A stretch of DNA of 64,000 nucleotides from an uncultured Bacteroidota bacterium (lineage in GTDB: Bacteria > Bacteroidota > Ignavibacteria > Kryptoniales > JAKASW01): the NCBI GenBank assembly GCA_963704305.1, contig OY969888.1, positions 1,820,435 through 1,884,434 on the forward strand. The letters are read 5' to 3'. Positions within the stretch are counted from its first letter, which is position 1. Every line of letters starts with the position of its first letter. Positions 1-64,000 of this stretch are shown here, piece by piece. A program made the position numbers and the translations under genes. Below the pieces are notes generated by a model that was given only the letters and a program-made list of their open reading frames with translations, did no database searches and was not told the DNA's origin.

Positions 1-143
1 AGATGAACTGATTCAAGGAGAGAGGAGGTGAGAGCATCGGGAGTTTGCTCGAGTATTTCGATTGGCGCTCGGACGTAGCGCGATCATCCATCCTTTTGAA
101 ATTCTCATGTGAAAGCTAACCTCAACAAATAAGGAGATTCATC

Positions 144-3107
144 ATGAGGTATTTTTCAAGTGCTTTTCATGTCTTCGTGATTCTTCTTCTCGCGTCCACG
201 ATGGTGTATGCCGGCAACGGTAAGTTAACCGGCAAGGTGGTGGACGCAAAGACCGGCGAGCCCCTCGCGGGAGCAAGCGTGCGTATAGAGAACTCCCAAC
301 TTGGTGCGGCTGCCGATGCGGACGGAATATATATAATTCTGAACGTTCCCGCGGGCAGGTACAACGTCACGGTCACCAGTGTTGGATATACGAAGACAAC
401 GGTGCAAGGTGTCGTGATAAATTCTGACATCACTACTTTTCAAGATTTCAAAGTGGAACCTGCGACAGTCGGGCTTCCCGAGGTCGTTGTCGAAGCGAGA
501 AAAGTAATCAATATCACTCAGACAAGCGGCCGATCCATCATGACCGCAGGGCAGATCTCCGCACTTCCTGTTGCAAACCTGCAAGAAGTGCTGGCGACAT
601 CGCCCAGTATTTTCAACGGCTATGTGCGCGGCGGCAGACGGTTCGAAACCTCGTACGAAGTTGAAGGGATCGATCTGACTGATAGAGCTTACGAGGGTGC
701 TAACGCCGGAAACAGCTTGTTCACCAACTATCTCGGAGTCGACCTGACCTTCAGGCAAAGTGCTAATCTGGTCGACCTCGGAACCGATGCCATGCAAGAA
801 GTGTCGGTCAACTCCGGAGTGTCGAATGCCAAGTACGCTCCGTCCACAGCGGGCGTGGTCGACATCAGCCTGAAACAGGGGACGGGAAAGATTACAGGAC
901 GCGCCCAGGTGAAATACGCATCGAGCTTGACAGCGGCCGGACTGAATGTTTATACCGGTGTCCTTCCGGATGGGACAACTGCCGAGTCGAAGTATCAAGG
1001 AGAGGCAGCAAGCCTGGCGACGACGAACCCTGCCAAAGCAGCCAGGTACACCTGGGCTCCGGGCGAGTACTGGTATGCTAACAAGCCGACCTCAAACGGC
1101 GAATTGAGTCTCAGCGGCGGGATCACGGACAACATCGGCTTCATGGTCGACGCGAAACTGAATAATACTTACGGAGCCTATCCAAACCAGTTCAATCGCT
1201 CGCTTGACGCAACTGCGACTGTCGACTGGTCGATTGATCCCACGCTTAAGCTTACCGGAATTGGTATCCTCTCAGACCAGGGATATTTCCTCGGCTGGCG
1301 AAATAGTATGTACAACGAAGTCTTTAAGTTTTATTTGCAGGGTGTTCCACGATATGCCCTCGGTACGGCTGCTGGAAGCCTGAAGTTAGTGAAAACTTTG
1401 TCAGACCAGACATACTACGAAGTTCAGGCATCATACACGGACAACCCAACTGAAGTCGGGTTCATAACAAGCGGCGGTCAGATCAATCCTACCGGCACGA
1501 TGACCGGGGATTTCATAACATTCGCCGATCCCGCACAGATCAAGCAGTACGTCAGCGATATTGACCTGACGAAGTTCTTCTCGCTAGTGCCGCAGAACGA
1601 AAGTGGCACAGAGGCATCGTTCGGTCCGAGCAGTCCGTATAAACTCTCGAGGCCGGGGCCCTACTTCGAGAATGATGACGTCCAACAGTTCAATATCAAA
1701 GGTGACATCAATAGTCAGTTAGGCAGCCATCACTTACTGACAGGTGGCTTTGATGTCAAGTTGTACAACTATCAATACCTGAGAAGGTTCGCTCCGATCG
1801 GCGTGCTGGAGGTAGAAGATTATACGGTGCATCCAAAACAGTATGGCCTGTTTGCTCAGGACAAAATGGAGTACTCAGGAGTAATCGTGAATGCCGGGCT
1901 GCGTGTCGACGGATGGGACGCTGGTGCGAAAGAGATAGGGAATTTCTTCGCTCCATACACACTCGTCCCCGACAGTGAAGTTCTGGGCGGAGTTAATCCG
2001 AATGGTACTCCTGAGGTCATAAAGTTTAACAGGATGGTGACCAATCGCACCAAGAATATCGCGGTGAAGTGGTTAGTGGAGCCGATGATTGGAATTTCTC
2101 ATCCAATTTCCGATCGTGCCTCGATGTATTACTCGTTCTCAAGAGCAATGCAGCCCCAGCCATTCACGGCGATATACGGCACGTCTTACACTGAATTCCA
2201 TTCGCAGTCTCTGCCAAATGTGACTCTTGCAAGCCAGGATCCGATGGAGTCAACGAATTATGAGATGGGCTTGCAATATGCCGTCTCTGATTTCTTCGGA
2301 ATCAATCTGAGTGCTTATTATCGGATAATAAAGAATTACAACCAGACAGCGTATAATGTTATTCCGCGCAATGGAGTTGCACAGACATACTACATCTACT
2401 TCTATGGCGGTTACGCCGATGCCCGCGGTATCGAGTTGACTCTCAGAAGCGTTTCAGTTCCCGTTTCCGATATCTTGAGAGTCTCGGGTGTTCTGACCTA
2501 CACATATAGTTACGTTCGCGCTCTTGTCGGTGGCCCTGCGCTGCGCGGTCAGGACAATACGACGTTCTCCACTACAGGCGGCGACAGTGCGAAGTACAAT
2601 GGTGGACTTCCGTTCAGCAATTACAACTATTATGCTGGTTACGAACAGCCCATATTGGGATCGAACACATCGAGCTTCGGAGGATATGACAGACCTCATC
2701 GTTTCTCTCTGATACTCAACTTTGATATACCGAGGCCGTTCGCTTCATTACCGGTCGACTTCCGGTTGGGCACTTTCACGACCGCCCAGAGCGGATTCTT
2801 ATATCCCCTCACTCTTGCTGATCCACGATCGAGACAGGTTGGGCAGGCGCCCTGGGATCTTAGGACAGACCTGAGGTTCGAGGCGGATATTTCTGCTGCC
2901 GGCATGAAGATCGCTCCATTCATCGAAGTGTTGAATTTGTTCAACAGACTGAACGTCATGGCATACGACAACAGTTCTGCCGGACAACTATTGTGGGAAC
3001 AGAAAGGCATTCCGACCGGTCTGTATGGCACAACGGTATTCTCCGACGGATCGACTGCCTATGATATAGGTCGTGAGGTATACTTTGGCGTGTCGATCAA
3101 TTTCTGA
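144..3107 (+). CDS. TonB-dependent-receptor-like outer-membrane beta-barrel with N-terminal carboxypeptidase-regulatory-like domain
   Basis: Long ORF with AAGGAG 8 nt upstream of the ATG. Signal peptide MRYFSSAFHVFVILLLASTMVYA. The N-terminus GKLTGKVVDAKTGEPLAGASVRIENS...AGRYNVTVTSVGY is the CarboxypepD_reg-like fold that heads FCB-group TonB-dependent receptors. The protein ends in an aromatic barrel terminus, YFGVSINF. Confidence 0.8.
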   Translation: MRYFSSAFHVFVILLLASTMVYAGNGKLTGKVVDAKTGEPLAGASVRIENSQLGAAADADGIYIILNVPAGRYNVTVTSVGYTKTTVQGVVINSDITTFQDFKVEPATVGLPEVVVEARKVINITQTSGRSIMTAGQISALPVANLQEVLATSPSIFNGYVRGGRRFETSYEVEGIDLTDRAYEGANAGNSLFTNYLGVDLTFRQSANLVDLGTDAMQEVSVNSGVSNAKYAPSTAGVVDISLKQGTGKITGRAQVKYASSLTAAGLNVYTGVLPDGTTAESKYQGEAASLATTNPAKAARYTWAPGEYWYANKPTSNGELSLSGGITDNIGFMVDAKLNNTYGAYPNQFNRSLDATATVDWSIDPTLKLTGIGILSDQGYFLGWRNSMYNEVFKFYLQGVPRYALGTAAGSLKLVKTLSDQTYYEVQASYTDNPTEVGFITSGGQINPTGTMTGDFITFADPAQIKQYVSDIDLTKFFSLVPQNESGTEASFGPSSPYKLSRPGPYFENDDVQQFNIKGDINSQLGSHHLLTGGFDVKLYNYQYLRRFAPIGVLEVEDYTVHPKQYGLFAQDKMEYSGVIVNAGLRVDGWDAGAKEIGNFFAPYTLVPDSEVLGGVNPNGTPEVIKFNRMVTNRTKNIAVKWLVEPMIGISHPISDRASMYYSFSRAMQPQPFTAIYGTSYTEFHSQSLPNVTLASQDPMESTNYEMGLQYAVSDFFGINLSAYYRIIKNYNQTAYNVIPRNGVAQTYYIYFYGGYADARGIELTLRSVSVPVSDILRVSGVLTYTYSYVRALVGGPALRGQDNTTFSTTGGDSAKYNGGLPFSNYNYYAGYEQPILGSNTSSFGGYDRPHRFSLILNFDIPRPFASLPVDFRLGTFTTAQSGFLYPLTLADPRSRQVGQAPWDLRTDLRFEADISAAGMKIAPFIEVLNLFNRLNVMAYDNSSAGQLLWEQKGIPTGLYGTTVFSDGSTAYDIGREVYFGVSINF

Positions 3108-3148
3108 CACTTCATTTTGCAATGAAAACTTATTTAGGAGATAAGAAC

Positions 3149-5632
3149 ATGCGGAAGCTTTTATATGTGATTTTATGCATAAGCTTTACGGCATCCGTTT
3201 CTTATGGACAGGTGAGGATCCAGGATCGGGCCCTTGCCATGAGCATGCGGCCTGCTGTGCCCAATAACATTTTTCCGAATACAGCTTCGATGATAGCAGG
3301 AAATCTTTGGGATTCCTTCATGCCCATTTCCACGGGTGTCTATTACAGCGAGATTGCGAACAATCCTACACACTTGTGGGACTTGGTTCGAGTTGGCAAT
3401 TTTGACAGACAATGGTCAACTCCCACGGTTATGTGGCCGGGCGGTTATCCGTACAGCTACTATTGGAATCAGGACCTGATTTCGGTCGAATACTCTCCTG
3501 GCATCAATCCGACCAAACAGGTGAGTGCCTCGGCAGACTATGCCGCAATGATTTGGACATCTCATGTAGATTCCTTGTGGCAGGCAACGCTCGGATTGCA
3601 TTCTTACGTTATCGGACCCATCTGGGTTAACCCCGATGGTACCCCGGATCAAAATGGTACCAAGAGATACGAACTCTACTATGAAGCCGGCTTTCCAACT
3701 AATCTCGGCATCTGGGTTACCTTCCGTGCGATACAATACACTCAGCCTTGGGATCAGTTCAACGACTTCATAATCTTCGGTGTTACTTTCAAGAACTACG
3801 GCCTTCTCGATGTCGCGGCAGATGGTCATCCAACCTCTACCAACAACAAGATAAACGCTCTGACGTTTGGGTGGTTTTCTGGTGACATGCAGGCCGCTCA
3901 AATCAGCACCGCCGGCTACAGGGGAGCGAACTCCTTTGGCGATGCGAGAATGTCCGGCTTCATTGCGGACAACGATCCAAGTGGTGTTCCGTGGGCTACA
4001 CAAGTCGGTTATGCCGGAGTCAATCCTGTCAATTATCCAAGCTATCCTAACGGGACAGTGCCCGCGGGAAAACATGACATGGGATTGAACGCTTACACCT
4101 ACGGCTTCTACAGCGATGTCTGGTTCGGCAAGACATGGCTCGGAGTAAAAGCGGACTCACTCGGACTTCCCGGCGCTCCTGATGCACAAACAATCTTCGG
4201 CACCGATCCGGTTGGCAAAGGAGCTCAGCATGGATGGTTCATGTCTTCCGGAACAGGCCTCGGTAATCTCGACAACAGGCTTGACGCGTCTGTGATGCAC
4301 ACCGATTTCATGGGTGAGTTTTACCAGGATGGCGGTAAGAGCAACGACGCCAGCAAGCTCAACCTGAATCCTAATCCGAACTTCTTCCAACCCGGCGGGA
4401 CCGCGGGCAATCCTCTGACATTCGTGCCGAAGGCAAGCCCCAGCCAGCCTGACGGTGACAAGAAGAGCACAAACTCTCTCCAGAATATCTGGGAGCCGGG
4501 CTGGACAAAAGGATACTCGATCTCTACCAACTTTGATGGTGACTCTTTCATCGGCACTGGTCCATACGCACTCGATGTTGGACAGTCCATCACAGTGGTA
4601 GGTGCAGAGTATGCTGGGTTCAGAATGCAGGGGATGCTTAATTCGTTGCAGTCCGCACGTTATGCCTGGCAGAATGGTGGTGTTCCGGCGGGCCCTGCTG
4701 CGCCAGACATCCAGACCCTAATCACACCGGGCGATAACAAAGTCCAGGTAGAGTGGACGAAAGTTCCAAATGAGACTTCAGATCCGAACTTCGGTGGCTA
4801 CAAGATCTACCGCGCCAGTGCCTTTCCGACATTTAACTCTACCGTCTTGGGACTTAGAACCATGCAGCATTATACCGATCAAATGCACGCCGGTGACATT
4901 GACGCGTCTTACTTCGATCCTATCAATCCGAACTTTGATGCGACAGGCTCGCTAAAGACAATGCAGGCCGGTTACTGGGGCCCCTGGCGCATTCAGGCGG
5001 TCATTCCCAAGGATTCACTCCAGAAATATGCGCACACTGATGGGAACTATTCATACGCGTTCAAAGACAACGCGCTGGATGTTATCCTGGGCTTCTCATA
5101 CTGGTACTACGTTGCCGCATATGATAACGTGCCCTCAATGACATTCAACGGAGAAACGACGACTCACCTTGAATCCGGCAGAGTCAACGAGAATGGCGCG
5201 TCCGGCATGTGGGTCGGGACATTCCCTTGGGCCACTCAGAACAGCTTCTACCCGAAGGATGTTTCAAATCTGAAAGCCATCGGTGCAACAGTGGTTGTCC
5301 AATCCGCACCCGTCAATCCACAATCGCTCGCGAGCGGCACAGTAAAAATCGGCGTGCGCCCGAACCCATACAAGAAGCAAGCGTTTCAGGACGTCGGCCT
5401 GGAGCACAAGATCATGTTCTACAATCTTCCGAGCACTTGCACGATAACAATTCTGGATGTCTCCGGTCAGATTGTTGACCAGATCAATTACGCTGCTCCG
5501 ACCCCGACCAACGGGACATTCTTCTGGGATATGTTCTCGAAAGACGGCATCGAGGTCGCCAATGGACTGTACATTTATGTGGTGCAGTATAGCGGCGGCC
5601 AGCAGACCGGTTACTTTGCGATCCTAAGGTAA
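3149..5632 (+). CDS. Secreted protein of unknown core function with FN3-like segment and T9SS/FlgD-Ig-like C-terminal sorting domain
   Basis: ORF 3122-5632. Preferred start is ATG 3149, which has AGGAGA upstream and gives the signal peptide MRKLLYVILCISFTASVSYGQ. FN3-like stretch PDIQTLITPGDNKVQVEWTKV..GGYKIYRA. The C-terminal ~80 aa (VRPNPYKK..CTITILDVSGQIV..NGLYIYVVQYSGGQQTGYFAILR) resemble T9SS C-terminal tails. Confidence 0.6.
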   Translation: MRKLLYVILCISFTASVSYGQVRIQDRALAMSMRPAVPNNIFPNTASMIAGNLWDSFMPISTGVYYSEIANNPTHLWDLVRVGNFDRQWSTPTVMWPGGYPYSYYWNQDLISVEYSPGINPTKQVSASADYAAMIWTSHVDSLWQATLGLHSYVIGPIWVNPDGTPDQNGTKRYELYYEAGFPTNLGIWVTFRAIQYTQPWDQFNDFIIFGVTFKNYGLLDVAADGHPTSTNNKINALTFGWFSGDMQAAQISTAGYRGANSFGDARMSGFIADNDPSGVPWATQVGYAGVNPVNYPSYPNGTVPAGKHDMGLNAYTYGFYSDVWFGKTWLGVKADSLGLPGAPDAQTIFGTDPVGKGAQHGWFMSSGTGLGNLDNRLDASVMHTDFMGEFYQDGGKSNDASKLNLNPNPNFFQPGGTAGNPLTFVPKASPSQPDGDKKSTNSLQNIWEPGWTKGYSISTNFDGDSFIGTGPYALDVGQSITVVGAEYAGFRMQGMLNSLQSARYAWQNGGVPAGPAAPDIQTLITPGDNKVQVEWTKVPNETSDPNFGGYKIYRASAFPTFNSTVLGLRTMQHYTDQMHAGDIDASYFDPINPNFDATGSLKTMQAGYWGPWRIQAVIPKDSLQKYAHTDGNYSYAFKDNALDVILGFSYWYYVAAYDNVPSMTFNGETTTHLESGRVNENGASGMWVGTFPWATQNSFYPKDVSNLKAIGATVVVQSAPVNPQSLASGTVKIGVRPNPYKKQAFQDVGLEHKIMFYNLPSTCTITILDVSGQIVDQINYAAPTPTNGTFFWDMFSKDGIEVANGLYIYVVQYSGGQQTGYFAILR

Positions 5633-5655
5633 AGTCAAAGACAGGAGTTCAAACT

Positions 5656-6660
5656 ATGAAAAAGCTAGCAGTAGTAACTCTGATTGCGATGTTGTGTGCC
5701 GGCACGGGGTTCAGTCAGGTCGCGAAGTCCGGCATCAACGCGCTGGCGTTTCTGAAGATCGGAGTGGGTGCGAAACAAATTTCGCTTGGGTCGGCCGCAA
5801 CTACCTTGACCGGAGATCCGAATCAGGTTTTTTGGAATCCGGCAGGAATCGTCGACGAGGAGAGCCAGGTCGCGGCGAGCGTCACCTACGACAAGTGGCT
5901 GCTCGGATTATCACAGTTCGCTGGCGCAGCCACGTATGATGTCAAAGACATCGGGACATTTGGCATCGGGATTACCACGTTCGGCGTTACCGGTATTCCT
6001 GCTGACAGGGACCTGCTCCCGTCGAATCTCGCATACCTCCAGATCGACCAGCAGACTTCGTCGACTTACAATTACATGGATATGGCTATTGCCCTTTCGT
6101 ACGCGAGACATGTGACTGATGTTCTTTCGCTGGGAATCAGCGTCAAGTACCTGAACGAAACGATCGATAATGAATCGGCGAGCGCCTTTGCGATCGACAT
6201 AGGTGCCAATTACCGAATAACGAACTTTTGGGATATCGGCGCGCGTTTGAATAACCTTGGCTCCGATATCAAATATTATGACATCTCTTCTCCGATTCCA
6301 TTGACCTTCTCGGTTGGAACCTCGCTCCACAACGACTTCTCGGACAACGTAGGCGGTGCCGTGTTTGTAGATGTTGTGCAGCCACAGGACCTGTCTCAGT
6401 TGTACTACACGGGACTGGACCTGACTCTGATCAAAGCCGTGGATGTCAGGTTCGGTTATAAGTTCAACTACTCGAATGTCAAGGATGCAGGCACTTCAAC
6501 GAGAGGTCCAATCGATACGAGCATCGAAGGCTTTTCTGCAGGGATTGGCGCGAATGTCAAGCTCGCAGACTACGGTCTCAGATTCGATTATTCGTTCACA
6601 CAAATGCACATGTTGAACGACATACATAGGTTCACATTAAGTTTTAACTGGGGTAAGTAA
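5656..6660 (+). CDS. PorV/PorQ-family outer-membrane beta-barrel protein (T9SS-associated)
   Basis: AGGAG RBS and signal peptide MKKLAVVTLIAMLCAGTGFSQ. N-terminal pattern GINALAFLKIGVGAKQISLGSAATTLTGDPNQVFWNPAGI is typical of PorV/PorQ family proteins. It lies immediately downstream of the TonB-like receptor and the T9SS-tailed protein. Confidence 0.65.
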   Translation: MKKLAVVTLIAMLCAGTGFSQVAKSGINALAFLKIGVGAKQISLGSAATTLTGDPNQVFWNPAGIVDEESQVAASVTYDKWLLGLSQFAGAATYDVKDIGTFGIGITTFGVTGIPADRDLLPSNLAYLQIDQQTSSTYNYMDMAIALSYARHVTDVLSLGISVKYLNETIDNESASAFAIDIGANYRITNFWDIGARLNNLGSDIKYYDISSPIPLTFSVGTSLHNDFSDNVGGAVFVDVVQPQDLSQLYYTGLDLTLIKAVDVRFGYKFNYSNVKDAGTSTRGPIDTSIEGFSAGIGANVKLADYGLRFDYSFTQMHMLNDIHRFTLSFNWGK

Positions 6661-6671
6661 ACAGCCAGCGA

Positions 6672-6701
6672 GAGTCCCGCGCGTCTTGAACGGCGGGACT
6701 C
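6672..6701 (+). terminator. Stem-loop after the porV-like gene (GAGTCCCGC-N12-GCGGGACTC), possible terminator / REP-like hairpin
   Basis: Perfect 9-bp GC-rich stem starting 12 nt after the stop codon. There is no clear T-tract. The stem sequence belongs to the same (A)GTCCCG...CGGGAC(T) family seen near tRNA-Asp. Confidence 0.45.
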
Positions 6702-7020
6702 TCAACTCCTCGGGCCTCTTCTTCCGAGATTACAGGTTGCAAATCGACAATCGCAAGAGGAGGAGGCCCGCCCCGAATGTGTATCCGCTGCTCAGGGTGA
6801 ACTGGTGCGTGCAGGTTACTCTCTGATTGAGTCATTTCTCTTCCCGCCTTTGAGCACCTCTTTTTCAGTACGACACAGCTGCTCGGATAACGATCATCTG
6901 GTGTTAAGGAGAGAGATGATCCTGGAAAGAGTTTTTTGAAAGGGGTTTCGATACGGTTAAAGAATTTCCGTCGTTTCTCACCCGCTTCAGCGTAACACAT
7001 CAAAAAGAGATTCACATTTC

Positions 7021-9372
7021 ATGATTCTTAGAAAGGTCTGGAAGATGCAAAGAAGCATTCCGAAATCCGGTTGTCTACTGATGCTGTCTATGTTTTTGTT
7101 GCTGGCGGTCAATGCGGCAAAAGCTTCAACAGTTCGAGAAGCTCTTAAGAACACGAAGTTCGTGGTCTGTGCCGCCAAATGTGCCGAGGTTGACCTGACA
7201 GTCGCCGAGGAGCTTCTGCAGGAATTTGCGCCGCAGGCAAGGCTTGTCAGATACGTCAAAGGGACGGCTCTTCCGTCGGAAGGCGTCTTTCGAATTTCGA
7301 TCGATGGTGAGTTCGCCAGCGCTGCGTCGGCGAGCAGCGAGGGCCCGTCCGGTGATTGGATGTTCTTCAAGCTTGACCATGATGGAACAGGTGAGCTTGC
7401 GGCATCGGAATCACATTTTCTCTACGCGATGTACTGCCGTGTGCGGGATTGGGCGGACAGCAGCGTCGACGGGTTTGATGGCGGCAGGCTCATCACGCCT
7501 GCATTCACTTGGCTGAGAGACTACAGTGACTTCCTGGTCGGGACGCGTCGCTACGCTCGCGGCTTTGATCCCGCAGCTTACGTCAGGCAAGTCGCCAGCG
7601 AGGGCTTCACGCATATCGTAGTGAACGGACTCGGAGTGCCTCATCCATTTGAACAGGGACCTCCCGGAGACAAATATTCAGAGTTCTATGATTATACTCC
7701 TGACCTCGATCAATTCGTGACGAGCAAGCTGATGAAAGGTTATTACCCGTCGTATTACCTTGAGGCCAATTTGAATTTTCTTAAACGTAATGTTCGCCTC
7801 GCTGAAAAGTACGGGTTAAGCCCCGGCCTCGAGATATGTTCACCTCGAACTATACCTGATGATTTTTGGAATAAGTATGGTTTTCTTCGCGGCGCTCGCG
7901 TTGACCATCCGAGAGAAAGCTATCGCCCGAGGTACACACTTACAATTGCGCATCCCGCGGTTCAGCAACACTATCGCGAGCTCGTCGACAAAATGATGAA
8001 GGCCGTGCCCGACCTCAGCTTCATTGAGATTTGGTCGAACGACAGCGGCTCGGGATTTGAATTTGCCAACAGGTTGTACGCGGGGCGAAATGGCGGGCCG
8101 TATCTTGTCCGAGAATGGAAGGACGATGATTATGTTGCACAGGAGTTCGCTCAGAATGTTCTTACCTACTATCACCTGATCTTTGACGAGGCGAGAAAGT
8201 TCAATCCGAACTTCCGCCTGATAGTTGATCTCGGTTCGTTCACGCCGCTTGAGTTGAAGTACATTGTTCCCGGACTTGGAAAAGGGATCGATGTCGGCGA
8301 CTGGTCGGGACAATCCAAAGATCAAGTTGCATTCAACGAGAGAATGCAGAAAGTTTGGGAGAAGTACGGTGCGCAAACCCAGATGACCATCAATGCAGCG
8401 AACAACAATTCTATCGGCGCTGTATTTCCCGGTTTCCTTTATTCGCAATTGGAGCAAGCATATAAAGGCCACTACAATTATGTTTTGTCGGAGACATCGC
8501 CCAATTCGCTCGCTCCGTATGATGTTAACGGTGAAGTGATTCGCGAGTTCCAGGTCAACCCTGACGTGTCTCTCCATGATATCCTTGACGATGTTGCAGG
8601 CAAGTGGGTGGGAGAGAAGTATGCGGCACGGCTCATCAGCATCTGGAGGGTTGCGGACTCTGCCGTCGCCGGTTTCCCGGATGGAGTTCCGTATGCAACT
8701 TTCGGTTTTCCGTGGTACAAACTCTCCACACGGCCTTTTGTCCCCAACATTGAAGCGATCCCTGACAGCGAGCGCGCCTATTATGAGAAGTTCATGCTTA
8801 CCACTTTCAACAATCCAACTCGGGTCGACATGAACAACGACATGCTGTGGAATTTCCTCACCGTTCAGCAAGCTGCCGAGAAGAAAGATGTATTCGACCA
8901 GAAAGTGGTTCCGCCGATCGATCGGGCCATTGAACTTACGAAAGCCGAGCTCGCTTCTTCATCTAAAGACAGCGGCGTAGCTCGGGTGTTCAGCGATCTT
9001 CTTGTAAGATTGAGAACATATAAGAATTATGCACTTACACTTCGCGATGTCGTGGCCTGGATTGAAGGAGTCCACGGTTATCTCGAAGCAAAGACACCTG
9101 TGGAGAAAGGACATTATGCTGCCAAAGTCAAAGCCGTGGTTGAGAAGGAAATTCAGAACACGGAAGACCTTCTCGACTTGTGGGAAAACAGCAAACCTGA
9201 ATTCATGGCAGTGTCGACTATTGGTGAGAACCTACATGTTTACGGCAGCAACTTTGGCGAGCTGTTGAAGAAGAAACTCGAGCTGATGAAGAAACATAAA
9301 GACGATATTCCATATATTGATCCTGATTTCATGTGGCATATGCCTAAACATTATCCGCCAGTTCTGGAGTAA
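7021..9372 (+). CDS. Secreted conserved hypothetical protein, possibly a TIM-barrel glycoside-hydrolase-like enzyme
   Basis: 783-aa uninterrupted ORF with a hydrophobic N-terminal signal (SGCLLMLSMFLLLAVNAAKA). An alternative start is ATG 7045. I recognise no diagnostic motif, so the function is guessed only from the carbohydrate-cluster context. Confidence 0.4.
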   Translation: MILRKVWKMQRSIPKSGCLLMLSMFLLLAVNAAKASTVREALKNTKFVVCAAKCAEVDLTVAEELLQEFAPQARLVRYVKGTALPSEGVFRISIDGEFASAASASSEGPSGDWMFFKLDHDGTGELAASESHFLYAMYCRVRDWADSSVDGFDGGRLITPAFTWLRDYSDFLVGTRRYARGFDPAAYVRQVASEGFTHIVVNGLGVPHPFEQGPPGDKYSEFYDYTPDLDQFVTSKLMKGYYPSYYLEANLNFLKRNVRLAEKYGLSPGLEICSPRTIPDDFWNKYGFLRGARVDHPRESYRPRYTLTIAHPAVQQHYRELVDKMMKAVPDLSFIEIWSNDSGSGFEFANRLYAGRNGGPYLVREWKDDDYVAQEFAQNVLTYYHLIFDEARKFNPNFRLIVDLGSFTPLELKYIVPGLGKGIDVGDWSGQSKDQVAFNERMQKVWEKYGAQTQMTINAANNNSIGAVFPGFLYSQLEQAYKGHYNYVLSETSPNSLAPYDVNGEVIREFQVNPDVSLHDILDDVAGKWVGEKYAARLISIWRVADSAVAGFPDGVPYATFGFPWYKLSTRPFVPNIEAIPDSERAYYEKFMLTTFNNPTRVDMNNDMLWNFLTVQQAAEKKDVFDQKVVPPIDRAIELTKAELASSSKDSGVARVFSDLLVRLRTYKNYALTLRDVVAWIEGVHGYLEAKTPVEKGHYAAKVKAVVEKEIQNTEDLLDLWENSKPEFMAVSTIGENLHVYGSNFGELLKKKLELMKKHKDDIPYIDPDFMWHMPKHYPPVLE

Positions 9373-9448
9373 TCGCTTCGGACAGATCAAATTTAAGAGT
9401 ACCGCAAAAAAATCAGCAATCACACTTAACATTAGGAGGCAAAACTTT

Positions 9449-10470
9449 ATGCCTGAGTTTCCTTTGTTACCGACCACTCTTGTAGGAAGTTATTCATTTC
9501 CATCCTGGCTCGAAATGGCCAGAGAATCCGCGAAGCAAGGTAAACTGACCGACTCGGAACTCGAAGAGGCACATGACAACGGTGTTAAATCTTGCATAAA
9601 GGATCAGGAGATCGCAGGACTGGATGTCATCACTGACGGCGAACTGAGACGCGAGACGATGGTGTACTTCTTCTCCAAGAGGATTCACGGGTTTGACAAT
9701 AACGGGAGAATGAAGGCGATCGGCAATCTCGACCCGAGCATACAGATGCCGGATCCGGTGATCGTGGATAAGATCCGGCGTGCCGGGAGTATCGGGATGG
9801 CGAATCATTTTTCATTTCTCAAGAAATATGCGTCAGCGTATCCGAAGGTGACCATTACCGGTCCGCAGATGCTGGCAAAGCGTGCAACGAATGAATACTA
9901 CAAGGACGAAAAGGAATTGGTATTTGATCTGGCAGCTGTCCTCAATGCGGAGCTCAAGGAAGTGGTAGATGCCGGTTGCGATTTTGTCCAGGTTGATGAA
10001 CCTGTCTGGGTCGGATATCCGGAGGATATGCCATGGCTTGTCGAAGCCTTCAATCGTATGGTCGACGGGATCAAGGCGAAGATAGTGCTTCACGTTTGCT
10101 ATGGGAACTACCAGTTGAGAAAACTTTTCACGGGAACGTATGCGGATCTTTTCCCGAGATCTTGAAGGTGAACGCATCGCAGCTCAGTTTGGAATTTGCA
10201 GTCAATGACATGGAGCCGCTTGAACTGTTCAAGAATTACAAGATCGATCTGGAAACTGCTGTCGGCGTGATCGACGTGAAAGATGAGAAGATTGAAACGC
10301 CTGAGGTTGTTGCCGATCGAATCAGACGCGCGCTCAAGGTCATACCGAAAGAAAAAGTCTGGATCACTACCGATTGCGGTATGAAATTCATGCCGCGGGA
10401 TAGGGCTTTCAAAAAGTTGAAGGCGATGGTGGATGGCACTAAGATAGTTCGCGGGGAGCTTGGAGCCTGA
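9449..10470 (+). pseudogene. Cobalamin-independent methionine synthase (MetE C-terminal / URO-D-like) family gene interrupted by a frame change
   Basis: ATG 9449 is preceded by AGGAGG. PTTLVGSYSFPSWL..ITDGELRRE..VQVDEP..LHVCYGNY reads in frame 2 up to a TGA at 10163-10165. The family continues in the -1 frame (FPEILKVNASQLSLEF..VGVIDVKDEKIETPEVVADRIRRAL..VWITTDCGMKF) to 10470. The switch point is at CTTTTCCCGAG (10148-10158). Confidence 0.75.
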
Positions 10471-10509
10471 GCCATTATCTTGACCCGACGCAGTGACTGA
10501 ACGATTACA

Positions 10510-12093
10510 ATGAGCGAAATGTTTCTTAAGTCCGGCAACCCTGAGTTGGACTCTCTCTTGCCGCGCATCATGAGCTTCTTCGATTCCAACGCGGTCGACT
10601 ACAACGTCATGGGAAAGAAAGTGCATGGCTATCGTGACCCGGATGCACCGAGTGTCTGGATCCGCGGGATTGCGGACTCACTACGCGCATACAAATATTG
10701 GGAGAAGGACCTGAAGAGTGTCATCGAAATTTTCGCGGACACTCAAACTACCAAAGGCTGGCTCTACGACTACTTCACGATGACGCCTGAGAAGGTTCCT
10801 TGTGAAAGAGAGAACTGGGCGAAGTTCGTGCGGGTGCCAAACGAGGCTGATGTTGAATTCAGATTCGTGAAAGCAGTTTACCTTGTCTGGCAAGCCACCG
10901 GCGATGACGTCTGGATGAAGAAGATGCTGCCTTTCATGGAACGGGCACTGAATTATGTTGTCTCTGATCCGTGGCGATGGGATAAGAGAACAGGTCTCAT
11001 CAAACGTCCGTACACGATTGACACGTGGGACTTCGACTACACAGCCGGTCGCCACGATTGGCTGAATTTCCAGATCACCGACGACACTTACTGGGGAATA
11101 ATGCACGGCGACAACTCCGGCTATTATGAAGCTTTCGTCTTGATGAGCACGATGCTCTTGCAGGCAGGCAATCGTAAGAGGTCACAGTATTGGAAAAGGT
11201 TCGCTGCGAAGTTGAGGTCGAGGGCAAACAAGCTCTGCTTCAACGGCCGGTTCTACTCGCACCATGTCCCTCTCGTGCCGGTGAAAGTAGATGGTGTGGA
11301 CGAAAGCGAACAGCTCAGCCTCAGTAATCCGATGGACATCAATCGAGGTTTGGCATCTCACGAGATGGCGGTGTCGATTATCAAGGAATATCAGAGAAGG
11401 TCGAAAGAAGGAAAGGCTTTTGCTGAGTGGTTCAGCATCGATCCGCCGTTCCCCGCGGGAATTTTCGGCGACGAGAAAATTGTGAAAGGTGCTTACTGCA
11501 ACGGCGGGATAATGCCGCTCGTCGGAGGAGAGCTTGCCATGGCGGCATTCGAACACGGTTTTGAAGAGTACGGTGTCGATATCCTTCGAAGGTACGCGAA
11601 GTTGACAGCTGGCGGGGAATCGTTCCTCTGGTATTTTCCAGATGGAAAACATGCAACTCTCGAGACAAGCACGAGCCCCGATGCTTCACCCGGTGACACT
11701 TGGGGATCGTCGGCGATGCTTTATGCGCTGGTTGAAGGACTTGCCGGAGTCGTGGACACCGGCAAACTGTTCAGGAGTATTAAGCTCAGCCCGCGATGGG
11801 TGGCGGCTGGGACGGATCAAGCGGCGGTTCGATGCACTTATTCAGCCTCCGGGAGCTTCGTTGAGTATTCATATATAAATGATAGGTCGAAGGGAAAGAT
11901 CGAGATTCGACTCAATGGCAGGTCGGTCGTGGATCTGCACCTCCTATTGCCTAAGGGCGCACACTCGGACAGTCTGAGTGTCAACGGTCGTAAAATTCCT
12001 TTCGCGGATCGCAGAATTGAACAGAGTACCTATGTCGATGCGCGGTTGAGGGCGCGTGGCACCGTCAATATTGAATTAACGTACAAGATTTAG
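10510..12093 (+). CDS. Conserved hypothetical protein, possible (alpha/alpha)6 six-hairpin glycosidase-like
   Basis: 527-aa ORF with no signal peptide. The helical-repeat character with W/Y-rich segments (YTIDTWDFDYTAGRHDW, GGIMPLVGGELAMAAFEHGFEEYG) is reminiscent of six-hairpin glycosidases. The assignment is weak. Confidence 0.35.
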   Translation: MSEMFLKSGNPELDSLLPRIMSFFDSNAVDYNVMGKKVHGYRDPDAPSVWIRGIADSLRAYKYWEKDLKSVIEIFADTQTTKGWLYDYFTMTPEKVPCERENWAKFVRVPNEADVEFRFVKAVYLVWQATGDDVWMKKMLPFMERALNYVVSDPWRWDKRTGLIKRPYTIDTWDFDYTAGRHDWLNFQITDDTYWGIMHGDNSGYYEAFVLMSTMLLQAGNRKRSQYWKRFAAKLRSRANKLCFNGRFYSHHVPLVPVKVDGVDESEQLSLSNPMDINRGLASHEMAVSIIKEYQRRSKEGKAFAEWFSIDPPFPAGIFGDEKIVKGAYCNGGIMPLVGGELAMAAFEHGFEEYGVDILRRYAKLTAGGESFLWYFPDGKHATLETSTSPDASPGDTWGSSAMLYALVEGLAGVVDTGKLFRSIKLSPRWVAAGTDQAAVRCTYSASGSFVEYSYINDRSKGKIEIRLNGRSVVDLHLLLPKGAHSDSLSVNGRKIPFADRRIEQSTYVDARLRARGTVNIELTYKI

Positions 12094-12100
12094 CGAGCGT

Positions 12101-14392
12101 GTGCCCGAAGATCGAAGGAAGACTTTTGTGAGAAGACGTGACTTCGTAAAGAAATCAGCATTGGGAGCAATAGCAGTAACGCAGCTGAAGAGCGGAGTGA
12201 TGCCGGAATTACTAACACGGAGTAACGTTGATGAGAAGAAGATAAGAGAGGAACAGCAGTCGACATCATCATGGTCACTTGAGGCACCATCAAACCAGAA
12301 GATGAACCTTGATTACATCTCTTATCTACCCGGCGTTGAATATTTTCTGCTTGGGAATGGAGACATACAGGGAGTAGTACAGTATTGCAAGGACAACACG
12401 GAAGCAGGTAACAGTTCATTTTTCGGATTCACAATCATGGATGCAGAACGATTCACGGAGAAGTGGAGCACATATCTGTATCGGACATCGAGTGGACTCG
12501 CGAATGGGAGGATGTGGATAATCGTAGATGGTAAGACGTATGCAGTGTCTCGGGAGAATTTCAAAGAGATCGGGTGGAAGCAAGTGGAAGAAGTTCCTGT
12601 AGTGAGTATGAGATGGGAAGCAGGTGGATGTGAAGTAGAGGAGGAGTTATTCGTACCGAATGAAGGAGGAATAATATTCAGGCGAGGTGCTGTCAGGAAC
12701 GATGATGTGGTGAGTCACAAGGTAGAGACAGGGTTGATGATATATCCGAACGTAGGATTATTTGATGAGATATACACAGATGAGAAGACGAAGACAGTAA
12801 ATGCGGAGGGATATGCGACGCTGAGGTTGGTATCGATGGAGAAGGGAGTGAGGACGCTTGGAAGATACGATTTGCGGGTTGATGTAGGAGAGCTTGCGCC
12901 AGGCAGAGAAGCAACGACTACTTATGCATACTGCATTCGTGGCGATGAGAAGATTCTCAAAAAGAAGAGCTATGAATCTATCTGGAAAGATACGGCGTCT
13001 TACTGGAAAGCAAAGACCCAAGTATCAACCAGCAATACCAATCTCGATCATGTCTGGGAAGTTTCGAGAACGGGAGTGAAGGCCCATGTGGCAAGAAGCG
13101 GGAAGCGCGATTCCGGAACATGGGAATACGCCATGGAGTGGGTGAGAGACGATGTCATGATCATGACCGCTTTCCTGATGGCGGGTTTTCACGACGAAGC
13201 CAAGGTACTCCTGCTTCGAATGCTGAACAAGTTCGTTGCGAGCGATGGACGAACTGTCGAATCGAGCCGTGTTTACGATTATCAATTTACGGAGATTGAC
13301 CAGAACGGAGAACTGTTGTACGGCATCTGGATGTACTTGTGCTGGTCGGGGGACTTTGCGACGATCAGAAGATACTGGGACAAAATTATTCTTCTCGCCA
13401 GGCTGCCGCTGAAACCGTATTTCCGAGACAAGAAGTCCGGCCTTCTGAGCAATCAGAGAGAATTCTGGGAAAGGTCAGATTCGTTCGGAGTCAAACCCGG
13501 TTTCGAGCTCGCCTACCAGTTCTGGGTGATCATGGGTTTGGAGAAAATTTCTGAAGTTGCTGATAAACTCGGTCGCAAATCAGAGGCGAAAGAATGGCGC
13601 GATGCCGGAAGGTCGATCAAGAATGCCTTCTTGAATGATCCGAAATTCCGATTGGTGGAAGACGGTCACTTTATTAAGCGGCGGACACTTGACGGAGAAT
13701 GGCAAAAAACTTTTGTCCCACCCAACCGGAAGAACATGCCGGCCGGAACTCCAATTGCCATTGAAGAAAATCCTCTTGCAGAACCCGATGCAAGCGAGGT
13801 TCTACCTATCATGTTCGGAATGGTGGACCCCGCAAGTGATCTGTCACGCCGGACCCTCGAGTGGATCGAGCCTCTCTGGAACCAGCGCTGGGATATCGGA
13901 GGCTATGAACGTTACGACAGTTCCAGCGAGCCTGAACCTGCGGGGCCATGGCCGTTTCCGTCCCTTTTCATTGCACAGGCATATTGGGAAGCGGGGAATT
14001 ACCAGAAGGGGATGCGCGTTGTCGACTGGCTGAACAACGTTCACGGTGGAATTTCAGGAGGCTGGTTCGAGTATTATCCGAAGGGTCATCCCGACGTTGG
14101 ACTCGTCGGATGGAACTGGGCTGAAGTGATCAGGCTTGTCATCGACCACATCATTGGAGTGAAGCCAGAGCTTGATAACCTGGTCTTGCGCCCAAAGCTC
14201 GCGCCGGAGTTGAAAGCGGTCAAGACACAGGTCAGAGTGAGAGAGATGGATCTCAACATTAGTATGTCGACCTCTGCAGCAATTACTGAGGCCAGGATAA
14301 ATGGAAAAGAAGCATCGTTGAAGGGTGGACAATTGGTAATTCCTTATCGGAAGAACTCTAGGTTGAATATCGAGATAAACATTGGACATTGA
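12101..14392 (+). CDS. Tat-exported six-hairpin glycoside-hydrolase-like protein (GH15-like)
   Basis: GTG start. Twin-arginine signal VRRRDFVKKSALGAIAVT. Motifs EYAMEWVRDDVMIMTAFLMAG, IDQNGELLYGIW and REFWER resemble glucoamylase/GH15-type (alpha/alpha)6 catalytic domains. Confidence 0.45.
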   Translation: MPEDRRKTFVRRRDFVKKSALGAIAVTQLKSGVMPELLTRSNVDEKKIREEQQSTSSWSLEAPSNQKMNLDYISYLPGVEYFLLGNGDIQGVVQYCKDNTEAGNSSFFGFTIMDAERFTEKWSTYLYRTSSGLANGRMWIIVDGKTYAVSRENFKEIGWKQVEEVPVVSMRWEAGGCEVEEELFVPNEGGIIFRRGAVRNDDVVSHKVETGLMIYPNVGLFDEIYTDEKTKTVNAEGYATLRLVSMEKGVRTLGRYDLRVDVGELAPGREATTTYAYCIRGDEKILKKKSYESIWKDTASYWKAKTQVSTSNTNLDHVWEVSRTGVKAHVARSGKRDSGTWEYAMEWVRDDVMIMTAFLMAGFHDEAKVLLLRMLNKFVASDGRTVESSRVYDYQFTEIDQNGELLYGIWMYLCWSGDFATIRRYWDKIILLARLPLKPYFRDKKSGLLSNQREFWERSDSFGVKPGFELAYQFWVIMGLEKISEVADKLGRKSEAKEWRDAGRSIKNAFLNDPKFRLVEDGHFIKRRTLDGEWQKTFVPPNRKNMPAGTPIAIEENPLAEPDASEVLPIMFGMVDPASDLSRRTLEWIEPLWNQRWDIGGYERYDSSSEPEPAGPWPFPSLFIAQAYWEAGNYQKGMRVVDWLNNVHGGISGGWFEYYPKGHPDVGLVGWNWAEVIRLVIDHIIGVKPELDNLVLRPKLAPELKAVKTQVRVREMDLNISMSTSAAITEARINGKEASLKGGQLVIPYRKNSRLNIEINIGH

Positions 14393-14404
14393 GGTAACAG
14401 CGAA

Positions 14405-15703
14405 GTGAATCGGAGAAGGTTCGTAAACTCTGCACTTGGAATGGCGGGCAGCGCAGGCTTTGTCAAACTATTTGGTCGTTCGCTTGGTTTCGAACAAAAA
14501 TTGAGGATGGTGTCTTCGAGGGAGGATTTGCTTGACAATCGTTTCGATCCATCTGACGAAAAATTTTGGTCACTTCTGAGAATGCAGTTTCCGTTGACGC
14601 GTGAAAGGGTATACTTCAATACTGGCGGTCTAGGTGCTTCTCCATTTGAGGTGATCGACGCGGTTAAGACGGAGATGAATTCCCTCGAAAGAATTTCAGA
14701 GACCGGGCATACAGAAGACCTGTGGAAAGAGATCAAGATGTCTGCTGCTGGACTTCTTGGATGCGACTGGGAAGAACTTGCCTTCACGCGTAACGCGACT
14801 GAAGGGATTAACATAGTTGCAAACGGATTCCCGCTTCAGCCAGGCGATGAAGTGATCACTTCGACTCACGAGCATGTCGCGAACGAGTTCACCTGGCTCG
14901 TCGGACAGAAGCGGAAAGGGTTTGTGATCAAGGTGTTCGAGCCGTCGCGCGAGTCCGTACAAGAGAACATCGATCGAATTGACAGGCTGATCACAAAAAG
15001 AACGCGGTTGATTAGCCTGGCACACATAACTTGTACAGCAGGGCAGTTAATGCCCGTGAAGGAGATCGCCCAACTTGCGGAGAGCAAGCGCATATGGTTC
15101 TTCGTTGACGGTGCGCAGAGCGCCGGGATGATGCCGTTCAATTTGCATGACATCGGATGCGACGCCTACGCGACGAGCGGACACAAATGGCTCCTGGGAC
15201 CGAAAGAGACTGGCTTATTGTATGTGCGAAAGGATATGCTCGATGTCGTTCAGGCAAAGTTTGTTGGTGCGTATTCCGACGATGGATACGATTTCATCAA
15301 GGATACTTTTGCGCTTAGTCCGACAGCCCAACGTTACGAATATGGGACTGTGAGCACGCCTCTTCGAGTCGGCCTGCATGCTGCCATCCGGTTTATCACC
15401 GCGATCGGGATCGATAACGTGTGGAAACACGACACGGCACTATCCACCCATCTGTACCATGAACTTGAGAAAATGTCCGACATCGAAATCCTTTCTCCTG
15501 TGAACGAAAGTAATAGGAGCGGAATGGTAACGTTCAAGCATAGAAAGATTCCGTATTTGGATCTTGAGGATCGGTTAACGAAGGCGAAGTTCCGCACGCG
15601 AGGTGTCGGAGAGGCCGGCTTGAATGCAAATAGAATTTCGACGCACGTTTACAATGACATCGAAGAAGTCGATCGCCTTATCTCAGTCATAAAGCAGGCA
15701 TGA
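14405..15703 (+). CDS. Class V aminotransferase-fold PLP enzyme (cysteine desulfurase / epimerase-like) with Tat-type signal
   Basis: N-terminus MNRRRFVNSALGMAGSAGF is a twin-arginine motif. The PLP-lysine motif is ATSGHKWLLGPKETGLLYV, and the overall pattern is that of a class V fold. Confidence 0.75.
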   Translation: MNRRRFVNSALGMAGSAGFVKLFGRSLGFEQKLRMVSSREDLLDNRFDPSDEKFWSLLRMQFPLTRERVYFNTGGLGASPFEVIDAVKTEMNSLERISETGHTEDLWKEIKMSAAGLLGCDWEELAFTRNATEGINIVANGFPLQPGDEVITSTHEHVANEFTWLVGQKRKGFVIKVFEPSRESVQENIDRIDRLITKRTRLISLAHITCTAGQLMPVKEIAQLAESKRIWFFVDGAQSAGMMPFNLHDIGCDAYATSGHKWLLGPKETGLLYVRKDMLDVVQAKFVGAYSDDGYDFIKDTFALSPTAQRYEYGTVSTPLRVGLHAAIRFITAIGIDNVWKHDTALSTHLYHELEKMSDIEILSPVNESNRSGMVTFKHRKIPYLDLEDRLTKAKFRTRGVGEAGLNANRISTHVYNDIEEVDRLISVIKQA

Positions 15704-15806
15704 TTCCAGTATTGACTTGAATCTTCGGGAATGTTACGTCTACTCCAACGTCGCGTGGTCGTCCGGTCTGAATGCTCAAGAAAATTAGACTGAAGAAGGA
15801 AGAAAT

Positions 15807-17729
15807 ATGAAGTCTATTAACTTACTCGACTACTCTATCGTCGCAGCATATTTCTTCTTCATGCTCGGAATAGGATTCTATTTCCGCCGCATCAACAAAG
15901 GGGCGCGCGAGTATTTCGTCGGTGGCAGCATGATCCCCTGGTGGGTCTCCGGCATGACGCTGTACATCGGCAATTTCAGCGCGTGGACGTTTACAGGAGC
16001 GGCGGGCTTCGCATACAGCACAGGTCTCTTTGCGATATTGTACTTCGCATCATGGTCCATCTCCTACTTCGTTGGCTCTCAACTGACCGCTGCCAAATGG
16101 AGAAGGACCCGATCGATTTCTCCCGTAGAGTATACTTATACCAGATTCAATGTTTCGACTCAGCAATTTCTCGGCTGGGTGATGTCGGCAAATTACATCC
16201 TTGCCGCCGGTGTTCAATTGGCAGCAACCTGCGAGATATTCGCTCCCGTAATGAGGCTGGAGATTAGCAGTGTCATTCTGGTGATGGGGACAGTGATTCT
16301 CCTGTATACCTTCATGGGCGGACTGTGGGCAGTCTCGATCACCAACGTCGTACAAGGAGTCATCCTCCTGAGCGTCACGTTCATTGTCATGCCGTTGAGT
16401 CTTGGTCTCGTTGGTGGAATCGGACCGTTGTTGAAAGCACTTCCTACTCTTGAGTTGAACCACGTTTACAATGGCATCGACTATAATGTCAACTGGCTCG
16501 TGGGTGTTTTTGTGATAATGTCTCTCGGCACGGCCGCCGGTCAGGCACAGAGATTCTACAGTGTGAAAGATGAACGGGACGCAAAACGGGTTGGCAAGAT
16601 GGCGGGAATATTATTCCTGTCGGTTCCCCTTGTGTTCGGCGTTCCACCGTTGGTGGCAAGAGTTATCTGGCCGAATCTGTCTCAGATTCCTTTCTTCCAG
16701 CCATTTGTCGGACATAATCCGCAGGATCTCGTCTTCGTCGGACTCTGCCTCAAGCTCCTGCCGAACGGGCTGATTGGTGTTTTCCTTGCGGCGATGCTTG
16801 CCGCAACGATGAGCGCTCTCAGTACAGTGTATAACCTTGTGTCGTCGATAATCTCCCGCGACATTTATCAGGGTTTGTTCGACAAGTCTGCCGATGATCG
16901 GAAGTTGCTGAAGGTCGGTCGCATAGCTTCGGCTTCGATCGGAGTGGTGGTGATTATCGAAGCGATCATATTTGTGAAGAGCAAGCTGGGGATCTTCAAT
17001 ATGATGCAGGTCTTCTTCACGATGCTGAACATTCCGGTCGTGCTGCCGATTGCGTGCGGCCTGCTGATTAGGAAAGCCTCACGATGGGCCGGCATCGCGG
17101 TGATCGTCTGGGGACTGATTGTTGGAATGACAACGAGATACATCTCGGGGTGGACAATGGGAGGACAAATTTATGCACAGGTCATATCGACTTTCGTCCT
17201 TTTCGTTTCTTCTCATGCGCTCGGAGTTTTGTATAAGAGAAGCAGAAGTCAGTCATTGCTCCTTTCGATAGCGGTGGCGATAACAGCGTTCGTTCTCTTC
17301 ACGTTGACTGCCGCCAATTCAATGAACATTATTCTCGTTTCATTGACGGCTGTCTCATCACTTGCTCTTGGTGCGAGCCTGTACGTCTTTTCCCGATTGT
17401 TCGGAGGTGAGACGGAAAATCAGCGGAGGGTCATAAATGATTTCTTCAAGAAACTTGATACTCCCGTCGATGTCATGAAGGAAGTATTCGGAGCCGGAAG
17501 AAAACAGGTATCGACATTCCCGATCGTCGGTGGAATTACGATGGTCATGGGCATTCTCATTAGTTTGATTCTGTTCTCCGGCGTTCCTCCCGGCCAGCGG
17601 CCGATAGTGGTGATCCTTTCCGGGATCCTTGTCGTGTTCGGTGTCATGATGTGGTTCTTCGGAAAACAATCTCAGAAAAAGGCAGACAGATTGGCCAGGG
17701 CGATAGCAAAATCTGAGGAAGCAAAGTGA
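15807..17729 (+). CDS. Sodium:solute symporter (SSS) family transporter
   Basis: 640-aa polytopic membrane protein of about 13-14 TM helices. The N-terminal pattern FYFRRINKGAREYFVGGSMIPWWVSGMTLYIGNFSAWTFTGAAGFAY is typical of the SSF family. Confidence 0.8.
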   Translation: MKSINLLDYSIVAAYFFFMLGIGFYFRRINKGAREYFVGGSMIPWWVSGMTLYIGNFSAWTFTGAAGFAYSTGLFAILYFASWSISYFVGSQLTAAKWRRTRSISPVEYTYTRFNVSTQQFLGWVMSANYILAAGVQLAATCEIFAPVMRLEISSVILVMGTVILLYTFMGGLWAVSITNVVQGVILLSVTFIVMPLSLGLVGGIGPLLKALPTLELNHVYNGIDYNVNWLVGVFVIMSLGTAAGQAQRFYSVKDERDAKRVGKMAGILFLSVPLVFGVPPLVARVIWPNLSQIPFFQPFVGHNPQDLVFVGLCLKLLPNGLIGVFLAAMLAATMSALSTVYNLVSSIISRDIYQGLFDKSADDRKLLKVGRIASASIGVVVIIEAIIFVKSKLGIFNMMQVFFTMLNIPVVLPIACGLLIRKASRWAGIAVIVWGLIVGMTTRYISGWTMGGQIYAQVISTFVLFVSSHALGVLYKRSRSQSLLLSIAVAITAFVLFTLTAANSMNIILVSLTAVSSLALGASLYVFSRLFGGETENQRRVINDFFKKLDTPVDVMKEVFGAGRKQVSTFPIVGGITMVMGILISLILFSGVPPGQRPIVVILSGILVVFGVMMWFFGKQSQKKADRLARAIAKSEEAK

Positions 17730-17748
17730 ATGCAAAAAGTCGACTTGG

Positions 17749-18657
17749 GTGATTGAAATGAAAATTGCACAATTTGAAAATGAGCGCGGCAAACTCGTCG
17801 GTCTTTGGTTAAAGACACACTGGATTGATTTTTCCTCAGCGCTAAAAATGTTTGCTGAAATTGTTGAACGTAATGAATGTGAAGCGGTACCGACGATCGA
17901 TAATCTCTTAACCAGCGGAATGTTCGGTCTGAACAGGTTTAAGAGGGTGTCGGAATTTATATTGTCACATCGCATGGATCGTTACCTCGCACTTAGCAAT
18001 GACTCGACATTGAAGGCGCCGCTCTCTCGTCCGGGGAAAGTGATCGCGCTAGGTAGGAACTATGCCCTGCATGCGAAAGAGTCAGGAAGGCCGGTTCCAA
18101 AAGAGCCGATAATTTTTGAAAAGGCCAGTTCTGCAATCATCGGACCCGGTGAGGCGATCAGAGTTCCGAAGCATCTCGGAAGAATTGATCATGAAGTTGA
18201 ACTGGCAGTTGTGATCGGACGTCGCGCGCGGCGGGTAAGGAAGAGAGATGCATATCGATACGTCGCCGGTTATTGCATAGCACTTGACATAACTGCTCGC
18301 GATCTACAGGAGATGGATCTTGCGGCGGCGAATCCATGGTTCCGGTCAAAGAGTTTTGATACGTTCATGCCGTTGGGACCCTGGCTCCTGCTCTCAGATG
18401 AGATTACTCCTCCCGTCGATCTTAGCATTGAATGCAGTGTGAACGGAAAGCTCCGCCAGAGAGCGAACACACGAGACCTCGTATTTGATATCCCAACAAT
18501 GATACGGTTCATCACGGAACATATCACGCTCGAGCCTGGTGACATCATTTCCACGGGCACTCCGGAGGGGATCGGACCGATCAGGCCGGGCGATGTTATC
18601 ACTTCAAGGATTGAAAAAATCGGTGAGATGAAAAACCCTGTCAAGCTTGATCGATGA
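17749..18657 (+). CDS. Fumarylacetoacetate hydrolase (FAH) family hydrolase/isomerase/decarboxylase
   Basis: KVIALGRNYALHAKESG..PIIFEKASSAIIGPGEAIRVP..IDHEVELAVVIG..GDIISTGTPEGIG are FAH-family signatures. The start may be ATG 17758. Confidence 0.85.
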   Translation: MIEMKIAQFENERGKLVGLWLKTHWIDFSSALKMFAEIVERNECEAVPTIDNLLTSGMFGLNRFKRVSEFILSHRMDRYLALSNDSTLKAPLSRPGKVIALGRNYALHAKESGRPVPKEPIIFEKASSAIIGPGEAIRVPKHLGRIDHEVELAVVIGRRARRVRKRDAYRYVAGYCIALDITARDLQEMDLAAANPWFRSKSFDTFMPLGPWLLLSDEITPPVDLSIECSVNGKLRQRANTRDLVFDIPTMIRFITEHITLEPGDIISTGTPEGIGPIRPGDVITSRIEKIGEMKNPVKLDR

Positions 18658-19751
18658 AGATAGAGAAGGTCATCTTGACCCATGTCAGGATTCCCTTCAG
18701 GGAACCTTTCAGGATAAGCAATGGATCGGTCTCGGAGAAGGACGCGATAATAGTCTCACTTTTTTCCGAAGGTGTGGTTGGCTACGGTGAGGCATCGCCG
18801 ATGGCAGGTTCGTTCTATTCCGATGACACTCCGGAGTCAACCTGGGATTCTCTAGTGTATGAAATTGTTCCGTCGGTCTTGAAGGCAAGACCGGAAAGTC
18901 TCGATGATCTCAACGCTCTTTTGCAGAAATCGACAGCTGGCGGATTCGCCCGCGCCGGAATAGAGACGGCGACATGGGATGCGATTTCGAGATCGAAAGG
19001 AAAACCACTCTCAGAAATACTCGGCGGCGTTCGGACTAGGATCGAATCGGGACTTGCTGTCGGAATCTATGATTCGGTGGACGAGCTGATCAAACATGTC
19101 GAGCGCTACTTACGAGATGGTTATCGCCGATTGAAAATCAAAATCCAAAAAGGTTGGGACATTGCACCACTGAACAGTGTTCGTTCTCATTTCGGCGATA
19201 TTCCGCTAATGGTCGATGCCAATTGCGCATATGATCGTAACGACATCGATTACCTGAAGCAATTGGACGAATTCGGTTTGACGATGATCGAGCAGCCGCT
19301 TAAGAAGGAGGACCTTGAAGGACTGGCCGCGCTCCAGAGTAAGATCACCACACCAGTTTGTCTCGATGAATCAGCAGCAAATGTCGACACGGTGCGTCGG
19401 GCGATCGGTCTTGGGAGCTGCAAGATAATCAACATAAAGATACAGCGAGTCGGCGGTCTGCAGCAGGCGAAGGCGATACACGACATCTGTGTCGGTGCGG
19501 GAATATCCCTCTGGGTTGGCACGATGCCCGAGCTCGGCGTTGGTGCCGTCCATGCATTGAGCCTCGCAACATTGCCCGGCTTCAATTACCCGACCGATGT
19601 TGAATCGTCGGAAAGATGGTTCACCGACGAAGTAATACTGCCATGTATCAGAGTCGAAAACGGATTTATCAATGTGGATGATTATTTCCCTTATGAGGTG
19701 AATCCGCAAGTAATGCAGAAGCACAAGGTGAGAGAAATCGCATTCTCATGA
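18654..19751 (+). CDS. Enolase-superfamily enzyme, MLE subgroup (racemase / epimerase / OSBS-like)
   Basis: ATGA start/stop overlap with the FAH gene. KxK motif (RLKIKIQK). Metal ligands are in LMVDANCAY, MIEQPL and CLDES. Confidence 0.8.
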   Translation: MKIEKVILTHVRIPFREPFRISNGSVSEKDAIIVSLFSEGVVGYGEASPMAGSFYSDDTPESTWDSLVYEIVPSVLKARPESLDDLNALLQKSTAGGFARAGIETATWDAISRSKGKPLSEILGGVRTRIESGLAVGIYDSVDELIKHVERYLRDGYRRLKIKIQKGWDIAPLNSVRSHFGDIPLMVDANCAYDRNDIDYLKQLDEFGLTMIEQPLKKEDLEGLAALQSKITTPVCLDESAANVDTVRRAIGLGSCKIINIKIQRVGGLQQAKAIHDICVGAGISLWVGTMPELGVGAVHALSLATLPGFNYPTDVESSERWFTDEVILPCIRVENGFINVDDYFPYEVNPQVMQKHKVREIAFS

Positions 19752-19777
19752 TTATATTCAACATTGTCGGTTGAATT

Positions 19778-20851
19778 ATGGCTGATAAGAAATCGAAACA
19801 AAAAAGTGCGACGAAGCACGGCGTCCGCGATACAAAGGTGGCAAAGGACCTTGCGACCTCATTTGCCGGTCTCCAGCTTCGCAGCCCATTGATAGTTGCT
19901 TCCGGTCCTGCGAGCCATGATGTGAAACAAGTGAAGGTTGCCGAGGCGATGGGAGCCAGTGCGGTGGTTCTGAAGACCGTCTGCTCCGAAAAATACGAGC
20001 ACATGCGTCGGTGGCCAAGACCTCGTTATAAGCTCCTTGATTGGGACAGGCAGATAGAGGGGAGATCGACGAAGTTTACTCTTTACTCATACGAACAGGG
20101 TTACAGCGGAACGCTCCAGGATTATTGGGACTTCATCAAAGTCTCCAAGGCAAATGTCAAGATACCTATTATCGGGAGTGCCTTCGCGGATGTCGTCGAT
20201 GATTGGATAGACCTGGCAGGAAACATCGAGAGAAGCGGAGCGGATGCTGTCGAGCTGGATATTTCATCGCCGCATCGTCCGGGGAGCCTCGATTTTGAAA
20301 ATACTTTTGTCGCGGCAATCAAGGCTGTCGTCCACAACACGCATATACCCGTGTTGGTGAAGCTCGCGCCCGGACCAGATGTTGTGAACGAATCTCTCAT
20401 CGCACAGGACTGTGGCGCCGCTGCGGTCACGTTGTGCAACCGGCTGAGGGGGATTGATATCGATATCGAAAGCCAGCGCCCGATTCTTCACGGAAACTAT
20501 GCGGGAGTCGGCGGGCCCTGGACGAAATATTACAACTTCCGTTACGTAAGCGAAGTGGCGAGCGCCGCAAAGATTCCTATCAGCGCTTCGAGCGGAGTTA
20601 TGAATGCAGAAGATGTAATCAAGTACATATTACTCGGCGCTACGACAGTACAGATCCTGTCGGTCATAATGGTCAACGGGTGGGAAGTGATACGGAAAAT
20701 TGAAGAGGGGATAAGAGCGTATGTGGTGCGAAATGAATTAAGTTCTCTTCACGATATTTGTGGAATTGCTCTTAAGAATTTTACTGCGCCGGACAAGATA
20801 GCTCGCTGGAGCGGTGAATCTAAACGCGGACCTCGCAATGACTCGGACTAA
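19778..20851 (+). CDS. Dihydroorotate/dihydropyrimidine dehydrogenase-like FMN TIM-barrel oxidoreductase
   Basis: LQLRSPLIVASGPASHD..VVLKTV..VLVKLAPG..TLCNR..GVGGP..ISASSGVMNAEDVIKYILLGATTVQI is the DHOD/PreA-like pattern. Confidence 0.7.
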   Translation: MADKKSKQKSATKHGVRDTKVAKDLATSFAGLQLRSPLIVASGPASHDVKQVKVAEAMGASAVVLKTVCSEKYEHMRRWPRPRYKLLDWDRQIEGRSTKFTLYSYEQGYSGTLQDYWDFIKVSKANVKIPIIGSAFADVVDDWIDLAGNIERSGADAVELDISSPHRPGSLDFENTFVAAIKAVVHNTHIPVLVKLAPGPDVVNESLIAQDCGAAAVTLCNRLRGIDIDIESQRPILHGNYAGVGGPWTKYYNFRYVSEVASAAKIPISASSGVMNAEDVIKYILLGATTVQILSVIMVNGWEVIRKIEEGIRAYVVRNELSSLHDICGIALKNFTAPDKIARWSGESKRGPRNDSD

Positions 20852-21164
20852 GAGGAAGTATGTCGGCCTCAATCCGCTTCCGCCGGATTTCGCTGCGGAT
20901 CATCCGCCGCTCGCTTACGTGGTTGAAGAGGCGTGCATTGGATGCGATCGCTGCATCCCTCTCTGTTTTTTCGATGCGTTGACAATGATAGAAAAGCCCA
21001 AGCATAAGTATAAAAGAGTGGCTGTGGTTGAGCCGGACAATTGCACCGGATGCGGACTCTGTTTCGAGGCATGTCCAACCGACGCATTCGTTTGGGTTCC
21101 CGATAATGCATGCGACCGTCTCGTGAATAAAATTGACATTAGTCTCGAGGACAGGGACCTATGA
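20814..21164 (+). CDS. 2x[4Fe-4S] ferredoxin-domain protein
   Basis: Two cluster motifs, CIGCDRCIPLC and CTGCGLCFEACP. It overlaps the end of the DHOD-like gene. The real start may be ATG 20838. Confidence 0.75.
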   Translation: MNLNADLAMTRTKRKYVGLNPLPPDFAADHPPLAYVVEEACIGCDRCIPLCFFDALTMIEKPKHKYKRVAVVEPDNCTGCGLCFEACPTDAFVWVPDNACDRLVNKIDISLEDRDL

Positions 21165-21781
21165 GGATTGTAGATCTTACGCATCCGATTACGGACAGAA
21201 TGCCCGTCTATTTTCCCTGGCATCCTGCCACGGAGATCACGCAGACAGCGAACTATTCCCGGAACCAATGTGTGGTTCACAAGATTACAATCGGCACGCA
21301 TACCGGTACACATGTGGATGCGCCGCTCCACATTTTTGAAGGAATGCGGGCGATAGACGAGTACGACTTGAACCTGCTGTTTGGAGATGCACAAATAGTG
21401 GACGTCTCTCCGCGCGAGCCAAGGCAGCCGATAACTCTTCTGGAGTTGAAGGGAAAAAATATTAGGCCTGGCATTGGAGTCATTCTGAAGACTGGATGGG
21501 ACTCGGAGTTTGGCAAGCCGGATTATTATGCCACTTACCCGCCGCTCTCGAATGAAGCCGCCGAACTGCTCGTCACGTTGAAGGTCCCATTTCTTGCCGC
21601 CGACACACCTTACACGCTCGATGTCCACAAGATTCTTTTGAAGCATGGAATTCCATTAATCACAAATCTCAACAATACTGAAAACCTCACTGAAGGCACC
21701 GTGAAATTGATTACTGCGCCTCTTCCGATCAAAGGGGGCGACGGTTCACCAGCTCGCGTCTTGGCGATAATTGAAAAGTGA
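21161..21781 (+). CDS. Cyclase-family protein / kynurenine-formamidase-like metal hydrolase
   Basis: ATGA overlap with the ferredoxin gene. The HxGTHxDxPxH motif is present as GTHTGTHVDAPLH. Confidence 0.75.
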   Translation: MRIVDLTHPITDRMPVYFPWHPATEITQTANYSRNQCVVHKITIGTHTGTHVDAPLHIFEGMRAIDEYDLNLLFGDAQIVDVSPREPRQPITLLELKGKNIRPGIGVILKTGWDSEFGKPDYYATYPPLSNEAAELLVTLKVPFLAADTPYTLDVHKILLKHGIPLITNLNNTENLTEGTVKLITAPLPIKGGDGSPARVLAIIEK

Positions 21782-21844
21782 CTAGTGAATTGGATTCACA
21801 CGTTTCAAATTATTAAGAGTGAAAATGAAAAGTAGGAGTACAAG

Positions 21845-23470
21845 ATGAAGTTTCCCTATCTGCTCTTTAGGCGAATACCGCTTTTCTTCATAGGCCTGAC
21901 CGTTCTGGTCTTCTTGCTCGCTCGGGCTGAAGCGAAGAGCGCGGATAAAACCATCAACTGTTACGCGATGAGCGTTGAAGGCAACTGGGAAATCTATGGC
22001 GATCTTCCGAACCAAGCTCTGCTGATCAGTCTTCAGGGTCTGGTGAACAGAACCGGACCGCGACTCTATCTTCTTTACGGTCCCAACTATGAGTGGACTG
22101 AGGTGCAGGCACTCCTCAACTTTTATCATGAAGAGCATCATGTGAATTACACGATGATTAATTCGATACCGGATGCTCTTACGAAATTCCGGAAACATGT
22201 CAAAGGTTACATAGTCTATGATCAGAAGATCCGTGATTCTATTGTCCTCTCGTTCACGGCCGCAGGCATTCTCGACGGTGTTGTGGTTTCAGAAAGTCAG
22301 ATACCTATGATGGAGAAGCTCGGGTTCAAGAAACTCGCCGACTTCAGAAACAAATTTGAAGGAATGAGTGCCGCGCAAATATACAGGTGGGCATACGACC
22401 AATACTGGAACAGGTGCACGCACAAGATGCTTGTATATCTTGGCGGCGAAGAAGGAAAATATATGAAGCCGGGTGTCGCCGACCTCGGTGTGGCGAACAG
22501 GGCGTTCTTCTACGATCTCTGCACCAAGCCTGTGTGCAGTGATGAGTACGCGTTGGTCTCGATGATCTACAGCAAGATGAAACCCTTTTCGATGCTCTTC
22601 GGATGGCATTCGTACGCGAAAGATTATGAGGCCGACTACGTCAGACTCGCGTCACATTATGCGCTCCGGGTTGAGGGATTGAACACACTTCCAAACATGA
22701 GCTTCCATAAATACACCAGGGTGCCGGCCGGCTACAAGTTCAAATCGAATCATACTCAGCTTGCCAACTTGAAAATTGAAAACAAAATATACATCGCACT
22801 CATCGAGAGTGACGGTTTAGGAATTGGGGCCTGGTTGAAGCCAGGGCGGGGATCGCTTCCTTACGCATGGGAAGTGAACATGTACTACTACAACTATGCA
22901 CCTTCGATTCTGCGGTACTACTACAGCCAGGCCACGCCGAACGACTACTTCATCGGAACGCTGGGCGGGCCGAGCTACATGTATCCCAAGGCAATCCCAC
23001 CGAAGTTTTTGCTGAAGGCGATCAAGATGGCCGGAGATTTGATGAAGGATCTCGACCTCAACGTCTTCGAGATCTTCGATGCGTCTGACACGTTGACGAG
23101 AGACCTGCCGGAGAACATTGTGAATGCCTATTTCAAATACATGCCTCGCGCAGTCGGTTTCGTAAACGGTTACGGACCTGCCCATACTTTTTCTTTACAA
23201 GGAGATAAAGCATTCGTCTCCTTCGACTACTATCTGGCTCCGACAAGGCCGGTCGATGACGCAGTAGCGGACTTGGAAGAGCTCGCCAAGCTGAATCCGA
23301 AACGTCCCTACTATCTCTGTTTCCATGTCAGAGAGAGCAACGATGTCGCACGAGTCAAAGAGATCATGGATAAACTCGGCCCGGATTTCGAGGTTGTCCC
23401 GATAGACGAATTTCTCGCGCTTGCCGGAAAGCATGCGACATTTCAGACAAGATTCGAATCAGCCCATTAA
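21845..23470 (+). CDS. Secreted GxGYxYP-family-like putative glycoside hydrolase
   Basis: Signal/TM segment FRRIPLFFIGLTVLVFLLARAEA. The internal TLGGPSYMYPKAIPP matches the GxGYxYP signature apart from one substitution. Confidence 0.5.
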   Translation: MKFPYLLFRRIPLFFIGLTVLVFLLARAEAKSADKTINCYAMSVEGNWEIYGDLPNQALLISLQGLVNRTGPRLYLLYGPNYEWTEVQALLNFYHEEHHVNYTMINSIPDALTKFRKHVKGYIVYDQKIRDSIVLSFTAAGILDGVVVSESQIPMMEKLGFKKLADFRNKFEGMSAAQIYRWAYDQYWNRCTHKMLVYLGGEEGKYMKPGVADLGVANRAFFYDLCTKPVCSDEYALVSMIYSKMKPFSMLFGWHSYAKDYEADYVRLASHYALRVEGLNTLPNMSFHKYTRVPAGYKFKSNHTQLANLKIENKIYIALIESDGLGIGAWLKPGRGSLPYAWEVNMYYYNYAPSILRYYYSQATPNDYFIGTLGGPSYMYPKAIPPKFLLKAIKMAGDLMKDLDLNVFEIFDASDTLTRDLPENIVNAYFKYMPRAVGFVNGYGPAHTFSLQGDKAFVSFDYYLAPTRPVDDAVADLEELAKLNPKRPYYLCFHVRESNDVARVKEIMDKLGPDFEVVPIDEFLALAGKHATFQTRFESAH

Positions 23471-23487
23471 TGAATGAGGAGCATACA

Positions 23488-24048
23488 ATGAATGCAAGAG
23501 TGTTTCAAAATGTTGGTAAGTTGCTCGCTATCGTTTCCATTCTGTCGACGGCTCCGTTGGCACGTGCTCAGAATTTTGTCGGCCTGTGGAAATTCGATCC
23601 GGGTCAAAGCAAGCACGTCGCAGGCGCATTTCAGCCCGGCGAGTTAAACCTGAGACTGCAGATTCTATCCGACTCTTCGGACAGACTGGTGATCGAGACA
23701 ATGTATCGTGGTGAATATGGAGGGAGAATGATAAAGCTGAACGTTGATCTGAGCGGCAAGGAAACAAATTCTTTTTTCCCGCGAGGTGATCTCCCAATGT
23801 TCAGCTATGAGGCGGTCGAGGCAGGAGATGATCCTGTTGTCAAGAGCACCGCGGTATTGGGAGCGGACAAAACTTCATTAGATGTGACCTCCCATTTCAC
23901 AGTCAATGTTTCCCAGGGTTCCGCCGAGATTACCCGCCAGCTCCATTTCCAGCTTTCCCAGGATGGAGAAACTCTGACGATGACCGAGATGCGCAACTCG
24001 AGGGATTTTGCACCGCCTGCGGTTTATGTTTTCGATAGGGCGGATTGA
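23488..24048 (+). CDS. Small secreted hypothetical protein
   Basis: ORF 23470-24048. ATG 23488 follows GAGGAG and gives the signal peptide MNARVFQNVGKLLAIVSILSTAPLARAQ. I recognise no family. Confidence 0.5.
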   Translation: MNARVFQNVGKLLAIVSILSTAPLARAQNFVGLWKFDPGQSKHVAGAFQPGELNLRLQILSDSSDRLVIETMYRGEYGGRMIKLNVDLSGKETNSFFPRGDLPMFSYEAVEAGDDPVVKSTAVLGADKTSLDVTSHFTVNVSQGSAEITRQLHFQLSQDGETLTMTEMRNSRDFAPPAVYVFDRAD

Positions 24049-24144
24049 ATATTAAGAGACATCATGTTGGTTAGAGTTGGCGAAGAGTGTTGAAAGACTC
24101 ACTATCATCGATGACTGAACTCACGGTACTCGGTTTGGAGTGAA

Positions 24145-25074
24145 ATGAAGCCTCAAAACATCATCGGGCTTGACATAGGCGGCACGAAGACGGCGGTCGT
24201 CTTCGGAACTTCATCGGGCGAAGTGCTGGGGCGGACCGAATTTCCGACTCGATCTGAACGAGGATTTTCGAGTTGCTATGAAGATTTGCAGATTGCCATT
24301 TCGGAAGAGATGAGGAAAGCTAACGACCATGTTTCGGCAGTGAGCGTTTCTATTGGCGGGCCTCTCGATGTCCTGGAGGGTGTGATCAAGTCTCCTCCGC
24401 ATCTGCCGGGATGGGATGACATTCCGCTTAAGAAATTATTGAGAGATAGTTTTGAGCTTCCCGTGTACGTTGAGCACGACGGCAATGCAGGCGCACTCGC
24501 CGAGTTCTACTTTGGCGCTGGAAAAGGTTGTCGGAGCATAGTATTCCTTACTCTGGGAACAGGATTCGGTGCAGGACTAATTCTTGACGGCAGACTATAT
24601 CGTGGCACAACCTATGTGGCCGGAGAAATCGGACATGTCAGAGCCGCGGAGGAAGGCCCGGATATGTACGGGAAGCGTGGTGCATTCGAAGGCTTTTGCA
24701 GCGGAGCAGGAATTGAAAAACTGGCAGCTCACATGTTTCCGATGAAGTGGTCGAAGGGTATCAGCGCTCGTGAGCTGGCAAACATGGTAGAGGCTGGTGA
24801 TGGAGATGCAAAAAAAGTGTTCGAGGAGTCGGGTAAATATCTCGGGCGTGCCTTCGCGTTGCTTGCAGACATCGTTAACCCTGAAAAGATAATTCTCGGA
24901 ACTCTCGGCTTGAAATTGGGTCAGCTCCTGATCGCACCGGCCATGGAGGAATTTCGGAAAGAAGCGCTGCCGCAGTCGTTCGGTGCATGCGAAATTGTAC
25001 CTTCGCAGCTGGGAGCAAGAATCGGAGACGTTGCATCTTTGTGCGCCGCGATAGATCAAGGAGGATTACGATAG
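24145..25074 (+). CDS. ROK-family sugar kinase
   Basis: N-terminal ATP motif IGLDIGGTKTAVVFG. ROK signature VAGEIGHVR. Confidence 0.8.
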   Translation: MKPQNIIGLDIGGTKTAVVFGTSSGEVLGRTEFPTRSERGFSSCYEDLQIAISEEMRKANDHVSAVSVSIGGPLDVLEGVIKSPPHLPGWDDIPLKKLLRDSFELPVYVEHDGNAGALAEFYFGAGKGCRSIVFLTLGTGFGAGLILDGRLYRGTTYVAGEIGHVRAAEEGPDMYGKRGAFEGFCSGAGIEKLAAHMFPMKWSKGISARELANMVEAGDGDAKKVFEESGKYLGRAFALLADIVNPEKIILGTLGLKLGQLLIAPAMEEFRKEALPQSFGACEIVPSQLGARIGDVASLCAAIDQGGLR

Positions 25075-26955
25075 ATGATGAAATTCGCTCGCTTGATTAA
25101 ATCACTCGTTGTATTTTCCGTATTGCTCTTTGTATTCACCGGAGTATGCCCTGCCCAGGCACAAACCGATAAACAGTTCGAGGCACGAAGGAATAGAATA
25201 CTGCAGTTCTATGGCGACTCTGTTCGAATATCGTTTGACGCAGGAGCGCCAGATTATTCGCGGCCGAATTTCGATATCGTCGTTGCAAAGCTTGCGGCCG
25301 GAACTGATGTGAAACCGGCACTGCAAGCGCTCGACACTCTCATGGCACAACATACAGGGAACATGTTCTACACTTATCAATTAATGGGCACCTATCTGTT
25401 TGGAAGAAAATCTTTGCCTCAGGGATTCGGAGATAAAATCAGAGACAATCTGAAAGCTGTCACCATTTATCGCGGTGACACGGAAAATCACTGGCTTCAG
25501 TATTACACGGGTTGGTACCTTGCTTCGCAGGAGTGGAACGTGGATCGCTGGTCAAACGGGAAAAGCTCCGCGGAGAACATCAGCGAAGCGGAATCATACA
25601 TCGACAGCTGGATCGCGCTCACCACCTCGCTCGGGCAGGGAGAGTATAACTCGCCCACCTACATCATCACCTATGTCGATCCGCTCATCCTTCTGTACCA
25701 GTTTGCGAAAGATTCGCTCATGCAGAAGAAAGCGGAGATGATGCTGGAGTACATACTTGCCGACTTCGCAATCGAGAACCTTGACGGTTGTTATTGCGGC
25801 GCGCACAGCAGGGATTATCCTTACATCGTGGTGAACCCTCACCAGGCTCAGTCACAGATTTTCAGTTACCTTTACTTTGACAGCGCTACGTTCAGACCTA
25901 AAGTGCGCGAGGCAATTTCCGTAATTTTTCCGGCGCTGAGTTCATTCAAGTTGCCGCAGATCATTTATGATGTGGCGACCGACCGCTCTCAACCTTATGT
26001 TGAAAAGGAGAGAAAGAGAGTTCGGTTCGTGATACGATATGGATCTGAACGAACGCCGCCGGTTTACAAGTACACATACATGACCAAGGACTATTGCCTC
26101 GGAAGCTCACAGGGTGGTATCCTCCAGCCGATTCAGGAGCATGTTTGGGATGTGACCTTCGCGTCGAGCAAGCCATACAACACGGTGTTTGCGCTTAACC
26201 CTTATACTTCGCCGCTCGAGTTGGGTCTGTTTTTCCCTGAAGACCCGCTCACTTCATATGGCTTTGTCGCGCATGCACATGGTTACTATGGCGACGTCGA
26301 CAAGTGGTCGTCAAGTTCGCCGCATGAAAGAACATTCCAGAATTTCAACACGATCATCGATCTGTACGATCTGCATTTAAGCCCTGACGAGGAGTGGCAG
26401 CAGATCGATGCTTTCTTTCCGCTCACTCTCGATCAATTCGTTGTCGATGAAAGCGGATGGATCTTTGGAAGGATGGACAGTGCGTACTTTGCTTACTATC
26501 CTCTTGCGAAATACGAACTCGAAAAGGACACAGACTCTCTCGAGCTTCTCGGCGGCGAACCGCCAGTGCGCGGCTGGTCCGGCTGGGTAAATAACACCGT
26601 CGACCTCAGGCTGAGAAGCTTTGCAACCAACAACGGATGTGTGTTGCAGGCCGGGTCAGAGGTGCAGTACGGGAGCTTCGACAATTTCAAGAGAAACGTC
26701 AGAAGCACTAAAGTAATCTTCGACAATAAAGAGAACAGTGTCGAGTACACCACCATCAACGGAGATCGAATGCATTTTCGTTACCCGGATGACAGGAAAA
26801 TCAACGGCAAGAAAGTTGTCCTGGACTATCCACTTTTCGACAGCAAGTATCTTCATTCAGCTATCAACAGCAGAGTTCTCAAGATTACATATGGAAATGA
26901 TATCAGGACGCTTGACTTCAACAATTTTACAGTGGTTCAGCAAACTGCCAGATAG
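25075..26955 (+). CDS. Secreted conserved hypothetical protein (626 aa)
   Basis: Starts directly after the ROK stop codon. Signal peptide LIKSLVVFSVLLFVFTGVCPAQA. I recognise no family. Confidence 0.45.
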   Translation: MMKFARLIKSLVVFSVLLFVFTGVCPAQAQTDKQFEARRNRILQFYGDSVRISFDAGAPDYSRPNFDIVVAKLAAGTDVKPALQALDTLMAQHTGNMFYTYQLMGTYLFGRKSLPQGFGDKIRDNLKAVTIYRGDTENHWLQYYTGWYLASQEWNVDRWSNGKSSAENISEAESYIDSWIALTTSLGQGEYNSPTYIITYVDPLILLYQFAKDSLMQKKAEMMLEYILADFAIENLDGCYCGAHSRDYPYIVVNPHQAQSQIFSYLYFDSATFRPKVREAISVIFPALSSFKLPQIIYDVATDRSQPYVEKERKRVRFVIRYGSERTPPVYKYTYMTKDYCLGSSQGGILQPIQEHVWDVTFASSKPYNTVFALNPYTSPLELGLFFPEDPLTSYGFVAHAHGYYGDVDKWSSSSPHERTFQNFNTIIDLYDLHLSPDEEWQQIDAFFPLTLDQFVVDESGWIFGRMDSAYFAYYPLAKYELEKDTDSLELLGGEPPVRGWSGWVNNTVDLRLRSFATNNGCVLQAGSEVQYGSFDNFKRNVRSTKVIFDNKENSVEYTTINGDRMHFRYPDDRKINGKKVVLDYPLFDSKYLHSAINSRVLKITYGNDIRTLDFNNFTVVQQTAR

Positions 26956-26984
26956 AATTCATCAATAAGATTCAAAAGGTCAAT

Positions 26985-27992
26985 ATGGTTAAGAGATTGT
27001 TAATGCTGGTGCTCCTTGCGACGGCGATTTCATTTGCCGGGCAGAAAAGAGTGTACGTAGTGGTTCACCTATACCAGAAGATGGTTGTCGGCGGACAGAA
27101 CCCACCGGCTGGAATTTTTTATTCGGCCGACGGAGGCGCGACCTGGGATCACATGGGATGGTCGAACATAATTGCGTACTCGCTCACCGTAGATCCGGGT
27201 TCCGACAACAAGATTCTCTACCTTGCTGCCGGCAACGGTGTCCTCAAGTCGACAGACGCTGGTGACACCTGGCGCATCATGACTGACTGGCATGAGACCG
27301 AGATAAGCGAGGTCGTCATCGATCCGTCGGATCGCAACACTCTTTACATCGCCACACCATATGGCGTGTTCAAGTCAACCGATGCCGGCTGGACATGGAA
27401 AGAGAAGAACGAAGGGATCCGCCCGGAAGAAACCGGTACCACATCATCAACTTTCATCGGGCCGATTCTCATCGACAAGACGAAGCCGGAGAGAATCTTG
27501 ATTGGAACAGAGAATGGAATTTATCAGAGTCTGAATGGTGGTAATTCATGGAAGATCTTCGCGCTCAAAGGTCGCGGAGTACGTGCACTCGTCAGGAGCA
27601 AAAAGGATCCGAATCTATTCCTGGCCGGCACCGAAAACGCCGGGATATTTGTATCTCATGACGGAGGGAAACACTGGCTCCAATCTGGAAGAGGTGTAGA
27701 CACACTTGCCGTATACGCGGTCTGCATCGATTCGCGTAATGATAGCGTAATGTATGCCGGAGGCTACGAGACCGGCCTTATGAAATCGGTCGATGCCGGG
27801 AGAACCTGGAAATATTATTCCTCCGGCATGACAACGAAAACTGTCCACGGGATTGCGATAGATCCTGATGATCCAAACGACATTTATGTGGTGACAATAC
27901 CTGGCGGGGTCTTCAAAAGCACAGATGGAGGCGCGACCTGGAAGTATCTCACACTCGACGGTGCGCAGGTCTGGTCTATTATGATTCAATGA
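26985..27992 (+). CDS. BNR/Asp-box repeat beta-propeller protein (sialidase-like / glycosidase-like)
   Basis: Seven Asp-box repeats: YSADGGATW, KSTDAGDTW, KSTDAGWTW, QSLNGGNSW, VSHDGGKHW, KSVDAGRTW, KSTDGGATW. Signal peptide is present. Confidence 0.8.
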   Translation: MVKRLLMLVLLATAISFAGQKRVYVVVHLYQKMVVGGQNPPAGIFYSADGGATWDHMGWSNIIAYSLTVDPGSDNKILYLAAGNGVLKSTDAGDTWRIMTDWHETEISEVVIDPSDRNTLYIATPYGVFKSTDAGWTWKEKNEGIRPEETGTTSSTFIGPILIDKTKPERILIGTENGIYQSLNGGNSWKIFALKGRGVRALVRSKKDPNLFLAGTENAGIFVSHDGGKHWLQSGRGVDTLAVYAVCIDSRNDSVMYAGGYETGLMKSVDAGRTWKYYSSGMTTKTVHGIAIDPDDPNDIYVVTIPGGVFKSTDGGATWKYLTLDGAQVWSIMIQ

Positions 27993-27993
27993 A

Positions 27994-29220
27994 GTGGAGG
28001 CCGAAAGAATATCTATGACAGTCTCAGAGGATTTACTTCGGAAGTCATTGACCCGCATCCCATGGGGAACTCAGACAAATGCAAAGAGACCCATTGCTGA
28101 ATATGCCGGGATCATGCCGTATTTTGTCGAGCGAGCGAAGGGCTGCAGGTTCTGGGATGTGGACGGCCATGAGTACATCGATTATCGACTCGCCCTCGGC
28201 CCTGTCATTCTCGGTTACGGTTTTGAAGATGTAGACCGCGCGGTGAGAGCACAGCTCGACAAAGGCACACTCTTCAGCATGGCGAGCCCGCTGGAGATCG
28301 AGCTGGCAGAAGAAATGTGCGCTGCGGTTCCTTCAGTAGAGATGGTTCGATTCGGGAAGAATGGTGTCGACGCAAACGCCTGCAATGTCCGCATAGCAAG
28401 AGCTTATTCCGGAAAAGAAAAAATCATGAGGTGCGGCTACAACGGTTATCATGACTGGTTCTCAACCGGGATTCCTGGAAACGGAGTCCCGGGAGTTCTC
28501 GTCGATTATGTGTATGAGGTCGCTTACGGCGACGTCGAGGGAGTCGAGAAAATATTGAAGGCGGACGGTTCGAAGATAGGTTGCATTTTGTCGGTGCCAT
28601 ACGATTTTAATGAAGACATGTCGGGCGATTTTCCAAGAGCGCTGAGGAAACTCGCGGACGAATATAACATCATCTTAATATTTGATGAAGTGTTGACCGG
28701 CTTCAGACTTTCTATTGGCGGCGCGCAGGAATACTTCGGTGTGCGTCCAGACCTGTCGTCTTTCGCGAAGGCGATGGCGAACGGCTTCCCGATCTCGGCA
28801 TACGGCGGCAAGCGAAAGCTTATGGAGAAGCTGAACGATTTCGTGCTGACCACGACATACGCCGGTGAAGCGTTGTCAATAGCTGCTGCCATCGCTACGC
28901 TCAGGACGATGAAGAGAGAAAAAGTGCACGAGCACATATTTAAGATGGGAAGACGCTTGATGGACGGCTTCTCCGCCATCGCGAACCGGCTCGGAGTGGA
29001 AGTAAAGATCGGTGGCTTCCCGGTTGCATCTTACTTTCTTTTCGATTACAAAGATCAGGAGAAAAATCGCCGGCTTCAGTTTGAGTTGAATCGAGAACTT
29101 CTCAAGACGGGAATCTTTGTGTATGACAGGTGGTTCATTTGTTATTCGCATAAGCAATCGGACATCGACGAGACTCTCGATAAATTCGAGCGGGCATTGA
29201 AAGGAGTACTGAGAATATGA
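27994..29220 (+). CDS. Class III aminotransferase (glutamate-1-semialdehyde aminomutase-like)
   Basis: FDEVLTGFRL..GGAQEYFGVRPDLSSFAKAMANGFP carries the PLP lysine in SFAK. The likely true start is ATG 28015, after GGAGG. Confidence 0.8.
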   Translation: MEAERISMTVSEDLLRKSLTRIPWGTQTNAKRPIAEYAGIMPYFVERAKGCRFWDVDGHEYIDYRLALGPVILGYGFEDVDRAVRAQLDKGTLFSMASPLEIELAEEMCAAVPSVEMVRFGKNGVDANACNVRIARAYSGKEKIMRCGYNGYHDWFSTGIPGNGVPGVLVDYVYEVAYGDVEGVEKILKADGSKIGCILSVPYDFNEDMSGDFPRALRKLADEYNIILIFDEVLTGFRLSIGGAQEYFGVRPDLSSFAKAMANGFPISAYGGKRKLMEKLNDFVLTTTYAGEALSIAAAIATLRTMKREKVHEHIFKMGRRLMDGFSAIANRLGVEVKIGGFPVASYFLFDYKDQEKNRRLQFELNRELLKTGIFVYDRWFICYSHKQSDIDETLDKFERALKGVLRI

Positions 29221-29251
29221 TTAAACTCAGCGCCGGCCGATTGGGAACCAA

Positions 29252-30844
29252 GTGAAGTATTTCGACAGCTTCGCATTCGTTGGAAAACGGATGGCACCGC
29301 TTCAGAACGGTATATACAAGACTAACGATATCGTAATGGAAATGGGGAGATGCGGAATCGACGCCGCTCTTGTGGTCCACACCTTCTCTCGTGATTATGA
29401 TCCGGTAGTCGGGAACAAAATGATCCTCGACGAAATCTCCGGGCGAAGGAACTTGTTTCCTTGTTTCGTGGTACGGCCGGGTGACCTCGGAGAATTCCCA
29501 GATGTTGGATCGTACTTGACAGATCATGGAGTGAGGGCCGTGAAGATGTACCCCCGGACTCATATGTACGCATTCGACGAGTTCACTTGCGGAGACATAT
29601 TGTCGGAACTGGAACGCCGTGAGATACCGCTGTTCATCGAGGGAGGAAGGAGATTTGTTCCAAGTTTCAATCAGGTCACGCTCGAAGAACTGGACAGGGC
29701 CTGCACCGCGCATCCGGGATTGAGAATCGTCCTGCAGGGATCCCGGTGGGACGGAATGCGTGAAGTCTTTTTCTTAATGAAGAAGCATAGGAACATCCTG
29801 ATAGAGTTTTCTTCACAGCAGGTTAATCGGGGGATCGAGTTCTTTGCGGATAACTTCGGTTCCCATCGACTTCTATTTGGAACTGAGTTTCCTTTGATGA
29901 GCCTCGGTGCCGCACGAGCTTTCTTGGATTATGCAAATATTTCTCCTGAACACAAGGAGATGATCGCTTGGCGGAACCTTGCGGGTCTGCTGAAGACAGA
30001 CCTGCAGGATGTCGAAGGTTCTTCCGAAGATGATGACAAAATTCTGGTGGCTGTCAAGGCTGGTAGACCGCTGAAAAATCTCGATGTCGTCGATGCTCAT
30101 GCACACATTGTCCGCGATAGTGACCATGTCGCCTACTCGCCGGTCCTGCATTCAAGTGCTGATGAGATACGTGAAAACAACCAAAGGCTCGGCATCAAGC
30201 AATCGTGCATAAGCGATTGGCTGGCGATATGGCTCGATCATGAAATCGGTAACGAGTCGACTCTTGACGCGGTTACGAGGTTTCCGGATCATTTCATCGG
30301 ATACGCCGCCTTCGACCCGACACATGTCACGAACTGGGAGAGTGAGATCGAGCGCTGGTATTTGAAGAATCATTTCCTTGGAATTAAACCTTACTATCCG
30401 CGGACTTTGATACCTTATAATGACGAGCGGTGGAATCCCGTGTTTGAGTTCTGCAACAAGCATCACCTATTTGCGCTTCTCCACCCGTCCGATAATTTCG
30501 TTGCGGAAGTTGAAAACATTTCAAAGAGGTATCCGGGATTGAGATTCCTGCTGGCTCACTCGGGCTTGAGTTTCAAACATGCCTCCGATGTCTGTGAGAT
30601 TGCGAAAAGGCATGAGAATGTCTATCTCGAGCTGACTTTCACCGATGTCCTCGACGGAGTAATTGAGTTCATTGTCAGCAAGGTAGGATCGCACAAGGTT
30701 CTGTTCGGCACCGATCAGCCGCTGCGTGATCCATCGCCGCAGCTCGGGTGGGTTGCCTACGCAAGGTTGTCCGAGCAAGAGAAGACAGAGATTCTCGGAG
30801 TCAACATGCGAAAGATTCTCAGTAGCACCCGGCTTACTTCGTGA
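29252..30844 (+). CDS. Tandem double amidohydrolase-2 (metal-dependent TIM-barrel hydrolase) fusion
   Basis: Two homologous halves. Half 1 ends LLFGTEFPLMSLGAARAFLDYANISPEHKEMIAWRNLAGLL. Half 2 ends VLFGTDQPLRDPSPQLGWVAYARLSEQEKTEILGVNMRKIL. Only half 2 keeps the N-terminal HxH motif (VVDAHAHIV); half 1 has YFDSFAFVG at that position. Confidence 0.65.
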   Translation: MKYFDSFAFVGKRMAPLQNGIYKTNDIVMEMGRCGIDAALVVHTFSRDYDPVVGNKMILDEISGRRNLFPCFVVRPGDLGEFPDVGSYLTDHGVRAVKMYPRTHMYAFDEFTCGDILSELERREIPLFIEGGRRFVPSFNQVTLEELDRACTAHPGLRIVLQGSRWDGMREVFFLMKKHRNILIEFSSQQVNRGIEFFADNFGSHRLLFGTEFPLMSLGAARAFLDYANISPEHKEMIAWRNLAGLLKTDLQDVEGSSEDDDKILVAVKAGRPLKNLDVVDAHAHIVRDSDHVAYSPVLHSSADEIRENNQRLGIKQSCISDWLAIWLDHEIGNESTLDAVTRFPDHFIGYAAFDPTHVTNWESEIERWYLKNHFLGIKPYYPRTLIPYNDERWNPVFEFCNKHHLFALLHPSDNFVAEVENISKRYPGLRFLLAHSGLSFKHASDVCEIAKRHENVYLELTFTDVLDGVIEFIVSKVGSHKVLFGTDQPLRDPSPQLGWVAYARLSEQEKTEILGVNMRKILSSTRLTS

Positions 30845-30853
30845 AGATTTTAG

Positions 30854-33586
30854 GTGCAACTTTTCCGACGATCGTTGATTAAGTTAGTCAAGAAGGTTGA
30901 ACAACCGGTGAATACGAAACCGACTTATAATATAGTTTCGCATGCACATTGGGACAGAGAGTGGTATCTGAGCTTTGAAGAATACCGTACCTGGCTCGTG
31001 GACATGGTGGACGATCTCTTCGAGAGAATGGAACGCGATCCTGATTTCAACTCATTCATGTTTGACGGCCAGATGGCGATGGTGCGCGACTATCTTGAAG
31101 TCAGGCCTGAACAGCGAGAACTCTTCAAAGAGTACGTTCGCAAGAAAAAGTTTGTCATCGGTCCGTGGTATGTTCTGGTTGATCAGTTCATTCCGAGCGG
31201 CGAATCGCACATTCGAAACCTCATGTACGGATTGGAATTTGCTCGCGAGCTTGGCGAGCCCATGATGGTCGGTTACATCCCGGATCAATTCGGCCACATC
31301 GCCCAGATGCCGCAGCTGCTGAAGGGTTTCGGAATAGACTCGGCCGTCATTTATAGAGGCTTCGGTGGTGAACCCGGCCAGGAATCTTCCGAGTACCAGT
31401 GGCATTCGCCAGATGGAAGCAGCGTCCTCATGGTGCACCTTCCCAAAGACGGATACAGTTTTGGATATTTCGGCGCCGACTCTGACGATGAAATTCCAAC
31501 ACGCTTCAAGCGCCTCAGAGAGGAAATCGATCCCAGAGCATCTACTTCGCAGCGACTCGTTCTGAACGGCGGCGATCATCATTGGCCGGACCCGAACCTG
31601 ACTAAGGCGGTCAGGGTTCTGTCGAAAAACATTGATGCGAACTTCAAGCTCGCCGATCTTTCTGATTACATGACACAACTCAAATCGGAAGTGAACTGGA
31701 GTACTCTTCCAGTCGTCAATGGCGAAATGAGATTCGGTTTGAGGCATGCCTTTGCGGTATTGGGCGGCACCGCATCGAGTCGCATGTACGTGAAGCAAGC
31801 CAATTACGATTGTGAAACCAAGCTCGAGAGAATACTCGAGCCGCTCAACGCAATCGCCGTGGCACTTGGCAAGAAAAGTCGAACCGGTCTCATCAAGCAA
31901 GCATGGATGTATGTCCTCCAGTCACAGGATCATGACGTGATCTGCGGTTCAAGTGTGGACAGTGTGTATGAAGAGACGATGGTTCGTTACACCAAGGCGC
32001 GGGAGATCGCGAAGCAGACAGCCACACAAATTTTGAATGATCTCATTCCACAGGATTCAACTCAGTATAGAGACGATAAGCTTCTGTTTCTCTTTAATCT
32101 TCTCCCGCATTCAAGGAACGGTGTGGTTGAATGTGGAATTGAGTTTTTCTTGAGAGACATAGTGATCGGAATAAATCCGGATGTTAAGGTCAATCCCGAT
32201 GCCCCGCGGACTAACAATCTGAGATTGGCCGACCGGGCTGGCCGCGAAATACCTTTCCAGGTTGTCAAGAGAGATGATGATTACGGTATTACGTATTCCA
32301 AGTTTTCCTACCCTCATCAAACATGGGTCGACAAATGGAAGGTGATGGTTGCAGCTGAGAATCTCCCATCGCTTGGTTACCGTAGTTTTTCAATAAGCAG
32401 ATCTGCAGAGAAGCCTTCTTACAAGACTCCGCTAAGAGTGGGTAAGTACTTCCTTGAGAATGAATTTGTGAAAGTAAAAGTTGATCCAATGGGCCGCATT
32501 GCAGTAACAGATAAAGAGAGTGGCGAGGTTTACAACAACCTGAACTTTTTCGAGGATGCGGGTGATATCGGAGATGAATACACATATTGTCCACCCGACA
32601 GAGGCCGCGCGATCCTCTCGACGAAGTTCAAGCCATCGATCACCGTTGTCGAGAGGGGACCTATCCGCGGTGCAATACAGGTACGAATCCCCATGACTAT
32701 GCCTGTTGCCGTAACGGAGGATCGAAAGGGAAGAAGCCGGAAATCTATCCGCCTCCAGGTCGTGACGACGATCTATCTTGATTACAATTCAAAGAGGATA
32801 AACGTCCGCACCTTTGTCCTGAACGAGGCCCGCGACCATCGTCTTCGAGTTCTTTTCAATCCCGGCATTAAAACAGATGTGTCATATGCTGATTCGCAAT
32901 TCTGCGTTGTGAAGCGTCAGCACAAACAATATGACCTGGCAAACTTTCCTTACGAACTTCCGCAGAATCTCGAAGTGCTCCAGAGATTTGTAACAATTCA
33001 AGATGGTCGTCGCGGCTTGACCGTGTTCTCGAAAGGCCTTCACGAGTACGAGCTCAAAGTCGACCAGCCTGGCATGCTGACACTGACTCTTCTCAGATGC
33101 GTCGGGAACCTGTCGAACTCAGGCCTGAAGACACGACCCGGCGGAGATGCCGGCTGGAAGAACGAGACGCCTGGCGCTCAGTGCATCGGACCGCATACGT
33201 TCGACTACAGCATACTTGTTCATCGACCCACGTCAGATTTCGAAGAGATTAACCGGCAGGCTGAGGAATATAATTCTCAGATTCTCTCTGTACTGAGGAA
33301 ACACGATGTCGATGTTGATGCGGAGATGTCGTGCCTCGAATTGAAAGGAGACGGTCTCGCATTCAGCTCTTTGAAGGAGTCGGAAGATGGAACTGCACTC
33401 GTGTTTAGATGTTACAACATGATGAACAAAGCTGTGCGCGGAGGTCTGTCTGTCGGCTTTCCTTATGTTTCCGCTGCCGTGACTGATCTCGCCGAATCAG
33501 CCTCGACGCCGGCGAACCGGTTGGGACACGAAAATGTTTTTGATACGAATGCACATGGCATACGGACTTTAAAAATAAAATTGTAA
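30854..33586 (+). CDS. Glycoside hydrolase family 38 alpha-mannosidase (mannosylglycerate-hydrolase-like)
   Basis: IVSHAHWDREWY, GQMAMVRDYLE, GYIPDQFGH and NGGDHHWPD are GH38 N-terminal catalytic-domain hallmarks. The start is uncertain: GTG 30854 or GTG 30908. Confidence 0.85.
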   Translation: MQLFRRSLIKLVKKVEQPVNTKPTYNIVSHAHWDREWYLSFEEYRTWLVDMVDDLFERMERDPDFNSFMFDGQMAMVRDYLEVRPEQRELFKEYVRKKKFVIGPWYVLVDQFIPSGESHIRNLMYGLEFARELGEPMMVGYIPDQFGHIAQMPQLLKGFGIDSAVIYRGFGGEPGQESSEYQWHSPDGSSVLMVHLPKDGYSFGYFGADSDDEIPTRFKRLREEIDPRASTSQRLVLNGGDHHWPDPNLTKAVRVLSKNIDANFKLADLSDYMTQLKSEVNWSTLPVVNGEMRFGLRHAFAVLGGTASSRMYVKQANYDCETKLERILEPLNAIAVALGKKSRTGLIKQAWMYVLQSQDHDVICGSSVDSVYEETMVRYTKAREIAKQTATQILNDLIPQDSTQYRDDKLLFLFNLLPHSRNGVVECGIEFFLRDIVIGINPDVKVNPDAPRTNNLRLADRAGREIPFQVVKRDDDYGITYSKFSYPHQTWVDKWKVMVAAENLPSLGYRSFSISRSAEKPSYKTPLRVGKYFLENEFVKVKVDPMGRIAVTDKESGEVYNNLNFFEDAGDIGDEYTYCPPDRGRAILSTKFKPSITVVERGPIRGAIQVRIPMTMPVAVTEDRKGRSRKSIRLQVVTTIYLDYNSKRINVRTFVLNEARDHRLRVLFNPGIKTDVSYADSQFCVVKRQHKQYDLANFPYELPQNLEVLQRFVTIQDGRRGLTVFSKGLHEYELKVDQPGMLTLTLLRCVGNLSNSGLKTRPGGDAGWKNETPGAQCIGPHTFDYSILVHRPTSDFEEINRQAEEYNSQILSVLRKHDVDVDAEMSCLELKGDGLAFSSLKESEDGTALVFRCYNMMNKAVRGGLSVGFPYVSAAVTDLAESASTPANRLGHENVFDTNAHGIRTLKIKL

Positions 33587-33597
33587 CGGAGGAGATT

Positions 33598-34800
33598 ATG
33601 AAGTACTTATCGAAAGCCGAGGTGATTGAGAGGCTCAAGCGTTACAGGTTCGTGAAAAATCAGATCTTTGAGATAATGGGAGGGTGGGTTCAGTTCATTC
33701 CGGAAGTGGAAGTGAAAATACATTTCGGGCGACAATTTTACACCGATGCTTTTCATTCGGAGCTGCTGAAACAACGGTTGAGCTATCTTGGTGCAAGAAC
33801 GGATGCCAGACAGATTTCCTATTCAGGTAAGATGTTCATGGATTTCCTGGAGGATGTCTGGCACAGCGCCGACAAGACAGCAGTCAAACTCTACGCTGTT
33901 GATGTCTTGCTTCGTTCGATGATAGTCGATACTATGCGCGAGCATCTCGAGAGAACCTCTGTTCCCGAAGACAAGGCGACAGAGGAAATACTCCGGAGAA
34001 TTCTCAGCGATGACTACGCGCGGATCACTCTTGCCAACAGCCTCATTGCCGAATTTGATCCGCTTGGCAAAGATCTGACTGAGAGAATGAAAGAAGAAAC
34101 GGCAGAGAAGCTGAGAGCTTCCGGCGGTTTCATGACCGAGGATGTTTCCGCAAAGCCATTCGAAAAAGTATTTGAGTACAGCAAGCATCCTGCGAGGCCG
34201 GCGGACTGGGATATCGTCGAGGACGCGGGGGCATATTCCGAGAAGACGAATACTTTTGACAACGCGGACGGCAAGCGACGGCTCATTCATGACCTCATTG
34301 ACGGGGAACTCGGAAGCATAGAGCGACTGGGGAAGATGCTCGCAGAATTCCCGGAGCTGCCGTGGGAGATGCGCGTCCAGATTGCCAAACAAGCCTGGGA
34401 TGAATCCCGCCACGCAGAGGCCCTGATGCGAAGGCTCAAAGAACTCGGAGGAAGAGTCGGCGACTACCCGGTGAATTACTGGGGCTGGGAAGTCAACGTC
34501 AATCGTCCCGACCCGCTTGACAGACTCGCTATATCAAACATGACATTCGAAAGCGAGGCATGTAAGCACCTCAGCAGCTGGATCGAGACGGCGCGTAAGA
34601 CCGGAGACGAAGAATCTGCCCGGCTTATCGAGTTCATATTGATGGATGAAGTCACTCACGTTCAGCTGGGAAAGTACTGGGTCGACGAGCTTACCAGGAA
34701 TGATCCGGAACGCAGAACGAGGGTACTCGCATATCCGGAGGAGGTCCTCGCCACGTCGAGGCCGAAGGGAGTGCGGCTTCAGGAAGTCGAGCATAACTAG
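33598..34800 (+). CDS. Ferritin-like superfamily protein (DUF455-like)
   Basis: GGAGGA RBS. The C-terminal half has WDESRHAEALMRRLKELGGRVGDYPVNYWGWE and FILMDEVTHVQLGKYW, which resemble the DUF455 di-iron-like helical bundle. Confidence 0.4.
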   Translation: MKYLSKAEVIERLKRYRFVKNQIFEIMGGWVQFIPEVEVKIHFGRQFYTDAFHSELLKQRLSYLGARTDARQISYSGKMFMDFLEDVWHSADKTAVKLYAVDVLLRSMIVDTMREHLERTSVPEDKATEEILRRILSDDYARITLANSLIAEFDPLGKDLTERMKEETAEKLRASGGFMTEDVSAKPFEKVFEYSKHPARPADWDIVEDAGAYSEKTNTFDNADGKRRLIHDLIDGELGSIERLGKMLAEFPELPWEMRVQIAKQAWDESRHAEALMRRLKELGGRVGDYPVNYWGWEVNVNRPDPLDRLAISNMTFESEACKHLSSWIETARKTGDEESARLIEFILMDEVTHVQLGKYWVDELTRNDPERRTRVLAYPEEVLATSRPKGVRLQEVEHN

Positions 34801-35067
34801 CACGGGTCTGGCAGCAAGCCGGAATCTTCACCGGATCATTTTCGGTGTTCCTCGACAAAGCAACGCAGCCGTGAAGCGTCGATAGCTTGTGAGAACCGGA
34901 TGTCGTCGTGGAATCGAGCTGGTCGGAATTGAAATGAAATATGTGCGATCTCGCAGCACTGAATCCTTGTATTACATCCTGACTGGTAGTTAACTTTCAG
35001 TAAAGAGATGCACAGCTGAGTCGTGAAACCAGATAATCCCAGAATGTGAGGATAACAAGGGACCGAG

Positions 35068-35880
35068 ATGTCTCCAAATTATGACGTCCCCGCGATTGAT
35101 CGTACGATAATGTTGTTGAAGGCAATCGCGGAGCACCCGAGAGGAATTTCGCTGGCCCGGCTGACTTCCGAGACAGGCATTCCAAAGAGTTCGCTGTTTA
35201 GAATTATCTCGACGTTGAAAAAACATCTGGTGATAGTCGAGGATCCGGAAAAGTTGACGTATAATCTCGGAATGAAGTTAGCCGAATGGGGAAACGCCGC
35301 TCTTGAGAGAATCGATCTGAAGGCAATCGTCCATCCGTATCTCGTGAGGCTGAGCGTCGAGACCAAAAAGAGTTTTTACCTGGCGATGCTGGACGACTAC
35401 GAAGTGATCATAGTCGACCGTGCGGACACTACAGATATCTGGCAGATCGTGACCCGCCTGGGACAGCGCTCACCCATTCACTGCACTGCGAGCGGGATGG
35501 CGATGGTTTCTGAAATGCGTGAAGAACAGCTGGATGAAATCATACGCGAGAAGGGACTTCGCAAGTACACTAACAAGACAATTGTCACCGCGCGGGCGCT
35601 GAAGAAGAAACTCGGAGAGGTGAGAACGCTCGGTTATGCGGTCGCCGACGGAGACTACAAACCGGATCTATTTGCGCTTGCGGCACCAATTAAAGATCAT
35701 AAGGGGAAAATAGTCGGATCAATCATGGCCGGGCTTCATTCGGATACCGCAAGAAAGAGCAAGAAGCTCGTGAAGTCGCTGATTGAAATCATAGTCAGAG
35801 ATTGCGCAGAGATCTCGCAGCGGATCGGGTATAAAGGTGTAGTCAGCACAGTCCAGCAGGTCGGAGACACTCCCAAGTAG
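35068..35880 (+). CDS. IclR-family transcriptional regulator
   Basis: N-terminal wHTH AIDRTIMLLKAIAEHPRGISLARLTSETGIPKSSLFRIISTL, followed by an IclR effector-binding domain pattern (GYAVADGDYKPDLFALAAPI). Confidence 0.85.
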   Translation: MSPNYDVPAIDRTIMLLKAIAEHPRGISLARLTSETGIPKSSLFRIISTLKKHLVIVEDPEKLTYNLGMKLAEWGNAALERIDLKAIVHPYLVRLSVETKKSFYLAMLDDYEVIIVDRADTTDIWQIVTRLGQRSPIHCTASGMAMVSEMREEQLDEIIREKGLRKYTNKTIVTARALKKKLGEVRTLGYAVADGDYKPDLFALAAPIKDHKGKIVGSIMAGLHSDTARKSKKLVKSLIEIIVRDCAEISQRIGYKGVVSTVQQVGDTPK

Positions 35881-35897
35881 GATTTCCTTCCAGCACT

Positions 35898-36698
35898 TTG
35901 ATAGACGTCGGCATAGTAAGTGACGAAATTTCCACCTCATTCAGTGAGGCAGTTCATCATGGTACAGCTTGGGGAATCAGGAGATACGAGATTCGAGTCT
36001 TGCGCACCGGCAGGGTACCGGACGTCGACAAATCAGAGATACGCGACCTCGTGGTGCTGAAGGAGGAGCATGGAATTGAAATTACTGCCATTTCTCCCGG
36101 CATATTCAAAATTCCTGTATCTCACGAGTCCGAAGTCAACCGGCAGATCGAGGACCTCTTGCCCCGAAGTCTTGAGCTTGCAGTCACACTGGGAGCGGGG
36201 AAGGTCATAGTATTCGGCTTCCAACGCGGGGAAGACGTGATCGCAGACGACCTCAAGAATGTTGTACATTTCCTGCGGCTGGCTGCTGAACAGGGCAAGA
36301 AGGCCGGGGTTATGATCGTCGTTGAGAACGAACCGGGTTTCTGGTGCGACACCGGAACAAACACCGCCTCCGTCATAGACAAAGTGTCGCACGATTTTCT
36401 GCGCGCAAACTGGGATCCGTGCAACGCTTTCGGCCAGGGTGAGGATCCCTTTCCAGCAGGATATGGTGCCATCAAACGTTTCGTCGCAAACGTCCATGCA
36501 AAGGACACCATGAAAGGAGGGCTGATTGAATGCGTGCCAATTGGCGAAGGCCTTGTGGATTGGGAAGGTCAGATTCGTGATCTCGTAAAAGATGGTATCG
36601 TGGAACATATCACAGTCGAAACCCATTGTCTTCCACTCATAGAAAAATCGAAGCTCAATGTGGAGAGGCTGAGAAGAATGATCGGGAAGTACAACTAG
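35898..36698 (+). CDS. Sugar phosphate isomerase/epimerase (xylose-isomerase-like TIM barrel)
   Basis: TTG start. The pattern LELAVTLGAGKVIVFG..VMIVVENEPGFWCDTG..ANWDPCNAF is typical of the AP_endonuc_2/xylose-isomerase-like fold. Confidence 0.65.
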   Translation: MIDVGIVSDEISTSFSEAVHHGTAWGIRRYEIRVLRTGRVPDVDKSEIRDLVVLKEEHGIEITAISPGIFKIPVSHESEVNRQIEDLLPRSLELAVTLGAGKVIVFGFQRGEDVIADDLKNVVHFLRLAAEQGKKAGVMIVVENEPGFWCDTGTNTASVIDKVSHDFLRANWDPCNAFGQGEDPFPAGYGAIKRFVANVHAKDTMKGGLIECVPIGEGLVDWEGQIRDLVKDGIVEHITVETHCLPLIEKSKLNVERLRRMIGKYN

Positions 36699-36756
36699 GC
36701 AATTGAATGGTTAAGCTGCGGCCGCATCGTGGTATTAATGACAATCAGAGCACGGA

Positions 36757-38226
36757 ATGACAAAGAAATATTTTACGTATAAGAACTTGGATGAACTGAA
36801 GAAGGATGTTGACGGCCTGGGCTTAGATATTACCTTTGAGACCGAGCTGCGTGCCATCGCGAAACATGTGAAGATCGGGAAGAAGACAATTGGCAACTCT
36901 CTCGCTATCCATCCTATGGAGGGCTGCGACGCCACACTTGACGGCCGGCCGGATGAGCTCACATATCGCAGGTGGCAGAGGTTCGGCGAAGGCGGTGCGA
37001 AACTCATCTGGGGTGAGGCAACTGCAGTTGTGCATGAAGGCAGAGCAAATCCACGACAGCTTCTTATCTCCGATGAAAGCCTGGCGGATTTCGAGAGACT
37101 GTTGAAAGACGCACGTTCAAGTCACCGTGAAGCGTATGGAAGCAACGACGACCTTATGGTCGGACTCCAGCTTACACACTCCGGCAGGTACAGCTACCCC
37201 AAGCCGATAATCGCTTACCATAATCCGCAGGTCGACGCCATCACCTATGTAGACAAGAAAAAGGGCACAAAGATTACTCCCGATTTTCCGACTGTGACAG
37301 ATGATTATCTCGAGAAGCTGGAAGATGCGTTTCTTGCAGCGGCGAAAAATGCCGCAAAGGTCGGATTCGATTTTGTCGATATAAAGCAGTGTCACACTTA
37401 TCTACTCAATGAGCTCCTCGGTGCCAGGGTGCGACCCGGAAAATACGGAGGGAGTTTTGAAAACCGGACGAGGTTCATTCGAAATGTGCTGGGCAAGATA
37501 AAGAGTGAGGTGGGAGAAAAGATCATTCTCGCTTCTCGCATAAACGCCTTTGACGGAGTCCCGTTTGCAGCTGATCCCACCACAGGCGAAGGGAGGCCGA
37601 TGCCATACGAGATTCCTTACGAGTACGGTTTCGGCGTGGACAAACAGAATCCTTTGCATGAAGATTCTGCGGAGGTTCTGGAATTCGTGAAAGTGCTCAT
37701 CGACGCCGGCGTCCAGCTACTTAATGTGTCGATGGGAAGTCCTTACTACAATATGCATATCGGACGACCGTTCGAGCAAGCACCTGTCGACGGCTACCGC
37801 CCTCCAGAGCATCCTCTGATGGGCGTGGAACGCCATTTTCGCTTGACAGAGATAGTCCAGCGTGCTTTTCCAAATTTACCTGTCGTCGGAACAGGCTACA
37901 GCTGGCTTCAGAAGTATTTGATTAATGCCGCGGAGTCGAACCTCAGACGAGGAAGGGTGACATTGATTGGCGTGGGACGCGGTGCAATTGCCTATCCGAC
38001 GTATGCACGTGACGCGCTGGCACTGGGAGAGCTGAAAGCAAACAAGGTCTGCTACGGTGTCAGCTTCTGCACGGCACTCATGAGATCCAAGCACAATGAG
38101 CTCGGACAATATCCTACCGGTTGTGTTCCGCGGGACCCGATTTATGCAAAGGTGTACAAAGAGTCGTTGGAGAGAGCCAAAGAGCAGCAGTTAATCAACG
38201 AGACTGAAAGAGATAATCACAGTTGA
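36757..38226 (+). CDS. Old-yellow-enzyme-like NADH:flavin oxidoreductase
   Basis: HPMEGCDATLDGRPDELTYRRW..GAKLIWGEATAV..VGLQLTHSGRY..FDFVDIKQCHTYLLNELL is the OYE/2,4-dienoyl-CoA-reductase N-domain pattern. Confidence 0.75.
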   Translation: MTKKYFTYKNLDELKKDVDGLGLDITFETELRAIAKHVKIGKKTIGNSLAIHPMEGCDATLDGRPDELTYRRWQRFGEGGAKLIWGEATAVVHEGRANPRQLLISDESLADFERLLKDARSSHREAYGSNDDLMVGLQLTHSGRYSYPKPIIAYHNPQVDAITYVDKKKGTKITPDFPTVTDDYLEKLEDAFLAAAKNAAKVGFDFVDIKQCHTYLLNELLGARVRPGKYGGSFENRTRFIRNVLGKIKSEVGEKIILASRINAFDGVPFAADPTTGEGRPMPYEIPYEYGFGVDKQNPLHEDSAEVLEFVKVLIDAGVQLLNVSMGSPYYNMHIGRPFEQAPVDGYRPPEHPLMGVERHFRLTEIVQRAFPNLPVVGTGYSWLQKYLINAAESNLRRGRVTLIGVGRGAIAYPTYARDALALGELKANKVCYGVSFCTALMRSKHNELGQYPTGCVPRDPIYAKVYKESLERAKEQQLINETERDNHS

Positions 38227-39251
38227 ATAAATCACAAGTGAACATCGCTCTTGTAGGCGTGGCAAATCACGGGCAGACAATCCTGAGAGCGATCAGGGGA
38301 AGCGCAAAACTGATCCTGAGATCGTGCTACGACATTAATTCTGATGCCGCTGAACACGTCGCGATGATGACGGGATGCAGGGCAGCCCCGACCTACGAAA
38401 GTCTTCTCACAGATCCTGAGCTTGATGCTGTCGCCCTGGTAACTCCAAATTTTCTCCATCTTGATCAGGCGGTAAAGGCTTTCTCTGCGGGCAAACATGT
38501 TTTTATCGAGAAGCCGCTTGCCGTCAATGTCCGCGAAGGGAAGAAGATTGTTGAGGCTGCGGTCGACGGCGGCCAAATTCTTCAGGTTGGTCACAACACC
38601 AGGAAAAGAAGAGTATTCCGAAAAGCTAAGGAGCTGATCGCTGACGGAATCGTGGGTGACATCGTAAGTGTATATGCCAACATGTCATTTGATTTCGGCC
38701 TGACCAAAAATGTGCCGGAGTGGAAGAAGCAGAGGGAATTGTGTCCTCTCCTTCCGATGACGCAACTGGGCATACACTTCATCGATACTCTCGAATACCT
38801 TGTCGGACCAATCAAGTCAGTCACGTCTGCACAGAGATCTGCAGTCTTGAAAAATAAAAAAGGTGAAAATGTGACGGACAGCGTAGCTTCCGCGATCACT
38901 TTCAAGAGCGGTGTAATCGGCGCGATGCAGTCAGACTATGTCTCTCCCACCACTTACATGGTCGTCATATTCGGAACGAAAGCCAAGATTACGTGCAGCG
39001 ATGACAAAATCATCATCGAAAGACCGGTCGCAGGGAGAATTGAGAGTGAGACTGTAAATGCGACCGAGACCATCGATGGAGAAAGTTATTTCGCTGAGAT
39101 CGCAGAGTTTGCAGAATGTGTGCTGACCAAAAGTCCGCCTGAAGTGGACGGACATTCAGGCCTTCGGAACCTTGCTGTCGTCGAAGCCATGTTGCGATCA
39201 GCTGAATCGGGGCGGGCGATCGAGGTAGAAGATGTGTTGAGGAATCCGTGA
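38223..39251 (+). CDS. Gfo/Idh/MocA-family NAD(P)-dependent oxidoreductase
   Basis: Rossmann N-terminus VNIALVGVANHGQTILRAI and the EKP motif (HVFIEKPLAVN). The start overlaps the stop of the previous gene. GTG 38238 is a possible start. Confidence 0.8.
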   Translation: MNKSQVNIALVGVANHGQTILRAIRGSAKLILRSCYDINSDAAEHVAMMTGCRAAPTYESLLTDPELDAVALVTPNFLHLDQAVKAFSAGKHVFIEKPLAVNVREGKKIVEAAVDGGQILQVGHNTRKRRVFRKAKELIADGIVGDIVSVYANMSFDFGLTKNVPEWKKQRELCPLLPMTQLGIHFIDTLEYLVGPIKSVTSAQRSAVLKNKKGENVTDSVASAITFKSGVIGAMQSDYVSPTTYMVVIFGTKAKITCSDDKIIIERPVAGRIESETVNATETIDGESYFAEIAEFAECVLTKSPPEVDGHSGLRNLAVVEAMLRSAESGRAIEVEDVLRNP

Positions 39252-39378
39252 TTGTCCGTGGAATTACCTGCTGGATCATGCAGACGCAGGTTAGCTTCTC
39301 CTGCAAGTTGTCAAAGGCAGGCGGAATGTCTCAGCACTTAGGAGAATGGATCGGAACAAGTAGCCTGGGGAATTTCTA

Positions 39379-40584
39379 ATGAACTCTGGCGAATACGAAG
39401 TCATCGTCGCGGGGCACATCTGTCTCGACATCATCCCGGAAATACCTAAGAAGGAAGAGACAGCTGGTGAACTAATTCATCCAGGGAAGTTGGTTGTGGT
39501 CGGTCCGGCGACGATGGCTACGGGAGGTTGTGTATCGAACACGGGAATAGCGCTTAACAAGCTCGGCATTCCTACTTTGCTCGTGGGAAAAGTGGGAGAC
39601 GATCTGTTTGGCAAAGCAGTGCTTAAAACTCTGTCCGATCATGACAGGAAGCTTACGGAAGGTATGATCGTGACAAAGGGAGAGACGACTTCTTACAGCG
39701 TCGTCATAAGTCCGCCCGGCGTTGATAGGATGTTCCTCCATTGCCCGGGAGCAAACGACACATTCGTTGCAGAAGATGTCGATTTCACAAGAGTGGCTGA
39801 TGCACGCCTGTTCCACTTTGGGTATCCGCCGATAATGAAGAGAATGTATGTTGATGCCGGGAAGGAGCTTGTCAAGCTTTTTGAGAATGTTCGTCGGAGC
39901 GGTATGACGACGAGTCTTGATATGTCGATGCCCGACCCCGCATCAGAGTCGGGAAATATTGACTGGCGTTGCCTCCTAAAGAACGTGCTTCCATATGTGG
40001 ATATTTTCCTGCCGAGTCTGGAGGAAACCCTCTTTATGCTGGACCGCGGGCTCTTCGACAGTCTTCGGACAGGAGAGCTTGATAAGTTTAGTCTGGCATT
40101 GGCAGATGGCTCGCTTCTCACCCGGCTCGCAGGCGAGCTCATTGAAATGGGTGCCGCCGTCGTTGGGCTCAAGCTTGGAGACAACGGTTTGTATCTTCGA
40201 ACAAGTTCCGATCCCGCTCGCATCGCAGCGATGGGACGAAGCAAGCCTGCACGATCTGAACTGTGGACAGGTAGAGAGCTTCTCGCTCCGTGCTTCGATG
40301 TGAAAGTAGTTGGCACGACAGGTGCCGGTGACAGCACGATCGCAGGTTTTCTCTGCGCAATAATATTTGGTCTTCATCCTGAGGAAGTCATAGCGTCAGC
40401 CGTCGGTGTTGGAGCATTCAATGTCGAAAAGGCCGATGCGACCAGCGGCATACCGTCATGGGAAAAGGTTCAGGCGCGGGTTTCAGGACTGTGCAAAAGG
40501 CGCCCGATAAGTTTTAGCCTGCCGAACTGGACCTGGAGTGAACGCGATCAAATCTGGATAGGGCCGCATGATTCAATTCATTAA
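39379..40584 (+). CDS. PfkB-family carbohydrate kinase
   Basis: The C-terminal signature VVGTTGAGDSTIAGFLCAI (DTxGAGD type) and an N-terminal GG dipeptide region (PATMATGGCVSNTG). Confidence 0.8.
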   Translation: MNSGEYEVIVAGHICLDIIPEIPKKEETAGELIHPGKLVVVGPATMATGGCVSNTGIALNKLGIPTLLVGKVGDDLFGKAVLKTLSDHDRKLTEGMIVTKGETTSYSVVISPPGVDRMFLHCPGANDTFVAEDVDFTRVADARLFHFGYPPIMKRMYVDAGKELVKLFENVRRSGMTTSLDMSMPDPASESGNIDWRCLLKNVLPYVDIFLPSLEETLFMLDRGLFDSLRTGELDKFSLALADGSLLTRLAGELIEMGAAVVGLKLGDNGLYLRTSSDPARIAAMGRSKPARSELWTGRELLAPCFDVKVVGTTGAGDSTIAGFLCAIIFGLHPEEVIASAVGVGAFNVEKADATSGIPSWEKVQARVSGLCKRRPISFSLPNWTWSERDQIWIGPHDSIH

Positions 40585-40632
40585 TGGGAAAGCAGATCAG
40601 ACATTTTGATTTCCAAACGTTTCAACATTTAA

Positions 40633-41220
<588 letters not shown>

Positions 41221-41237
41221 CCGGCGGATTCTGAACA

Positions 41238-42308
41238 ATGCAGCTGTATGGTAAAGAATGGACGCGCCATGAAATTGAGATACGCGTCAGCAAGTTGGAA
41301 CAGATTGGTGGAATTCGCAGGATGGCTCTCACCGAAGGCCGCGAGGCAGGAGTGGAGTTGGTACAGATACGGACAGGCGCCGGCCTTTCGTACTATGTTT
41401 CGCCGATGCGTGGCATGGATATCTCGTTGGCAGAATTTGGTGGAGTGCCAATCAGCTGGCAGTCGGCGAACGGAGATGTACATCCGAGTTATTACAATCC
41501 TGACGGGGCGGAGTGGGGACGAACCGCCGCAGGTGGCCTGCTCATGACATGCGGACTGACGCAAGTTGGATCTCCCTGCGAGGAAGATGGAAGGAAGTAT
41601 GGCCAGCATGGGAAAGCCCATCACACACCAGCTAAACAAGTCTATGCTTCCGGAGGGTGGAAGGGGGACGAGTATGAAATGACGGTTGGTGGAATTACCG
41701 AGGAAGCCTCATTATTCGGAAATCGTCTTCAACTGACCCGGCAGATTCAAAGTAGACTCGGGGTAAATAAGATATTCATCAAAGATGTCGTGGAGAACCT
41801 CGGTTTTGCTGCAACAGCTCACATGATATTATAGCATTTCAACTTCGGATTCCCTTTCATGGACGAAGATACTGAGATCACTTTTCCTTCACGACACGTG
41901 AAGGCCAGGGACGAAGGAACCCCGATTGAAGGGTATGATGCCTGGCAGTCGCCTGAACACGGATACACGGAGAGGGTTTACTACCATGAAGAACTCGTGA
42001 CGGAAAATGGAGCGGTGCCAGAAAATGAAAAGGCTTGTGTGATCATTCGGAATCCGCATTTTCCTCGCGCGGGAGAGACCGGGAGTTTACCAGTATCGGT
42101 GGCACTCACTTGGGACACCAGCCATCTGATGAGGCTCGTCGAGTGGAAGATGCCAGCCGAAGGATTATACGTGCTCGGAATTGAGCCTGCGAACTGCCAC
42201 GTTGAAGGTCGTGTGGTCGAGCGCGAGCGAGGGACTCTTGTTATGTTGGAACCGGGCGAAAGAGTTACGTATCGACTTGAGATCGAGATTACTGCAGGAA
42301 ATAGATAG
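41238..42308 (+). pseudogene. DUF4432 / aldose-1-epimerase-like gene with a single in-frame TAG
   Basis: ORFs 41238-41834 and 41859-42308 are in the same frame. Read-through gives ...ATAHMIL*HFNFGFPFMDEDTEI, where family members have HM.LYH.NFGFP. TAG 41832-41834 therefore replaces a Tyr codon. Confidence 0.7.
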
Positions 42309-42358
42309 CGAATCATTAAACCACTATAGGATTCACGAGTGATTTAGCGTTGAGTAGT

Positions 42359-42402
42359 AAGACCAAACCGGATTGATTGACTTTCGGGTAGCGGGGCAGG
42401 CT
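42359..42402 (+). repeat. Probable degenerate copy (A0) of the defence-island intergenic repeat
   Basis: AAGACCAAAC is identical to 48402-48411. It is followed by CCGGATTG...GCGG..GGCAGGCT; compare CCGGAATG..GCGG..GGCAGGCT at 49305-49334. Confidence 0.4.
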
Positions 42403-42776
42403 TGCATGATGAAGCCAGACTGAAAACGTCTTGGCGGGGTCCCTCCAATAATCATTTCACCCAATTCTCTCTTTGCACGACTATGACAACGATGTCTTGA
42501 CACGTTTACCTTACTCAAAGCTTTGTTCTTGCATATTATTCCCTTTAAATTGATCATACTCAACGCCAAAAGGGCTTTCATGGGTAAATGTAAACACCCC
42601 TTGAAGTCAAGTTCAGATGCGAAACAGTCTCTTCTTCAAGGGTTGAAAGTGCACCTGTTATGAGACTTCAAAAGCTTGAGGATTCTGTAAAAGCTTATCC
42701 GAGTCAAAAACCACCAATCTGTCAAAGAATGAACCGTCATAAGATGACCAGATTGCGAGAGAACTAACTCGTTCAT

Positions 42777-45251
42777 ATGGCACGTTCAACTGTGCATTAC
42801 GCAGATAATACGACAAACAACATCCTGAAGCGATTGCACAATAAGCTTCGACCTGCAGGAACACCAGTTCAAAGAGTGGAATATATCATTGAACTTTTGC
42901 TGCTCCGCATCTTCGAGGTGAAACTCAAACGGGATCCAGAGTTCGCTCCTCTAAGAAAAATGTTTATCGGGGAAAACGATGATCTCCTGTTCTCTTCTTT
43001 ATCCTCTGTTGCAAACGAGAATATGTTGGGAAAGCTAAATACTCGGTTCTTCCCGTTTTATTCTTCGATACTTACAAATGCACGAAAGGTCATAGAAGGG
43101 AATCCATCCGATAAGGTTCGAGATCAGCTTGTACTAATAGAGGAAGTGTTTAGCAATTCAAACTTCAGCAATAATGTTACAAGCGGGAATCTCGGTGAAG
43201 TCATCGGTCTGGTAGGTGAGTTGGACGAATCTCGATTAATGAATACAGACCTGCTTGGCGATGCTATTGAGTCGGCTCTATCCGAGACGGGTGGAACGAG
43301 AGACCTTGGATTACATCGCACGCCCGATCATATACGACAATTCATGGTAGGACTCGTTCTACCTTCGTTCAACGATTCAATCTTTGACCCGACGGCAGGA
43401 ACAGCTGGCTTTTTATTTGATTCGTATGAATTCGTGATGCAGACGGTGAGACCTAATGGTAAGTGGCCTGGAGAGAATTCTCATAAGGAACTTGCTGCCT
43501 GGTTCAAGAACTATTTTGAAACGCATAAGCGTCGAATGCCATCTCTTGAAGTTACCAACAGTTTCTATCGTCAGGGAATTATGGGCATTGAATACCTCGG
43601 AATGATCCGAAAGATGGCAGCAATCAACCTCTACATTCGAGGACTTAACCCAGGTAACATATTGCAAGGTGATTCGCTAGCGAAGTTCAAAAGGGATTAC
43701 ATTCCTGCGAGCAAATCTGTAATCTTGACGAATCCACCCTTTGGGGCTGAACGGGATCAAGAAGCTTATCCAGATGTATGGAGTGAGTATCCGAAAGAAT
43801 CTGAGACAACGATTCTGTTTGTGAAGTTGATTTTCGAGACGCTGGAGAAAAAAGGCCGCTGTGCTGTAATTGTCTCAGAAGGTTTCATGACGTGGGATCA
43901 GAACAGCGCTCGTGCTCTTCGTAAATCATTGCTAGAGGAGGCAAATCTGAGAGCAATAATCAGTTTGCCGCAAGGAGTGTTTGTCAGCAAAGGTGGACAG
44001 GGTCCAAAGACCTCTATTCTTTGTTTCGAAAAGGGATCTCCCACGAAAGAAGTCTGGTATTACAAAGTGACAAATGACGGCTATTCGATGGGAACGAATC
44101 GAAAGGAAATTCCCGGATGTCAGCTTGTCGAAGCTCTAAATCTCTTTCATGAATACGTGCGAGAAGGTAAACGACCACCTGAAAGCAGGCATGCTTTTTC
44201 TATCCCAATTGAATGGATTACGACGCTTGATCCACGTATAGAAGACAAAATTCGCGCTGAGACACGTGTTGAATTGACCGCAAAAGCCGAGGAAGAGAAA
44301 ATCAAACTTGATGCAAAACTGACGGAACAGGTCACAGCAAAGAAAATTACCGAAGAGGAAAAGCAGGATAAACTGAATTATCTTGCCCAAATATGGGACG
44401 GGAAGATTCGAAATGAGATCGCCCGACGTATTGAGCGAGCACATCTCTATTCTTTCAATTTGCCGAACTGTCGTAGCACACTCAGCGAGGAACAGTGTGC
44501 AGAGTGGGCTAAGATCACCAATGGGGCAACACACGCTCCGCGTTTGCCTTTGGATTTGCATTACCAACAAATGCAGAAAGCGTCTATTCAGGAATTGCCA
44601 AAATTGCTCTCCCAGCTTAATCCACGTAATGCCCTTCAATTGGATATCGCAAGACAGATATTAGGAACACTTAGTCCACAAACTATCGAAGAGAATAAGA
44701 AGATCAAAATTCTCTCAGGGCTGCTTGCTTCAGGTAAGAAATATGAAAGAGTAAAGCTGAAAGAATTGCTGATCCTGAATCAGGAAAGAATGAGTCCTTC
44801 GGATTTTCCGGAGGTTCAGTTCAAGGTATTGGGTGTATCAAATGAAGAAGGAATTTTCCTGAATGATTCTCTCCTTGGTGAAGTGATAAAACAAGACTAC
44901 TACCGAGTGAAGAAAAGAGAATTCTGTTACAATCCTTACAGGATAAATGTTGGTTCAATTGGATTGAATGAATTCGAATATGACAATCAAATAATAAGCG
45001 GAGCGTATGTCATATTTGGAACCAATGAAACCGAACTGGATCCTAAGTTCCTATTTGCATTGTTCAAGTCAAAACAATTCCTCGAATACGTAAATGAAAA
45101 AGCGCATGGTGGCGTTCGGATGAATTTCAAATATGAATACTTGGAAGATTGGGAAATCCCACTCCCACTAATTGAAGAACAACACGCGATTGTTGCTGAG
45201 ATAGAAAGAAGCATGAATATCATCAGAGGCGCGACAGAATATCTTGGATAA
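42777..45251 (+). CDS. hsdM: Type I restriction-modification N6-adenine DNA methyltransferase fused to a single HsdS-type target-recognition domain
   Basis: HsdM_N-like N-terminus. Motif I is IFDPTAGTAGFLF and motif IV is ILTNPPFGAE. A long coiled-coil follows (KAEEEKIKLDAKLTEQVTAKKITEEEKQDK). The C-terminal ~185 aa (YERVKLKELLILNQERM..YRINVGSIGLNEF..ISGAYVIFG..LDPKFLFALFKSKQF..PLPLIEEQHAIVAEIE) are typical of an HsdS TRD plus conserved helix. Confidence 0.8.
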   Translation: MARSTVHYADNTTNNILKRLHNKLRPAGTPVQRVEYIIELLLLRIFEVKLKRDPEFAPLRKMFIGENDDLLFSSLSSVANENMLGKLNTRFFPFYSSILTNARKVIEGNPSDKVRDQLVLIEEVFSNSNFSNNVTSGNLGEVIGLVGELDESRLMNTDLLGDAIESALSETGGTRDLGLHRTPDHIRQFMVGLVLPSFNDSIFDPTAGTAGFLFDSYEFVMQTVRPNGKWPGENSHKELAAWFKNYFETHKRRMPSLEVTNSFYRQGIMGIEYLGMIRKMAAINLYIRGLNPGNILQGDSLAKFKRDYIPASKSVILTNPPFGAERDQEAYPDVWSEYPKESETTILFVKLIFETLEKKGRCAVIVSEGFMTWDQNSARALRKSLLEEANLRAIISLPQGVFVSKGGQGPKTSILCFEKGSPTKEVWYYKVTNDGYSMGTNRKEIPGCQLVEALNLFHEYVREGKRPPESRHAFSIPIEWITTLDPRIEDKIRAETRVELTAKAEEEKIKLDAKLTEQVTAKKITEEEKQDKLNYLAQIWDGKIRNEIARRIERAHLYSFNLPNCRSTLSEEQCAEWAKITNGATHAPRLPLDLHYQQMQKASIQELPKLLSQLNPRNALQLDIARQILGTLSPQTIEENKKIKILSGLLASGKKYERVKLKELLILNQERMSPSDFPEVQFKVLGVSNEEGIFLNDSLLGEVIKQDYYRVKKREFCYNPYRINVGSIGLNEFEYDNQIISGAYVIFGTNETELDPKFLFALFKSKQFLEYVNEKAHGGVRMNFKYEYLEDWEIPLPLIEEQHAIVAEIERSMNIIRGATEYLG

Positions 45252-45861
45252 CTGGTCTTTGAAACTAAACCTGAAACAGGAAGAACTAAAGCCACTGGGC
45301 GATGCGGTTATAGAAACCAAAAATGGTTGGTCCCCAAAATGTGAGGGAGGAGATACTCCAGTTCTGACTCTTTCATGTTTGAAACGCGGTCAGGTTGACC
45401 TCAGTGAAATCAAATATACGAGCGAGAACAGAAGGGACATTGATCGTTTCTACGTGAAGAGAGGAGATTTTTTTTACAGCCGCGGAAACACGATTGAGCT
45501 GGTTGCTCTTGCAGGTGTCGCAGAAGAAGTGGACAGAAATGTAGTTTTCTCTGACTTGCTTACGCGTGTTGAGTTCGATGAAATGCTGATTAAGAAGAAA
45601 TATGCTGTCGTGCTCTTTAACTCTGATTTTGGGAGAAAATATTTTGGAAGGGTTCCATACGGAGCTTCACCAAGCATGGTAAAGGTATCGCAAGATTATA
45701 TGGCAGCTTTTCCTGTACCCTTTATGGGTCAAATAGATAAACAAGAAAAGATTATCGCAGATTACGAAATACAAATGAAAAGATTGGCTGGAATAGATGA
45801 ATTGGTCGCTGAAGCAAAACTGCAAATAGAAACCTCCTTAGATACAATCTGGGGACATTGA
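45244..45861 (+). CDS. hsdS: Half-size type I specificity subunit (single TRD + conserved helix)
   Basis: TTG start overlapping the hsdM stop by 8 nt. KPLGDAVIETKNGWSPK..RGDFFYSRGNTIELVALAGV..FSDLLTRVEF..KKKYAVVLFNSDFGRKYF..FPVPFMGQIDKQEKIIADYE is the Methylase_S pattern. It has one TRD only. Confidence 0.7.
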   Translation: MDNWSLKLNLKQEELKPLGDAVIETKNGWSPKCEGGDTPVLTLSCLKRGQVDLSEIKYTSENRRDIDRFYVKRGDFFYSRGNTIELVALAGVAEEVDRNVVFSDLLTRVEFDEMLIKKKYAVVLFNSDFGRKYFGRVPYGASPSMVKVSQDYMAAFPVPFMGQIDKQEKIIADYEIQMKRLAGIDELVAEAKLQIETSLDTIWGH

Positions 45862-48275
45862 TTATGCCCTCTTCTGGTTTATTTTCAAATGAAGCCTCAG
45901 AAGTTGATCTGCGTGTTTATGATCAACTGAAGGAACTGAATTGGAAACTTGGCGACACATTGCTTTATCAGCCAAGCTATGCGCTTAGTGAGGAAGAACA
46001 GAAGCAATTTCCCGGCAGTAAGTCTATCAAGCCAGATTTTGTCTTGCAGGACTTGCAGGGAGCGCCTATTGCCGTCATCGAAGATAAGTTGGATGATCCA
46101 AAGAAAGCGCTTCCCAAATTACGTTTGAAATATTCGACGGTTCTCCGCCCTCGTTTTTTGTATGCCTGTGCTTTAGGATCGGATGGCAAAAGCCTTAGCA
46201 TTCTCTATTATGATATGATGTGGCGCGGTGTCGATGCGGGAGAATTCCGAAAGATTGAGAACTTCATGTCATTGGAAGATATGAAGCGAGTCGTTGATCT
46301 GCATAGGCAAAGGCAGCGTGAACAAGAAATAACAATTGACACAAGCATCGCTGGTGGTTACGATCCGACAATTGGAAAAGATCGTTACTACCATGGCGAA
46401 TGCATCAGGACTCTAATCGAGAGTTACCGTAACGGTAAAACTAAGATGCTGGTTCACATGGCAACTGGTCTGGGCAAAACCAGAATGGCAGTTGCGCTGG
46501 TGAAGGCACTATTTCAGTATGAGCTTGCAAAGAAAGTTCTGTTTGTTGTTGATCGTCGTTTTCTTGCACGTCAGGCGATACAAAAAGGATTCAGTCTTAT
46601 CAGCCCTACATATAATGCCTCTTGGATCACTAGCAGCAACTTTAAAATTCACAAGAACAAAGATATTCACGTTGTCGTCATTGATACACTAGAGATTCTC
46701 TTCAGCAAGATACCAGCGAATTATTATGATCTCATCATTGTCGATGAATGCCATAGATCAATCACTGTCAATCGAAAGCTCATCTTCGATCATTTCATGT
46801 GCCCGAGAATTGGACTTACGGCTACACCGCGCATTGGTAAGCCACCGGTAGGTGTGCAACTCTCTGACGAAGATCTTGCTATCATGGACACGTATCGCCT
46901 CTTCGGTTGTGAGACAAAGAAGCCAGATTACGAGTTCGATCTGGACAGAGGCATTAGGGAAGGATTTCTAGCACCTTATGGCAAAGAAGAAATCATCACG
47001 GAATTGACGCGACAGGCTATGGCAAGCGGAATCAGGTATGACCATCTGCTTGATCCTGACGACAGAGAGAAAATCATCAAATTGCCTAAAGAAGAACAGA
47101 TCGAATTGGAGAGGCTGAACAAGAAAATACTTTCACAAGAGCAGGCAGATCGTTGGGCTGAAGAGATTCGAAAGAATACTCAGTCTGGAGAAAAGGTCAT
47201 TGTATTCGGAGCCAGCCAAGCTCATTGTCTAATGATAGCTGATGCGTTAAACAAAGTATTCGATGATAATCGTCAAGAAAGCCCTCATTATGCCGAAGCT
47301 GTGATCTCTGAGAATGAAGACCTGAACTACGCTCTCAAAGAATGGTTTGATAAGCCCTATCAAAACCCACACATAGTAACCTCAGTCAATATCATGAGTA
47401 CAGGTGTTGATATACCATGTGTACGATACATAGGATTCTGTGCGTTGACGAAATCAGTAAGCAAATATACCCAAATGGTGGGCCGCGGAACCCGGCTCGA
47501 TCCAAAGACTGGGAAGTTCAGCTTCAAGTTGCTGGATTTTGTTGGACTTTGTAAACGTATGCAAGATAATGGACATGGGACACCAAGGGAGAATGTGACG
47601 ACTACTCCTCCTAGTCAAGTCAGGGAAGGAGGCAGTGGCGGCGGTGGTAATGGTGGTATCCATGTCGATGGAATCTTAGATAATCCTGATCCCGCGCACA
47701 TGATCCAACGAGTCACGTTGACAGATAGCGGGATAAAGATTATTGATAACATCCCTATTAAAAAAGCCAGAGAGCTATTCGAGCAAGGTGTGAAGTCGGT
47801 TACTCAACCACTTATAGCGGAATTGAAGCGGAAGGCATGGGAGAATAAAGACTATGAACCAACCGAGGAAGAACTGGCAGCAATCAAGCAATGGGTCAAT
47901 GATCCTGAGATATATTTGAGCGAAGAGAATTTGCAGCGCATCTATGAATTCCCTGGCGGATCGACTTGGGACTTCTTCCTACATGTACTCGGAGTGAAGA
48001 AAATCCCGACTACCGCCGAAAGGATTGAACAAGGATTTGAAGCTTACCTCGATCTCTATAACTTCACCACTGAACAAAAAGGCATTCTTGAAGCTATCAA
48101 AGATGTATTCATTGCAAACATCTCGTCACATGGGAAGATTGATGTCGATACGATTTTTGCCAATCCGGTCTATGCACACTTAATTGGAGAATTTGAAGAA
48201 GTCAACAGCAAGTTCGAAGGAATGCTGAGAGAGATTATATCTGATATGGAGAAGCAATTCAAGATCGCGGCATAG
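45858..48275 (+). CDS. hsdR: Type I restriction enzyme R subunit (PD-(D/E)xK nuclease + SF2 helicase + EcoEI-R-like C-terminal domain)
   Basis: N-terminal nuclease motif KPDFVLQDLQGAPIAVIEDK. Helicase motifs are MATGLGKTRMA (I), IIVDECHRS (II), GLTATP (III) and QMVGRGTRL (VI). There is a Gly-rich linker, EGGSGGGGNGG. The C-terminal FTTEQKGILEAIKDVF region resembles the EcoEI R C-domain. The start is TTG 45858 or ATG 45864. Confidence 0.8.
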   Translation: MIMPSSGLFSNEASEVDLRVYDQLKELNWKLGDTLLYQPSYALSEEEQKQFPGSKSIKPDFVLQDLQGAPIAVIEDKLDDPKKALPKLRLKYSTVLRPRFLYACALGSDGKSLSILYYDMMWRGVDAGEFRKIENFMSLEDMKRVVDLHRQRQREQEITIDTSIAGGYDPTIGKDRYYHGECIRTLIESYRNGKTKMLVHMATGLGKTRMAVALVKALFQYELAKKVLFVVDRRFLARQAIQKGFSLISPTYNASWITSSNFKIHKNKDIHVVVIDTLEILFSKIPANYYDLIIVDECHRSITVNRKLIFDHFMCPRIGLTATPRIGKPPVGVQLSDEDLAIMDTYRLFGCETKKPDYEFDLDRGIREGFLAPYGKEEIITELTRQAMASGIRYDHLLDPDDREKIIKLPKEEQIELERLNKKILSQEQADRWAEEIRKNTQSGEKVIVFGASQAHCLMIADALNKVFDDNRQESPHYAEAVISENEDLNYALKEWFDKPYQNPHIVTSVNIMSTGVDIPCVRYIGFCALTKSVSKYTQMVGRGTRLDPKTGKFSFKLLDFVGLCKRMQDNGHGTPRENVTTTPPSQVREGGSGGGGNGGIHVDGILDNPDPAHMIQRVTLTDSGIKIIDNIPIKKARELFEQGVKSVTQPLIAELKRKAWENKDYEPTEEELAAIKQWVNDPEIYLSEENLQRIYEFPGGSTWDFFLHVLGVKKIPTTAERIEQGFEAYLDLYNFTTEQKGILEAIKDVFIANISSHGKIDVDTIFANPVYAHLIGEFEEVNSKFEGMLREIISDMEKQFKIAA

Positions 48276-48401
48276 GTAGCGTGGGACTGCCGCTCCGTGA
48301 AGATTCTTTCTTCGATTAACTCTAGATAAATTCATTCTGTTAGTCGTGAATCAGGATGGGAGATGGAGAAGATATTAACGGTACAACCTCAGAATTGAGA
48401 C

Positions 48402-48452
48402 AAGACCAAACATTTCCTTCTTACAGTCTTACTGCCGGAATGATGTCCGGAT
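48402..48452 (+). repeat. Defence-island intergenic repeat, copy A1
   Basis: AAGACCAAACATTTCC...CTTACTGCCGGAATGATGTCCGGAT. It shares CTTACTGCCGGAATG and the GACCAA..ACATTTC leader with copy A3. It ends 33 nt upstream of ATG 48485. Confidence 0.7.
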
Positions 48453-48484
48453 TTAAGACACGCTAATCATAATTAGAGGCTGCT

Positions 48485-49240
48485 ATGCAACGGACTAATG
48501 TTACTCAACGCATTAAGAACAAAGCTCTAGAACTGCTTGAACAGCATCCCGAAGGGTTGCGTTATTCAGAACTTCACGCGAAGATTCTGGCAGCTGACAC
48601 TAGCTTCAATCCAAACACCATAAACGGCTGCATATGGAACCTCGACGCAGTATTCCCTGAGAAGGTTTACAAACCATCCAAAGGGCTTTTTCGACTCTTG
48701 AAGAACAAGCCGCCGGAGTCGGAAGCTCCGGAACTCCCTGTCGCAGCCCCAACGACCACCAGTAGGGTCAAGGAAGAGGACTTTTACGCCCCTTTTGCCA
48801 ATTGGCTGAAAAACGATATTGAAGATGTGACCCATGCCATCCCTCTTGGTCGGAATACATTCAAAGACAAGTGGGGGACACCGGATGTTGTTGGAAAGCT
48901 TGAGCCAATGAGAAGCGACATTATCAAAGGACCAACGGAAATAGTATCCGCCGAAATCAAGACTGATACTCTCCAACTTGTTACCGCCTTCGGGCAAGCG
49001 TGTGCATACAAGTTATTTAGCCATAAGGTATACCTTGTTATTCCTCACCAATCTCAAAAAGAAGAAATCTCACGGCTTGATTCTCTTTGTCAAATATTTG
49101 GCATCGGCTTAGTAACATTTGATGCAGAATCGCCCTCGACCCCTGACTTCAAAATCTTAGTGCGCCCAGCCCGGCATGAGCCAGACCTCTTCTACACGAA
49201 CAAATACATGGCCCGGATTGAGAAGGAGTTGTTCTCTTGA
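48485..49240 (+). CDS. Winged-helix (Mrr_N-like) + PD-(D/E)xK restriction-endonuclease-fold protein
   Basis: The N-terminus KNKALELLEQHPEGLRYSELHAKIL..GLFRLL looks like an Mrr_N-type wHTH. The C-terminal half has the ordered motif E..PDVVG..VSAEIK..QACAY, consistent with a D-ExK nuclease core. Confidence 0.5.
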   Translation: MQRTNVTQRIKNKALELLEQHPEGLRYSELHAKILAADTSFNPNTINGCIWNLDAVFPEKVYKPSKGLFRLLKNKPPESEAPELPVAAPTTTSRVKEEDFYAPFANWLKNDIEDVTHAIPLGRNTFKDKWGTPDVVGKLEPMRSDIIKGPTEIVSAEIKTDTLQLVTAFGQACAYKLFSHKVYLVIPHQSQKEEISRLDSLCQIFGIGLVTFDAESPSTPDFKILVRPARHEPDLFYTNKYMARIEKELFS

Positions 49241-49298
49241 GTTCTCACAATGTGGTCACACAGGACGCACAGATCGTCGATGTGTTCTTGAGTGTTGT

Positions 49299-49354
49299 TT
49301 TATTGCCGGAATGTTATGCGGATATATGGCAGGCTAATTATAGTTAGGCAGTAA
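49299..49354 (+). repeat. Defence-island intergenic repeat, copy A2 (both modules)
   Basis: TGCCGGAATGTTATGCGGATATATGGCAGG (49303-49332) is identical to 52859-52888. TGGCAG-N6-TATAGTTAGG (49326-49347) is identical to 54486-54507. It ends 15 nt before ATG 49369. Confidence 0.85.
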
Positions 49355-49368
49355 ATAAAGGAGATTAT

Positions 49369-50136
49369 ATGAATTTAGTTGGTGAACTTAAAAACTTAAT
49401 CCAAGAAGGTGAAAAATTAAGACCATTAGGTGGTTCTATGTTCAATGGTTACAATGGACAAAAACAGCCTGAATATCTTTCTTGGAGATTACAAACTATT
49501 TCTGCTATTGAAGCTCTTGGAAATGATTCTAAGATTTTGTTAAAAGAAATTGAAAAAGATAAATACAGTTCAGTTTTCTATGAAAGCTCAGCTGCGAATC
49601 TTTTAGGTGTTTTGAAAGCAGCTTTATCATTAGCAGAAAAAAAGAATACTAACTCGAATACAAAGCAAAATAAAACATCTCTTCCAACTTCTAAAAATAT
49701 AGTTTTTATTGTTCACGGAAAAGACGATGCTTTGTTACAAAATCTTGCGCGATTTCTTGAGGCAATGAATATAAAACCTATCATATTATTTGAGCAAGCT
49801 GGTAAAGGACAAACTATAATTGAGAAATTAGAAACAAATAGTGAGGTTGGATTTGCTATTGTTTTATTGACTCCAGATGATTTGGGCAAATTGGCAAGTG
49901 ACAAAAAAGAATTAAAACCAAGAGCTCGACAAAATGTAATTCTTGAATTAGGTTTTTTCCTAGGGAAATTGGGAAGAAATCGTGTAGGTGTTCTTTATGA
50001 TGAAAGTGTGGAATTACCTTCAGATTATAGAGGAGTTGAATACATAAAATTAGATATTGAAGGAGGTTGGAAATTGAAGCTTGCCAAAGAAATGAAAGAA
50101 GCGGGACTGAATGTAGATGTGAATGAAGCTATTTAA
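49369..50136 (+). CDS. TIR-like nucleotide-binding domain protein (PF10137 / Cap12-type fold) with helical N-domain
   Basis: AAGGAG RBS. The C-terminal half is IVFIVHGKDDALLQNLARFLEAMNIKPIILFEQAGKGQTIIEKLE..VGFAIVLLTPDDLG..ARQNVILELGFFLGKLGRNRVGVLY..LPSDYRGVEYIKLD..WKLKLAKEMKEAGL, which matches the bacterial TIR-like family consensus as I recall it. The gene is very AT-rich. Confidence 0.7.
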   Translation: MNLVGELKNLIQEGEKLRPLGGSMFNGYNGQKQPEYLSWRLQTISAIEALGNDSKILLKEIEKDKYSSVFYESSAANLLGVLKAALSLAEKKNTNSNTKQNKTSLPTSKNIVFIVHGKDDALLQNLARFLEAMNIKPIILFEQAGKGQTIIEKLETNSEVGFAIVLLTPDDLGKLASDKKELKPRARQNVILELGFFLGKLGRNRVGVLYDESVELPSDYRGVEYIKLDIEGGWKLKLAKEMKEAGLNVDVNEAI

Positions 50137-50275
50137 ATTACTGCCTAACAAGTGGCTCAAGGCGACAGCTTTTTCGCATTCAGCATTTTACGATTATTTA
50201 GAGTTGGTCGTTCCGTTTCGACTAACTTGTTCAAGGAAGCCGTTCTAGTATGTTACTTTGCAAAGTGTGTGTGCG

Positions 50276-50318
50276 AAGAAGATTACACGCGGTTTGCTTA
50301 ATCTTCGGCAGTTGTTTT
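50276..50318 (+). terminator. Possible intrinsic terminator between the TIR-like and CBS-HEPN genes
   Basis: GAAGATTA-N13-TAATCTTC stem (50276-50304) followed by GGCAGTTGTTTTCT. The stem is AT-rich, so the support is weak. Confidence 0.3.
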
Positions 50319-50383
50319 CTAAGCGGCATTCTTATTCCGGGCAGCCGGTTGGCGGCAACGCCGTCATACATGAGAGGAATACA

Positions 50384-51268
50384 ATGGGCTATCAATTGTG
50401 GGTATCCCCTGTCACTGGGTATCGCAGAAAAGGCACAAGGTTTTCATCACTTAAGAAGCTTTTTATTGACAATGTTACCGCAAAGAGCATTTTTGAACCT
50501 CTGCTTTGCTGCCCAGCAAATTCGATGGCTGTAAACGCTAGGGATGCACTAAGAATTAGGGAATTTGATCTTGCCGGTGTAAAAGAAACTGAAGGTGGTG
50601 AGGTCATCGGTTACGTGGTAACAGACGAGCTAGAGATCGGAGACGTAAAAAAATATGTCAAGGTAATTGGTCCTGAGCTTCTAATTTCCGATTCTACACC
50701 AATAGCTGACATTTTTACAGCATTGACACAAAGGGCCTTCGCATTCATTCTGTATGGAAAACAAATTATAGGAATCATAACAATAGCGGACATTAACAAA
50801 CCTCCGGTTAGGATTTATCTATTCGGGATGATTTCTTTATTTGAGATGCACCTTAATTTATGGATCAACCATTATTTCCCTGACAATGGATGGAAGTCTG
50901 AAATCCCTGCGAACCGTATGAATCTTGCACTTGATATTTATGAGAAGCGAAAATGTAATAACCAAGATCTTTCATTGTTGGAATGTTTGCAATTTTGTGA
51001 TAAGAGGGACCTATTGACGAAATCAATTCGCTTTATAAAAGAGTTTGATCTATCGAAAGAGAAGTTTGCTACATTCGTGAAGGAAGTTGAGAAGATTAGA
51101 AACGAATTAGCACACAGCCAAAATTCAATTATCGCAGACATTGAGTGGTCTGATTTTGTTGAAATAGTATCTCACTTAGAAGCCTTCTTGATATGTTCTG
51201 ATTCCAAAGTGGAGCATATAGCCACTGAAGGAAATGATTTTAAGGATTTGCTGATACCAAGTGTGTAA
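50384..51268 (+). CDS. CBS-pair + HEPN (Rx4H) domain protein
   Basis: ORF 50258-51268. Preferred start is ATG 50384, with GAGAGG upstream. CBS-like strands are GGEVIGYVVTDEL and YGKQIIGIITIADINKPP. The C-terminal helical domain has EKIRNELAHSQ (R-N-x3-H, the canonical HEPN active-site motif). Confidence 0.6.
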   Translation: MGYQLWVSPVTGYRRKGTRFSSLKKLFIDNVTAKSIFEPLLCCPANSMAVNARDALRIREFDLAGVKETEGGEVIGYVVTDELEIGDVKKYVKVIGPELLISDSTPIADIFTALTQRAFAFILYGKQIIGIITIADINKPPVRIYLFGMISLFEMHLNLWINHYFPDNGWKSEIPANRMNLALDIYEKRKCNNQDLSLLECLQFCDKRDLLTKSIRFIKEFDLSKEKFATFVKEVEKIRNELAHSQNSIIADIEWSDFVEIVSHLEAFLICSDSKVEHIATEGNDFKDLLIPSV

Positions 51269-51351
51269 TCAGCAGCTACACTCGGACCGCTCGCAAGATC
51301 GCGGTAGCTTAGCCGCAATCCGTTCGGCATAAAGGAGATCAAAGAAAGACA

Positions 51352-51702
51352 ATGCGAATTGTTATTAAGATTCTTATGGGAGTCGTTGGGGCTATTCTCC
51401 TCCCTATATGTATACATTATATTTCTGATGGTCATATCACTTCAAAGCCCGAGATGCTAGTGCCAAGTTACATTCTCTTTGGTGTGTTTGGCGCCATTTT
51501 TGGTTGGTTGTTAAGTGTAATATTCTTCGAGCCGATTGCGGCTTTGCGGGGAGCGCTGCTCTTCGGTTTAATCGGATTAGCTGTTAGTTTCATTCTTCCT
51601 GGTCCAGGGATAATCTGGATTGTAATGGGTGCCTTGCTCGGAGCCGGGTACGCCGGACACATGGTACATGGGTTTAGGAAAATTCTTAAAGATGATAATT
51701 GA
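51352..51702 (+). CDS. Small integral membrane protein (about 4 TM helices)
   Basis: AAGGAG RBS. The 116-aa protein consists of hydrophobic, glycine-rich helices (VGAILLPICIHYI, ILFGVFGAIFGWLLSVIFF, GALLFGLIGLAVSFILPGPGIIWIVMGALLGAGYAG). Confidence 0.55.
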   Translation: MRIVIKILMGVVGAILLPICIHYISDGHITSKPEMLVPSYILFGVFGAIFGWLLSVIFFEPIAALRGALLFGLIGLAVSFILPGPGIIWIVMGALLGAGYAGHMVHGFRKILKDDN

Positions 51703-51915
51703 ATTGTTAGCCATAAATTTGTTGAGAGGTATCTAAATCGGACATACAAAGCAACATTTAGCAAGCTCTCAACTTTATAGAAAAATATTATTGCTAAAAT
51801 ATTGCCTAACCAGCTTTTCCACCCGACTGCGTTTCCATTGTAGAGGTTAGAAACAAGATGGAGCGTGGGTAAAGTGGTTATACCGAGGCGACAGAAATTT
51901 TGACTTACATCAATT

Positions 51916-52767
51916 GTGATGGATAAGGATCAACAAAATATTCCAAAAGGTTCGGGACGACAAGTAGAGGATTATTCTTCTTTTTGTGAGGGAGACATAG
52001 AGCCGACGCTTAATAAAAAGATTCGTACTTTCATCGACGGCACCCAGGACTATATCGTATATCTTGATCCCGATTTCTTTGTTCAATGGTCATTCCGTGA
52101 TTCATATGAACCAAGTGTTCCCAAAAGTATTGGTTCCGTTGCCAATGCAATTGGACACCTTGAGACTCTCTCCAGAACCCAATTGCGCAAGACACAATTA
52201 TACGATTTTGAATCTATGCTTGCCGAAGGCATGGCGCGTATTGTCGGAGATAAAGATGAACATGCCGCCAATGAGTTACTTGACAAAGCAAGAACATACT
52301 TAGAAATTCGAGGCATCGAAAATGCCAGATATTGGTACTTGCTCGGTTCCTCAATCACTGCCGTTCTATGTTTAATTTCAATAGTTTTGCTTTCAATATT
52401 CAGAACGAGTTTGGTGCAGTTTCTTAGCAATGATGGCTTTCAAGTTGTGTTGGGTGCACTCTGCGGTGGTCTCGGCGCACTATTCTCCATTATCACCCGT
52501 TCTAACAAGATATTAATGGACCCTGCTGCTGGAGCTTTTATTCATTACGTTGAGAGCGCTTCTCGAATTATAGCGGGCAGTCTTGGTGCTCTCTTGGTGG
52601 CATTGGCAATAAAATCAGACATCTTTCTAGGCGTAGTCAAATCAGTCAATCATTCGCTTGCGCTAGTTCTTGCGCTTTGCTTTTGTGCTGGGGCAAGTGA
52701 ACGATTCGTGAGGGGAATCATAAAACGAGTTGAAGATTCCACAATTCCATCAAATGGTAAGCAGTAG
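51916..52767 (+). CDS. Membrane protein: about 140-aa soluble N-domain + 4 C-terminal TM helices
   Basis: GTG 51916 or ATG 51919 start. TM segments are YWYLLGSSITAVLCLISIVLLSIF, FQVVLGALCGGLGALFSIIT, IIAGSLGALLVALAI and LALVLALCFCAGA. I recognise no family. Confidence 0.5.
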   Translation: MMDKDQQNIPKGSGRQVEDYSSFCEGDIEPTLNKKIRTFIDGTQDYIVYLDPDFFVQWSFRDSYEPSVPKSIGSVANAIGHLETLSRTQLRKTQLYDFESMLAEGMARIVGDKDEHAANELLDKARTYLEIRGIENARYWYLLGSSITAVLCLISIVLLSIFRTSLVQFLSNDGFQVVLGALCGGLGALFSIITRSNKILMDPAAGAFIHYVESASRIIAGSLGALLVALAIKSDIFLGVVKSVNHSLALVLALCFCAGASERFVRGIIKRVEDSTIPSNGKQ

Positions 52768-52819
52768 TGTGTAACCGGTCGATCAAGCCAACGAGATAGA
52801 CTTAGGAATTTTGAAACGA

Positions 52820-52888
52820 GACCAACGAAAACATTTCACTTTCACATGACATTCTTACTGCCGGAATGTTATGCGGATATATGGCAGG
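52820..52888 (+). repeat. Defence-island intergenic repeat, copy A3
   Basis: GACCAACGAAAACATTTC...CATTCTTACTGCCGGAATGTTATGCGGATATATGGCAGG. The 30-bp core is identical to copy A2. It ends 80 nt upstream of ATG 52968. Confidence 0.85.
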
Positions 52889-52967
52889 ATATCAGAGTTG
52901 TGCGCAGCGAGGGGAGAAGAGATGGCACGCATAATATGCCAATAAATAGTTATGAAAGGATTACGAG

Positions 52968-54413
52968 ATGGGAACAATCATAATTGTAGGCCTCATCGCA
53001 TTCATTATCGGAGTTTCAATGGGCTATTTAATTATCAAAGCCCGAACAAATCGAAAGATTGGAACAATCCAAGCACAATATGCCACCGAGTTAAGTTTAC
53101 ATGCACAAACCAAGCAAATGCTTACTGAGATTCAAAGTGAGCAAAAAGAAAGAATAAAGTATGAGACTCAGTTTATTGAAAAAGATAATCAGTATAAATC
53201 TTTGAAAGGTGAATTCGACAATCTTCAAATTGAGGCTGCCAATCTAAGAACTTCCAATGCACACATCAGCGCAAAATACGGCGAGGCTTTAAGAGCGATC
53301 GAGGAACAAAAGACATTTGTTACCACTGCGAACACTGCGCTGAAGGAAGCATTCAGTTCCCTTTCTGCCGATGCGCTGAAAAATAATAATCAATCATTCC
53401 TAGATTTAGCGAAAACCGCTTTGGAAACTCACATCAACGAATCGAAATCAGATTTAGAGAAAAGGCAACAGGCAATAGATTCAATTGTAAGACCCCTGAA
53501 GGAAAGTTTGAGCACGTTCGATGGAAAGATTCAAGAAATAGAAAAAGCGAGAGAGGGAGCATATTCAGAAATCAAGGTACTACTTAGCAATATGCAAGGT
53601 GCAACAGACAAACTCGAGAAAGGAACCAATACGCTTGTTACCGCTCTTAAGACCTCTCATGTCAGAGGAAAATACGGAGAAATCGGACTCAGACGTGTTG
53701 TAGAATTTGCGGGCATGTCGGAGTTCTGTGATTTCGATGAACAAGTATCGATCTCTACCGAAGAAGGAAGACTGAGACCAGACTTAATCGTGAACCTTCC
53801 GGGACAGAGGAAAATTATTGTTGATGCTAAAGTCCCATTAACCTCCTACATACAGGCTTTTGAAACTAATGACGAAAACGAAAAGAAAGCTCTCCTTGTA
53901 AAGCATTCAGAATCTGTCAGAGACCATTTGAAACAATTAAGCGCAAAATCATATTGGAGTCAGTTTGAAGATGCTCCAGATTTCGTGGTAATGTATCTTC
54001 AAATAGAATCTTCTTTTGGTTCTGCTCTCGAAATGGACAAAACACTTATAGAAGATGCAATAAATAATAGAGTAATACTTGCAACACCCACTACTTTAAT
54101 AACTATGTTGCGTACGATTGCCTTTAGCTGGCAACAGGTTCGAATCGCCGAGAATATCTATCAAATCAGAGATGCAGGAGTTGAATTGTATAATAGAGTT
54201 ACGATTCTCATTCAACATATCGCGGCTGTGGGAAGTGATTTGGATTCCGCCGCACAGAATTATAATAAAGTAGTCGGTTCATTGGAAAGCAGGTTCATTC
54301 CACAAGTAAAAAAGTTAAAAGATATTGGTGGGACGCTTATGGATAAGGATATTCCAGAGTTAACCCAGGTCGATACGTCCCTCCGTCCATTGAATGATAC
54401 GTCCGTGACTTAA
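52968..54413 (+). CDS. rmuC: DNA recombination protein RmuC (N-terminal TM + coiled-coil + PD-(D/E)xK-like RmuC domain)
   Basis: N-terminal TM helix IIIVGLIAFIIGVSMGYLII and a long coiled-coil. The RmuC signature is RGKYGEIGLRRVVEFAGMSEFCDFDEQ..RPDLIVNLPGQRKIIVDAKVPL..FVVMYL. Confidence 0.85.
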   Translation: MGTIIIVGLIAFIIGVSMGYLIIKARTNRKIGTIQAQYATELSLHAQTKQMLTEIQSEQKERIKYETQFIEKDNQYKSLKGEFDNLQIEAANLRTSNAHISAKYGEALRAIEEQKTFVTTANTALKEAFSSLSADALKNNNQSFLDLAKTALETHINESKSDLEKRQQAIDSIVRPLKESLSTFDGKIQEIEKAREGAYSEIKVLLSNMQGATDKLEKGTNTLVTALKTSHVRGKYGEIGLRRVVEFAGMSEFCDFDEQVSISTEEGRLRPDLIVNLPGQRKIIVDAKVPLTSYIQAFETNDENEKKALLVKHSESVRDHLKQLSAKSYWSQFEDAPDFVVMYLQIESSFGSALEMDKTLIEDAINNRVILATPTTLITMLRTIAFSWQQVRIAENIYQIRDAGVELYNRVTILIQHIAAVGSDLDSAAQNYNKVVGSLESRFIPQVKKLKDIGGTLMDKDIPELTQVDTSLRPLNDTSVT

Positions 54414-54485
54414 AATCGTTATTGTTGCGGCATGACCACGTGCTGCTAATGACCATTTAAGTAGCCGGGAAGTTTTGAGGATTTG

Positions 54486-54507
54486 TGGCAGATCATCTAT
54501 AGTTAGG
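54486..54507 (+). repeat. Defence-island intergenic repeat, copy A4 (module 2 only)
   Basis: TGGCAGATCATCTATAGTTAGG has the TGGCAG-N6-TATAGTTAGG frame identical to 49326-49347. It ends 50 nt upstream of ATG 54558. Confidence 0.7.
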
Positions 54508-54557
54508 TTGCAAGAATTTATACTATCTGTCAAAAGAGAAGAGAGGAAGTTTGAGAA

Positions 54558-56210
54558 ATGAAGATGAACAGAATAAGAATTGAAAATTTCCGCTCGATCA
54601 AGAAAACAGAATTTAAGACATCCGATTTCAATATTTATGTTGGTCAAAACAATTGTGGTAAGACAAATTATTTTGAAGCGCTTGAGTTTTTTTTCAACGG
54701 GATAGGAAAGAGTGTAAATGTAGATGATTTAAAGTATAAGCGAGACCCTGCTCTTGAGATCATTGTTGAAGTGGAATTTACTGGCGCGATCAACGGTGCT
54801 GCTTCAATGCAAAATTCTTCAAATAAAACAAAAATTGAAAATGCTCTTAACGGTTCTGATTTAGTCGTGTTTCAACGAAGTAGCTTGAATCCAAAGAAAA
54901 GGACAATGTTTATAAATGGAAATGAAGTTCAACCTGGGACTGGATTTGATGCTGCATTAAATGATTTCCTACCTAAGTTTGAATATGTAAGCACCAAACA
55001 ATATTATGATTCTGTAGCAAAGTACACTAAGACAACTCCCATTGGTATAATGCTTTCAGGTGTACTATCAACAATATTGCAAACAAACCAACAATATCAA
55101 GAATTTCAGGAAACATTCAGAGAACTCTTCGAAGATGATAATTCTCAAATTAAAGCCGAGTTTGACTCTATTGGAAATAAAGTGAAACTATATCTCGAAA
55201 AGCAGTTTCCGGACACCACAAAGGTCAAATTTGAAGTTACCGCACCAGCATTTGATGATCTATTAAAAAACTTTGATACAACGGTAGACGACGGTGTCGA
55301 AACTCTAGCGGAAGAAAAAGGTGATGGAATGCAGAGAGCATTAATGCTTGCAATTATTCAAGCTTATGCTGATTTCAGAAAATCCAACGAGGATTTAGGT
55401 AAATCATTTTTATTCTTTATAGACGAAGCGGAATTACATCTTCACCCTACAGCCCAACGAAAACTCAAAAATGTGCTTCACAATCTTTCTCAAGGTAGTG
55501 ATCAAGTATTTATCAATACACATTCTTCTGTTTTTGTTGCGGATAATTATTCAGGGCAAACGATATTTAAAGTGGAAAAAACGAGTGGTGAAACAGAGAT
55601 AGAAGCGTCGAACGAATCTGAAAAACCATACATAGTTTTTGAATTGCTCGGAGGAAGTCCATCTGATTTATTGTTGCCAAAAAACTTTTTAATAATTGAA
55701 GGTCAAAGTGAATATGAATTTCTATCACGAGTAATTAGTAGGTTTTATTCAGATAAACCAAACATACAACTTATAAAAGCAAATGGGGATATTGATCAAG
55801 CCGAAAGAACCATCAATGCAATTGAAAAAGTATTTTCACCCTTAAATGCGAGCATTTATAAAAACCGGCTCACAATATTGATTGATATGCCCAGTGTAGA
55901 GATGGAAGGCGGCGTAAATCAATTTTTACAAAATTACAATAGTTTAATGACTAATAGACAGTTCTTTCAACTTCCTGTTAGAGATATAGAGCAATACTAT
56001 CCTGACCAGCAAGATACTGTATATGAAAATTGGAAGAAAACACAGGCACAAATTGATGAAGTAAATACAGAGGGGAAAAAAGTATTTACCAATAAAAAGA
56101 AAAAACAACTTGCAAAGCACATTGGTAAGAGTATTACAGTACAGCAATTTGAAAATAGTATGCAAATATGTATTGATGCTTTATCAAGATGTTGGGAGTT
56201 GTCTTTTTAG
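54558..56210 (+). CDS. OLD-family-like ATP-dependent nuclease (ABC-type ATPase + Toprim-like C-terminal region)
   Basis: IRIENFRSIK..VGQNNCGKTNYFEAL is the Walker A motif. GDGMQRAL is signature-like. FLFFIDEAELHLHP is Walker B with the OLD/AAA_15-typical ELHLHP. FINTHSS is the H-loop. The C-terminal FLIIEGQSEYEFL resembles the Toprim glutamate motif. I could not see the DxD motif clearly (TILIDMPS). The gene is very AT-rich. Confidence 0.6.
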   Translation: MKMNRIRIENFRSIKKTEFKTSDFNIYVGQNNCGKTNYFEALEFFFNGIGKSVNVDDLKYKRDPALEIIVEVEFTGAINGAASMQNSSNKTKIENALNGSDLVVFQRSSLNPKKRTMFINGNEVQPGTGFDAALNDFLPKFEYVSTKQYYDSVAKYTKTTPIGIMLSGVLSTILQTNQQYQEFQETFRELFEDDNSQIKAEFDSIGNKVKLYLEKQFPDTTKVKFEVTAPAFDDLLKNFDTTVDDGVETLAEEKGDGMQRALMLAIIQAYADFRKSNEDLGKSFLFFIDEAELHLHPTAQRKLKNVLHNLSQGSDQVFINTHSSVFVADNYSGQTIFKVEKTSGETEIEASNESEKPYIVFELLGGSPSDLLLPKNFLIIEGQSEYEFLSRVISRFYSDKPNIQLIKANGDIDQAERTINAIEKVFSPLNASIYKNRLTILIDMPSVEMEGGVNQFLQNYNSLMTNRQFFQLPVRDIEQYYPDQQDTVYENWKKTQAQIDEVNTEGKKVFTNKKKKQLAKHIGKSITVQQFENSMQICIDALSRCWELSF

Positions 56211-56394
56211 AATATTATTTCAAATAAAAAGTAGGAGCAAAAGCAGATGTTTAAGCTGACGTTATGATCCTAGGTGCCAAAGCCATGGCACATAAACTAA
56301 ACAACATGGAACTCGGTTCGGTAAGTGGTACACTATCGTTGCGACAGGTTAGCTTTAGGCTATCAGGCCACGAACAATGGACATCCAGATTGGT

Positions 56395-56625
56395 TCAGTA
56401 CTCGATAGGCAATCGTCGCAAAACTGAAGCCTTGAAGTTATCGTCACAAGTCAGAACGAAATCCCCTTGTATTCCCGCCGTGGTGACAAATTGTTTCAAC
56501 AGAGATGCGGGGAACTGCACAGTGATCCCATCAGGACAGCGTGCGACCACTTGCTGGAGAGTACCGCGATAGTAGGCCAGATATTCTTCGGACGAAATGT
56601 TGAGATAAAACTCAAACCTTTTCAT
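56395..56625 (-). CDS. DUF2835-family small protein
   Basis: 76 aa: MKRFEFYLNISSEEYLAYYRGTLQQVVARCPDGITVQFPASLLKQFVTTAGIQGDFVLTCDDN matches the DUF2835 pattern as I recall it (F.L.IS..E.L.YY.G....V......G..vQ.PA...RPF.T..GI.G.F.L). Confidence 0.6.
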   Translation of the reverse strand: MKRFEFYLNISSEEYLAYYRGTLQQVVARCPDGITVQFPASLLKQFVTTAGIQGDFVLTCDDNFKASVLRRLPIEY

Positions 56626-57141
56626 AATTGACCTGCTCTGAAAATATGTATCAATGATAAATTAGTGTTTATTTCCATATCAAGCACAGGCAATCAGATA
56701 AGTGTACTAACAGGGCAACGGTTATAATGAACGAGTATGGTCGTCTTAGAGTCTACATTGATTCCAAGTTAGTCAATCCGCTTGATGCCCTGTCCGAAAA
56801 TTCTATCATATGTATGACCGCATTACGACTTACTGAATCATAACGACAGCGGGTACCAGTCATCCCGCGTACTCAAGATTCCGGTGTTAACACTGGCGGT
56901 ACTTTTTTATGAGCTGTCTCCCGAGTCTCTCTGGTGAGATCCAAGGAGTTGCTTCTACGCCGAATTTTGCTTGGGGAGATTTCAATCATATATATTAGGA
57001 TCGAGGCTGATTCTTGAAAGACCGTTTACTTGATATTGGGGCCGCTGTTCAATAAATTTTGGTGTGCGACAATAACATCTAACGCAGGTTCCGGACTTGA
57101 GTTATCGGTCGCCAAATTCTTTGAAAGCAACAAAATTTTGA

Positions 57142-57270
57142 GGGGTTGTAGCTCAGTCCCGCCTAGTGGCGGGATTTCGTCTCGAACGGTGTTCGGGACT
57201 CAATTTGGTTAGAGCGCCTGCCTGTCACGCAGGAGGTCGTCCCGATTAAGATCGGGAAGCCTCGTCAACA
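57142..57270 (+). pseudogene. Degenerate tRNA-Asp(GTC) copy with a 47-nt double-hairpin insert in the D-loop and a hairpin replacing the 5' T-arm
   Basis: GGGGTTGTAGCTCAG[47 nt]TTTGGTTAGAGCGCCTGCCTGTCACGCAGGAGGTCG[TCCCGATTAAGATCGGGA]AGCCTCGTCAACACC. Outside the brackets the sequence is identical to the intact tRNA at 57808, except that the 5' T-stem is lost and the acceptor has a C>A change. Confidence 0.75.
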
Positions 57271-57317
57271 CCGGGCCGACGGGATCATGCGTGAAGACAA
57301 GACATCAGAGACAGGAT

Positions 57318-57593
57318 ATGTGGTTTACGTACATACTTTACTCGGAGAAGATAGACAGGTATTATGTAGGTTACACTGACGATATTGCGTGGCGGGAGGA
57401 GCGGCACAATTTAGGATGGGGGAAATACACAAGGCGAGGGATACCCTGGAAGTTAGTGTACCATGAAAGGTATAATACAAGGGTGGAAGCCATGCGACGG
57501 GAAAAGGAAATAAAGAGGAAGAAAAGCCGGAAGTACATCGAAAGTTTGATAAATTCGGAACGTATTTCTGATCTGAATCGGGAGGCGCAGTAA
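57318..57593 (+). CDS. GIY-YIG nuclease-superfamily small protein (COG2827/YhbQ-like)
   Basis: MWFTYILYSEKIDRYYVGYTDDIAWREERHN..GKYTRRGIPWKLVYHERYNTRVEAMRREKEIKRKKSRKYIESLI contains the GIY (YIL), YIG (YVG), R..H and E motifs. The ORF track starts at GTG 57291; ATG 57318 fits the family N-terminus. Confidence 0.8.
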   Translation: MWFTYILYSEKIDRYYVGYTDDIAWREERHNLGWGKYTRRGIPWKLVYHERYNTRVEAMRREKEIKRKKSRKYIESLINSERISDLNREAQ

Positions 57594-57676
57594 GATTATT
57601 CAACGATGTCCGCGCTTTCATCTGATTTGTTAGCTTGATAGTTCGTACACAGGAAATTAAATTAGCATACGCAAAT

Positions 57677-57752
57677 GGGGTTGTAGCTCAGTCCCGCCTA
57701 ATGGCGGGATTTCGTCCCGACCGGTGTTCGGGACTCAATTTGGTTAGAGCGC
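57677..57752 (+). pseudogene. 5' fragment of tRNA-Asp carrying the same 47-nt D-loop insert
   Basis: GGGGTTGTAGCTCAG[TCCCGCCTAATGGCGGGATTTCGTCCCGACCGGTGTTCGGGACTCAA]TTTGGTTAGAGCGC, after which similarity stops before the anticodon arm. Confidence 0.75.
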
Positions 57753-57807
57753 AACCCAGCAGACTTTGTTCATATTTATGTTGATAGACTGACTATTGAT
57801 TTCCACT

Positions 57808-57882
57808 GGGGTTGTAGCTCAGTTTGGTTAGAGCGCCTGCCTGTCACGCAGGAGGTCGCGAGTTCGAGCCTCGTCAACCCCG
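57808..57882 (+). tRNA. tRNA-Asp (anticodon GTC)
   Basis: The sequence folds by hand into a cloverleaf: acceptor GGGGTTG/CAACCCC, D-arm GCTC..GAGC, anticodon arm CCTGC-CTGTCAC-GCAGG, variable loop AGGTC, T-arm GCGAG-TTCGAGC-CTCGT, discriminator G. Confidence 0.9.
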
Positions 57883-57887
57883 CACCA

Positions 57888-57924
57888 AGATCCCGTAGAT
57901 CAACAAGATTTGCGGGATTTTTTA
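57888..57924 (+). terminator. Rho-independent terminator after tRNA-Asp
   Basis: AGATCCCG-N17-CGGGATTT stem followed by a T-run (GGGATTTTTTAT). Confidence 0.65.
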
Positions 57925-58012
57925 TTGGCCCACATTTGTCCCTCCGAGGTCCGCAAGTAAAATGCCGCAAATATGCCACGTGGCCAACACACTTTCATAT
58001 CAAAAGATATTT

Positions 58013-58093
58013 CTCAGGATCAAAAAAAATCTTTGAAACTAATTTAGAATCAGCGAATCCAGTTTAAGTCAAGCGTCAGGGCACGCCTGTCAC
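58013..58093 (+). repeat. Repeat B1 (about 80 nt; gene-tail + leader + tRNA-Asp-like remnant)
   Basis: About 80% identical to 61048-61126: CTCAGGATCAAAAA..TCTTTGAAACTAATTT..TCAGCGAAT..TTTAAGT..GGCAC.CCTGTCAC. The TCTTTGAAA..ATTTTGAG leader also precedes the pseudo-tRNA at 57142. Confidence 0.75.
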
Positions 58094-58227
58094 TTGAAGG
58101 ATCTTGGCACTATCTGGTCGGAGAAGTGGTCGTGCTGATTTTTTTCTGGGATTTCATCTCGGTGTAAATGACGGAATGAAGATGGCAATGTCGAATTGGA
58201 TTTGCCAACGCTGACCGGATCGCTAGC

Positions 58228-58839
58228 TTATAATTGGTACATCAGTTGGGGCAGGCCGAAACTTGCGGAGACAGGATTCCTGTTCAGGTGTGGCTTACAT
58301 TACCAGTCAAGTGTGTCACGGCTGTCCCAGCAATCGCGCTGACCCTTGAGATTTCAACCTCTTGCGGGCAAACAGACTGGCACGCTCTTTGTCCTCACCG
58401 GCGTAATAATGATGTGCAGATGATCGAACAAAGCAAATCTACTGGTATCGTATGACACCGTCAACGAGGAAATAGACACCATTTCGGTGGCAGACTCAGG
58501 TTGGCCGTATGTCACGTATCCGAGGTTCTCTCACGATTTCAACAAAACAGCGACGGCACAAGTAAACTACCAGGAAGACACTTGTGGAATTGAGGTTCTC
58601 GACTTTGGTGATTACGCCAGAACTACCGAAGGATTTCATGGGGTACAATACGGTGGCGGTGAGGAAAAAGCAAAAGTCTTTTGGCAGTGGAGTAGGGGGA
58701 CTCACCCGATTACTCGTCATAGCAAAAAGGAGGAAGGCTATTCACCTCGCGACACATGACGGAAAACGGGAGTGCGGCCATTTGAAATCATCTGCCAAGT
58801 TGATCTGTCCGCGGATTGGTCTTCACGTTGAACCGGCAT
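58228..58839 (-). pseudogene. Decayed IS200/IS605-Y1 or REP-associated tyrosine transposase (RAYT)-like gene
   Basis: One minus-strand frame reads MPVQRED..PVFRHVSRGE*...*ENLGYV..SYDTSRFALFDHLHIIITPVRTK..*NLKGQRDCWDSRDTLDW*CKPHLNRNPVSASFG. This shows an HUH motif (DHLHII), a G..WxxR region and an H.NPV motif in the expected order, but with at least 8 in-frame stops. Confidence 0.45.
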
Positions 58840-59005
58840 ATTAAGTTCCCAACAATGACATGGCCTGAAGTGCTGCACAACATTATCAGAAAGGAGGGAA
58901 TCGACAGAAGGAGAAAGCGTAAAATAGCCGTTTCTAGTTAACACATTTCTTCACACGAGGCACCGGCAGTACGTCGCGTGCTTCATCAAACAGAAGGTGG
59001 TAACC

Positions 59006-59692
59006 ATGCGATCTAAACTTATTTTCATGCTTATGATAGTTTTCTTTATCGGATGTTCGGATGTGCAACAACCGACGTCGCCAGTAGTACTGCAAGTACC
59101 TGGTAAACCGGGAAGTGTAAAGAAAACAGCTGGTACTGGCACTGATCACGGCTATTTCTATTCATTATATGTCAGTGGTGGATCAGCAAGCATATCCTTT
59201 CCCCAAGCGGGAAAATACGCTGGCAATTTCCAAGTTAACTGGTCTAATGTAAATGATGTGGTTGGCGGTAAAGGCTGGAGTACCGGATCAGCTAGAACTG
59301 TAAACTACAATTGCGGTTCCCTTACCGGTAGCTTTAATAATTTCTCTGTCTATGGGTGGACGACAGGCCCGCTAATTGAGTACTACGTCTGTGAGATGGG
59401 CTCTGTGGCGAGTGGAACGTATGTTGGCTCCGTTAGCAGTGATGGGCATTCATACAGCGTGTATAAGCATCAGCAAGTAAACCAACCTTCCATCCAAGGC
59501 ACTGCAACTTTTTGGCAGTATCTAAGTAACTGGGGCGGGTCATCGAAAGGATCAAACCACTCCGTCACCACTGGGAACCATTTTAACTATTGGAAGAGTC
59601 ACATTGGGAGTATGGGTAGTTTCAATTACCAGATATTAGCGATAGAGGCATATGGTGGTAAAAGTGGGTCGTGTAACGCAACTGTGTGGTAA
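59006..59692 (+). CDS. Glycoside hydrolase family 11 endo-1,4-beta-xylanase (lipoprotein signal)
   Basis: MRSKLIFMLMIVFFIGCSD has a lipobox. GYFYSLYVSGG..NFQVNWSN..VVGGKGW..VYGWTTGPLIEYYVCE..SDGHSYSVYKHQQVNQPSIQGTATFWQY..NHFNYWKSH..YQILAIEAYGGKSGSCNATVW is the GH11 jelly-roll with both catalytic Glu positions (LIEYY, AIEAY). Confidence 0.85.
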   Translation: MRSKLIFMLMIVFFIGCSDVQQPTSPVVLQVPGKPGSVKKTAGTGTDHGYFYSLYVSGGSASISFPQAGKYAGNFQVNWSNVNDVVGGKGWSTGSARTVNYNCGSLTGSFNNFSVYGWTTGPLIEYYVCEMGSVASGTYVGSVSSDGHSYSVYKHQQVNQPSIQGTATFWQYLSNWGGSSKGSNHSVTTGNHFNYWKSHIGSMGSFNYQILAIEAYGGKSGSCNATVW

Positions 59693-59723
59693 TAGATCCC
59701 CTGCAAATCATTTGATATCACTG

Positions 59724-59752
59724 AGGCCGGCCGGTTTCACAGCCGCCGGCCT
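59724..59752 (+). terminator. Stem-loop terminator after the GH11 gene
   Basis: AGGCCGGC-N12-GCCGGCCT is a perfect 8-bp GC stem, followed by TATGTATTTC. Confidence 0.55.
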
Positions 59753-59906
59753 TATGTATTTCAAAAAACGATTCAGAAGAGTGAAGGGATTGGATCGCCT
59801 TCGCGGGCAAGCGAATTTTGAGTTCATCTGTATATTGTATGACCAAATATATTGTTGTAATCTCAGATGCATGTGATTCTTTGATCTGGATAAACAAGAC
59901 GTCTCA

Positions 59907-60800
59907 ATGAGAAGACTACTGATTTTCCTTTTGACGGCAATCATGGTTGTTGTCAGCGCTTGTTCGCAAAAAGTGCCTGATGACTTTGTCTTAGTCCAAG
60001 GCGGGACTTTTAAAAACACAAATGCTAACTACTACGGAAAAAGTGTAACAATATCGAGCTTTTATATCGGCAAAAATGAGGTAAGTCAAAAAGAGTGGAT
60101 CGAGGTAATGGGAAGTAATCCCTCGGAGTTCGTGGGCGACAATTTTCCGGTAGAAATGGTAAGCTGGTATGACTGTGTTGAGTACTGTAATAAAAGGAGC
60201 ATGAAGGAGGGCTTAAGACCGTATTACAATATAGACAAGAATAAGGAAGACCCGAATAACGAGAGAGACCCTAATTTTGAGGGTGATCTCGATACTGTAA
60301 AATGGACGGTAACGATCAATGCGGGGGCTAATGGTTACCGATTGCCGACAGAAGCAGAGTGGGAATTTGCTGCAGGTGGAGGTCAGGTGAGCAAGAGTTA
60401 CACTTACAGTGGAAGCAATGATGTGGATCAGGTAGCGTGGTATTGGAGAAACTCCGGAGACAAATACTTAATAGGAGATTGGCTCTGGCCTGTGCTAGAA
60501 AATAACCATAATAAGACAAAATCTGTCGGCGGCAAGAAACCCAACGAGTTAGGACTTTACGATATGTCAGGTAATGTAAGGGAATGGTGCTGGGACTGGT
60601 ACGGAGACTTGAAGATTAATGTAGCTGACCCCAAAGGAAGTTCTAGCGGCTATGGCCGGGTTTGGAAAGGCGGCGGTTGGATCGGCGCCGACTTCTGCTG
60701 CGCGTCGTCTTTCCGGGGCAGCCTCGCAGCGAATGGCACGGGCCCCGATCAGGGTTTTCGTTTGTGTTGCAGTCCGAATGGATCCCTTCGGGACAAGTAA
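59907..60800 (+). CDS. FGE-sulfatase / SUMF1-family domain lipoprotein
   Basis: Lipoprotein signal LLTAIMVVVSACSQ. FYIGKNEVSQKEWIEVMGSNPSEF..PVEMVSWYDCVEYCNK..GYRLPTEAEWEFAAGGG..LGLYDMSGNVREWCWDWY..RVWKGGGW..QGFRL is the formylglycine-generating-enzyme fold pattern. Confidence 0.8.
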   Translation: MRRLLIFLLTAIMVVVSACSQKVPDDFVLVQGGTFKNTNANYYGKSVTISSFYIGKNEVSQKEWIEVMGSNPSEFVGDNFPVEMVSWYDCVEYCNKRSMKEGLRPYYNIDKNKEDPNNERDPNFEGDLDTVKWTVTINAGANGYRLPTEAEWEFAAGGGQVSKSYTYSGSNDVDQVAWYWRNSGDKYLIGDWLWPVLENNHNKTKSVGGKKPNELGLYDMSGNVREWCWDWYGDLKINVADPKGSSSGYGRVWKGGGWIGADFCCASSFRGSLAANGTGPDQGFRLCCSPNGSLRDK

Positions 60801-60954
60801 ACGGGAACGAGAAGCAGCAGGAGTTCCGCCAAGTTACGCGCTAGAAGCAACCTATTCGAATACATTTCCCGAACAAGACGGAAGTTTACCGCGCAAAGCG
60901 GGGAGAGGCCGACTCCCGACAAGATTACATTTCGTCGGGATGATGTTTGATCGG

Positions 60955-61050
60955 CTCAACCCAACGACAACGATCGCGTTCAGTATTCCAGCGAGTTCCT
61001 TCGCATCATCGAAGATATATAGCTCTCTCGGTCAAGAAATTACCGAGCTC
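60955..61050 (+). pseudogene. Orphan fragment of a T9SS C-terminal sorting domain
   Basis: The frame reads RLNPTTTIAFSIPASSFASSKIYSSLGQEITEL, typical of T9SS/Por tails (NP.T.I.F.LP....V.L.IYD.LGQEV..L). There is no upstream protein body. It runs straight into repeat B2. Confidence 0.45.
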
Positions 61051-61126
61051 AGGATCAAAAAGTCTTTGAAACTAATTTTGAGTCAGCGAATTCATTTTAA
61101 GTTAAGCATCGTGGCACACCTGTCAC
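61048..61126 (+). repeat. Repeat B2 (paralogue of 58013-58093)
   Basis: See B1. The alignable length is about 80 nt and ends in GGCACACCTGTCACGC, which shares CCTGTCACGC with the tRNA-Asp anticodon arm. Confidence 0.75.
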
Positions 61127-61186
61127 GCCTGCGTGTCGAAACACTCAGATGTCAAAGTTACAGTTGGAGTCACTTCGGCGTTCAGG

Positions 61187-61219
61187 CACGCAGGAGACCG
61201 TCCCGACATTGTCGGGAAG
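61187..61219 (+). repeat. tRNA-Asp 3'-half-like fragment with TCCCGAC hairpin
   Basis: CACGCAGGAGACCGTCCCGACATTGTCGGGAAG; compare CACGCAGGAGGTCGTCCCGATTAAGATCGGGAAG in the pseudo-tRNA at 57226-57259. Confidence 0.6.
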
Positions 61220-61569
61220 TCCCGATCATTAATATTGAAATAGCAATTGCGGCACTGCCAGTAACTCCTTTTCGAAATATCCTTGCCCGCCGGATTCATG
61301 CCGTGTCTCATGAAAACGAAAAATGAGCGGTCAACTCGCGAACAAAGTGACAAAGTCTCGGTCAACCTCAGGTGCAACGGAATAGTCTTCGCCATTGGAC
61401 TTACGATGAACGCGACTGTTTCGTTCATATGATCCTCCCTATATTAAAGAGTCATTTAACGGCAGCAACCGTAGTCGCGACAATGTGAACAGGGAGCATA
61501 AGCATGAATATTCATACGCTGTCGAAGTTCAATGATTTCTCAATTCGGCAATATAGAGAAAGGATTACG

Positions 61570-62295
61570 ATGAAAGTGACATTTGCTTTTATATTCGCAA
61601 TGTTGTTGTTGTCCGGATGCTCACCGACAAAAGTAAGCACCGACATTCCTAATAATCCGATTTCTAATTCGCAGGTGTTTATCTTTGGTGATGGGCTAGT
61701 CAGCTCCCCATCGAAATCGGGTAAGGCACCATATGCATTTACCTGCATGTTGCAGTATGTCGATACCGGCAAGAGCAACAGCGATTTCAATTCGGCGGTA
61801 GTGACCGTAAACGGTGTCGCACTTACTCGGGTTTACAACAATAATGGAGTATTTCAAAACGCGGGTGACACAAGGCAGTTTTCGCAGGGAGATTCGTTGG
61901 AGTTTATCATCAAGCATCAGAAGATCGGCACCATCAGAGAAATTTTGTATGTACCAGCATCGGTGATTGATGTATCTGTGTCCCCCAGCCCACCTCTGGC
62001 AAATTTGCCCAACAACAGCACCGTGTTCAAATTAAGTTGGAATCCTGTGAGCGCAAGTTATTACCAGGTAGCGGCATTCGGCTACAATTATTGGGAGACG
62101 ATTCTTGTTTCGAACAGCTGGCTTGCGACGGCTTTTGATACCGCAACTGTAGTACTTCAGGATAGTTCGGGCAATGCCTGCCCATACGTTTCTTTGCAAG
62201 TGCAGTCCTTCAATGGCGTTCCCCTCCAAGGATTTGCACCAGGTTCCGGGTTCCAGGTTAGCGGAACGTATTTTAGAGTGTATACAAATATGTGA
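61570..62295 (+). CDS. Hypothetical lipoprotein
   Basis: ORF 61504-62295. ATG 61570 gives MKVTFAFIFAMLLLSGCSPT (lipobox LSGC). I recognise no family. Confidence 0.5.
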   Translation: MKVTFAFIFAMLLLSGCSPTKVSTDIPNNPISNSQVFIFGDGLVSSPSKSGKAPYAFTCMLQYVDTGKSNSDFNSAVVTVNGVALTRVYNNNGVFQNAGDTRQFSQGDSLEFIIKHQKIGTIREILYVPASVIDVSVSPSPPLANLPNNSTVFKLSWNPVSASYYQVAAFGYNYWETILVSNSWLATAFDTATVVLQDSSGNACPYVSLQVQSFNGVPLQGFAPGSGFQVSGTYFRVYTNM

Positions 62296-62489
62296 GCGTC
62301 GGGTTCGAAAATTCGATGAGGTATCGTATCAACTTCTTTTGAGCGCGAGCCTGACGAATCTTTGGGCCGCGCGTTCAAGGCCGGATTAATGAATGTTAAG
62401 GAACCTGTTGTCAGGCTTGACTAAATCGCCCGCATGCCCGTCGCACTTCCCGATCAAAATATACTCTTTCGGGACAGACGACCCCTCGT

Positions 62490-62798
62490 TCAGTTGATTA
62501 CTCGTTTCTCAATTCTCTTCATGAGCTCTCTACGCCGCGCTTTGCTCAGAGATACGGATTGGCCGGAGACGCTGATCGTGTTTCCGCGAACGGGGTCTAT
62601 CTTTTGAAGACTCAGAATGTATGACTTGTCCGACCTTAAGAAGTACCCTGAGGGAAGAATATCCTTCATTTTCTTCATCGAGGAATAAGTCACGACCTTT
62701 CTGTCTTCGGTATGTATCTTGAGATATTCTTTCAGAACTTCTACGAAAAGTAAGTCTCTGAAATTGATGCGGACGATCCTGATCGACAGCAGGAACAC
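62490..62798 (-). CDS. LytTR DNA-binding domain protein (stand-alone or truncated response regulator)
   Basis: IVRINFRDLLFVEVLKEYLKIHTEDRKVVTYSSMKKMKDILPSGYFLRSDKSYILSLQKI is the LytTR fold pattern. No receiver domain is readable upstream in any frame. Confidence 0.6.
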   Translation of the reverse strand: MFLLSIRIVRINFRDLLFVEVLKEYLKIHTEDRKVVTYSSMKKMKDILPSGYFLRSDKSYILSLQKIDPVRGNTISVSGQSVSLSKARRRELMKRIEKRVIN

Positions 62799-62799
62799 A

Positions 62800-62991
62800 C
62801 CGTTCTACGGGACCTACACTGTGGTAGCTTATACCTGCGATCAGAACTTCAAAGATTTTCTCCTCACTGCCCCAAACGTTCAGGAGGTGGACGGCAATTT
62901 CCACGAGCCTGTCGAGACATTTCAGGGTGACAGCATTGGCGTGTTCGGATCTGCCACTACAGACACGTTGAGATTCACACTGACGAAGTAA
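62800..62991 (+). pseudogene. C-terminal fragment of a DUF4249-like lipoprotein gene
   Basis: The frame reads ..FYGTYTVVAYTCDQNFKDFLLTAPNVQEVDGNFHEPVETFQGDSIGVFGSATTDTLRFTL*. This resembles the ..NPF.EP..V.SNI.GG.GIFG.. end of DUF4249 proteins. No N-terminal body is present. Confidence 0.3.
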
Positions 62992-63490
62992 GTCGGTGTG
63001 GGCATAAGATTTGCCCGGATAGTTTGATTCTACCAACCGTGCAATTTAGCCTTGATCAATTGGATTTGATCAGCTCACAATCTGCGATTACAGAGACTCC
63101 CCAATGAAGCTTTTCAGACTGCTGCTTGAATCTGTTTGCGTCACAAGTCCAACAAGAAATCCAATGAACATTGGACTGACACCTTCAATAATCCATTCCG
63201 CAGTCATAATCCGCTTGTTATCGTCGAAACATCTCCAAACGACTGCACCACTTTACGGGTCGGGAAGAGATGTGCAATTCCCATATCACGGGGAGCAAAG
63301 AGCCGAGATAAAGCATTATCAAACCTCTCATGAGGGCACCTCCGTTGTGATGACTCCATTAATCTTCCGTTGACTCATCCAGCCAAGAATAGTCTTCTCG
63401 CACGAGAGCGACAACACAGCAAGTGCCGCTGCCGGTATCAAAAAGTATTTCATGTTTGATTTCATTCTACCATCGTCCTGATTGCTTTTA

Positions 63491-64000
63491 CTATTTCGAC
63501 AAATAGTTTACTGCGGATTGCAAGACCTTATCTCTGCCGGCATCAATATCCGCTTTAGTATTTTCGACGAGTATATCGGGTATGATTCCAATTCCCTCGG
63601 GGCATTTTCCATCGGGCGTTGTCGTCAGCCGACAGGGATAACGAAACGTCCATCCGTTCGGAAGTTGAGCAGTTTTCAAAACATCTCCGAAACATCCGAA
63701 TGTCGTGTCGCCGATCTGTGTCGAGTAGGACAGGTTCTTGCAAAGTTGCGCGAAATGTTCTGAGCCGCTTGCAGAAAATCTGTTGGTGAGAAGCGCGATC
63801 TTCTTCGTGAAATTCAGGACTCCCCTTCGCGGAGAAATCGTCAAAGGAAGTTTTGGTCCGAAGTCACTATGACCCGGCCCGGTTTTCTCCTGCTGGTAGA
63901 AGTAAGTGAATTCCCTGTCGACAAAAACAGAAGCTATGACCGCACCGGTTACTTTCAATCCACCGCCGTTATTCCGAAGATCGATAATCATCGCATCGCA
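63491..64000 (-). CDS. Peptidase S41 family (C-terminal processing / tail-specific protease-like), partial; N-terminus lies beyond the window
   Basis: IIDLRNNGGG..ALLTNRFSASGSEHFA (catalytic Ser context)..GIIPDILV. The reading frame is open to the window edge. Confidence 0.75.
   Translation of the reverse strand, partial: CDAMIIDLRNNGGGLKVTGAVIASVFVDREFTYFYQQEKTGPGHSDFGPKLPLTISPRRGVLNFTKKIALLTNRFSASGSEHFAQLCKNLSYSTQIGDTTFGCFGDVLKTAQLPNGWTFRYPCRLTTTPDGKCPEGIGIIPDILVENTKADIDAGRDKVLQSAVNYLSK

Follow-up and report, generated by a model that had tools for sequence, protein, structure and literature searches.

The intergenic repeat that precedes several defence genes in the 64 kb stretch of DNA analysed here (the window) is very probably the attI-type insertion site of an integron lineage of Ignavibacteria-like Bacteroidota, and its copies in the window would be relics of integron platforms without the integrase gene intI. 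If the repeat is an integron insertion site, then the island is an array of integron cassettes that lacks an integrase, as opposed to a novel regulatory system. Since no intI is present in the window, we regard it as a decaying CALIN-like array that carries TIR/PDC-S35, RmuC and OLD genes. It belongs to a known type of system, of which it is an unusual variant with attI/Pint relics reiterated inside arrays.

The repeat family itself is genuine and consists of four copies, A1 to A4, all on the + strand. An internal repeat search of the window returned a four-copy family at 48434, 49305, 52860 and 54464, and there is no fifth copy elsewhere in the 64 kb. We read the copies as follows:

48302-48483, + strand: A1, a putative complete integrase-less platform relic of about 182 nt
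48302-48361, within A1: alpha, with promoter-like TTCTTT (48304-48309), N17 and TAAATT (48327-48332), and an intI-derived ATG at 48356
48362-48411, within A1: the beta spacer
48412-48477, within A1: the core, or attI-like site, whose crossover-equivalent box is ATTAGA (48472-48477)
49294-49349, + strand: A2, a putative internally deleted relic
52769-52907, + strand: A3, a probable hybrid junction of an attC 5' half, the beta spacer and an intact core
54442-54514, + strand: A4, a core copy more diverged than the others, with GTTAGGT (54502-54508) at its end

The original prediction started from a perfectly duplicated 30-mer, which is indeed present at 49304-49333 (one position away from the 49303 first given) and at 52859-52888, with none expected from 100 shuffles. 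The same is true of TGGCAG-N6-TATAGTTAGG, found at 49327-49348 and 54486-54507, again with none expected. The similarity claimed beyond the 30-mers also holds up, as the same four window sites come up, with E=2e-5 or better, in a search with a profile made exclusively from copies of other genomes. The leader GACCAA..ACATTTC is genuine and belongs to the spacer module beta, which is conserved and occurs in A1 and A3. A same-strand gene start follows each clear copy (at +2, +15, +61 and +44 nt), and base composition does vary, with a gene G+C of 0.32-0.47 versus 0.50 in the left flank. The family was thus correctly noted, but its extent was underestimated, A1 being far longer than the element described. 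The weak copies proposed at 42359-42402 and 50322-50352, by which the family would reach the left edge of the island, are not supported statistically, with no match at E<=10 to either profile. By eye, 50313-50352 looks like a heavily degraded copy (GTTGTTTTCT plus GCATTCTTATTCCGG), a resemblance without statistical support.

A genome scan found the element, in clusters, in four MAG genomes of the Bacteroidota group (two 'Bacteroidetes', one Kryptoniota and one Ignavibacteria), and a metagenome scan added six further contigs, of which one has four copies within 3.3 kb; viral contigs contained none. In these relatives the 58-nt core (CATAACATTCTTACTGCCGGAATGTTATGCGGATATATGGCAGGCTAATTATAG|TTAGG) lies directly 3' of a bona fide integron integrase gene and directly 5' of the first cassette. 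At loci L012 and L041 the integrase upstream of the core is 340 aa long, scores 434 bits with TIGR02249 (cut-off 265) and matches VchIntIA (2a3v) over its full length with E=1e-87. A core-like site also stands right after the intI stop codon in L019, L032, L036, L037, L038 and L040, and in L039 it lies beyond an inserted IS and not immediately after intI. Where the gene is complete, the IntI proteins of these further loci are 68-93% identical. The order of an intact platform is alpha (TTGyTT-N17-TAwATT, about 20 nt and an ATG), intI, beta spacer and core. In the core, TGGCAGGCTAATTATAG|TTAGG comes after the inverted repeat CATAACATTC/GAATGTTATG; the 10-bp inverted repeat upstream of the simple site covaries, with compensatory changes in 6 of its 10 pairs. 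All 12 alpha copies, A1 included, contain TTGyTT-N17-TAwATT at a fixed spacing of 17 nt, and by this match to the Sigma-70-type consensus (-35 and -10 hexamers spaced 17 +/- 1 nt), and by that only, alpha is promoter-like and a predicted promoter.

When A1 is aligned with platforms that carry intI, the entire gene is absent from it, and only the intI promoter, ATG and 3' spacer are retained. A profile without window copies matches A1 over the full length (positions 1-185, E=5e-22). The alignment contains a nested deletion series leading from promoter-ATG-intI-spacer-core through promoter-ATG-spacer-core (A1) to promoter-ATG-core, with deletion end points common to A1 and three other contigs, and because of this series we interpret the repeats as probable integron platforms without intI. 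In A2 the first 9 nt of alpha (GTTGTTTTA, 49294-49302) are joined directly to the 3' 45 nt of the core, and the left arm of the palindrome is missing. The non-window profile matches A2 at 49300-49358 (E=4e-15, profile positions 131-189); it ends in GTTAGGC (49343-49349), where the crossover would fall between 49343 and 49344. A3 begins immediately 3' of a stop codon (52765-52767) with an attC 5' half, GTGTAAC-CGGTC-GATCAAGCC (52769-52789), which gives a weak match to the attC 5'-half profile (52772-52788, E=2). The beta spacer (52790-52836) and a core with both palindrome arms (52837-52903) follow, ending in the R' box GTTGTGC (52897-52903); here the non-window profile matches 52797-52892 with E=1e-22 (positions 70-169). 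A4 is recovered with E=1e-13 by a profile that includes the window copies and with E=2e-5 by the independent one (54464-54517). Both A2 and A4 are without the alpha promoter part; a promoter scan found TTGAGG-17-TATAGT in A4. The ends of A2 and A4 (GTTAGGC and GTTAGGT) are of the GTTRRRY type, with the variants ATTAGAG in A1 and GTTGTGC in A3, and the ATTAGA and GTTGTG of the latter two, where GTTAGG is expected, speak against the attI reading. We rejected the idea that alpha to core forms a cassette of its own, sharply bounded on the left by G|TT: in several copies (CCCGCGAAAGCCA and similar) conserved sequence extends upstream past alpha, and therefore this boundary is not sharp.

The core ends in GTTRRRY, and cassettes enter between the G and the TT. 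In L041 (OY969800.1) the R'' box of each cassette's own attC reappears, as its reverse complement, at the start of that cassette; this is so for all 11, the one at the core included. The match is 7/7 nt in all of them and 10/10 in nine, and the boxes themselves vary (GTTAGAA, GTTAGGG, GTTATGC, GTTAGCC). In L040 and in the TIR cassette of the window there is the same complementarity of start and R'' box, beginning at the G of G|TT. Canonical attC sites, about 150 nt long and folding well, exist separately in this lineage; a home-made scan for RYYYAAC...GTTRRRY hairpins revealed them in L012 and L019, and the same scan of the island returned no attC. These comparisons show that the repeat is homologous to sequences flanking real intI genes, that in relatives the core has the position of attI, and that canonical cassettes, TIR among them, are inserted exactly at G|TTAGG. 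They bear out one of the three options originally put forward, a recombination junction in a cassette-accretion mechanism, with the core as the site between intI and the first cassette and with canonical-attC cassettes inserted at its end.

The cassettes and other junctions of the window are the following:

48485..56210, + strand: co-oriented cassette-like genes for a 251-aa unknown protein, TIR/PDC-S35, 294-aa, 116-aa and 283-aa proteins, RmuC and OLD
49344..50149, + strand: TIR gene cassette (PDC-S35 / CAP12-Pycsar TIR; Pfam and PADLOC matches)
51263..51328, + strand: short attC-like site between genes 50384-51268 and 51352-51702
51804..51873, + strand: tentative degraded junction, a GCCTAAC R''-like box (51804-51810) and then GGTTAGAAACAAGATGGAGC
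54558-56210, + strand: OLD-family ATPase-nuclease gene downstream of A4 (PADLOC Old, 3e-60)

The TIR gene has the property that defines a gene cassette: what follows G|TT is complementary to the R'' box of the attC belonging to the same cassette. The cassette opens with TTAGGCAGTAAT, of which ATTACTGCCTAA(C) at 50137-50149 is the perfect reverse complement; GTTAGGCAGTAAT at 49343-49355 and ATTACTGCCTAAC at 50137-50149 form an inverted repeat with 13/13 complementary positions. The downstream arm of this repeat begins directly after the TIR stop codon (50134-50136), and the 5' half of a canonical attC is seen at 50143 as GCCTAAC-AAGTG-GCTCAAGG (5'-half profile E=0.036), the 3' half of this attC being degraded. 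Within the window this cassette-end signature is confined to the TIR cassette, and the genes downstream of A1, A3 and A4 have no recognisable attC. The short site at 51263-51328 has the layout GTGTAAT ... GCTAC/GTAGC ... GCTTAGC-CGCAATCC-GTTCGGC, with R' at 51322-51328, and matches the attC 3'-half profile with E=0.011 (51306-51324) and the whole-attC profile with E=0.023. The degraded junction is matched weakly, at E=1.3 by the platform profile and at E=16 by that of the R'' half, and its GGTTAGAAACAAGATGGAGC could tentatively be a leftover of the 3' end of alpha. The attC matches of the window are partial, at 50143 (5' half), 51263-51328, 51804 and 52769. The 294-aa protein has a weak HEPN_Apea match. 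Exact-protein look-ups of the TIR, 251-aa and RmuC proteins for another context returned only short contigs of the same locus; sequencing run ERR10755942 has the locus as well.

A tblastn search of the 64 kb window with the L012 IntI gave no match at E<1e-3, neither to a gene nor to a pseudogene, and Pfam found no recombinase in 10 ORFs scanned at 38.2-42.6 and 56.3-60.8 kb. A complete integron would need an intI carrying the IntI-specific domain at most about 4 kb from the array, and is thus absent from the window; the term CALIN stands for two or more same-strand attC sites that are spaced under 4 kb and lack an intI close by. Because no intI lies there, recombination in the window is inferred by homology alone. 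The array adjoins a type I R-M system and tRNA-Asp. We found no similarity of the repeats to the 3' end of this tRNA, and they are not duplicated tRNA-Asp att sites.

A second original option was a common promoter or operator. In a version of this explanation that leaves no role for recombination, a regulator would bind the inverted repeat and co-regulate the downstream genes. The conserved hexamers of alpha, the TTGAGG-17-TATAGT of A4, the compensatory changes that maintain the inverted repeat and the strict placement just 5' of ORFs (a same-strand ORF starts 2-45 nt downstream of most of the 25 element copies) agree with it, and the promoter-like part of the long form is what survives of this option. 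However, A2 and A4 are without alpha, A2 is also without one arm of the inverted repeat, and promoter-like sites across the region are no commoner than in shuffles. Conservation ends exactly at G|TTAGG, which is where the cassette starts, and the element is physically joined to intI in all intI loci examined. Moreover, the genes carried are unrelated in function. Glyoxalases, methyltransferases, dehydrogenases and similar genes, the typical cargo of integron cassettes, follow the element in other genomes, and it is therefore not a defence-specific regulator. We consider a purely regulatory role unlikely. Other promoter types were rejected for the core by eye, the -12 GC of a Sigma-54 promoter (TGGCA-N6-TTGC) and the CGT of an ECF promoter (GGAAT-N16-CGT) being absent or not conserved, and the Bacteroidetes -7 motif TAnnTTTG had no exact match. 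Inspection of alpha by eye gave no convincing LexA box.

It is very improbable that the elements are ordinary attC sites, i.e. single-strand hairpins at the 3' ends of cassettes, even though they end in GTTRRRY, sit between co-oriented ORFs and have a core that can be drawn as R''(7)-5-L''(7)-20-L'(9)-6-R'(7), at about 61 nt a typical attC size. Single-strand DNA folding of all window junctions gave no significant structure, with energies no better than those of shuffles (z -2.0 to +1.7), and in relatives the element occupies the position of attI. Covariation backs the internal palindrome and not a pairing of the ends (L037 has CTATCAC/GTGATAG), and the unpaired bases of the core are on the 3' arm, whereas the 150-nt attC of the lineage has them on the 5' arm (GCT[C]AAGCTG[A]CGG). 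On the grounds of covariation and of the bulge-carrying arm we rejected the core as a canonical 61-nt attC, whose folding and pairing it does not show. A structured 5' leader RNA, the last of the original options, or a leader peptide would control downstream translation. From the alpha ATG the core reads MAHNILTAGMLCGYTAG*, the short ORF and its TAA stop are retained in many copies, and in A1 this frame stays open across the whole element, giving an ORF of 37 codons. Against this, Rfam 15 returned tRNA-Asp only (42000-58500, E<=1), which together with the folding energies leaves the structured RNA unsupported. Core substitutions are mostly non-synonymous, the L027 3297 copy is frameshifted, three gamma copies stop after 6-7 codons, and in intact platforms the ATG is the start codon of intI; we find a leader extremely improbable. 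Finally, copies are scattered at 0.18, 1.11, 1.99 and 2.92 Mb of one chromosome and short forms derive from a long gene-bearing form, as might be expected of a MITE-like non-autonomous transposon unconnected with integron recombination. But terminal inverted repeats and target-site duplications are absent, the sole enzyme encoded by the long form is the integron integrase, and the copies keep a single orientation relative to the next ORF and end at the cassette crossover point, leaving this explanation a negligible chance.

If the repeats are attI-type platform relics, as we favour, a platform would have lost intI (A1), and further internal deletions or fusion to an attC half would have led to A2, A3 and A4, with hybrid junctions of an attC 5' half and a core that would have arisen by simple deletions. 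An IntI from elsewhere may once have acted on these sites, in attI x attC and attI x attI recombination, with each gene and its neighbouring relic forming a cassette unit from which the array was built. Where kept, as in A1, the alpha promoter might drive transcription of downstream cassettes. Lacking intI and with most junctions damaged, the array would now be largely a fossil that incidentally holds anti-phage genes. The presence of several attI-type relics in one array is a point against this reading, as the textbook attI x attC reaction does not account for it. As a tentative extension, integrase-less platforms (promoter + ATG + attI, 120-185 nt) could be self-standing mobile ORF-less 'promoter cassettes', moved by IntI in trans through attI x attI or attI x attC. 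They would seed small integrase-less arrays across Bacteroidota chromosomes, provide each captured gene, in this island the anti-phage ones, with its own promoter and so sidestep the distance-from-Pc silencing of classical integrons. If the relics are active promoters and recombination sites, cassettes including anti-phage genes could be expressed and shuffled without a neighbouring integrase. On the favoured reading, an apparent new regulatory repeat of a defence island becomes a recognisable integron signature in a poorly studied phylum, and the attI and the roughly 150-nt attC of Ignavibacteria-type integrons gain a sequence definition. Arrays whose junctions are attI or platform relics could escape attC-based tools.

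The 'inverted integrase' layout, in which intI and the cassettes share a strand and the 3' end of intI points towards the array, is described for Treponema and Chlorobi. In relatives the site stands where an integron platform (Pint - intI - attI) has its attI, with intI on one side and the first cassette on the other; in the window, intI is deleted and promoter, ATG and 3' spacer are left. The site resembles an attI in its GTTRRRY end, in insertion at G|TT and in the bona fide IntI (TIGR02249) of relatives. Unlike a usual attI, it is repeated four times within 6 kb of the window and has, ahead of the simple site, an inverted repeat of 10 bp that covaries. Integrons have already been reported in Ignavibacteriae (PMC9024848). 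A further parallel is given by the Delta-attI-type or attI-flanked gene cassettes of mobile integrons (Sci Rep 2026, PMC12901181), where attI x attI architectures proved recombination-proficient in class 1 integrons. There too, genes are bounded by attI-derived sites and not by attC, but those are clinical class 1 and 2 integrons with short attI remnants, whereas the putative relics described here include Pint and the 5' end of intI, come from environmental Bacteroidota and are scattered over the chromosome. With CALINs (2016, PMC4889954), defined by their attC sites, the array shares the integrase-less chromosomal cluster of co-oriented cassettes, but its junctions are mostly attI-type relics, canonical attC being present only as halves or weak matches. 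Defence cassettes are known in sedentary chromosomal integrons (Darracq et al., bioRxiv 10.1101/2024.07.02.601686), with small anti-phage genes as cargo like the TIR, OLD and RmuC-like genes here. Those arrays are in Vibrio, with uniform attC sites and an active IntI, whereas the array of the window is short, decaying and in another phylum.

The repeat search of the 64 kb window returned a direct family of four copies, all on the + strand, at 48434, 49305, 52860 and 54464. Both identical pairs of the original prediction stand: the 30-mer TGCCGGAATGTTATGCGGATATATGGCAGG has two exact occurrences, at 49304 and 52859, where none is expected by chance, and TGGCAG-N6-TATAGTTAGG recurs exactly at 49327 and 54486. 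All four copies, A1 over its full length, are matched by an independent profile (E 2e-5 to 1e-22) for which only other genomes supplied copies; the family is therefore real, and the element longer than first described. The weaker copies proposed at 42359-42402 and 50322-50352 lack statistical support, neither reaching E=10 with the profiles, and a family profile search gave no fifth copy in the 64 kb window. We describe the copies by three modules: alpha, the promoter-like sequence and ATG of an integron integrase gene (intI); beta, the spacer 3′ of intI; and core, an attI-like site ending G|TTAGG. Alpha-ATG-intI-beta-core is termed the platform and, when intI is missing, a relic. The copies and attC-like remnants in the window are:

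48302-48483, + strand: A1, complete platform without the integrase (independent profile E=5e-22, full length)
49294-49349, + strand: A2, first 9 nt of alpha and last 45 nt of core (matched part 49300-49358, E=4e-15)
51263-51328: attC-like remnant
51804-51873: attC-like remnant, weak
52769-52907, + strand: A3, attC 5′ half joined to beta-core (matched part 52797-52892, E=1e-22)
54442-54514, + strand: A4, diverged core (matched part 54464-54517, E=2e-5)

One genome per species was searched with a degenerate pattern that spans the four copies. Chance matches aside, true copies occur in two 'Bacteroidetes' MAG chromosomes (OY969815.1, with four loci, and OY969800.1), one Kryptoniota MAG and one Ignavibacteria MAG. 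Six more contigs, one carrying four copies within 3.3 kb, came from the metagenome scan, and no viral contig had a copy. The consensus core is CATAACATTCTTACTGCCGGAATGTTATGCGGATATATGGCAGGCTAATTATAGTTAGG, and a same-strand ORF starts 2-45 nt past the final TTAGG in most of 25 copies (two have the ORF further off and one contig ends first).

At three loci from other genomes or metagenomes (L012, L019 and L032) a tyrosine recombinase gene has its 3′ end directly upstream of the element. The full-length protein of L012, from the OY969800.1 locus, is an integron integrase, scoring 434 bits against NCBIfam TIGR02249 (cut-off 265) and aligning end to end with the VchIntIA structure 2a3v (E=1e-87), the IntI-specific insertion included. 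Its relatives number thousands, many named integron integrase and from Ignavibacteriales or Bacteroidota MAGs. We fetched six relative intI loci, including that of OY969800.1 with longer flanks (L041). In 6/6, intI is co-stranded with the array, its 3′ end towards it, and a core-like site follows the intI stop codon; core occupies the attI position. In L039 the site lies beyond an inserted IS (DDE_Tnp_1, 11141-12533), and a Transposase_20 gene with a 109-aa ORF is duplicated within the array (15361-20187). The inverted-repeat arms co-vary in more distant integrons (CTATCAC/GTGATAG, ATATCAT/ATGATAT, CTATCA/TGATAG), where the 3′ part of core, ATGGCAG-TATAATTAATAGTTA, is unchanged; a 20-sequence alignment shows two-sided changes in 6/10 palindrome pairs and none in the CTGCC/GGCAG pairing. 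The 64 kb window contains no intI, and Pfam matched no recombinase in the ten flanking ORFs examined (38.2-42.6 and 56.3-60.8 kb). In the complete integron of L041 (5641-11151), alpha/core-type junctions with GIDE-LemA, DUF3592, hydrolase and SDR genes lie upstream of intI and 11 canonical attC cassettes downstream, so that intI is embedded in the array and not at its end. Three intI-bearing MAG contigs (L036, L037, L038) end 0.2-2.4 kb past the integrase gene, which suggests that the repeated junctions interrupt assembly.

The 11 canonical attC sites downstream of core in OY969800.1, ~150 nt each, have the layout GCCTAAC-CAGTC-GCT[C]AAGCTG[A]CGG ... CCGCAGCTTAGC-TCCGGTCC-GTTAGGC and fold well (-24 to -34 kcal/mol). 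In each cassette the opening bases and the R'' box of the attC belonging to it are exact reverse complements (7/7 in 11/11, 10/10 in nine), even over variable boxes (GTTAGAA/TTCTAAC, GTTAGGG/CCCTAAC, GTTATGC/GCATAAC, GTTAGCC/GGCTAAC). This includes the first cassette, whose start, GTTAGAACGC, is supplied by core, and the cassettes of locus L040 behave likewise. Within the window, the sequence GTTAGGCAGTAAT that lies at the A2 end (49343) is matched at 13/13 positions by the complementary ATTACTGCCTAAC (50137-50149), which begins one base after the TIR gene stop codon; the sequence past this stop continues GCCTAAC-AAGTG-GCTCAAGG, which is a canonical attC 5′ half. Such start/R'' complementarity is the classical cassette signature and places the crossover at G|TT, the 3′ end of core. 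It follows that core, a site of attI type, is where cassettes insert, and that the TIR gene, the one canonical cassette of the window, is a bona fide integron cassette. The proposal of a junction or recombination site of cassette accretion is thus borne out by cassettes inserted at the G|TT of core in OY969800.1, L040 and the window. A possible ORF-less cassette is the non-coding stretch 51703-51800, which opens with G|TTAGCC right after the stop codon at 51702 and folds into a long hairpin (GTTGAGAG...CTCTCAAC) with TTAGC/GCTAA as its closing pairs.

Many copies carry alpha (GGTTGTTTCTTCGAGAACCTCC...TAAATT.TGTCGTGGCACGAAACAAGATGGCAC) upstream of core. The same sequence lies directly upstream of intI in OY969800.1, L036 and the L019 intI pseudogene, and intI starts at its ATG: the repeat is identical with the platform flanking intI. 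In a multiple alignment the copies form a nested deletion series:

alpha-ATG-intI-beta-core: L041, L036
as above but with intI internally deleted: L019
alpha-ATG-beta-core, intI gone, common end points: L017, L027, L031, window A1
alpha-ATG-core: L021, L027, L030

TTGyTT-N17-TAwATT is present in 12/12 alpha copies, with the ATG 20 nt past the -10-like hexamer (23 nt in A1). Most simply this is the predicted integrase promoter; with intI and the cassettes pointing the same way, it would transcribe the array as well. In L041/L012 the core-opening motif GATAACATTC recurs as the final intI codons (LDNIP*), with a second imperfect palindrome (GGAATGATAT) after them, and a near copy, GATAACTTCT, lies at intI codons 6-9; short direct repeats at these two places could have mediated the intI deletions. 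Two short-read Logan contigs of the window locus (L042 and L043, run ERR10755942) start 65 nt before the TIR start codon, inside A2, and 109 nt before that of RmuC, at the 30-mer start in A3. The repeat breaks short-read assemblies, and such arrays may be hidden in MAGs.

The 'defence island' label is supported, as PDC-S35 TIR, RmuC and OLD genes adjoin a type I R-M system, and a common operator for defence genes had been proposed. In relatives, the genes 3′ of the element encode two glyoxalases, a methyltransferase, a zinc dehydrogenase, PNPOx-like, DNA-alkylation-repair, EVE, DUF5655 and CBS proteins. Because this is a typical integron-cassette assortment, the element is not specific to defence genes, and a defence-specific operator was rejected; the repeat marks the island as integron-derived and not as a defence regulon. 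A small structured RNA leader fared no better, since no known RNA family matched and the window elements fold no better than shuffles. Nor is the element a canonical attC site: besides this folding, its ends do not covary and its unpaired bases are on the arm opposite to that in the lineage's own attC sites. The short reading frame that opens at the alpha ATG and crosses core (MAHNILTAGMLCGYTAG*) shows poor conservation as protein and is interrupted in several copies.

For the insertion-site reading, we infer that IntI acting on these sites would have assembled the array. Units bounded by attI-type relics might themselves act as cassettes; in class 1 integrons, attI sites recombine efficiently with each other (PMC12901181). 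Such behaviour would also account for the recurrence of relics whose deletions share their end points, both across several genomes and at four scattered loci of a single chromosome. Alpha, where kept, would drive the genes downstream. The array is probably decaying, given its many internal deletions, its hybrid junctions and the absence of the integrase.

The island (~42.3-57 kb) has a per-gene G+C of 32-47% versus 50% in the left flank. At its left edge, a DUF4432 protein is split over two consecutive + strand ORFs (41238-41834 and 41859-42308; profile positions 2-164 and 175-304), a frameshift, pseudogene or assembly error. The type I R-M operon (42777-48275) encodes an 824-aa HsdM that ends in a specificity (Methylase_S) domain, together with a distinct 205-aa half-size HsdS and an HsdR; as no element copy precedes it, it probably lies outside the cassette array. 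On the right, two partial tRNA-Asp copies (57142-57280 and 57677-57752) precede the true tRNA-Asp (57808-57883). Both carry the same ~49-nt hairpin-rich D-loop insertion (CCCGCCTARTGGCGGGATTTCGTC.CGA.CGGTGTTCGGGACTCAAT), and in the first the T-arm is replaced by TCCCGATTAAGATCGGGAAG; ARAGORN and Rfam called the intact gene and not the partial copies. They may have been left behind when the island integrated at tRNA-Asp, or may reflect insertion of a small element. Between them lies a small GIY-YIG domain ORF (57291-57593, + strand, 100 aa; Pfam).

Integrons and attI sites in general are already known, as are integrase-less cassette clusters (CALINs, PMC4889954), integrons in Ignavibacteriae (PMC9024848) and defence genes as integron cassettes (bioRxiv 10.1101/2024.07.02.601686). 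A full-text search of the integron literature found no array whose junctions are reiterated attI/Pint/intI-scar relics, Pint being the integrase promoter. The closest known likeness is to the Delta-attI-type cassettes of clinical integrons.

Follow-up and report, generated by a model that had tools for sequence, protein, structure and literature searches.

What kind of system places a small GIY-YIG nuclease gene between copies of a tRNA gene that are broken up by hairpins? The window analyzed here, a 64-kb stretch of DNA, contains a tRNA-Asp cluster made up of one working copy and several broken copies, with a single-domain GIY-YIG open reading frame (ORF) lying between the broken ones; all features described below are on the + strand. 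The sole tRNA gene called by ARAGORN in the window is an intact tRNA-Asp(GTC) at 57808..57883, which scores 70.1 bits with the Rfam tRNA model. The original prediction had recognized this gene, and only its end moves, from 57882 to 57883. It had also pointed out a near-full-length copy upstream (copy 1), which is indeed present and ends at 57273 rather than 57270 (57142..57273), and a 5' fragment (copy 2, 57677..57752), which is located as described, with 55 nt separating its end from the intact tRNA downstream. Copy 1 spans the full length of the tRNA and is composed of tRNA nucleotides 1-15, a 47-nt insert, nucleotides 16-51, a hairpin in the T arm, and nucleotides 60-76, this last segment with 2 mismatches. 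Copy 2 consists of nucleotides 1-15, the 47-nt insert, and nucleotides 16-29. The two copies are 96% identical over 76 nt.

The insert splits the D-loop between tRNA positions 15 and 16 and is formed by two hairpins (57157..57203 in copy 1; 57692-57738 in copy 2, with the hairpin part at 57692-57734). In copy 1, the first hairpin, TCCCGCC-TAGT-GGCGGGA (57157-57174), is followed by TTTC, and the second, GTCTCGAAC-GGT-GTTCGGGAC (57179-57199), is followed by TCAA. As previously noticed, both copies carry this two-hairpin insert, with one difference in the loop of the first hairpin and two differences in the second, which contains a T.G pair in copy 1 and one C/T mismatch in copy 2. The third hairpin, which had also been seen in the T arm of copy 1 (TCCCGATTAAGATCGGGA, i.e., TCCCGAT-TAAG-ATCGGGA, 57240..57257), substitutes for tRNA nucleotides 52-59 (CGAGTTCG), so that 8 nt of the T arm are lost. 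ARAGORN called neither copy 1 nor copy 2. With Rfam, copy 1 remained below the tRNA threshold (17.7 versus 29 bits, in an alternative 5' alignment only), and copy 2 gave no match. The covariance-model and tRNA-finder comparison proposed for the three copies therefore returned the intact tRNA alone, in agreement with the idea that one clean tRNA has been retained and that the interrupted copies, as by-products, are no longer functional.

Other features of the array had escaped notice. A decayed fourth hairpin, TTCTGAT-CTGA-ATCGGGA (57566..57583), lies within the 3' end of the ORF; it folds weakly and has 3 mismatches with respect to the T-arm hairpin. Its position matches the ..AGGRPE tails of homologous proteins, and it probably represents what is left of the canonical pseudo-tRNA 3' fragment trailing the ORF in relatives. 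The terminator hairpin of the intact tRNA (TCCCGTAGATC..GATTTGCGGGA and then a T run, 57891..57924), which was read from the sequence and was not listed by a simple terminator scan, has TCCCG/CGGGA as its stem base. In addition, a decayed pseudo-tRNA-Asp 3' fragment of family D6 is found at 61186..61235 and is composed of CACGCAGGAGACCG, the hairpin TCCCGACATTGTCGGGA (61201-61217), and AGTCCCGATCA; no GIY-YIG remnant was found beside it.

The ORF (57318..57593) is thus flanked by hairpins on its 5' side (57157-57199 and 57240-57257) and on its 3' side (57566-57583 and 57692-57734). The hairpins, the decayed one aside, form a stable single-stranded DNA (ssDNA) fold on either strand (z of about -4.4 to -4.8). 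Their sequences did not occur again in the 64 kb, where 0 to 0.1 matches would be expected by chance. A loose hairpin pattern matched 7 times in the window, compared to 1.15 times in shuffled sequence; five of these matches fall in the tRNA-Asp array and the other two at 60.9-61.2 kb. Accessory and defense genes flank the locus (OLD, RmuC, a GH11 xylanase, and an FGE-sulfatase located between 81-nt repeats).

The location of the GIY-YIG ORF between the two interrupted copies was confirmed (Pfam PF01541, E=5e-12), but its product is 91 aa plus stop and not 92 aa, as first proposed. PF01541 (residues 10-82) is its only Pfam domain, and Pfam detected no second or extra DNA-binding domain. We consider the protein to be UPF0213/COG2827-like and Ssn-like. 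Its nearest solved relatives are UPF0213 proteins of about 100 aa (96-107 aa; PDB 1ZG2 at E=4e-7). E. coli YhbQ also belongs to the UPF0213/COG2827 proteins. Members such as BH0048 (PDB 1ZG2) and EF2693 (PDB 1YWL) resemble the window protein in size and in their single domain but are solitary genes with no reported tRNA or hairpin context. We found 422 homologues of the window protein, and the GIY-YIG branch comprises 668 clusters at 50% identity (E<=1e-10). The subfamily of the window protein is marked by the C-terminal signature ..REKEIKRKKSRKYIExLI. Over its full length, the protein is 26-34% identical to small GIY-YIG proteins of Spirosoma, Sphingomonas, and the related locus L068, the genes of which have GTCAT-type palindromes in their flanks. 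A tblastn search of 72,556 plasmids gave no match at E<=1e-3, which places the protein at a distance from the characterized proteobacterial enzymes.

We then related the ORF to its surroundings in 23 loci that were picked by protein similarity alone. An intact tRNA was located 0-370 nt upstream on the same strand in 18 of them, in line with the adjacency of GIY-YIG genes and tRNA genes that the original prediction had mentioned for the FCB group. In 20 of the 23 loci, a TCCCG..CGGGA hairpin was found inside a partial copy of that tRNA, directly at the end of the ORF, and the rest of the flanks, about 3 kb, yielded no further hairpins of this class. Moreover, 59 of 120 homologues terminate in AGGRP[ED], which is the translation of CACGCAGGAGGTCGTCCCGA: the ..AGGRP(E/D) tail is translated tRNA-Asp plus a hairpin arm. 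In relatives, the stop codon often lies within the hairpin loop. Sister lineages are located at tRNA-Ala, -Val, -Met, and -Ser genes. Of the proposed mobile unit targeting tRNA-Asp, a recurrent hairpin/GIY-YIG unit tied to tRNA genes (20/23) therefore stands, whereas its specificity for Asp does not. Mobility of this unit is suggested by its arrays and its distribution across lineages. L002, L003, L006, L154, and L155 contain units repeated in tandem, pseudogenes of the ORF, and hairpin fragments that lack an ORF. The sequences flanking the loci of the window, L152, and L001-L003 are not syntenic with one another, and no empty site was found among these.

The closest relative, L152, is an independent metagenome contig whose protein is 76% identical to that of the window. 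Its order (pseudo-tRNA with T-arm hairpin, ORF, intact tRNA-Asp) is that of the window, and the tRNA terminator hairpin is also kept. An assembly artifact, which had been named as a possible source of the interrupted copies, is unlikely, since the identical order recurs in this independent contig. The 47-nt D-loop insert and copy 2 are absent from L152, which argues that the insert is a later addition. The original prediction had focused on the D-loop insert; among the sequences compared, however, the T-arm hairpin is the conserved companion of the window ORF lineage. Throughout the Asp lineage, the hairpin takes the place of 8 nt of the T arm; this replacement at tRNA 52-59 was found for 18 hairpins from 12 sources, namely, the window and 11 loci of the Asp lineage with the identical T-arm site and the same swap (L001-L006, L011, L013, L018, L154, and L155).

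Other lineages have lost other parts of the tRNA at the hairpin: the entire 17-nt anticodon arm in the Val, Met, and Ala (L014) lineages and 6-8 nt in the Ala-GGC, Ser, and D-arm types. The partial copies are cut off at widely varied points, usually lack the acceptor 5' strand, and agree in their flanks with the local tRNA, e.g., at L004. Three simple origins of this pattern were considered and rejected. Archaeal-type or group I tRNA introns do not fit, since removal of the T-arm hairpin leaves 8 nt missing, the majority of copies are incomplete, and no structure of an intron can be discerned. A split-tRNA cassette, in which an element with its own tRNA inserts into an older tRNA, would leave a 5' half upstream and a 3' half downstream; it fails as a general model because the 5' half is missing from the canonical loci L001 and L006 and the 3' half from L068. 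Palindromic repair scars of the P-nucleotide type are at odds with left flanks that are variable tRNA sequence next to a constant stem base.

The D-loop insert belongs to a wider class. The search for the insert elsewhere that had been suggested found this class at other tRNA genes: in L029, a two-hairpin insert of 47 nt occupies the identical D-loop site, the layout of copy 2 recurs in L029, L068, and L114, and members of the class also precede genes for tRNA-Asp, -Asn, -Pro, -Arg, and -His. These inserts span 24-211 nt and are bounded by TCCCG..CGGGA-like ends. One such locus contains a putative IS200/RAYT-like ORF, as read from its translation. The fetched flanks of 8 of 10 loci with D-loop-type inserts were devoid of a GIY-YIG gene. 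This hairpin class is therefore less firmly linked to the protein, and any action of the nuclease on it might take place in trans or be lacking altogether.

Such inserts would fit a reading in which integrase leftovers and tandem duplications accumulated at a tRNA hotspot and were then joined by generic REP/MITE-like palindromes, the GIY-YIG gene being a mere hitchhiker. The position of the locus amid accessory and defense genes, the occurrence of D-loop inserts at many tRNA genes with no GIY-YIG gene nearby, and the RAYT-like ORF candidate at one of them are consistent with this. However, a passenger would hardly have a hairpin directly at its end in 20 of 23 loci chosen by protein, nor would half of its homologues translate into the hairpin, and hairpins of this class were not seen in the rest of the flanks. 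The att repeats of integrases are exact copies of tRNA 3' ends with no arm replacement, whereas every partial copy observed here has a hairpin replacement or insert and none is an exact repeat. We regard this reading as the least probable of those considered.

The hairpins themselves are strongly constrained. Among 37 curated hairpins, the first five pairs never vary, the sixth is A-T in most cases, and the seventh, although paired throughout, is of four different types; in total, 266 Watson-Crick pairs were counted versus 7 non-Watson-Crick pairs. The TCCCG/CGGGA stem base does not change between the Asp, Ala, Val, Met, and Ser tRNA genes or between the three arms in which it is found, and its constancy across phyla points to a site that is recognized by a protein. 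A functional RNA could also preserve paired stems, and copy 2 might then be a tRNA-like leader in front of the tRNA, while the GIY-YIG mRNA would have a tRNA-like 5' or 3' UTR in the form of copy 1 or of the canonical 3' fragment. Such elements would control processing, stability, or translation, with the hairpins as expansion helices on a tRNA scaffold. Several observations are compatible with such a role: all elements are on the same strand; one promoter-like site ends 14 nt upstream of copy 2 and another precedes copy 1, while a terminator follows only the intact tRNA; the insert positions are conserved and their stems stay paired while the sequences vary; stop codons often fall in the hairpin loop; and the RNA fold of copy 1 has a z of -3.5. 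Yet Rfam, searched in E-value mode, found only tRNA at the window locus and 11 related loci and so lends this role no positive support, and variable truncation, usually with loss of the acceptor 5' strand, is not what a conserved RNA would be expected to undergo. The hairpins are near-perfect palindromes, as expected of DNA hairpins that can be used on both strands, and G.U is not in excess over A.C, with 3 of each among the 273 pairs, a count that is uninformative by itself. Finally, the Neisseria enzyme SsnA does not bind RNA (PMC11893778). A functional RNA thus appears quite improbable, though slightly less so than integrase leftovers.

SsnA provides the closest known parallel to the window locus. 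This single-domain GIY-YIG protein of 94 aa recognizes the hairpin repeat CGTCATTCCCGCGMAVGCGGGAATCYRG solely in its ssDNA form and cleaves upstream of the hairpin; double-stranded DNA and RNA are not substrates (PMC11893778). In the same study, 71% of ssn homologues had hairpins in their flanks, and the NTS-ssnA-NTS arrangement was likened by its authors to an insertion sequence (Chenal et al., Nat Commun 2025; PMC11893778). Ssn proteins were defined there by CDD cd10448 or by their BLASTP similarity (E<=1e-10, coverage of 75%) to SsnA of N. meningitidis (CAX49033.1), and the repeats (SRM), inverted-repeat hairpins of 20-50 nt on one or both sides of the gene, by the search sequence HGTCWYN(0-2)YYVSBRHN(0-5)WNVSBRGN(0-2)RNCYNB (PMC11893778). 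The Ssn/SRM systems and the window locus share a single-domain GIY-YIG protein of about 90-100 aa, encoded by a gene that is flanked by short inverted-repeat hairpins. They share the hairpin core as well (TCCCG..CGGGA in the window, ATTCCCGCG..CGCGGGAAT in Neisseria NTS/dRS3), and a hairpin-gene-hairpin layout with many protein and hairpin variants is common to both families. The two are not identical. The published SRM pattern gave 0 matches on both strands of the window and 32 related loci, while the NTS consensus, as a control, was found. The conserved GTCAT box of the NTS is absent from the window-type hairpins or shifted, leaving only the palindromic core in common. The window-type hairpins are embedded in partial tRNA copies, where they replace arms, whereas the Ssn paper does not mention tRNA; within the 64 kb covered, they appear to be confined to the tRNA array, whereas Ssn repeats are dispersed; and the window subfamily is distant from the assayed Ssn enzymes.

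The original prediction had pointed to homing endonucleases, of which GIY-YIG domains are the nuclease modules. In the version modeled on phage T4 SegB, a free-standing enzyme would cut the duplex tRNA gene of naive genomes and the ORF would be copied in by double-strand-break repair, so that the hairpin-substituted partial tRNA would represent a disrupted, cleavage-immune target copy as well as a distal homology arm. SegB and other free-standing GIY-YIG enzymes indeed share the GIY-YIG fold, which is typical of homing endonucleases, and are encoded among the tRNA genes on which they act; SegB cuts within the tRNA gene region, and genes of this type promote the duplication and amplification of neighboring segments (PMC2330249, PMC13096335). 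The presence of tRNA sequence on both sides of the ORF in all cases, a hairpin site that is fixed in each lineage, tandem amplification, and pseudo-copy flanks that fit the local tRNA (L004) would all be accounted for. In contrast to the window protein, Seg enzymes have about 200 aa or more and a DNA-binding domain, cut duplex DNA, and belong to phages rather than to bacterial chromosomes, and their systems contain neither hairpin repeats nor hairpin-substituted pseudo-tRNA. A 91-aa protein with no classical DNA-binding domain is difficult to see as such an enzyme, and a homologue (P0037) reached only 19.2 bits with the group I intron endonuclease model TIGR01453 (cutoff, 56). Moreover, the adjoining intact tRNA would stay a target, an immunizing disruption does not explain an identical stem base at five tRNA types and in three arms, and the hairpin class also occurs with no ORF nearby. 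Homing is therefore unlikely, and the better analogue is the ssDNA hairpin-binding Ssn rather than I-TevI or Seg.

REP/BIME sequences with their RAYT (IS200/IS605-type) proteins are comparable in that a small nuclease gene is associated with cognate ssDNA hairpins that multiply non-autonomously. RAYT proteins are HUH tyrosine transposases and not GIY-YIG nucleases, and REPs are dispersed between genes and not located at tRNA copies. Scanning a viral collection gave 0 matches for the D-loop insert and 3 for the Asp/T-arm junction, all of them chance matches in coding sequence. In the literature, we found no description of a GIY-YIG gene with hairpin-broken tRNA copies.

We therefore favor, at somewhat better than even odds (about 55%), the interpretation by analogy that the tRNA-Asp array harbors an Ssn-like system, in which the TCCCG/CGGGA hairpins would be the cognate repeats, equivalent to SRM/NTS. 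The hairpins are located inside duplicated segments of the neighboring tRNA gene, where they replace or split an arm. The recurrence of this arrangement in many bacteria suggests that a recently described family of hairpin-binding ssDNA nucleases resides in and around tRNA genes. The best reading is that hairpins colonized duplicated tRNA segments while selection kept one clean tRNA; the mechanism that follows is what we infer. By analogy with Neisseria SsnA, the protein would bind the hairpin in ssDNA, for example, while the DNA is being replicated, where the transcription bubble opens in a strongly expressed tRNA unit, or when ssDNA enters the cell, and would then nick beside it. Such nicks, together with hairpin-induced replication slippage between tRNA repeats, may result in duplication, gene conversion, and tandem arrays. 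Since tRNA sequence is conserved across genomes, it could serve as portable homology through which the ORF-plus-hairpin unit settles at the same tRNA in new genomes. Only arrays retaining one clean tRNA survive, as comparison of the loci shows, because any hairpin-hit copy is dead. In the window, the old core would be the part common to L152, i.e., the pseudo-tRNA with the T-arm hairpin, the ORF, and tRNA-Asp; the two-hairpin 47-nt insert would have arrived later, and its duplication with 29 nt of flanking tRNA would have generated copy 2.

A broader possibility, which we put forward only tentatively and do not consider probable, is that a large branch of small GIY-YIG (Ssn-like) nucleases is the engine of a tRNA-gene-specific hairpin element. 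Such an element would swap the D, anticodon, or T stem-loop of the single-stranded gene for its cognate hairpin, thus killing that copy and forcing or promoting duplication of the tRNA gene. It might then be a general, previously overlooked force behind tRNA arrays, tRNA pseudogenes, and the formation of islands at tRNA loci, both in Ignavibacteriota and Bacteroidota and in further phyla, and could show, in a still selfish form, the ancestral way of life of the Ssn/SRM systems before their domestication by Neisseria.

Small single-domain GIY-YIG proteins are very common and carry no annotation beyond "GIY-YIG nuclease family protein," and the Ssn work has assigned a biochemical activity to one branch. 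A reproducible context, with the gene behind a tRNA, a hairpin in a partial copy of that tRNA, and an arm that is specific to the lineage, would provide a concrete and testable substrate and role. On the practical side, such loci are currently misannotated by both gene callers and tRNA finders. The same context would explain why, as has long been noticed, GIY-YIG genes of the FCB group adjoin tRNA genes. It would likewise account for one class of tRNA pseudogenes and tRNA-like leaders and for the odd ..AGGRPE C-terminal tails and N-terminal extensions in protein databases, which are translated tRNA sequence.

ARAGORN called a single tRNA in the 64 kb of the window, an intact tRNA-Asp(GTC) on the forward strand (57808-57883; 70.1 bits with Rfam). 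Two altered copies lie upstream on the same strand. Copy 1 (57142-57273) is a full-length pseudo-tRNA-Asp altered at two sites: a 47-nt insert (57157-57203) separates tRNA positions 15 and 16, and a hairpin, TCCCGATTAAGATCGGGA (57240-57257), replaces 8 nt, CGAGTTCG, at tRNA positions 52-59. The original prediction had this hairpin replacing the 5' strand of the T-stem; half of the T-loop is lost as well. Copy 1 was indeed degenerate, failing the Rfam tRNA model (17.7 bits versus 29). Copy 2 (57677-57752) is a 5' piece consisting of tRNA positions 1-15, the same insert at the same position, and tRNA positions 16-29; across 76 nt it shares 96% identity with copy 1. Between the copies, as expected, we found a GIY-YIG ORF (57318-57593), which encodes 91 aa rather than the 92 aa first given and has GIY-YIG as its sole domain (Pfam E=5e-12). 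A decayed hairpin lies within the 3' end of the ORF (57566-57583), and a further pseudo-tRNA-Asp 3' fragment with a T-arm hairpin was observed at 61186-61235. The locus at 57142-57883 was thus confirmed overall as predicted.

The 47-nt insert is composed of two hairpins (TCCCGCC-TAGT-GGCGGGA, TTTC, GTCTCGAAC-GGT-GTTCGGGAC, TCAA). Both fold as ssDNA on either strand (z about -4.4 to -4.8), in agreement with the tandem hairpins initially described. The hairpin sequences had no other occurrence within the 64-kb window, where chance alone would give 0-0.1 matches. Copy 2 is preceded by a promoter-like site, TTGATA-17-TAAATT, whose end lies 14 nt before it, and a match to the same consensus is present 84 nt upstream of copy 1. 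The sole terminator of the array, identified by reading the sequence, follows the intact tRNA (57891-57924), and the whole array is therefore probably co-transcribed. The stem of this terminator starts with TCCCG and ends with CGGGA, as does that of the tRNA-Asp terminator (about 3368-3400) of L152, the locus most closely related to the window; both may be recruited hairpins of the element's family.

The L152 protein is 76% identical to that of the window, and the gene and tRNA order is the same: a pseudo-tRNA-Asp with a decayed T-arm hairpin, a 47-nt spacer, the ORF, a 14-nt spacer, the intact tRNA-Asp and a similar terminator. A similar arrangement was observed in another related locus, L020. 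L152 has neither the D-loop insert nor copy 2. The insert is therefore a later arrival in the window's lineage; afterwards a 76-nt piece made of insert and tRNA flanks was duplicated into the spacer between ORF and tRNA.

On its upstream side, the array adjoins defence-type genes (52968-56625), namely genes for an RmuC-family protein (52968-54413), which a PADLOC DRT-associated model also matches, and for an OLD-family ATPase-nuclease (54558-56210), matched by PADLOC Old at 3e-60, together with a minus-strand DUF2835 ORF (56395-56625). Downstream, an 81-nt direct repeat (58013-58093 and 61048-61126, 85% identity), whose end resembles the tRNA-Asp anticodon region (CCTGTCAC), brackets a 3-kb segment encoding a GH11 xylanase (58997-59692) and an FGE-sulfatase-domain protein (59907-60800). 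This segment ends close to the hairpin-bearing 3' fragment at 61186-61235 and may be cargo captured inside the array of tRNA and hairpins. Another hairpin with the same stem base, TCCCGACAAGATTACATTTCGTCGGGA (60914-60940), has no recognisable tRNA flank.

We then considered 23 loci selected as relatives by protein only, with no DNA criterion and one genome scanned per species, from Melioribacteraceae, other Ignavibacteriales, Calditrichaceae, Bacteroidota and a few other phyla. The suspected adjacency of GIY-YIG and tRNA genes was borne out: in 18 of the 23 loci the ORF is preceded, at a distance of 0-370 nt, by an intact tRNA on the same strand. This is tRNA-Asp in the nearest relatives and Ala(GGC), Val, Met or Ser elsewhere. 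A TCCCG...CGGGA hairpin was found at or directly after the ORF end in 20/23 loci, in all 20 cases embedded in sequence matching the neighbouring tRNA. Gene, tRNA and a hairpin inside a tRNA copy are thus associated, and this recurrence across lineages is well documented. The original reading, scars of a small mobile hairpin unit with or without GIY-YIG, agrees with this recurrent arrangement and with the one clean tRNA that is kept, but its restriction to tRNA-Asp as target does not hold.

The replacement sites are fixed, with an exact, lineage-specific hairpin position in the tRNA. In all Asp cases, which amount to 18 hairpins in the window and 11 other loci (12 sources), the hairpin replaces exactly the 8 nt lost from copy 1. 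The hairpin takes the place of the entire 17-nt anticodon arm in a Val (L008), a Met (L009) and one Ala (L014) lineage, of 6-8 nt of the anticodon stem-loop in Ala-GGC and Ser lineages, and of part of the D-arm in L010, L017 and L021; L010 has both D-arm and T-arm hairpins, as does copy 1. Hairpin flanks track the local tRNA variant, for example in L004. In many loci the ORF runs into the tRNA fragment, with its stop codon within the hairpin loop; consequently, 59/120 of the closest protein-database homologues end in ..AGGRP(E/D), which is translated CACGCAGGAGGTCGTCCCGA.

The repeating unit consists of terminator, ORF and pseudo-tRNA with hairpin, and several loci show turnover. Tandem units, ORF pseudogenes and hairpin fragments without ORF were observed in L002, L003, L006, L154 and L155. 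Comparison of the loci also shows the retention of one intact tRNA. The protein family comprises 668 clusters at 50% identity (E<=1e-10). Many of the database hits P0004-P0116 and P0121-P0270 have artefactual ends: ..AGGRP(E/D) C-tails (translated tRNA-Asp and hairpin), N-terminal extensions of 20-60 aa, or two-domain fusions of tandem copies such as P0121 (214 aa). In JGI metagenome loci L024-L028 (~2440-2830 of L024), a GIY-YIG unit with Fic and HerA-like neighbours has pseudo-tRNA-Asp remnants on both sides, and the nearest 2.5 kb contain no intact tRNA. In its 3' fragment, T-stem and acceptor strand are separated by a second, longer insert, at a site shared with L011 and L153.

In a set of 37 hairpins curated from GIY-YIG and tRNA-copy contexts, pairs 1-5 (T-A, C-G, C-G, C-G, G-C) are essentially invariant, pair 6 is A-T in 31 and C-G in 6, and pair 7 is paired throughout by four pair types; the stem base is constant and the inner pairs covary. 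Loops are mostly 3-4 nt long. The constancy of the stem base alongside variable tRNA flanks, across phyla and three tRNA arms, favours a protein-recognised site over independent decay. Stem pairs in this set comprised 266 Watson-Crick versus 3 G.T, 3 A.C and 1 other, with no G.T excess and no sign of an RNA-only structure.

For the D-loop class, a metagenome scan with GTAGCTCAG+TCCCG returned mostly chance matches in GC-rich coding sequence and about ten real cases, which are 5' pseudo-copies of tRNA-Asp (L029), Asn (L052, L068, L114), Pro (L072, L112), Arg (L038, L123) and His (L102). Nine of the ten loci resemble copy 2 in layout, with an intact tRNA of matching type about 25-150 nt downstream of the pseudo-copy; the exception, L063, has its pseudo-copy twice in tandem, and the part of its contig that was fetched contains no intact tRNA. 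In the 6/10 loci with both ends mapped, inserts of 24 to 211 nt start after position 15 or 16, and the tRNA resumes at 16-18. L029 carries a two-hairpin insert, likewise of exactly 47 nt but different in sequence, at the same tRNA-Asp site. The motif TCCCG..CGGGA-TTTCG..CTCAA is common to the window, L068 and L114. Long inserts of about 140-210 nt in L063 (10184-10503), L038 (2041-2240) and L102 (2417-2660, reverse strand) are bounded by inverted TCCCG(A)...(T)CGGGA-like ends, so that the short hairpins look like the smallest forms in a range of sizes.

The tie of this class to the window's protein is weaker than that of the T-arm class, since a GIY-YIG gene was present in the fetched flanks of only 2/10 loci, both times at tRNA-Asn and with a gene of a different subfamily. 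In L052 (reverse strand, ~315-710), a putative IS200/RAYT-type transposase ORF, recognised by reading the sequence, follows a tRNA-Asn whose 5' pseudo-copy carries a D-loop insert; its product could be an alternative enzyme for these hairpins. In the GC-rich metagenome contig L072 (reverse strand, ~1640-2330), the 5' pseudo-copies that precede two successive tRNA genes, Pro-TGG and Arg-TCT, both contain a large structured insert. Many tRNA genes in some genomes may have such leaders.

Among known systems, the Ssn family of small GIY-YIG ssDNA nucleases comes closest. Neisseria meningitidis SsnA, a 94-aa single-domain GIY-YIG protein (CDD cd10448), binds the NTS hairpin repeat CGTCATTCCCGCGMAVGCGGGAATCYRG only as ssDNA and cuts upstream of it, being inactive on dsDNA and RNA; SRM hairpins flank 71% of ssn homologues, and the authors likened the NTS-ssnA-NTS layout to an insertion sequence (Chenal et al. 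2025, PMC11893778). The word tRNA is absent from that paper. The NTS core TCCCG..CGGGA is the stem base of the window and related hairpins, and the window protein resembles Ssn in size and in having a single domain, as its gene does in having hairpins at its flanks. The degenerate SRM pattern as published had no match in the window or 32 loci, yet it detects the NTS consensus. The best solved-structure relatives are UPF0213 proteins (1ZG2, E=4e-7). Small GIY-YIGs of L068, Spirosoma and Sphingomonas, which are flanked by GTCAT-type palindromes, share 26-34% identity with the window protein. Among plasmids the window protein had no match at E<=1e-3. Because these results are mixed, we call it Ssn-like, meaning that it probably works like Ssn/SRM rather than being a proven member. 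Classical homing endonucleases share the GIY-YIG fold and the tRNA theme, T4 SegB sitting in, and cutting, a tRNA gene cluster (PMC2330249), but have a different domain architecture and lack the hairpins.

By analogy with SsnA, the GIY-YIG protein would bind its cognate hairpin in ssDNA and nick beside it. Nicks and hairpin-induced slippage between tRNA repeats could then generate duplications, conversions and arrays, with the conserved tRNA serving as portable homology for spread. Hairpin insertion would kill the tRNA copy, and only arrays with a spare would therefore survive. Exchange of hairpin for hairpin on single-stranded cloverleaf DNA, which would account for stem-loop replacement, is attractive, if unsupported. 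The best explanation, to which we give slightly better than even odds (about 0.55), is a system of Ssn-like nuclease and hairpins that resides inside copies of tRNA genes. Rfam contains no family for hairpin-bearing tRNA-copy structures, and we found no description in the literature of GIY-YIG genes with hairpin-substituted tRNA copies. What is new here is the placement of such a putative Ssn-like nuclease/hairpin system within tRNA gene copies.
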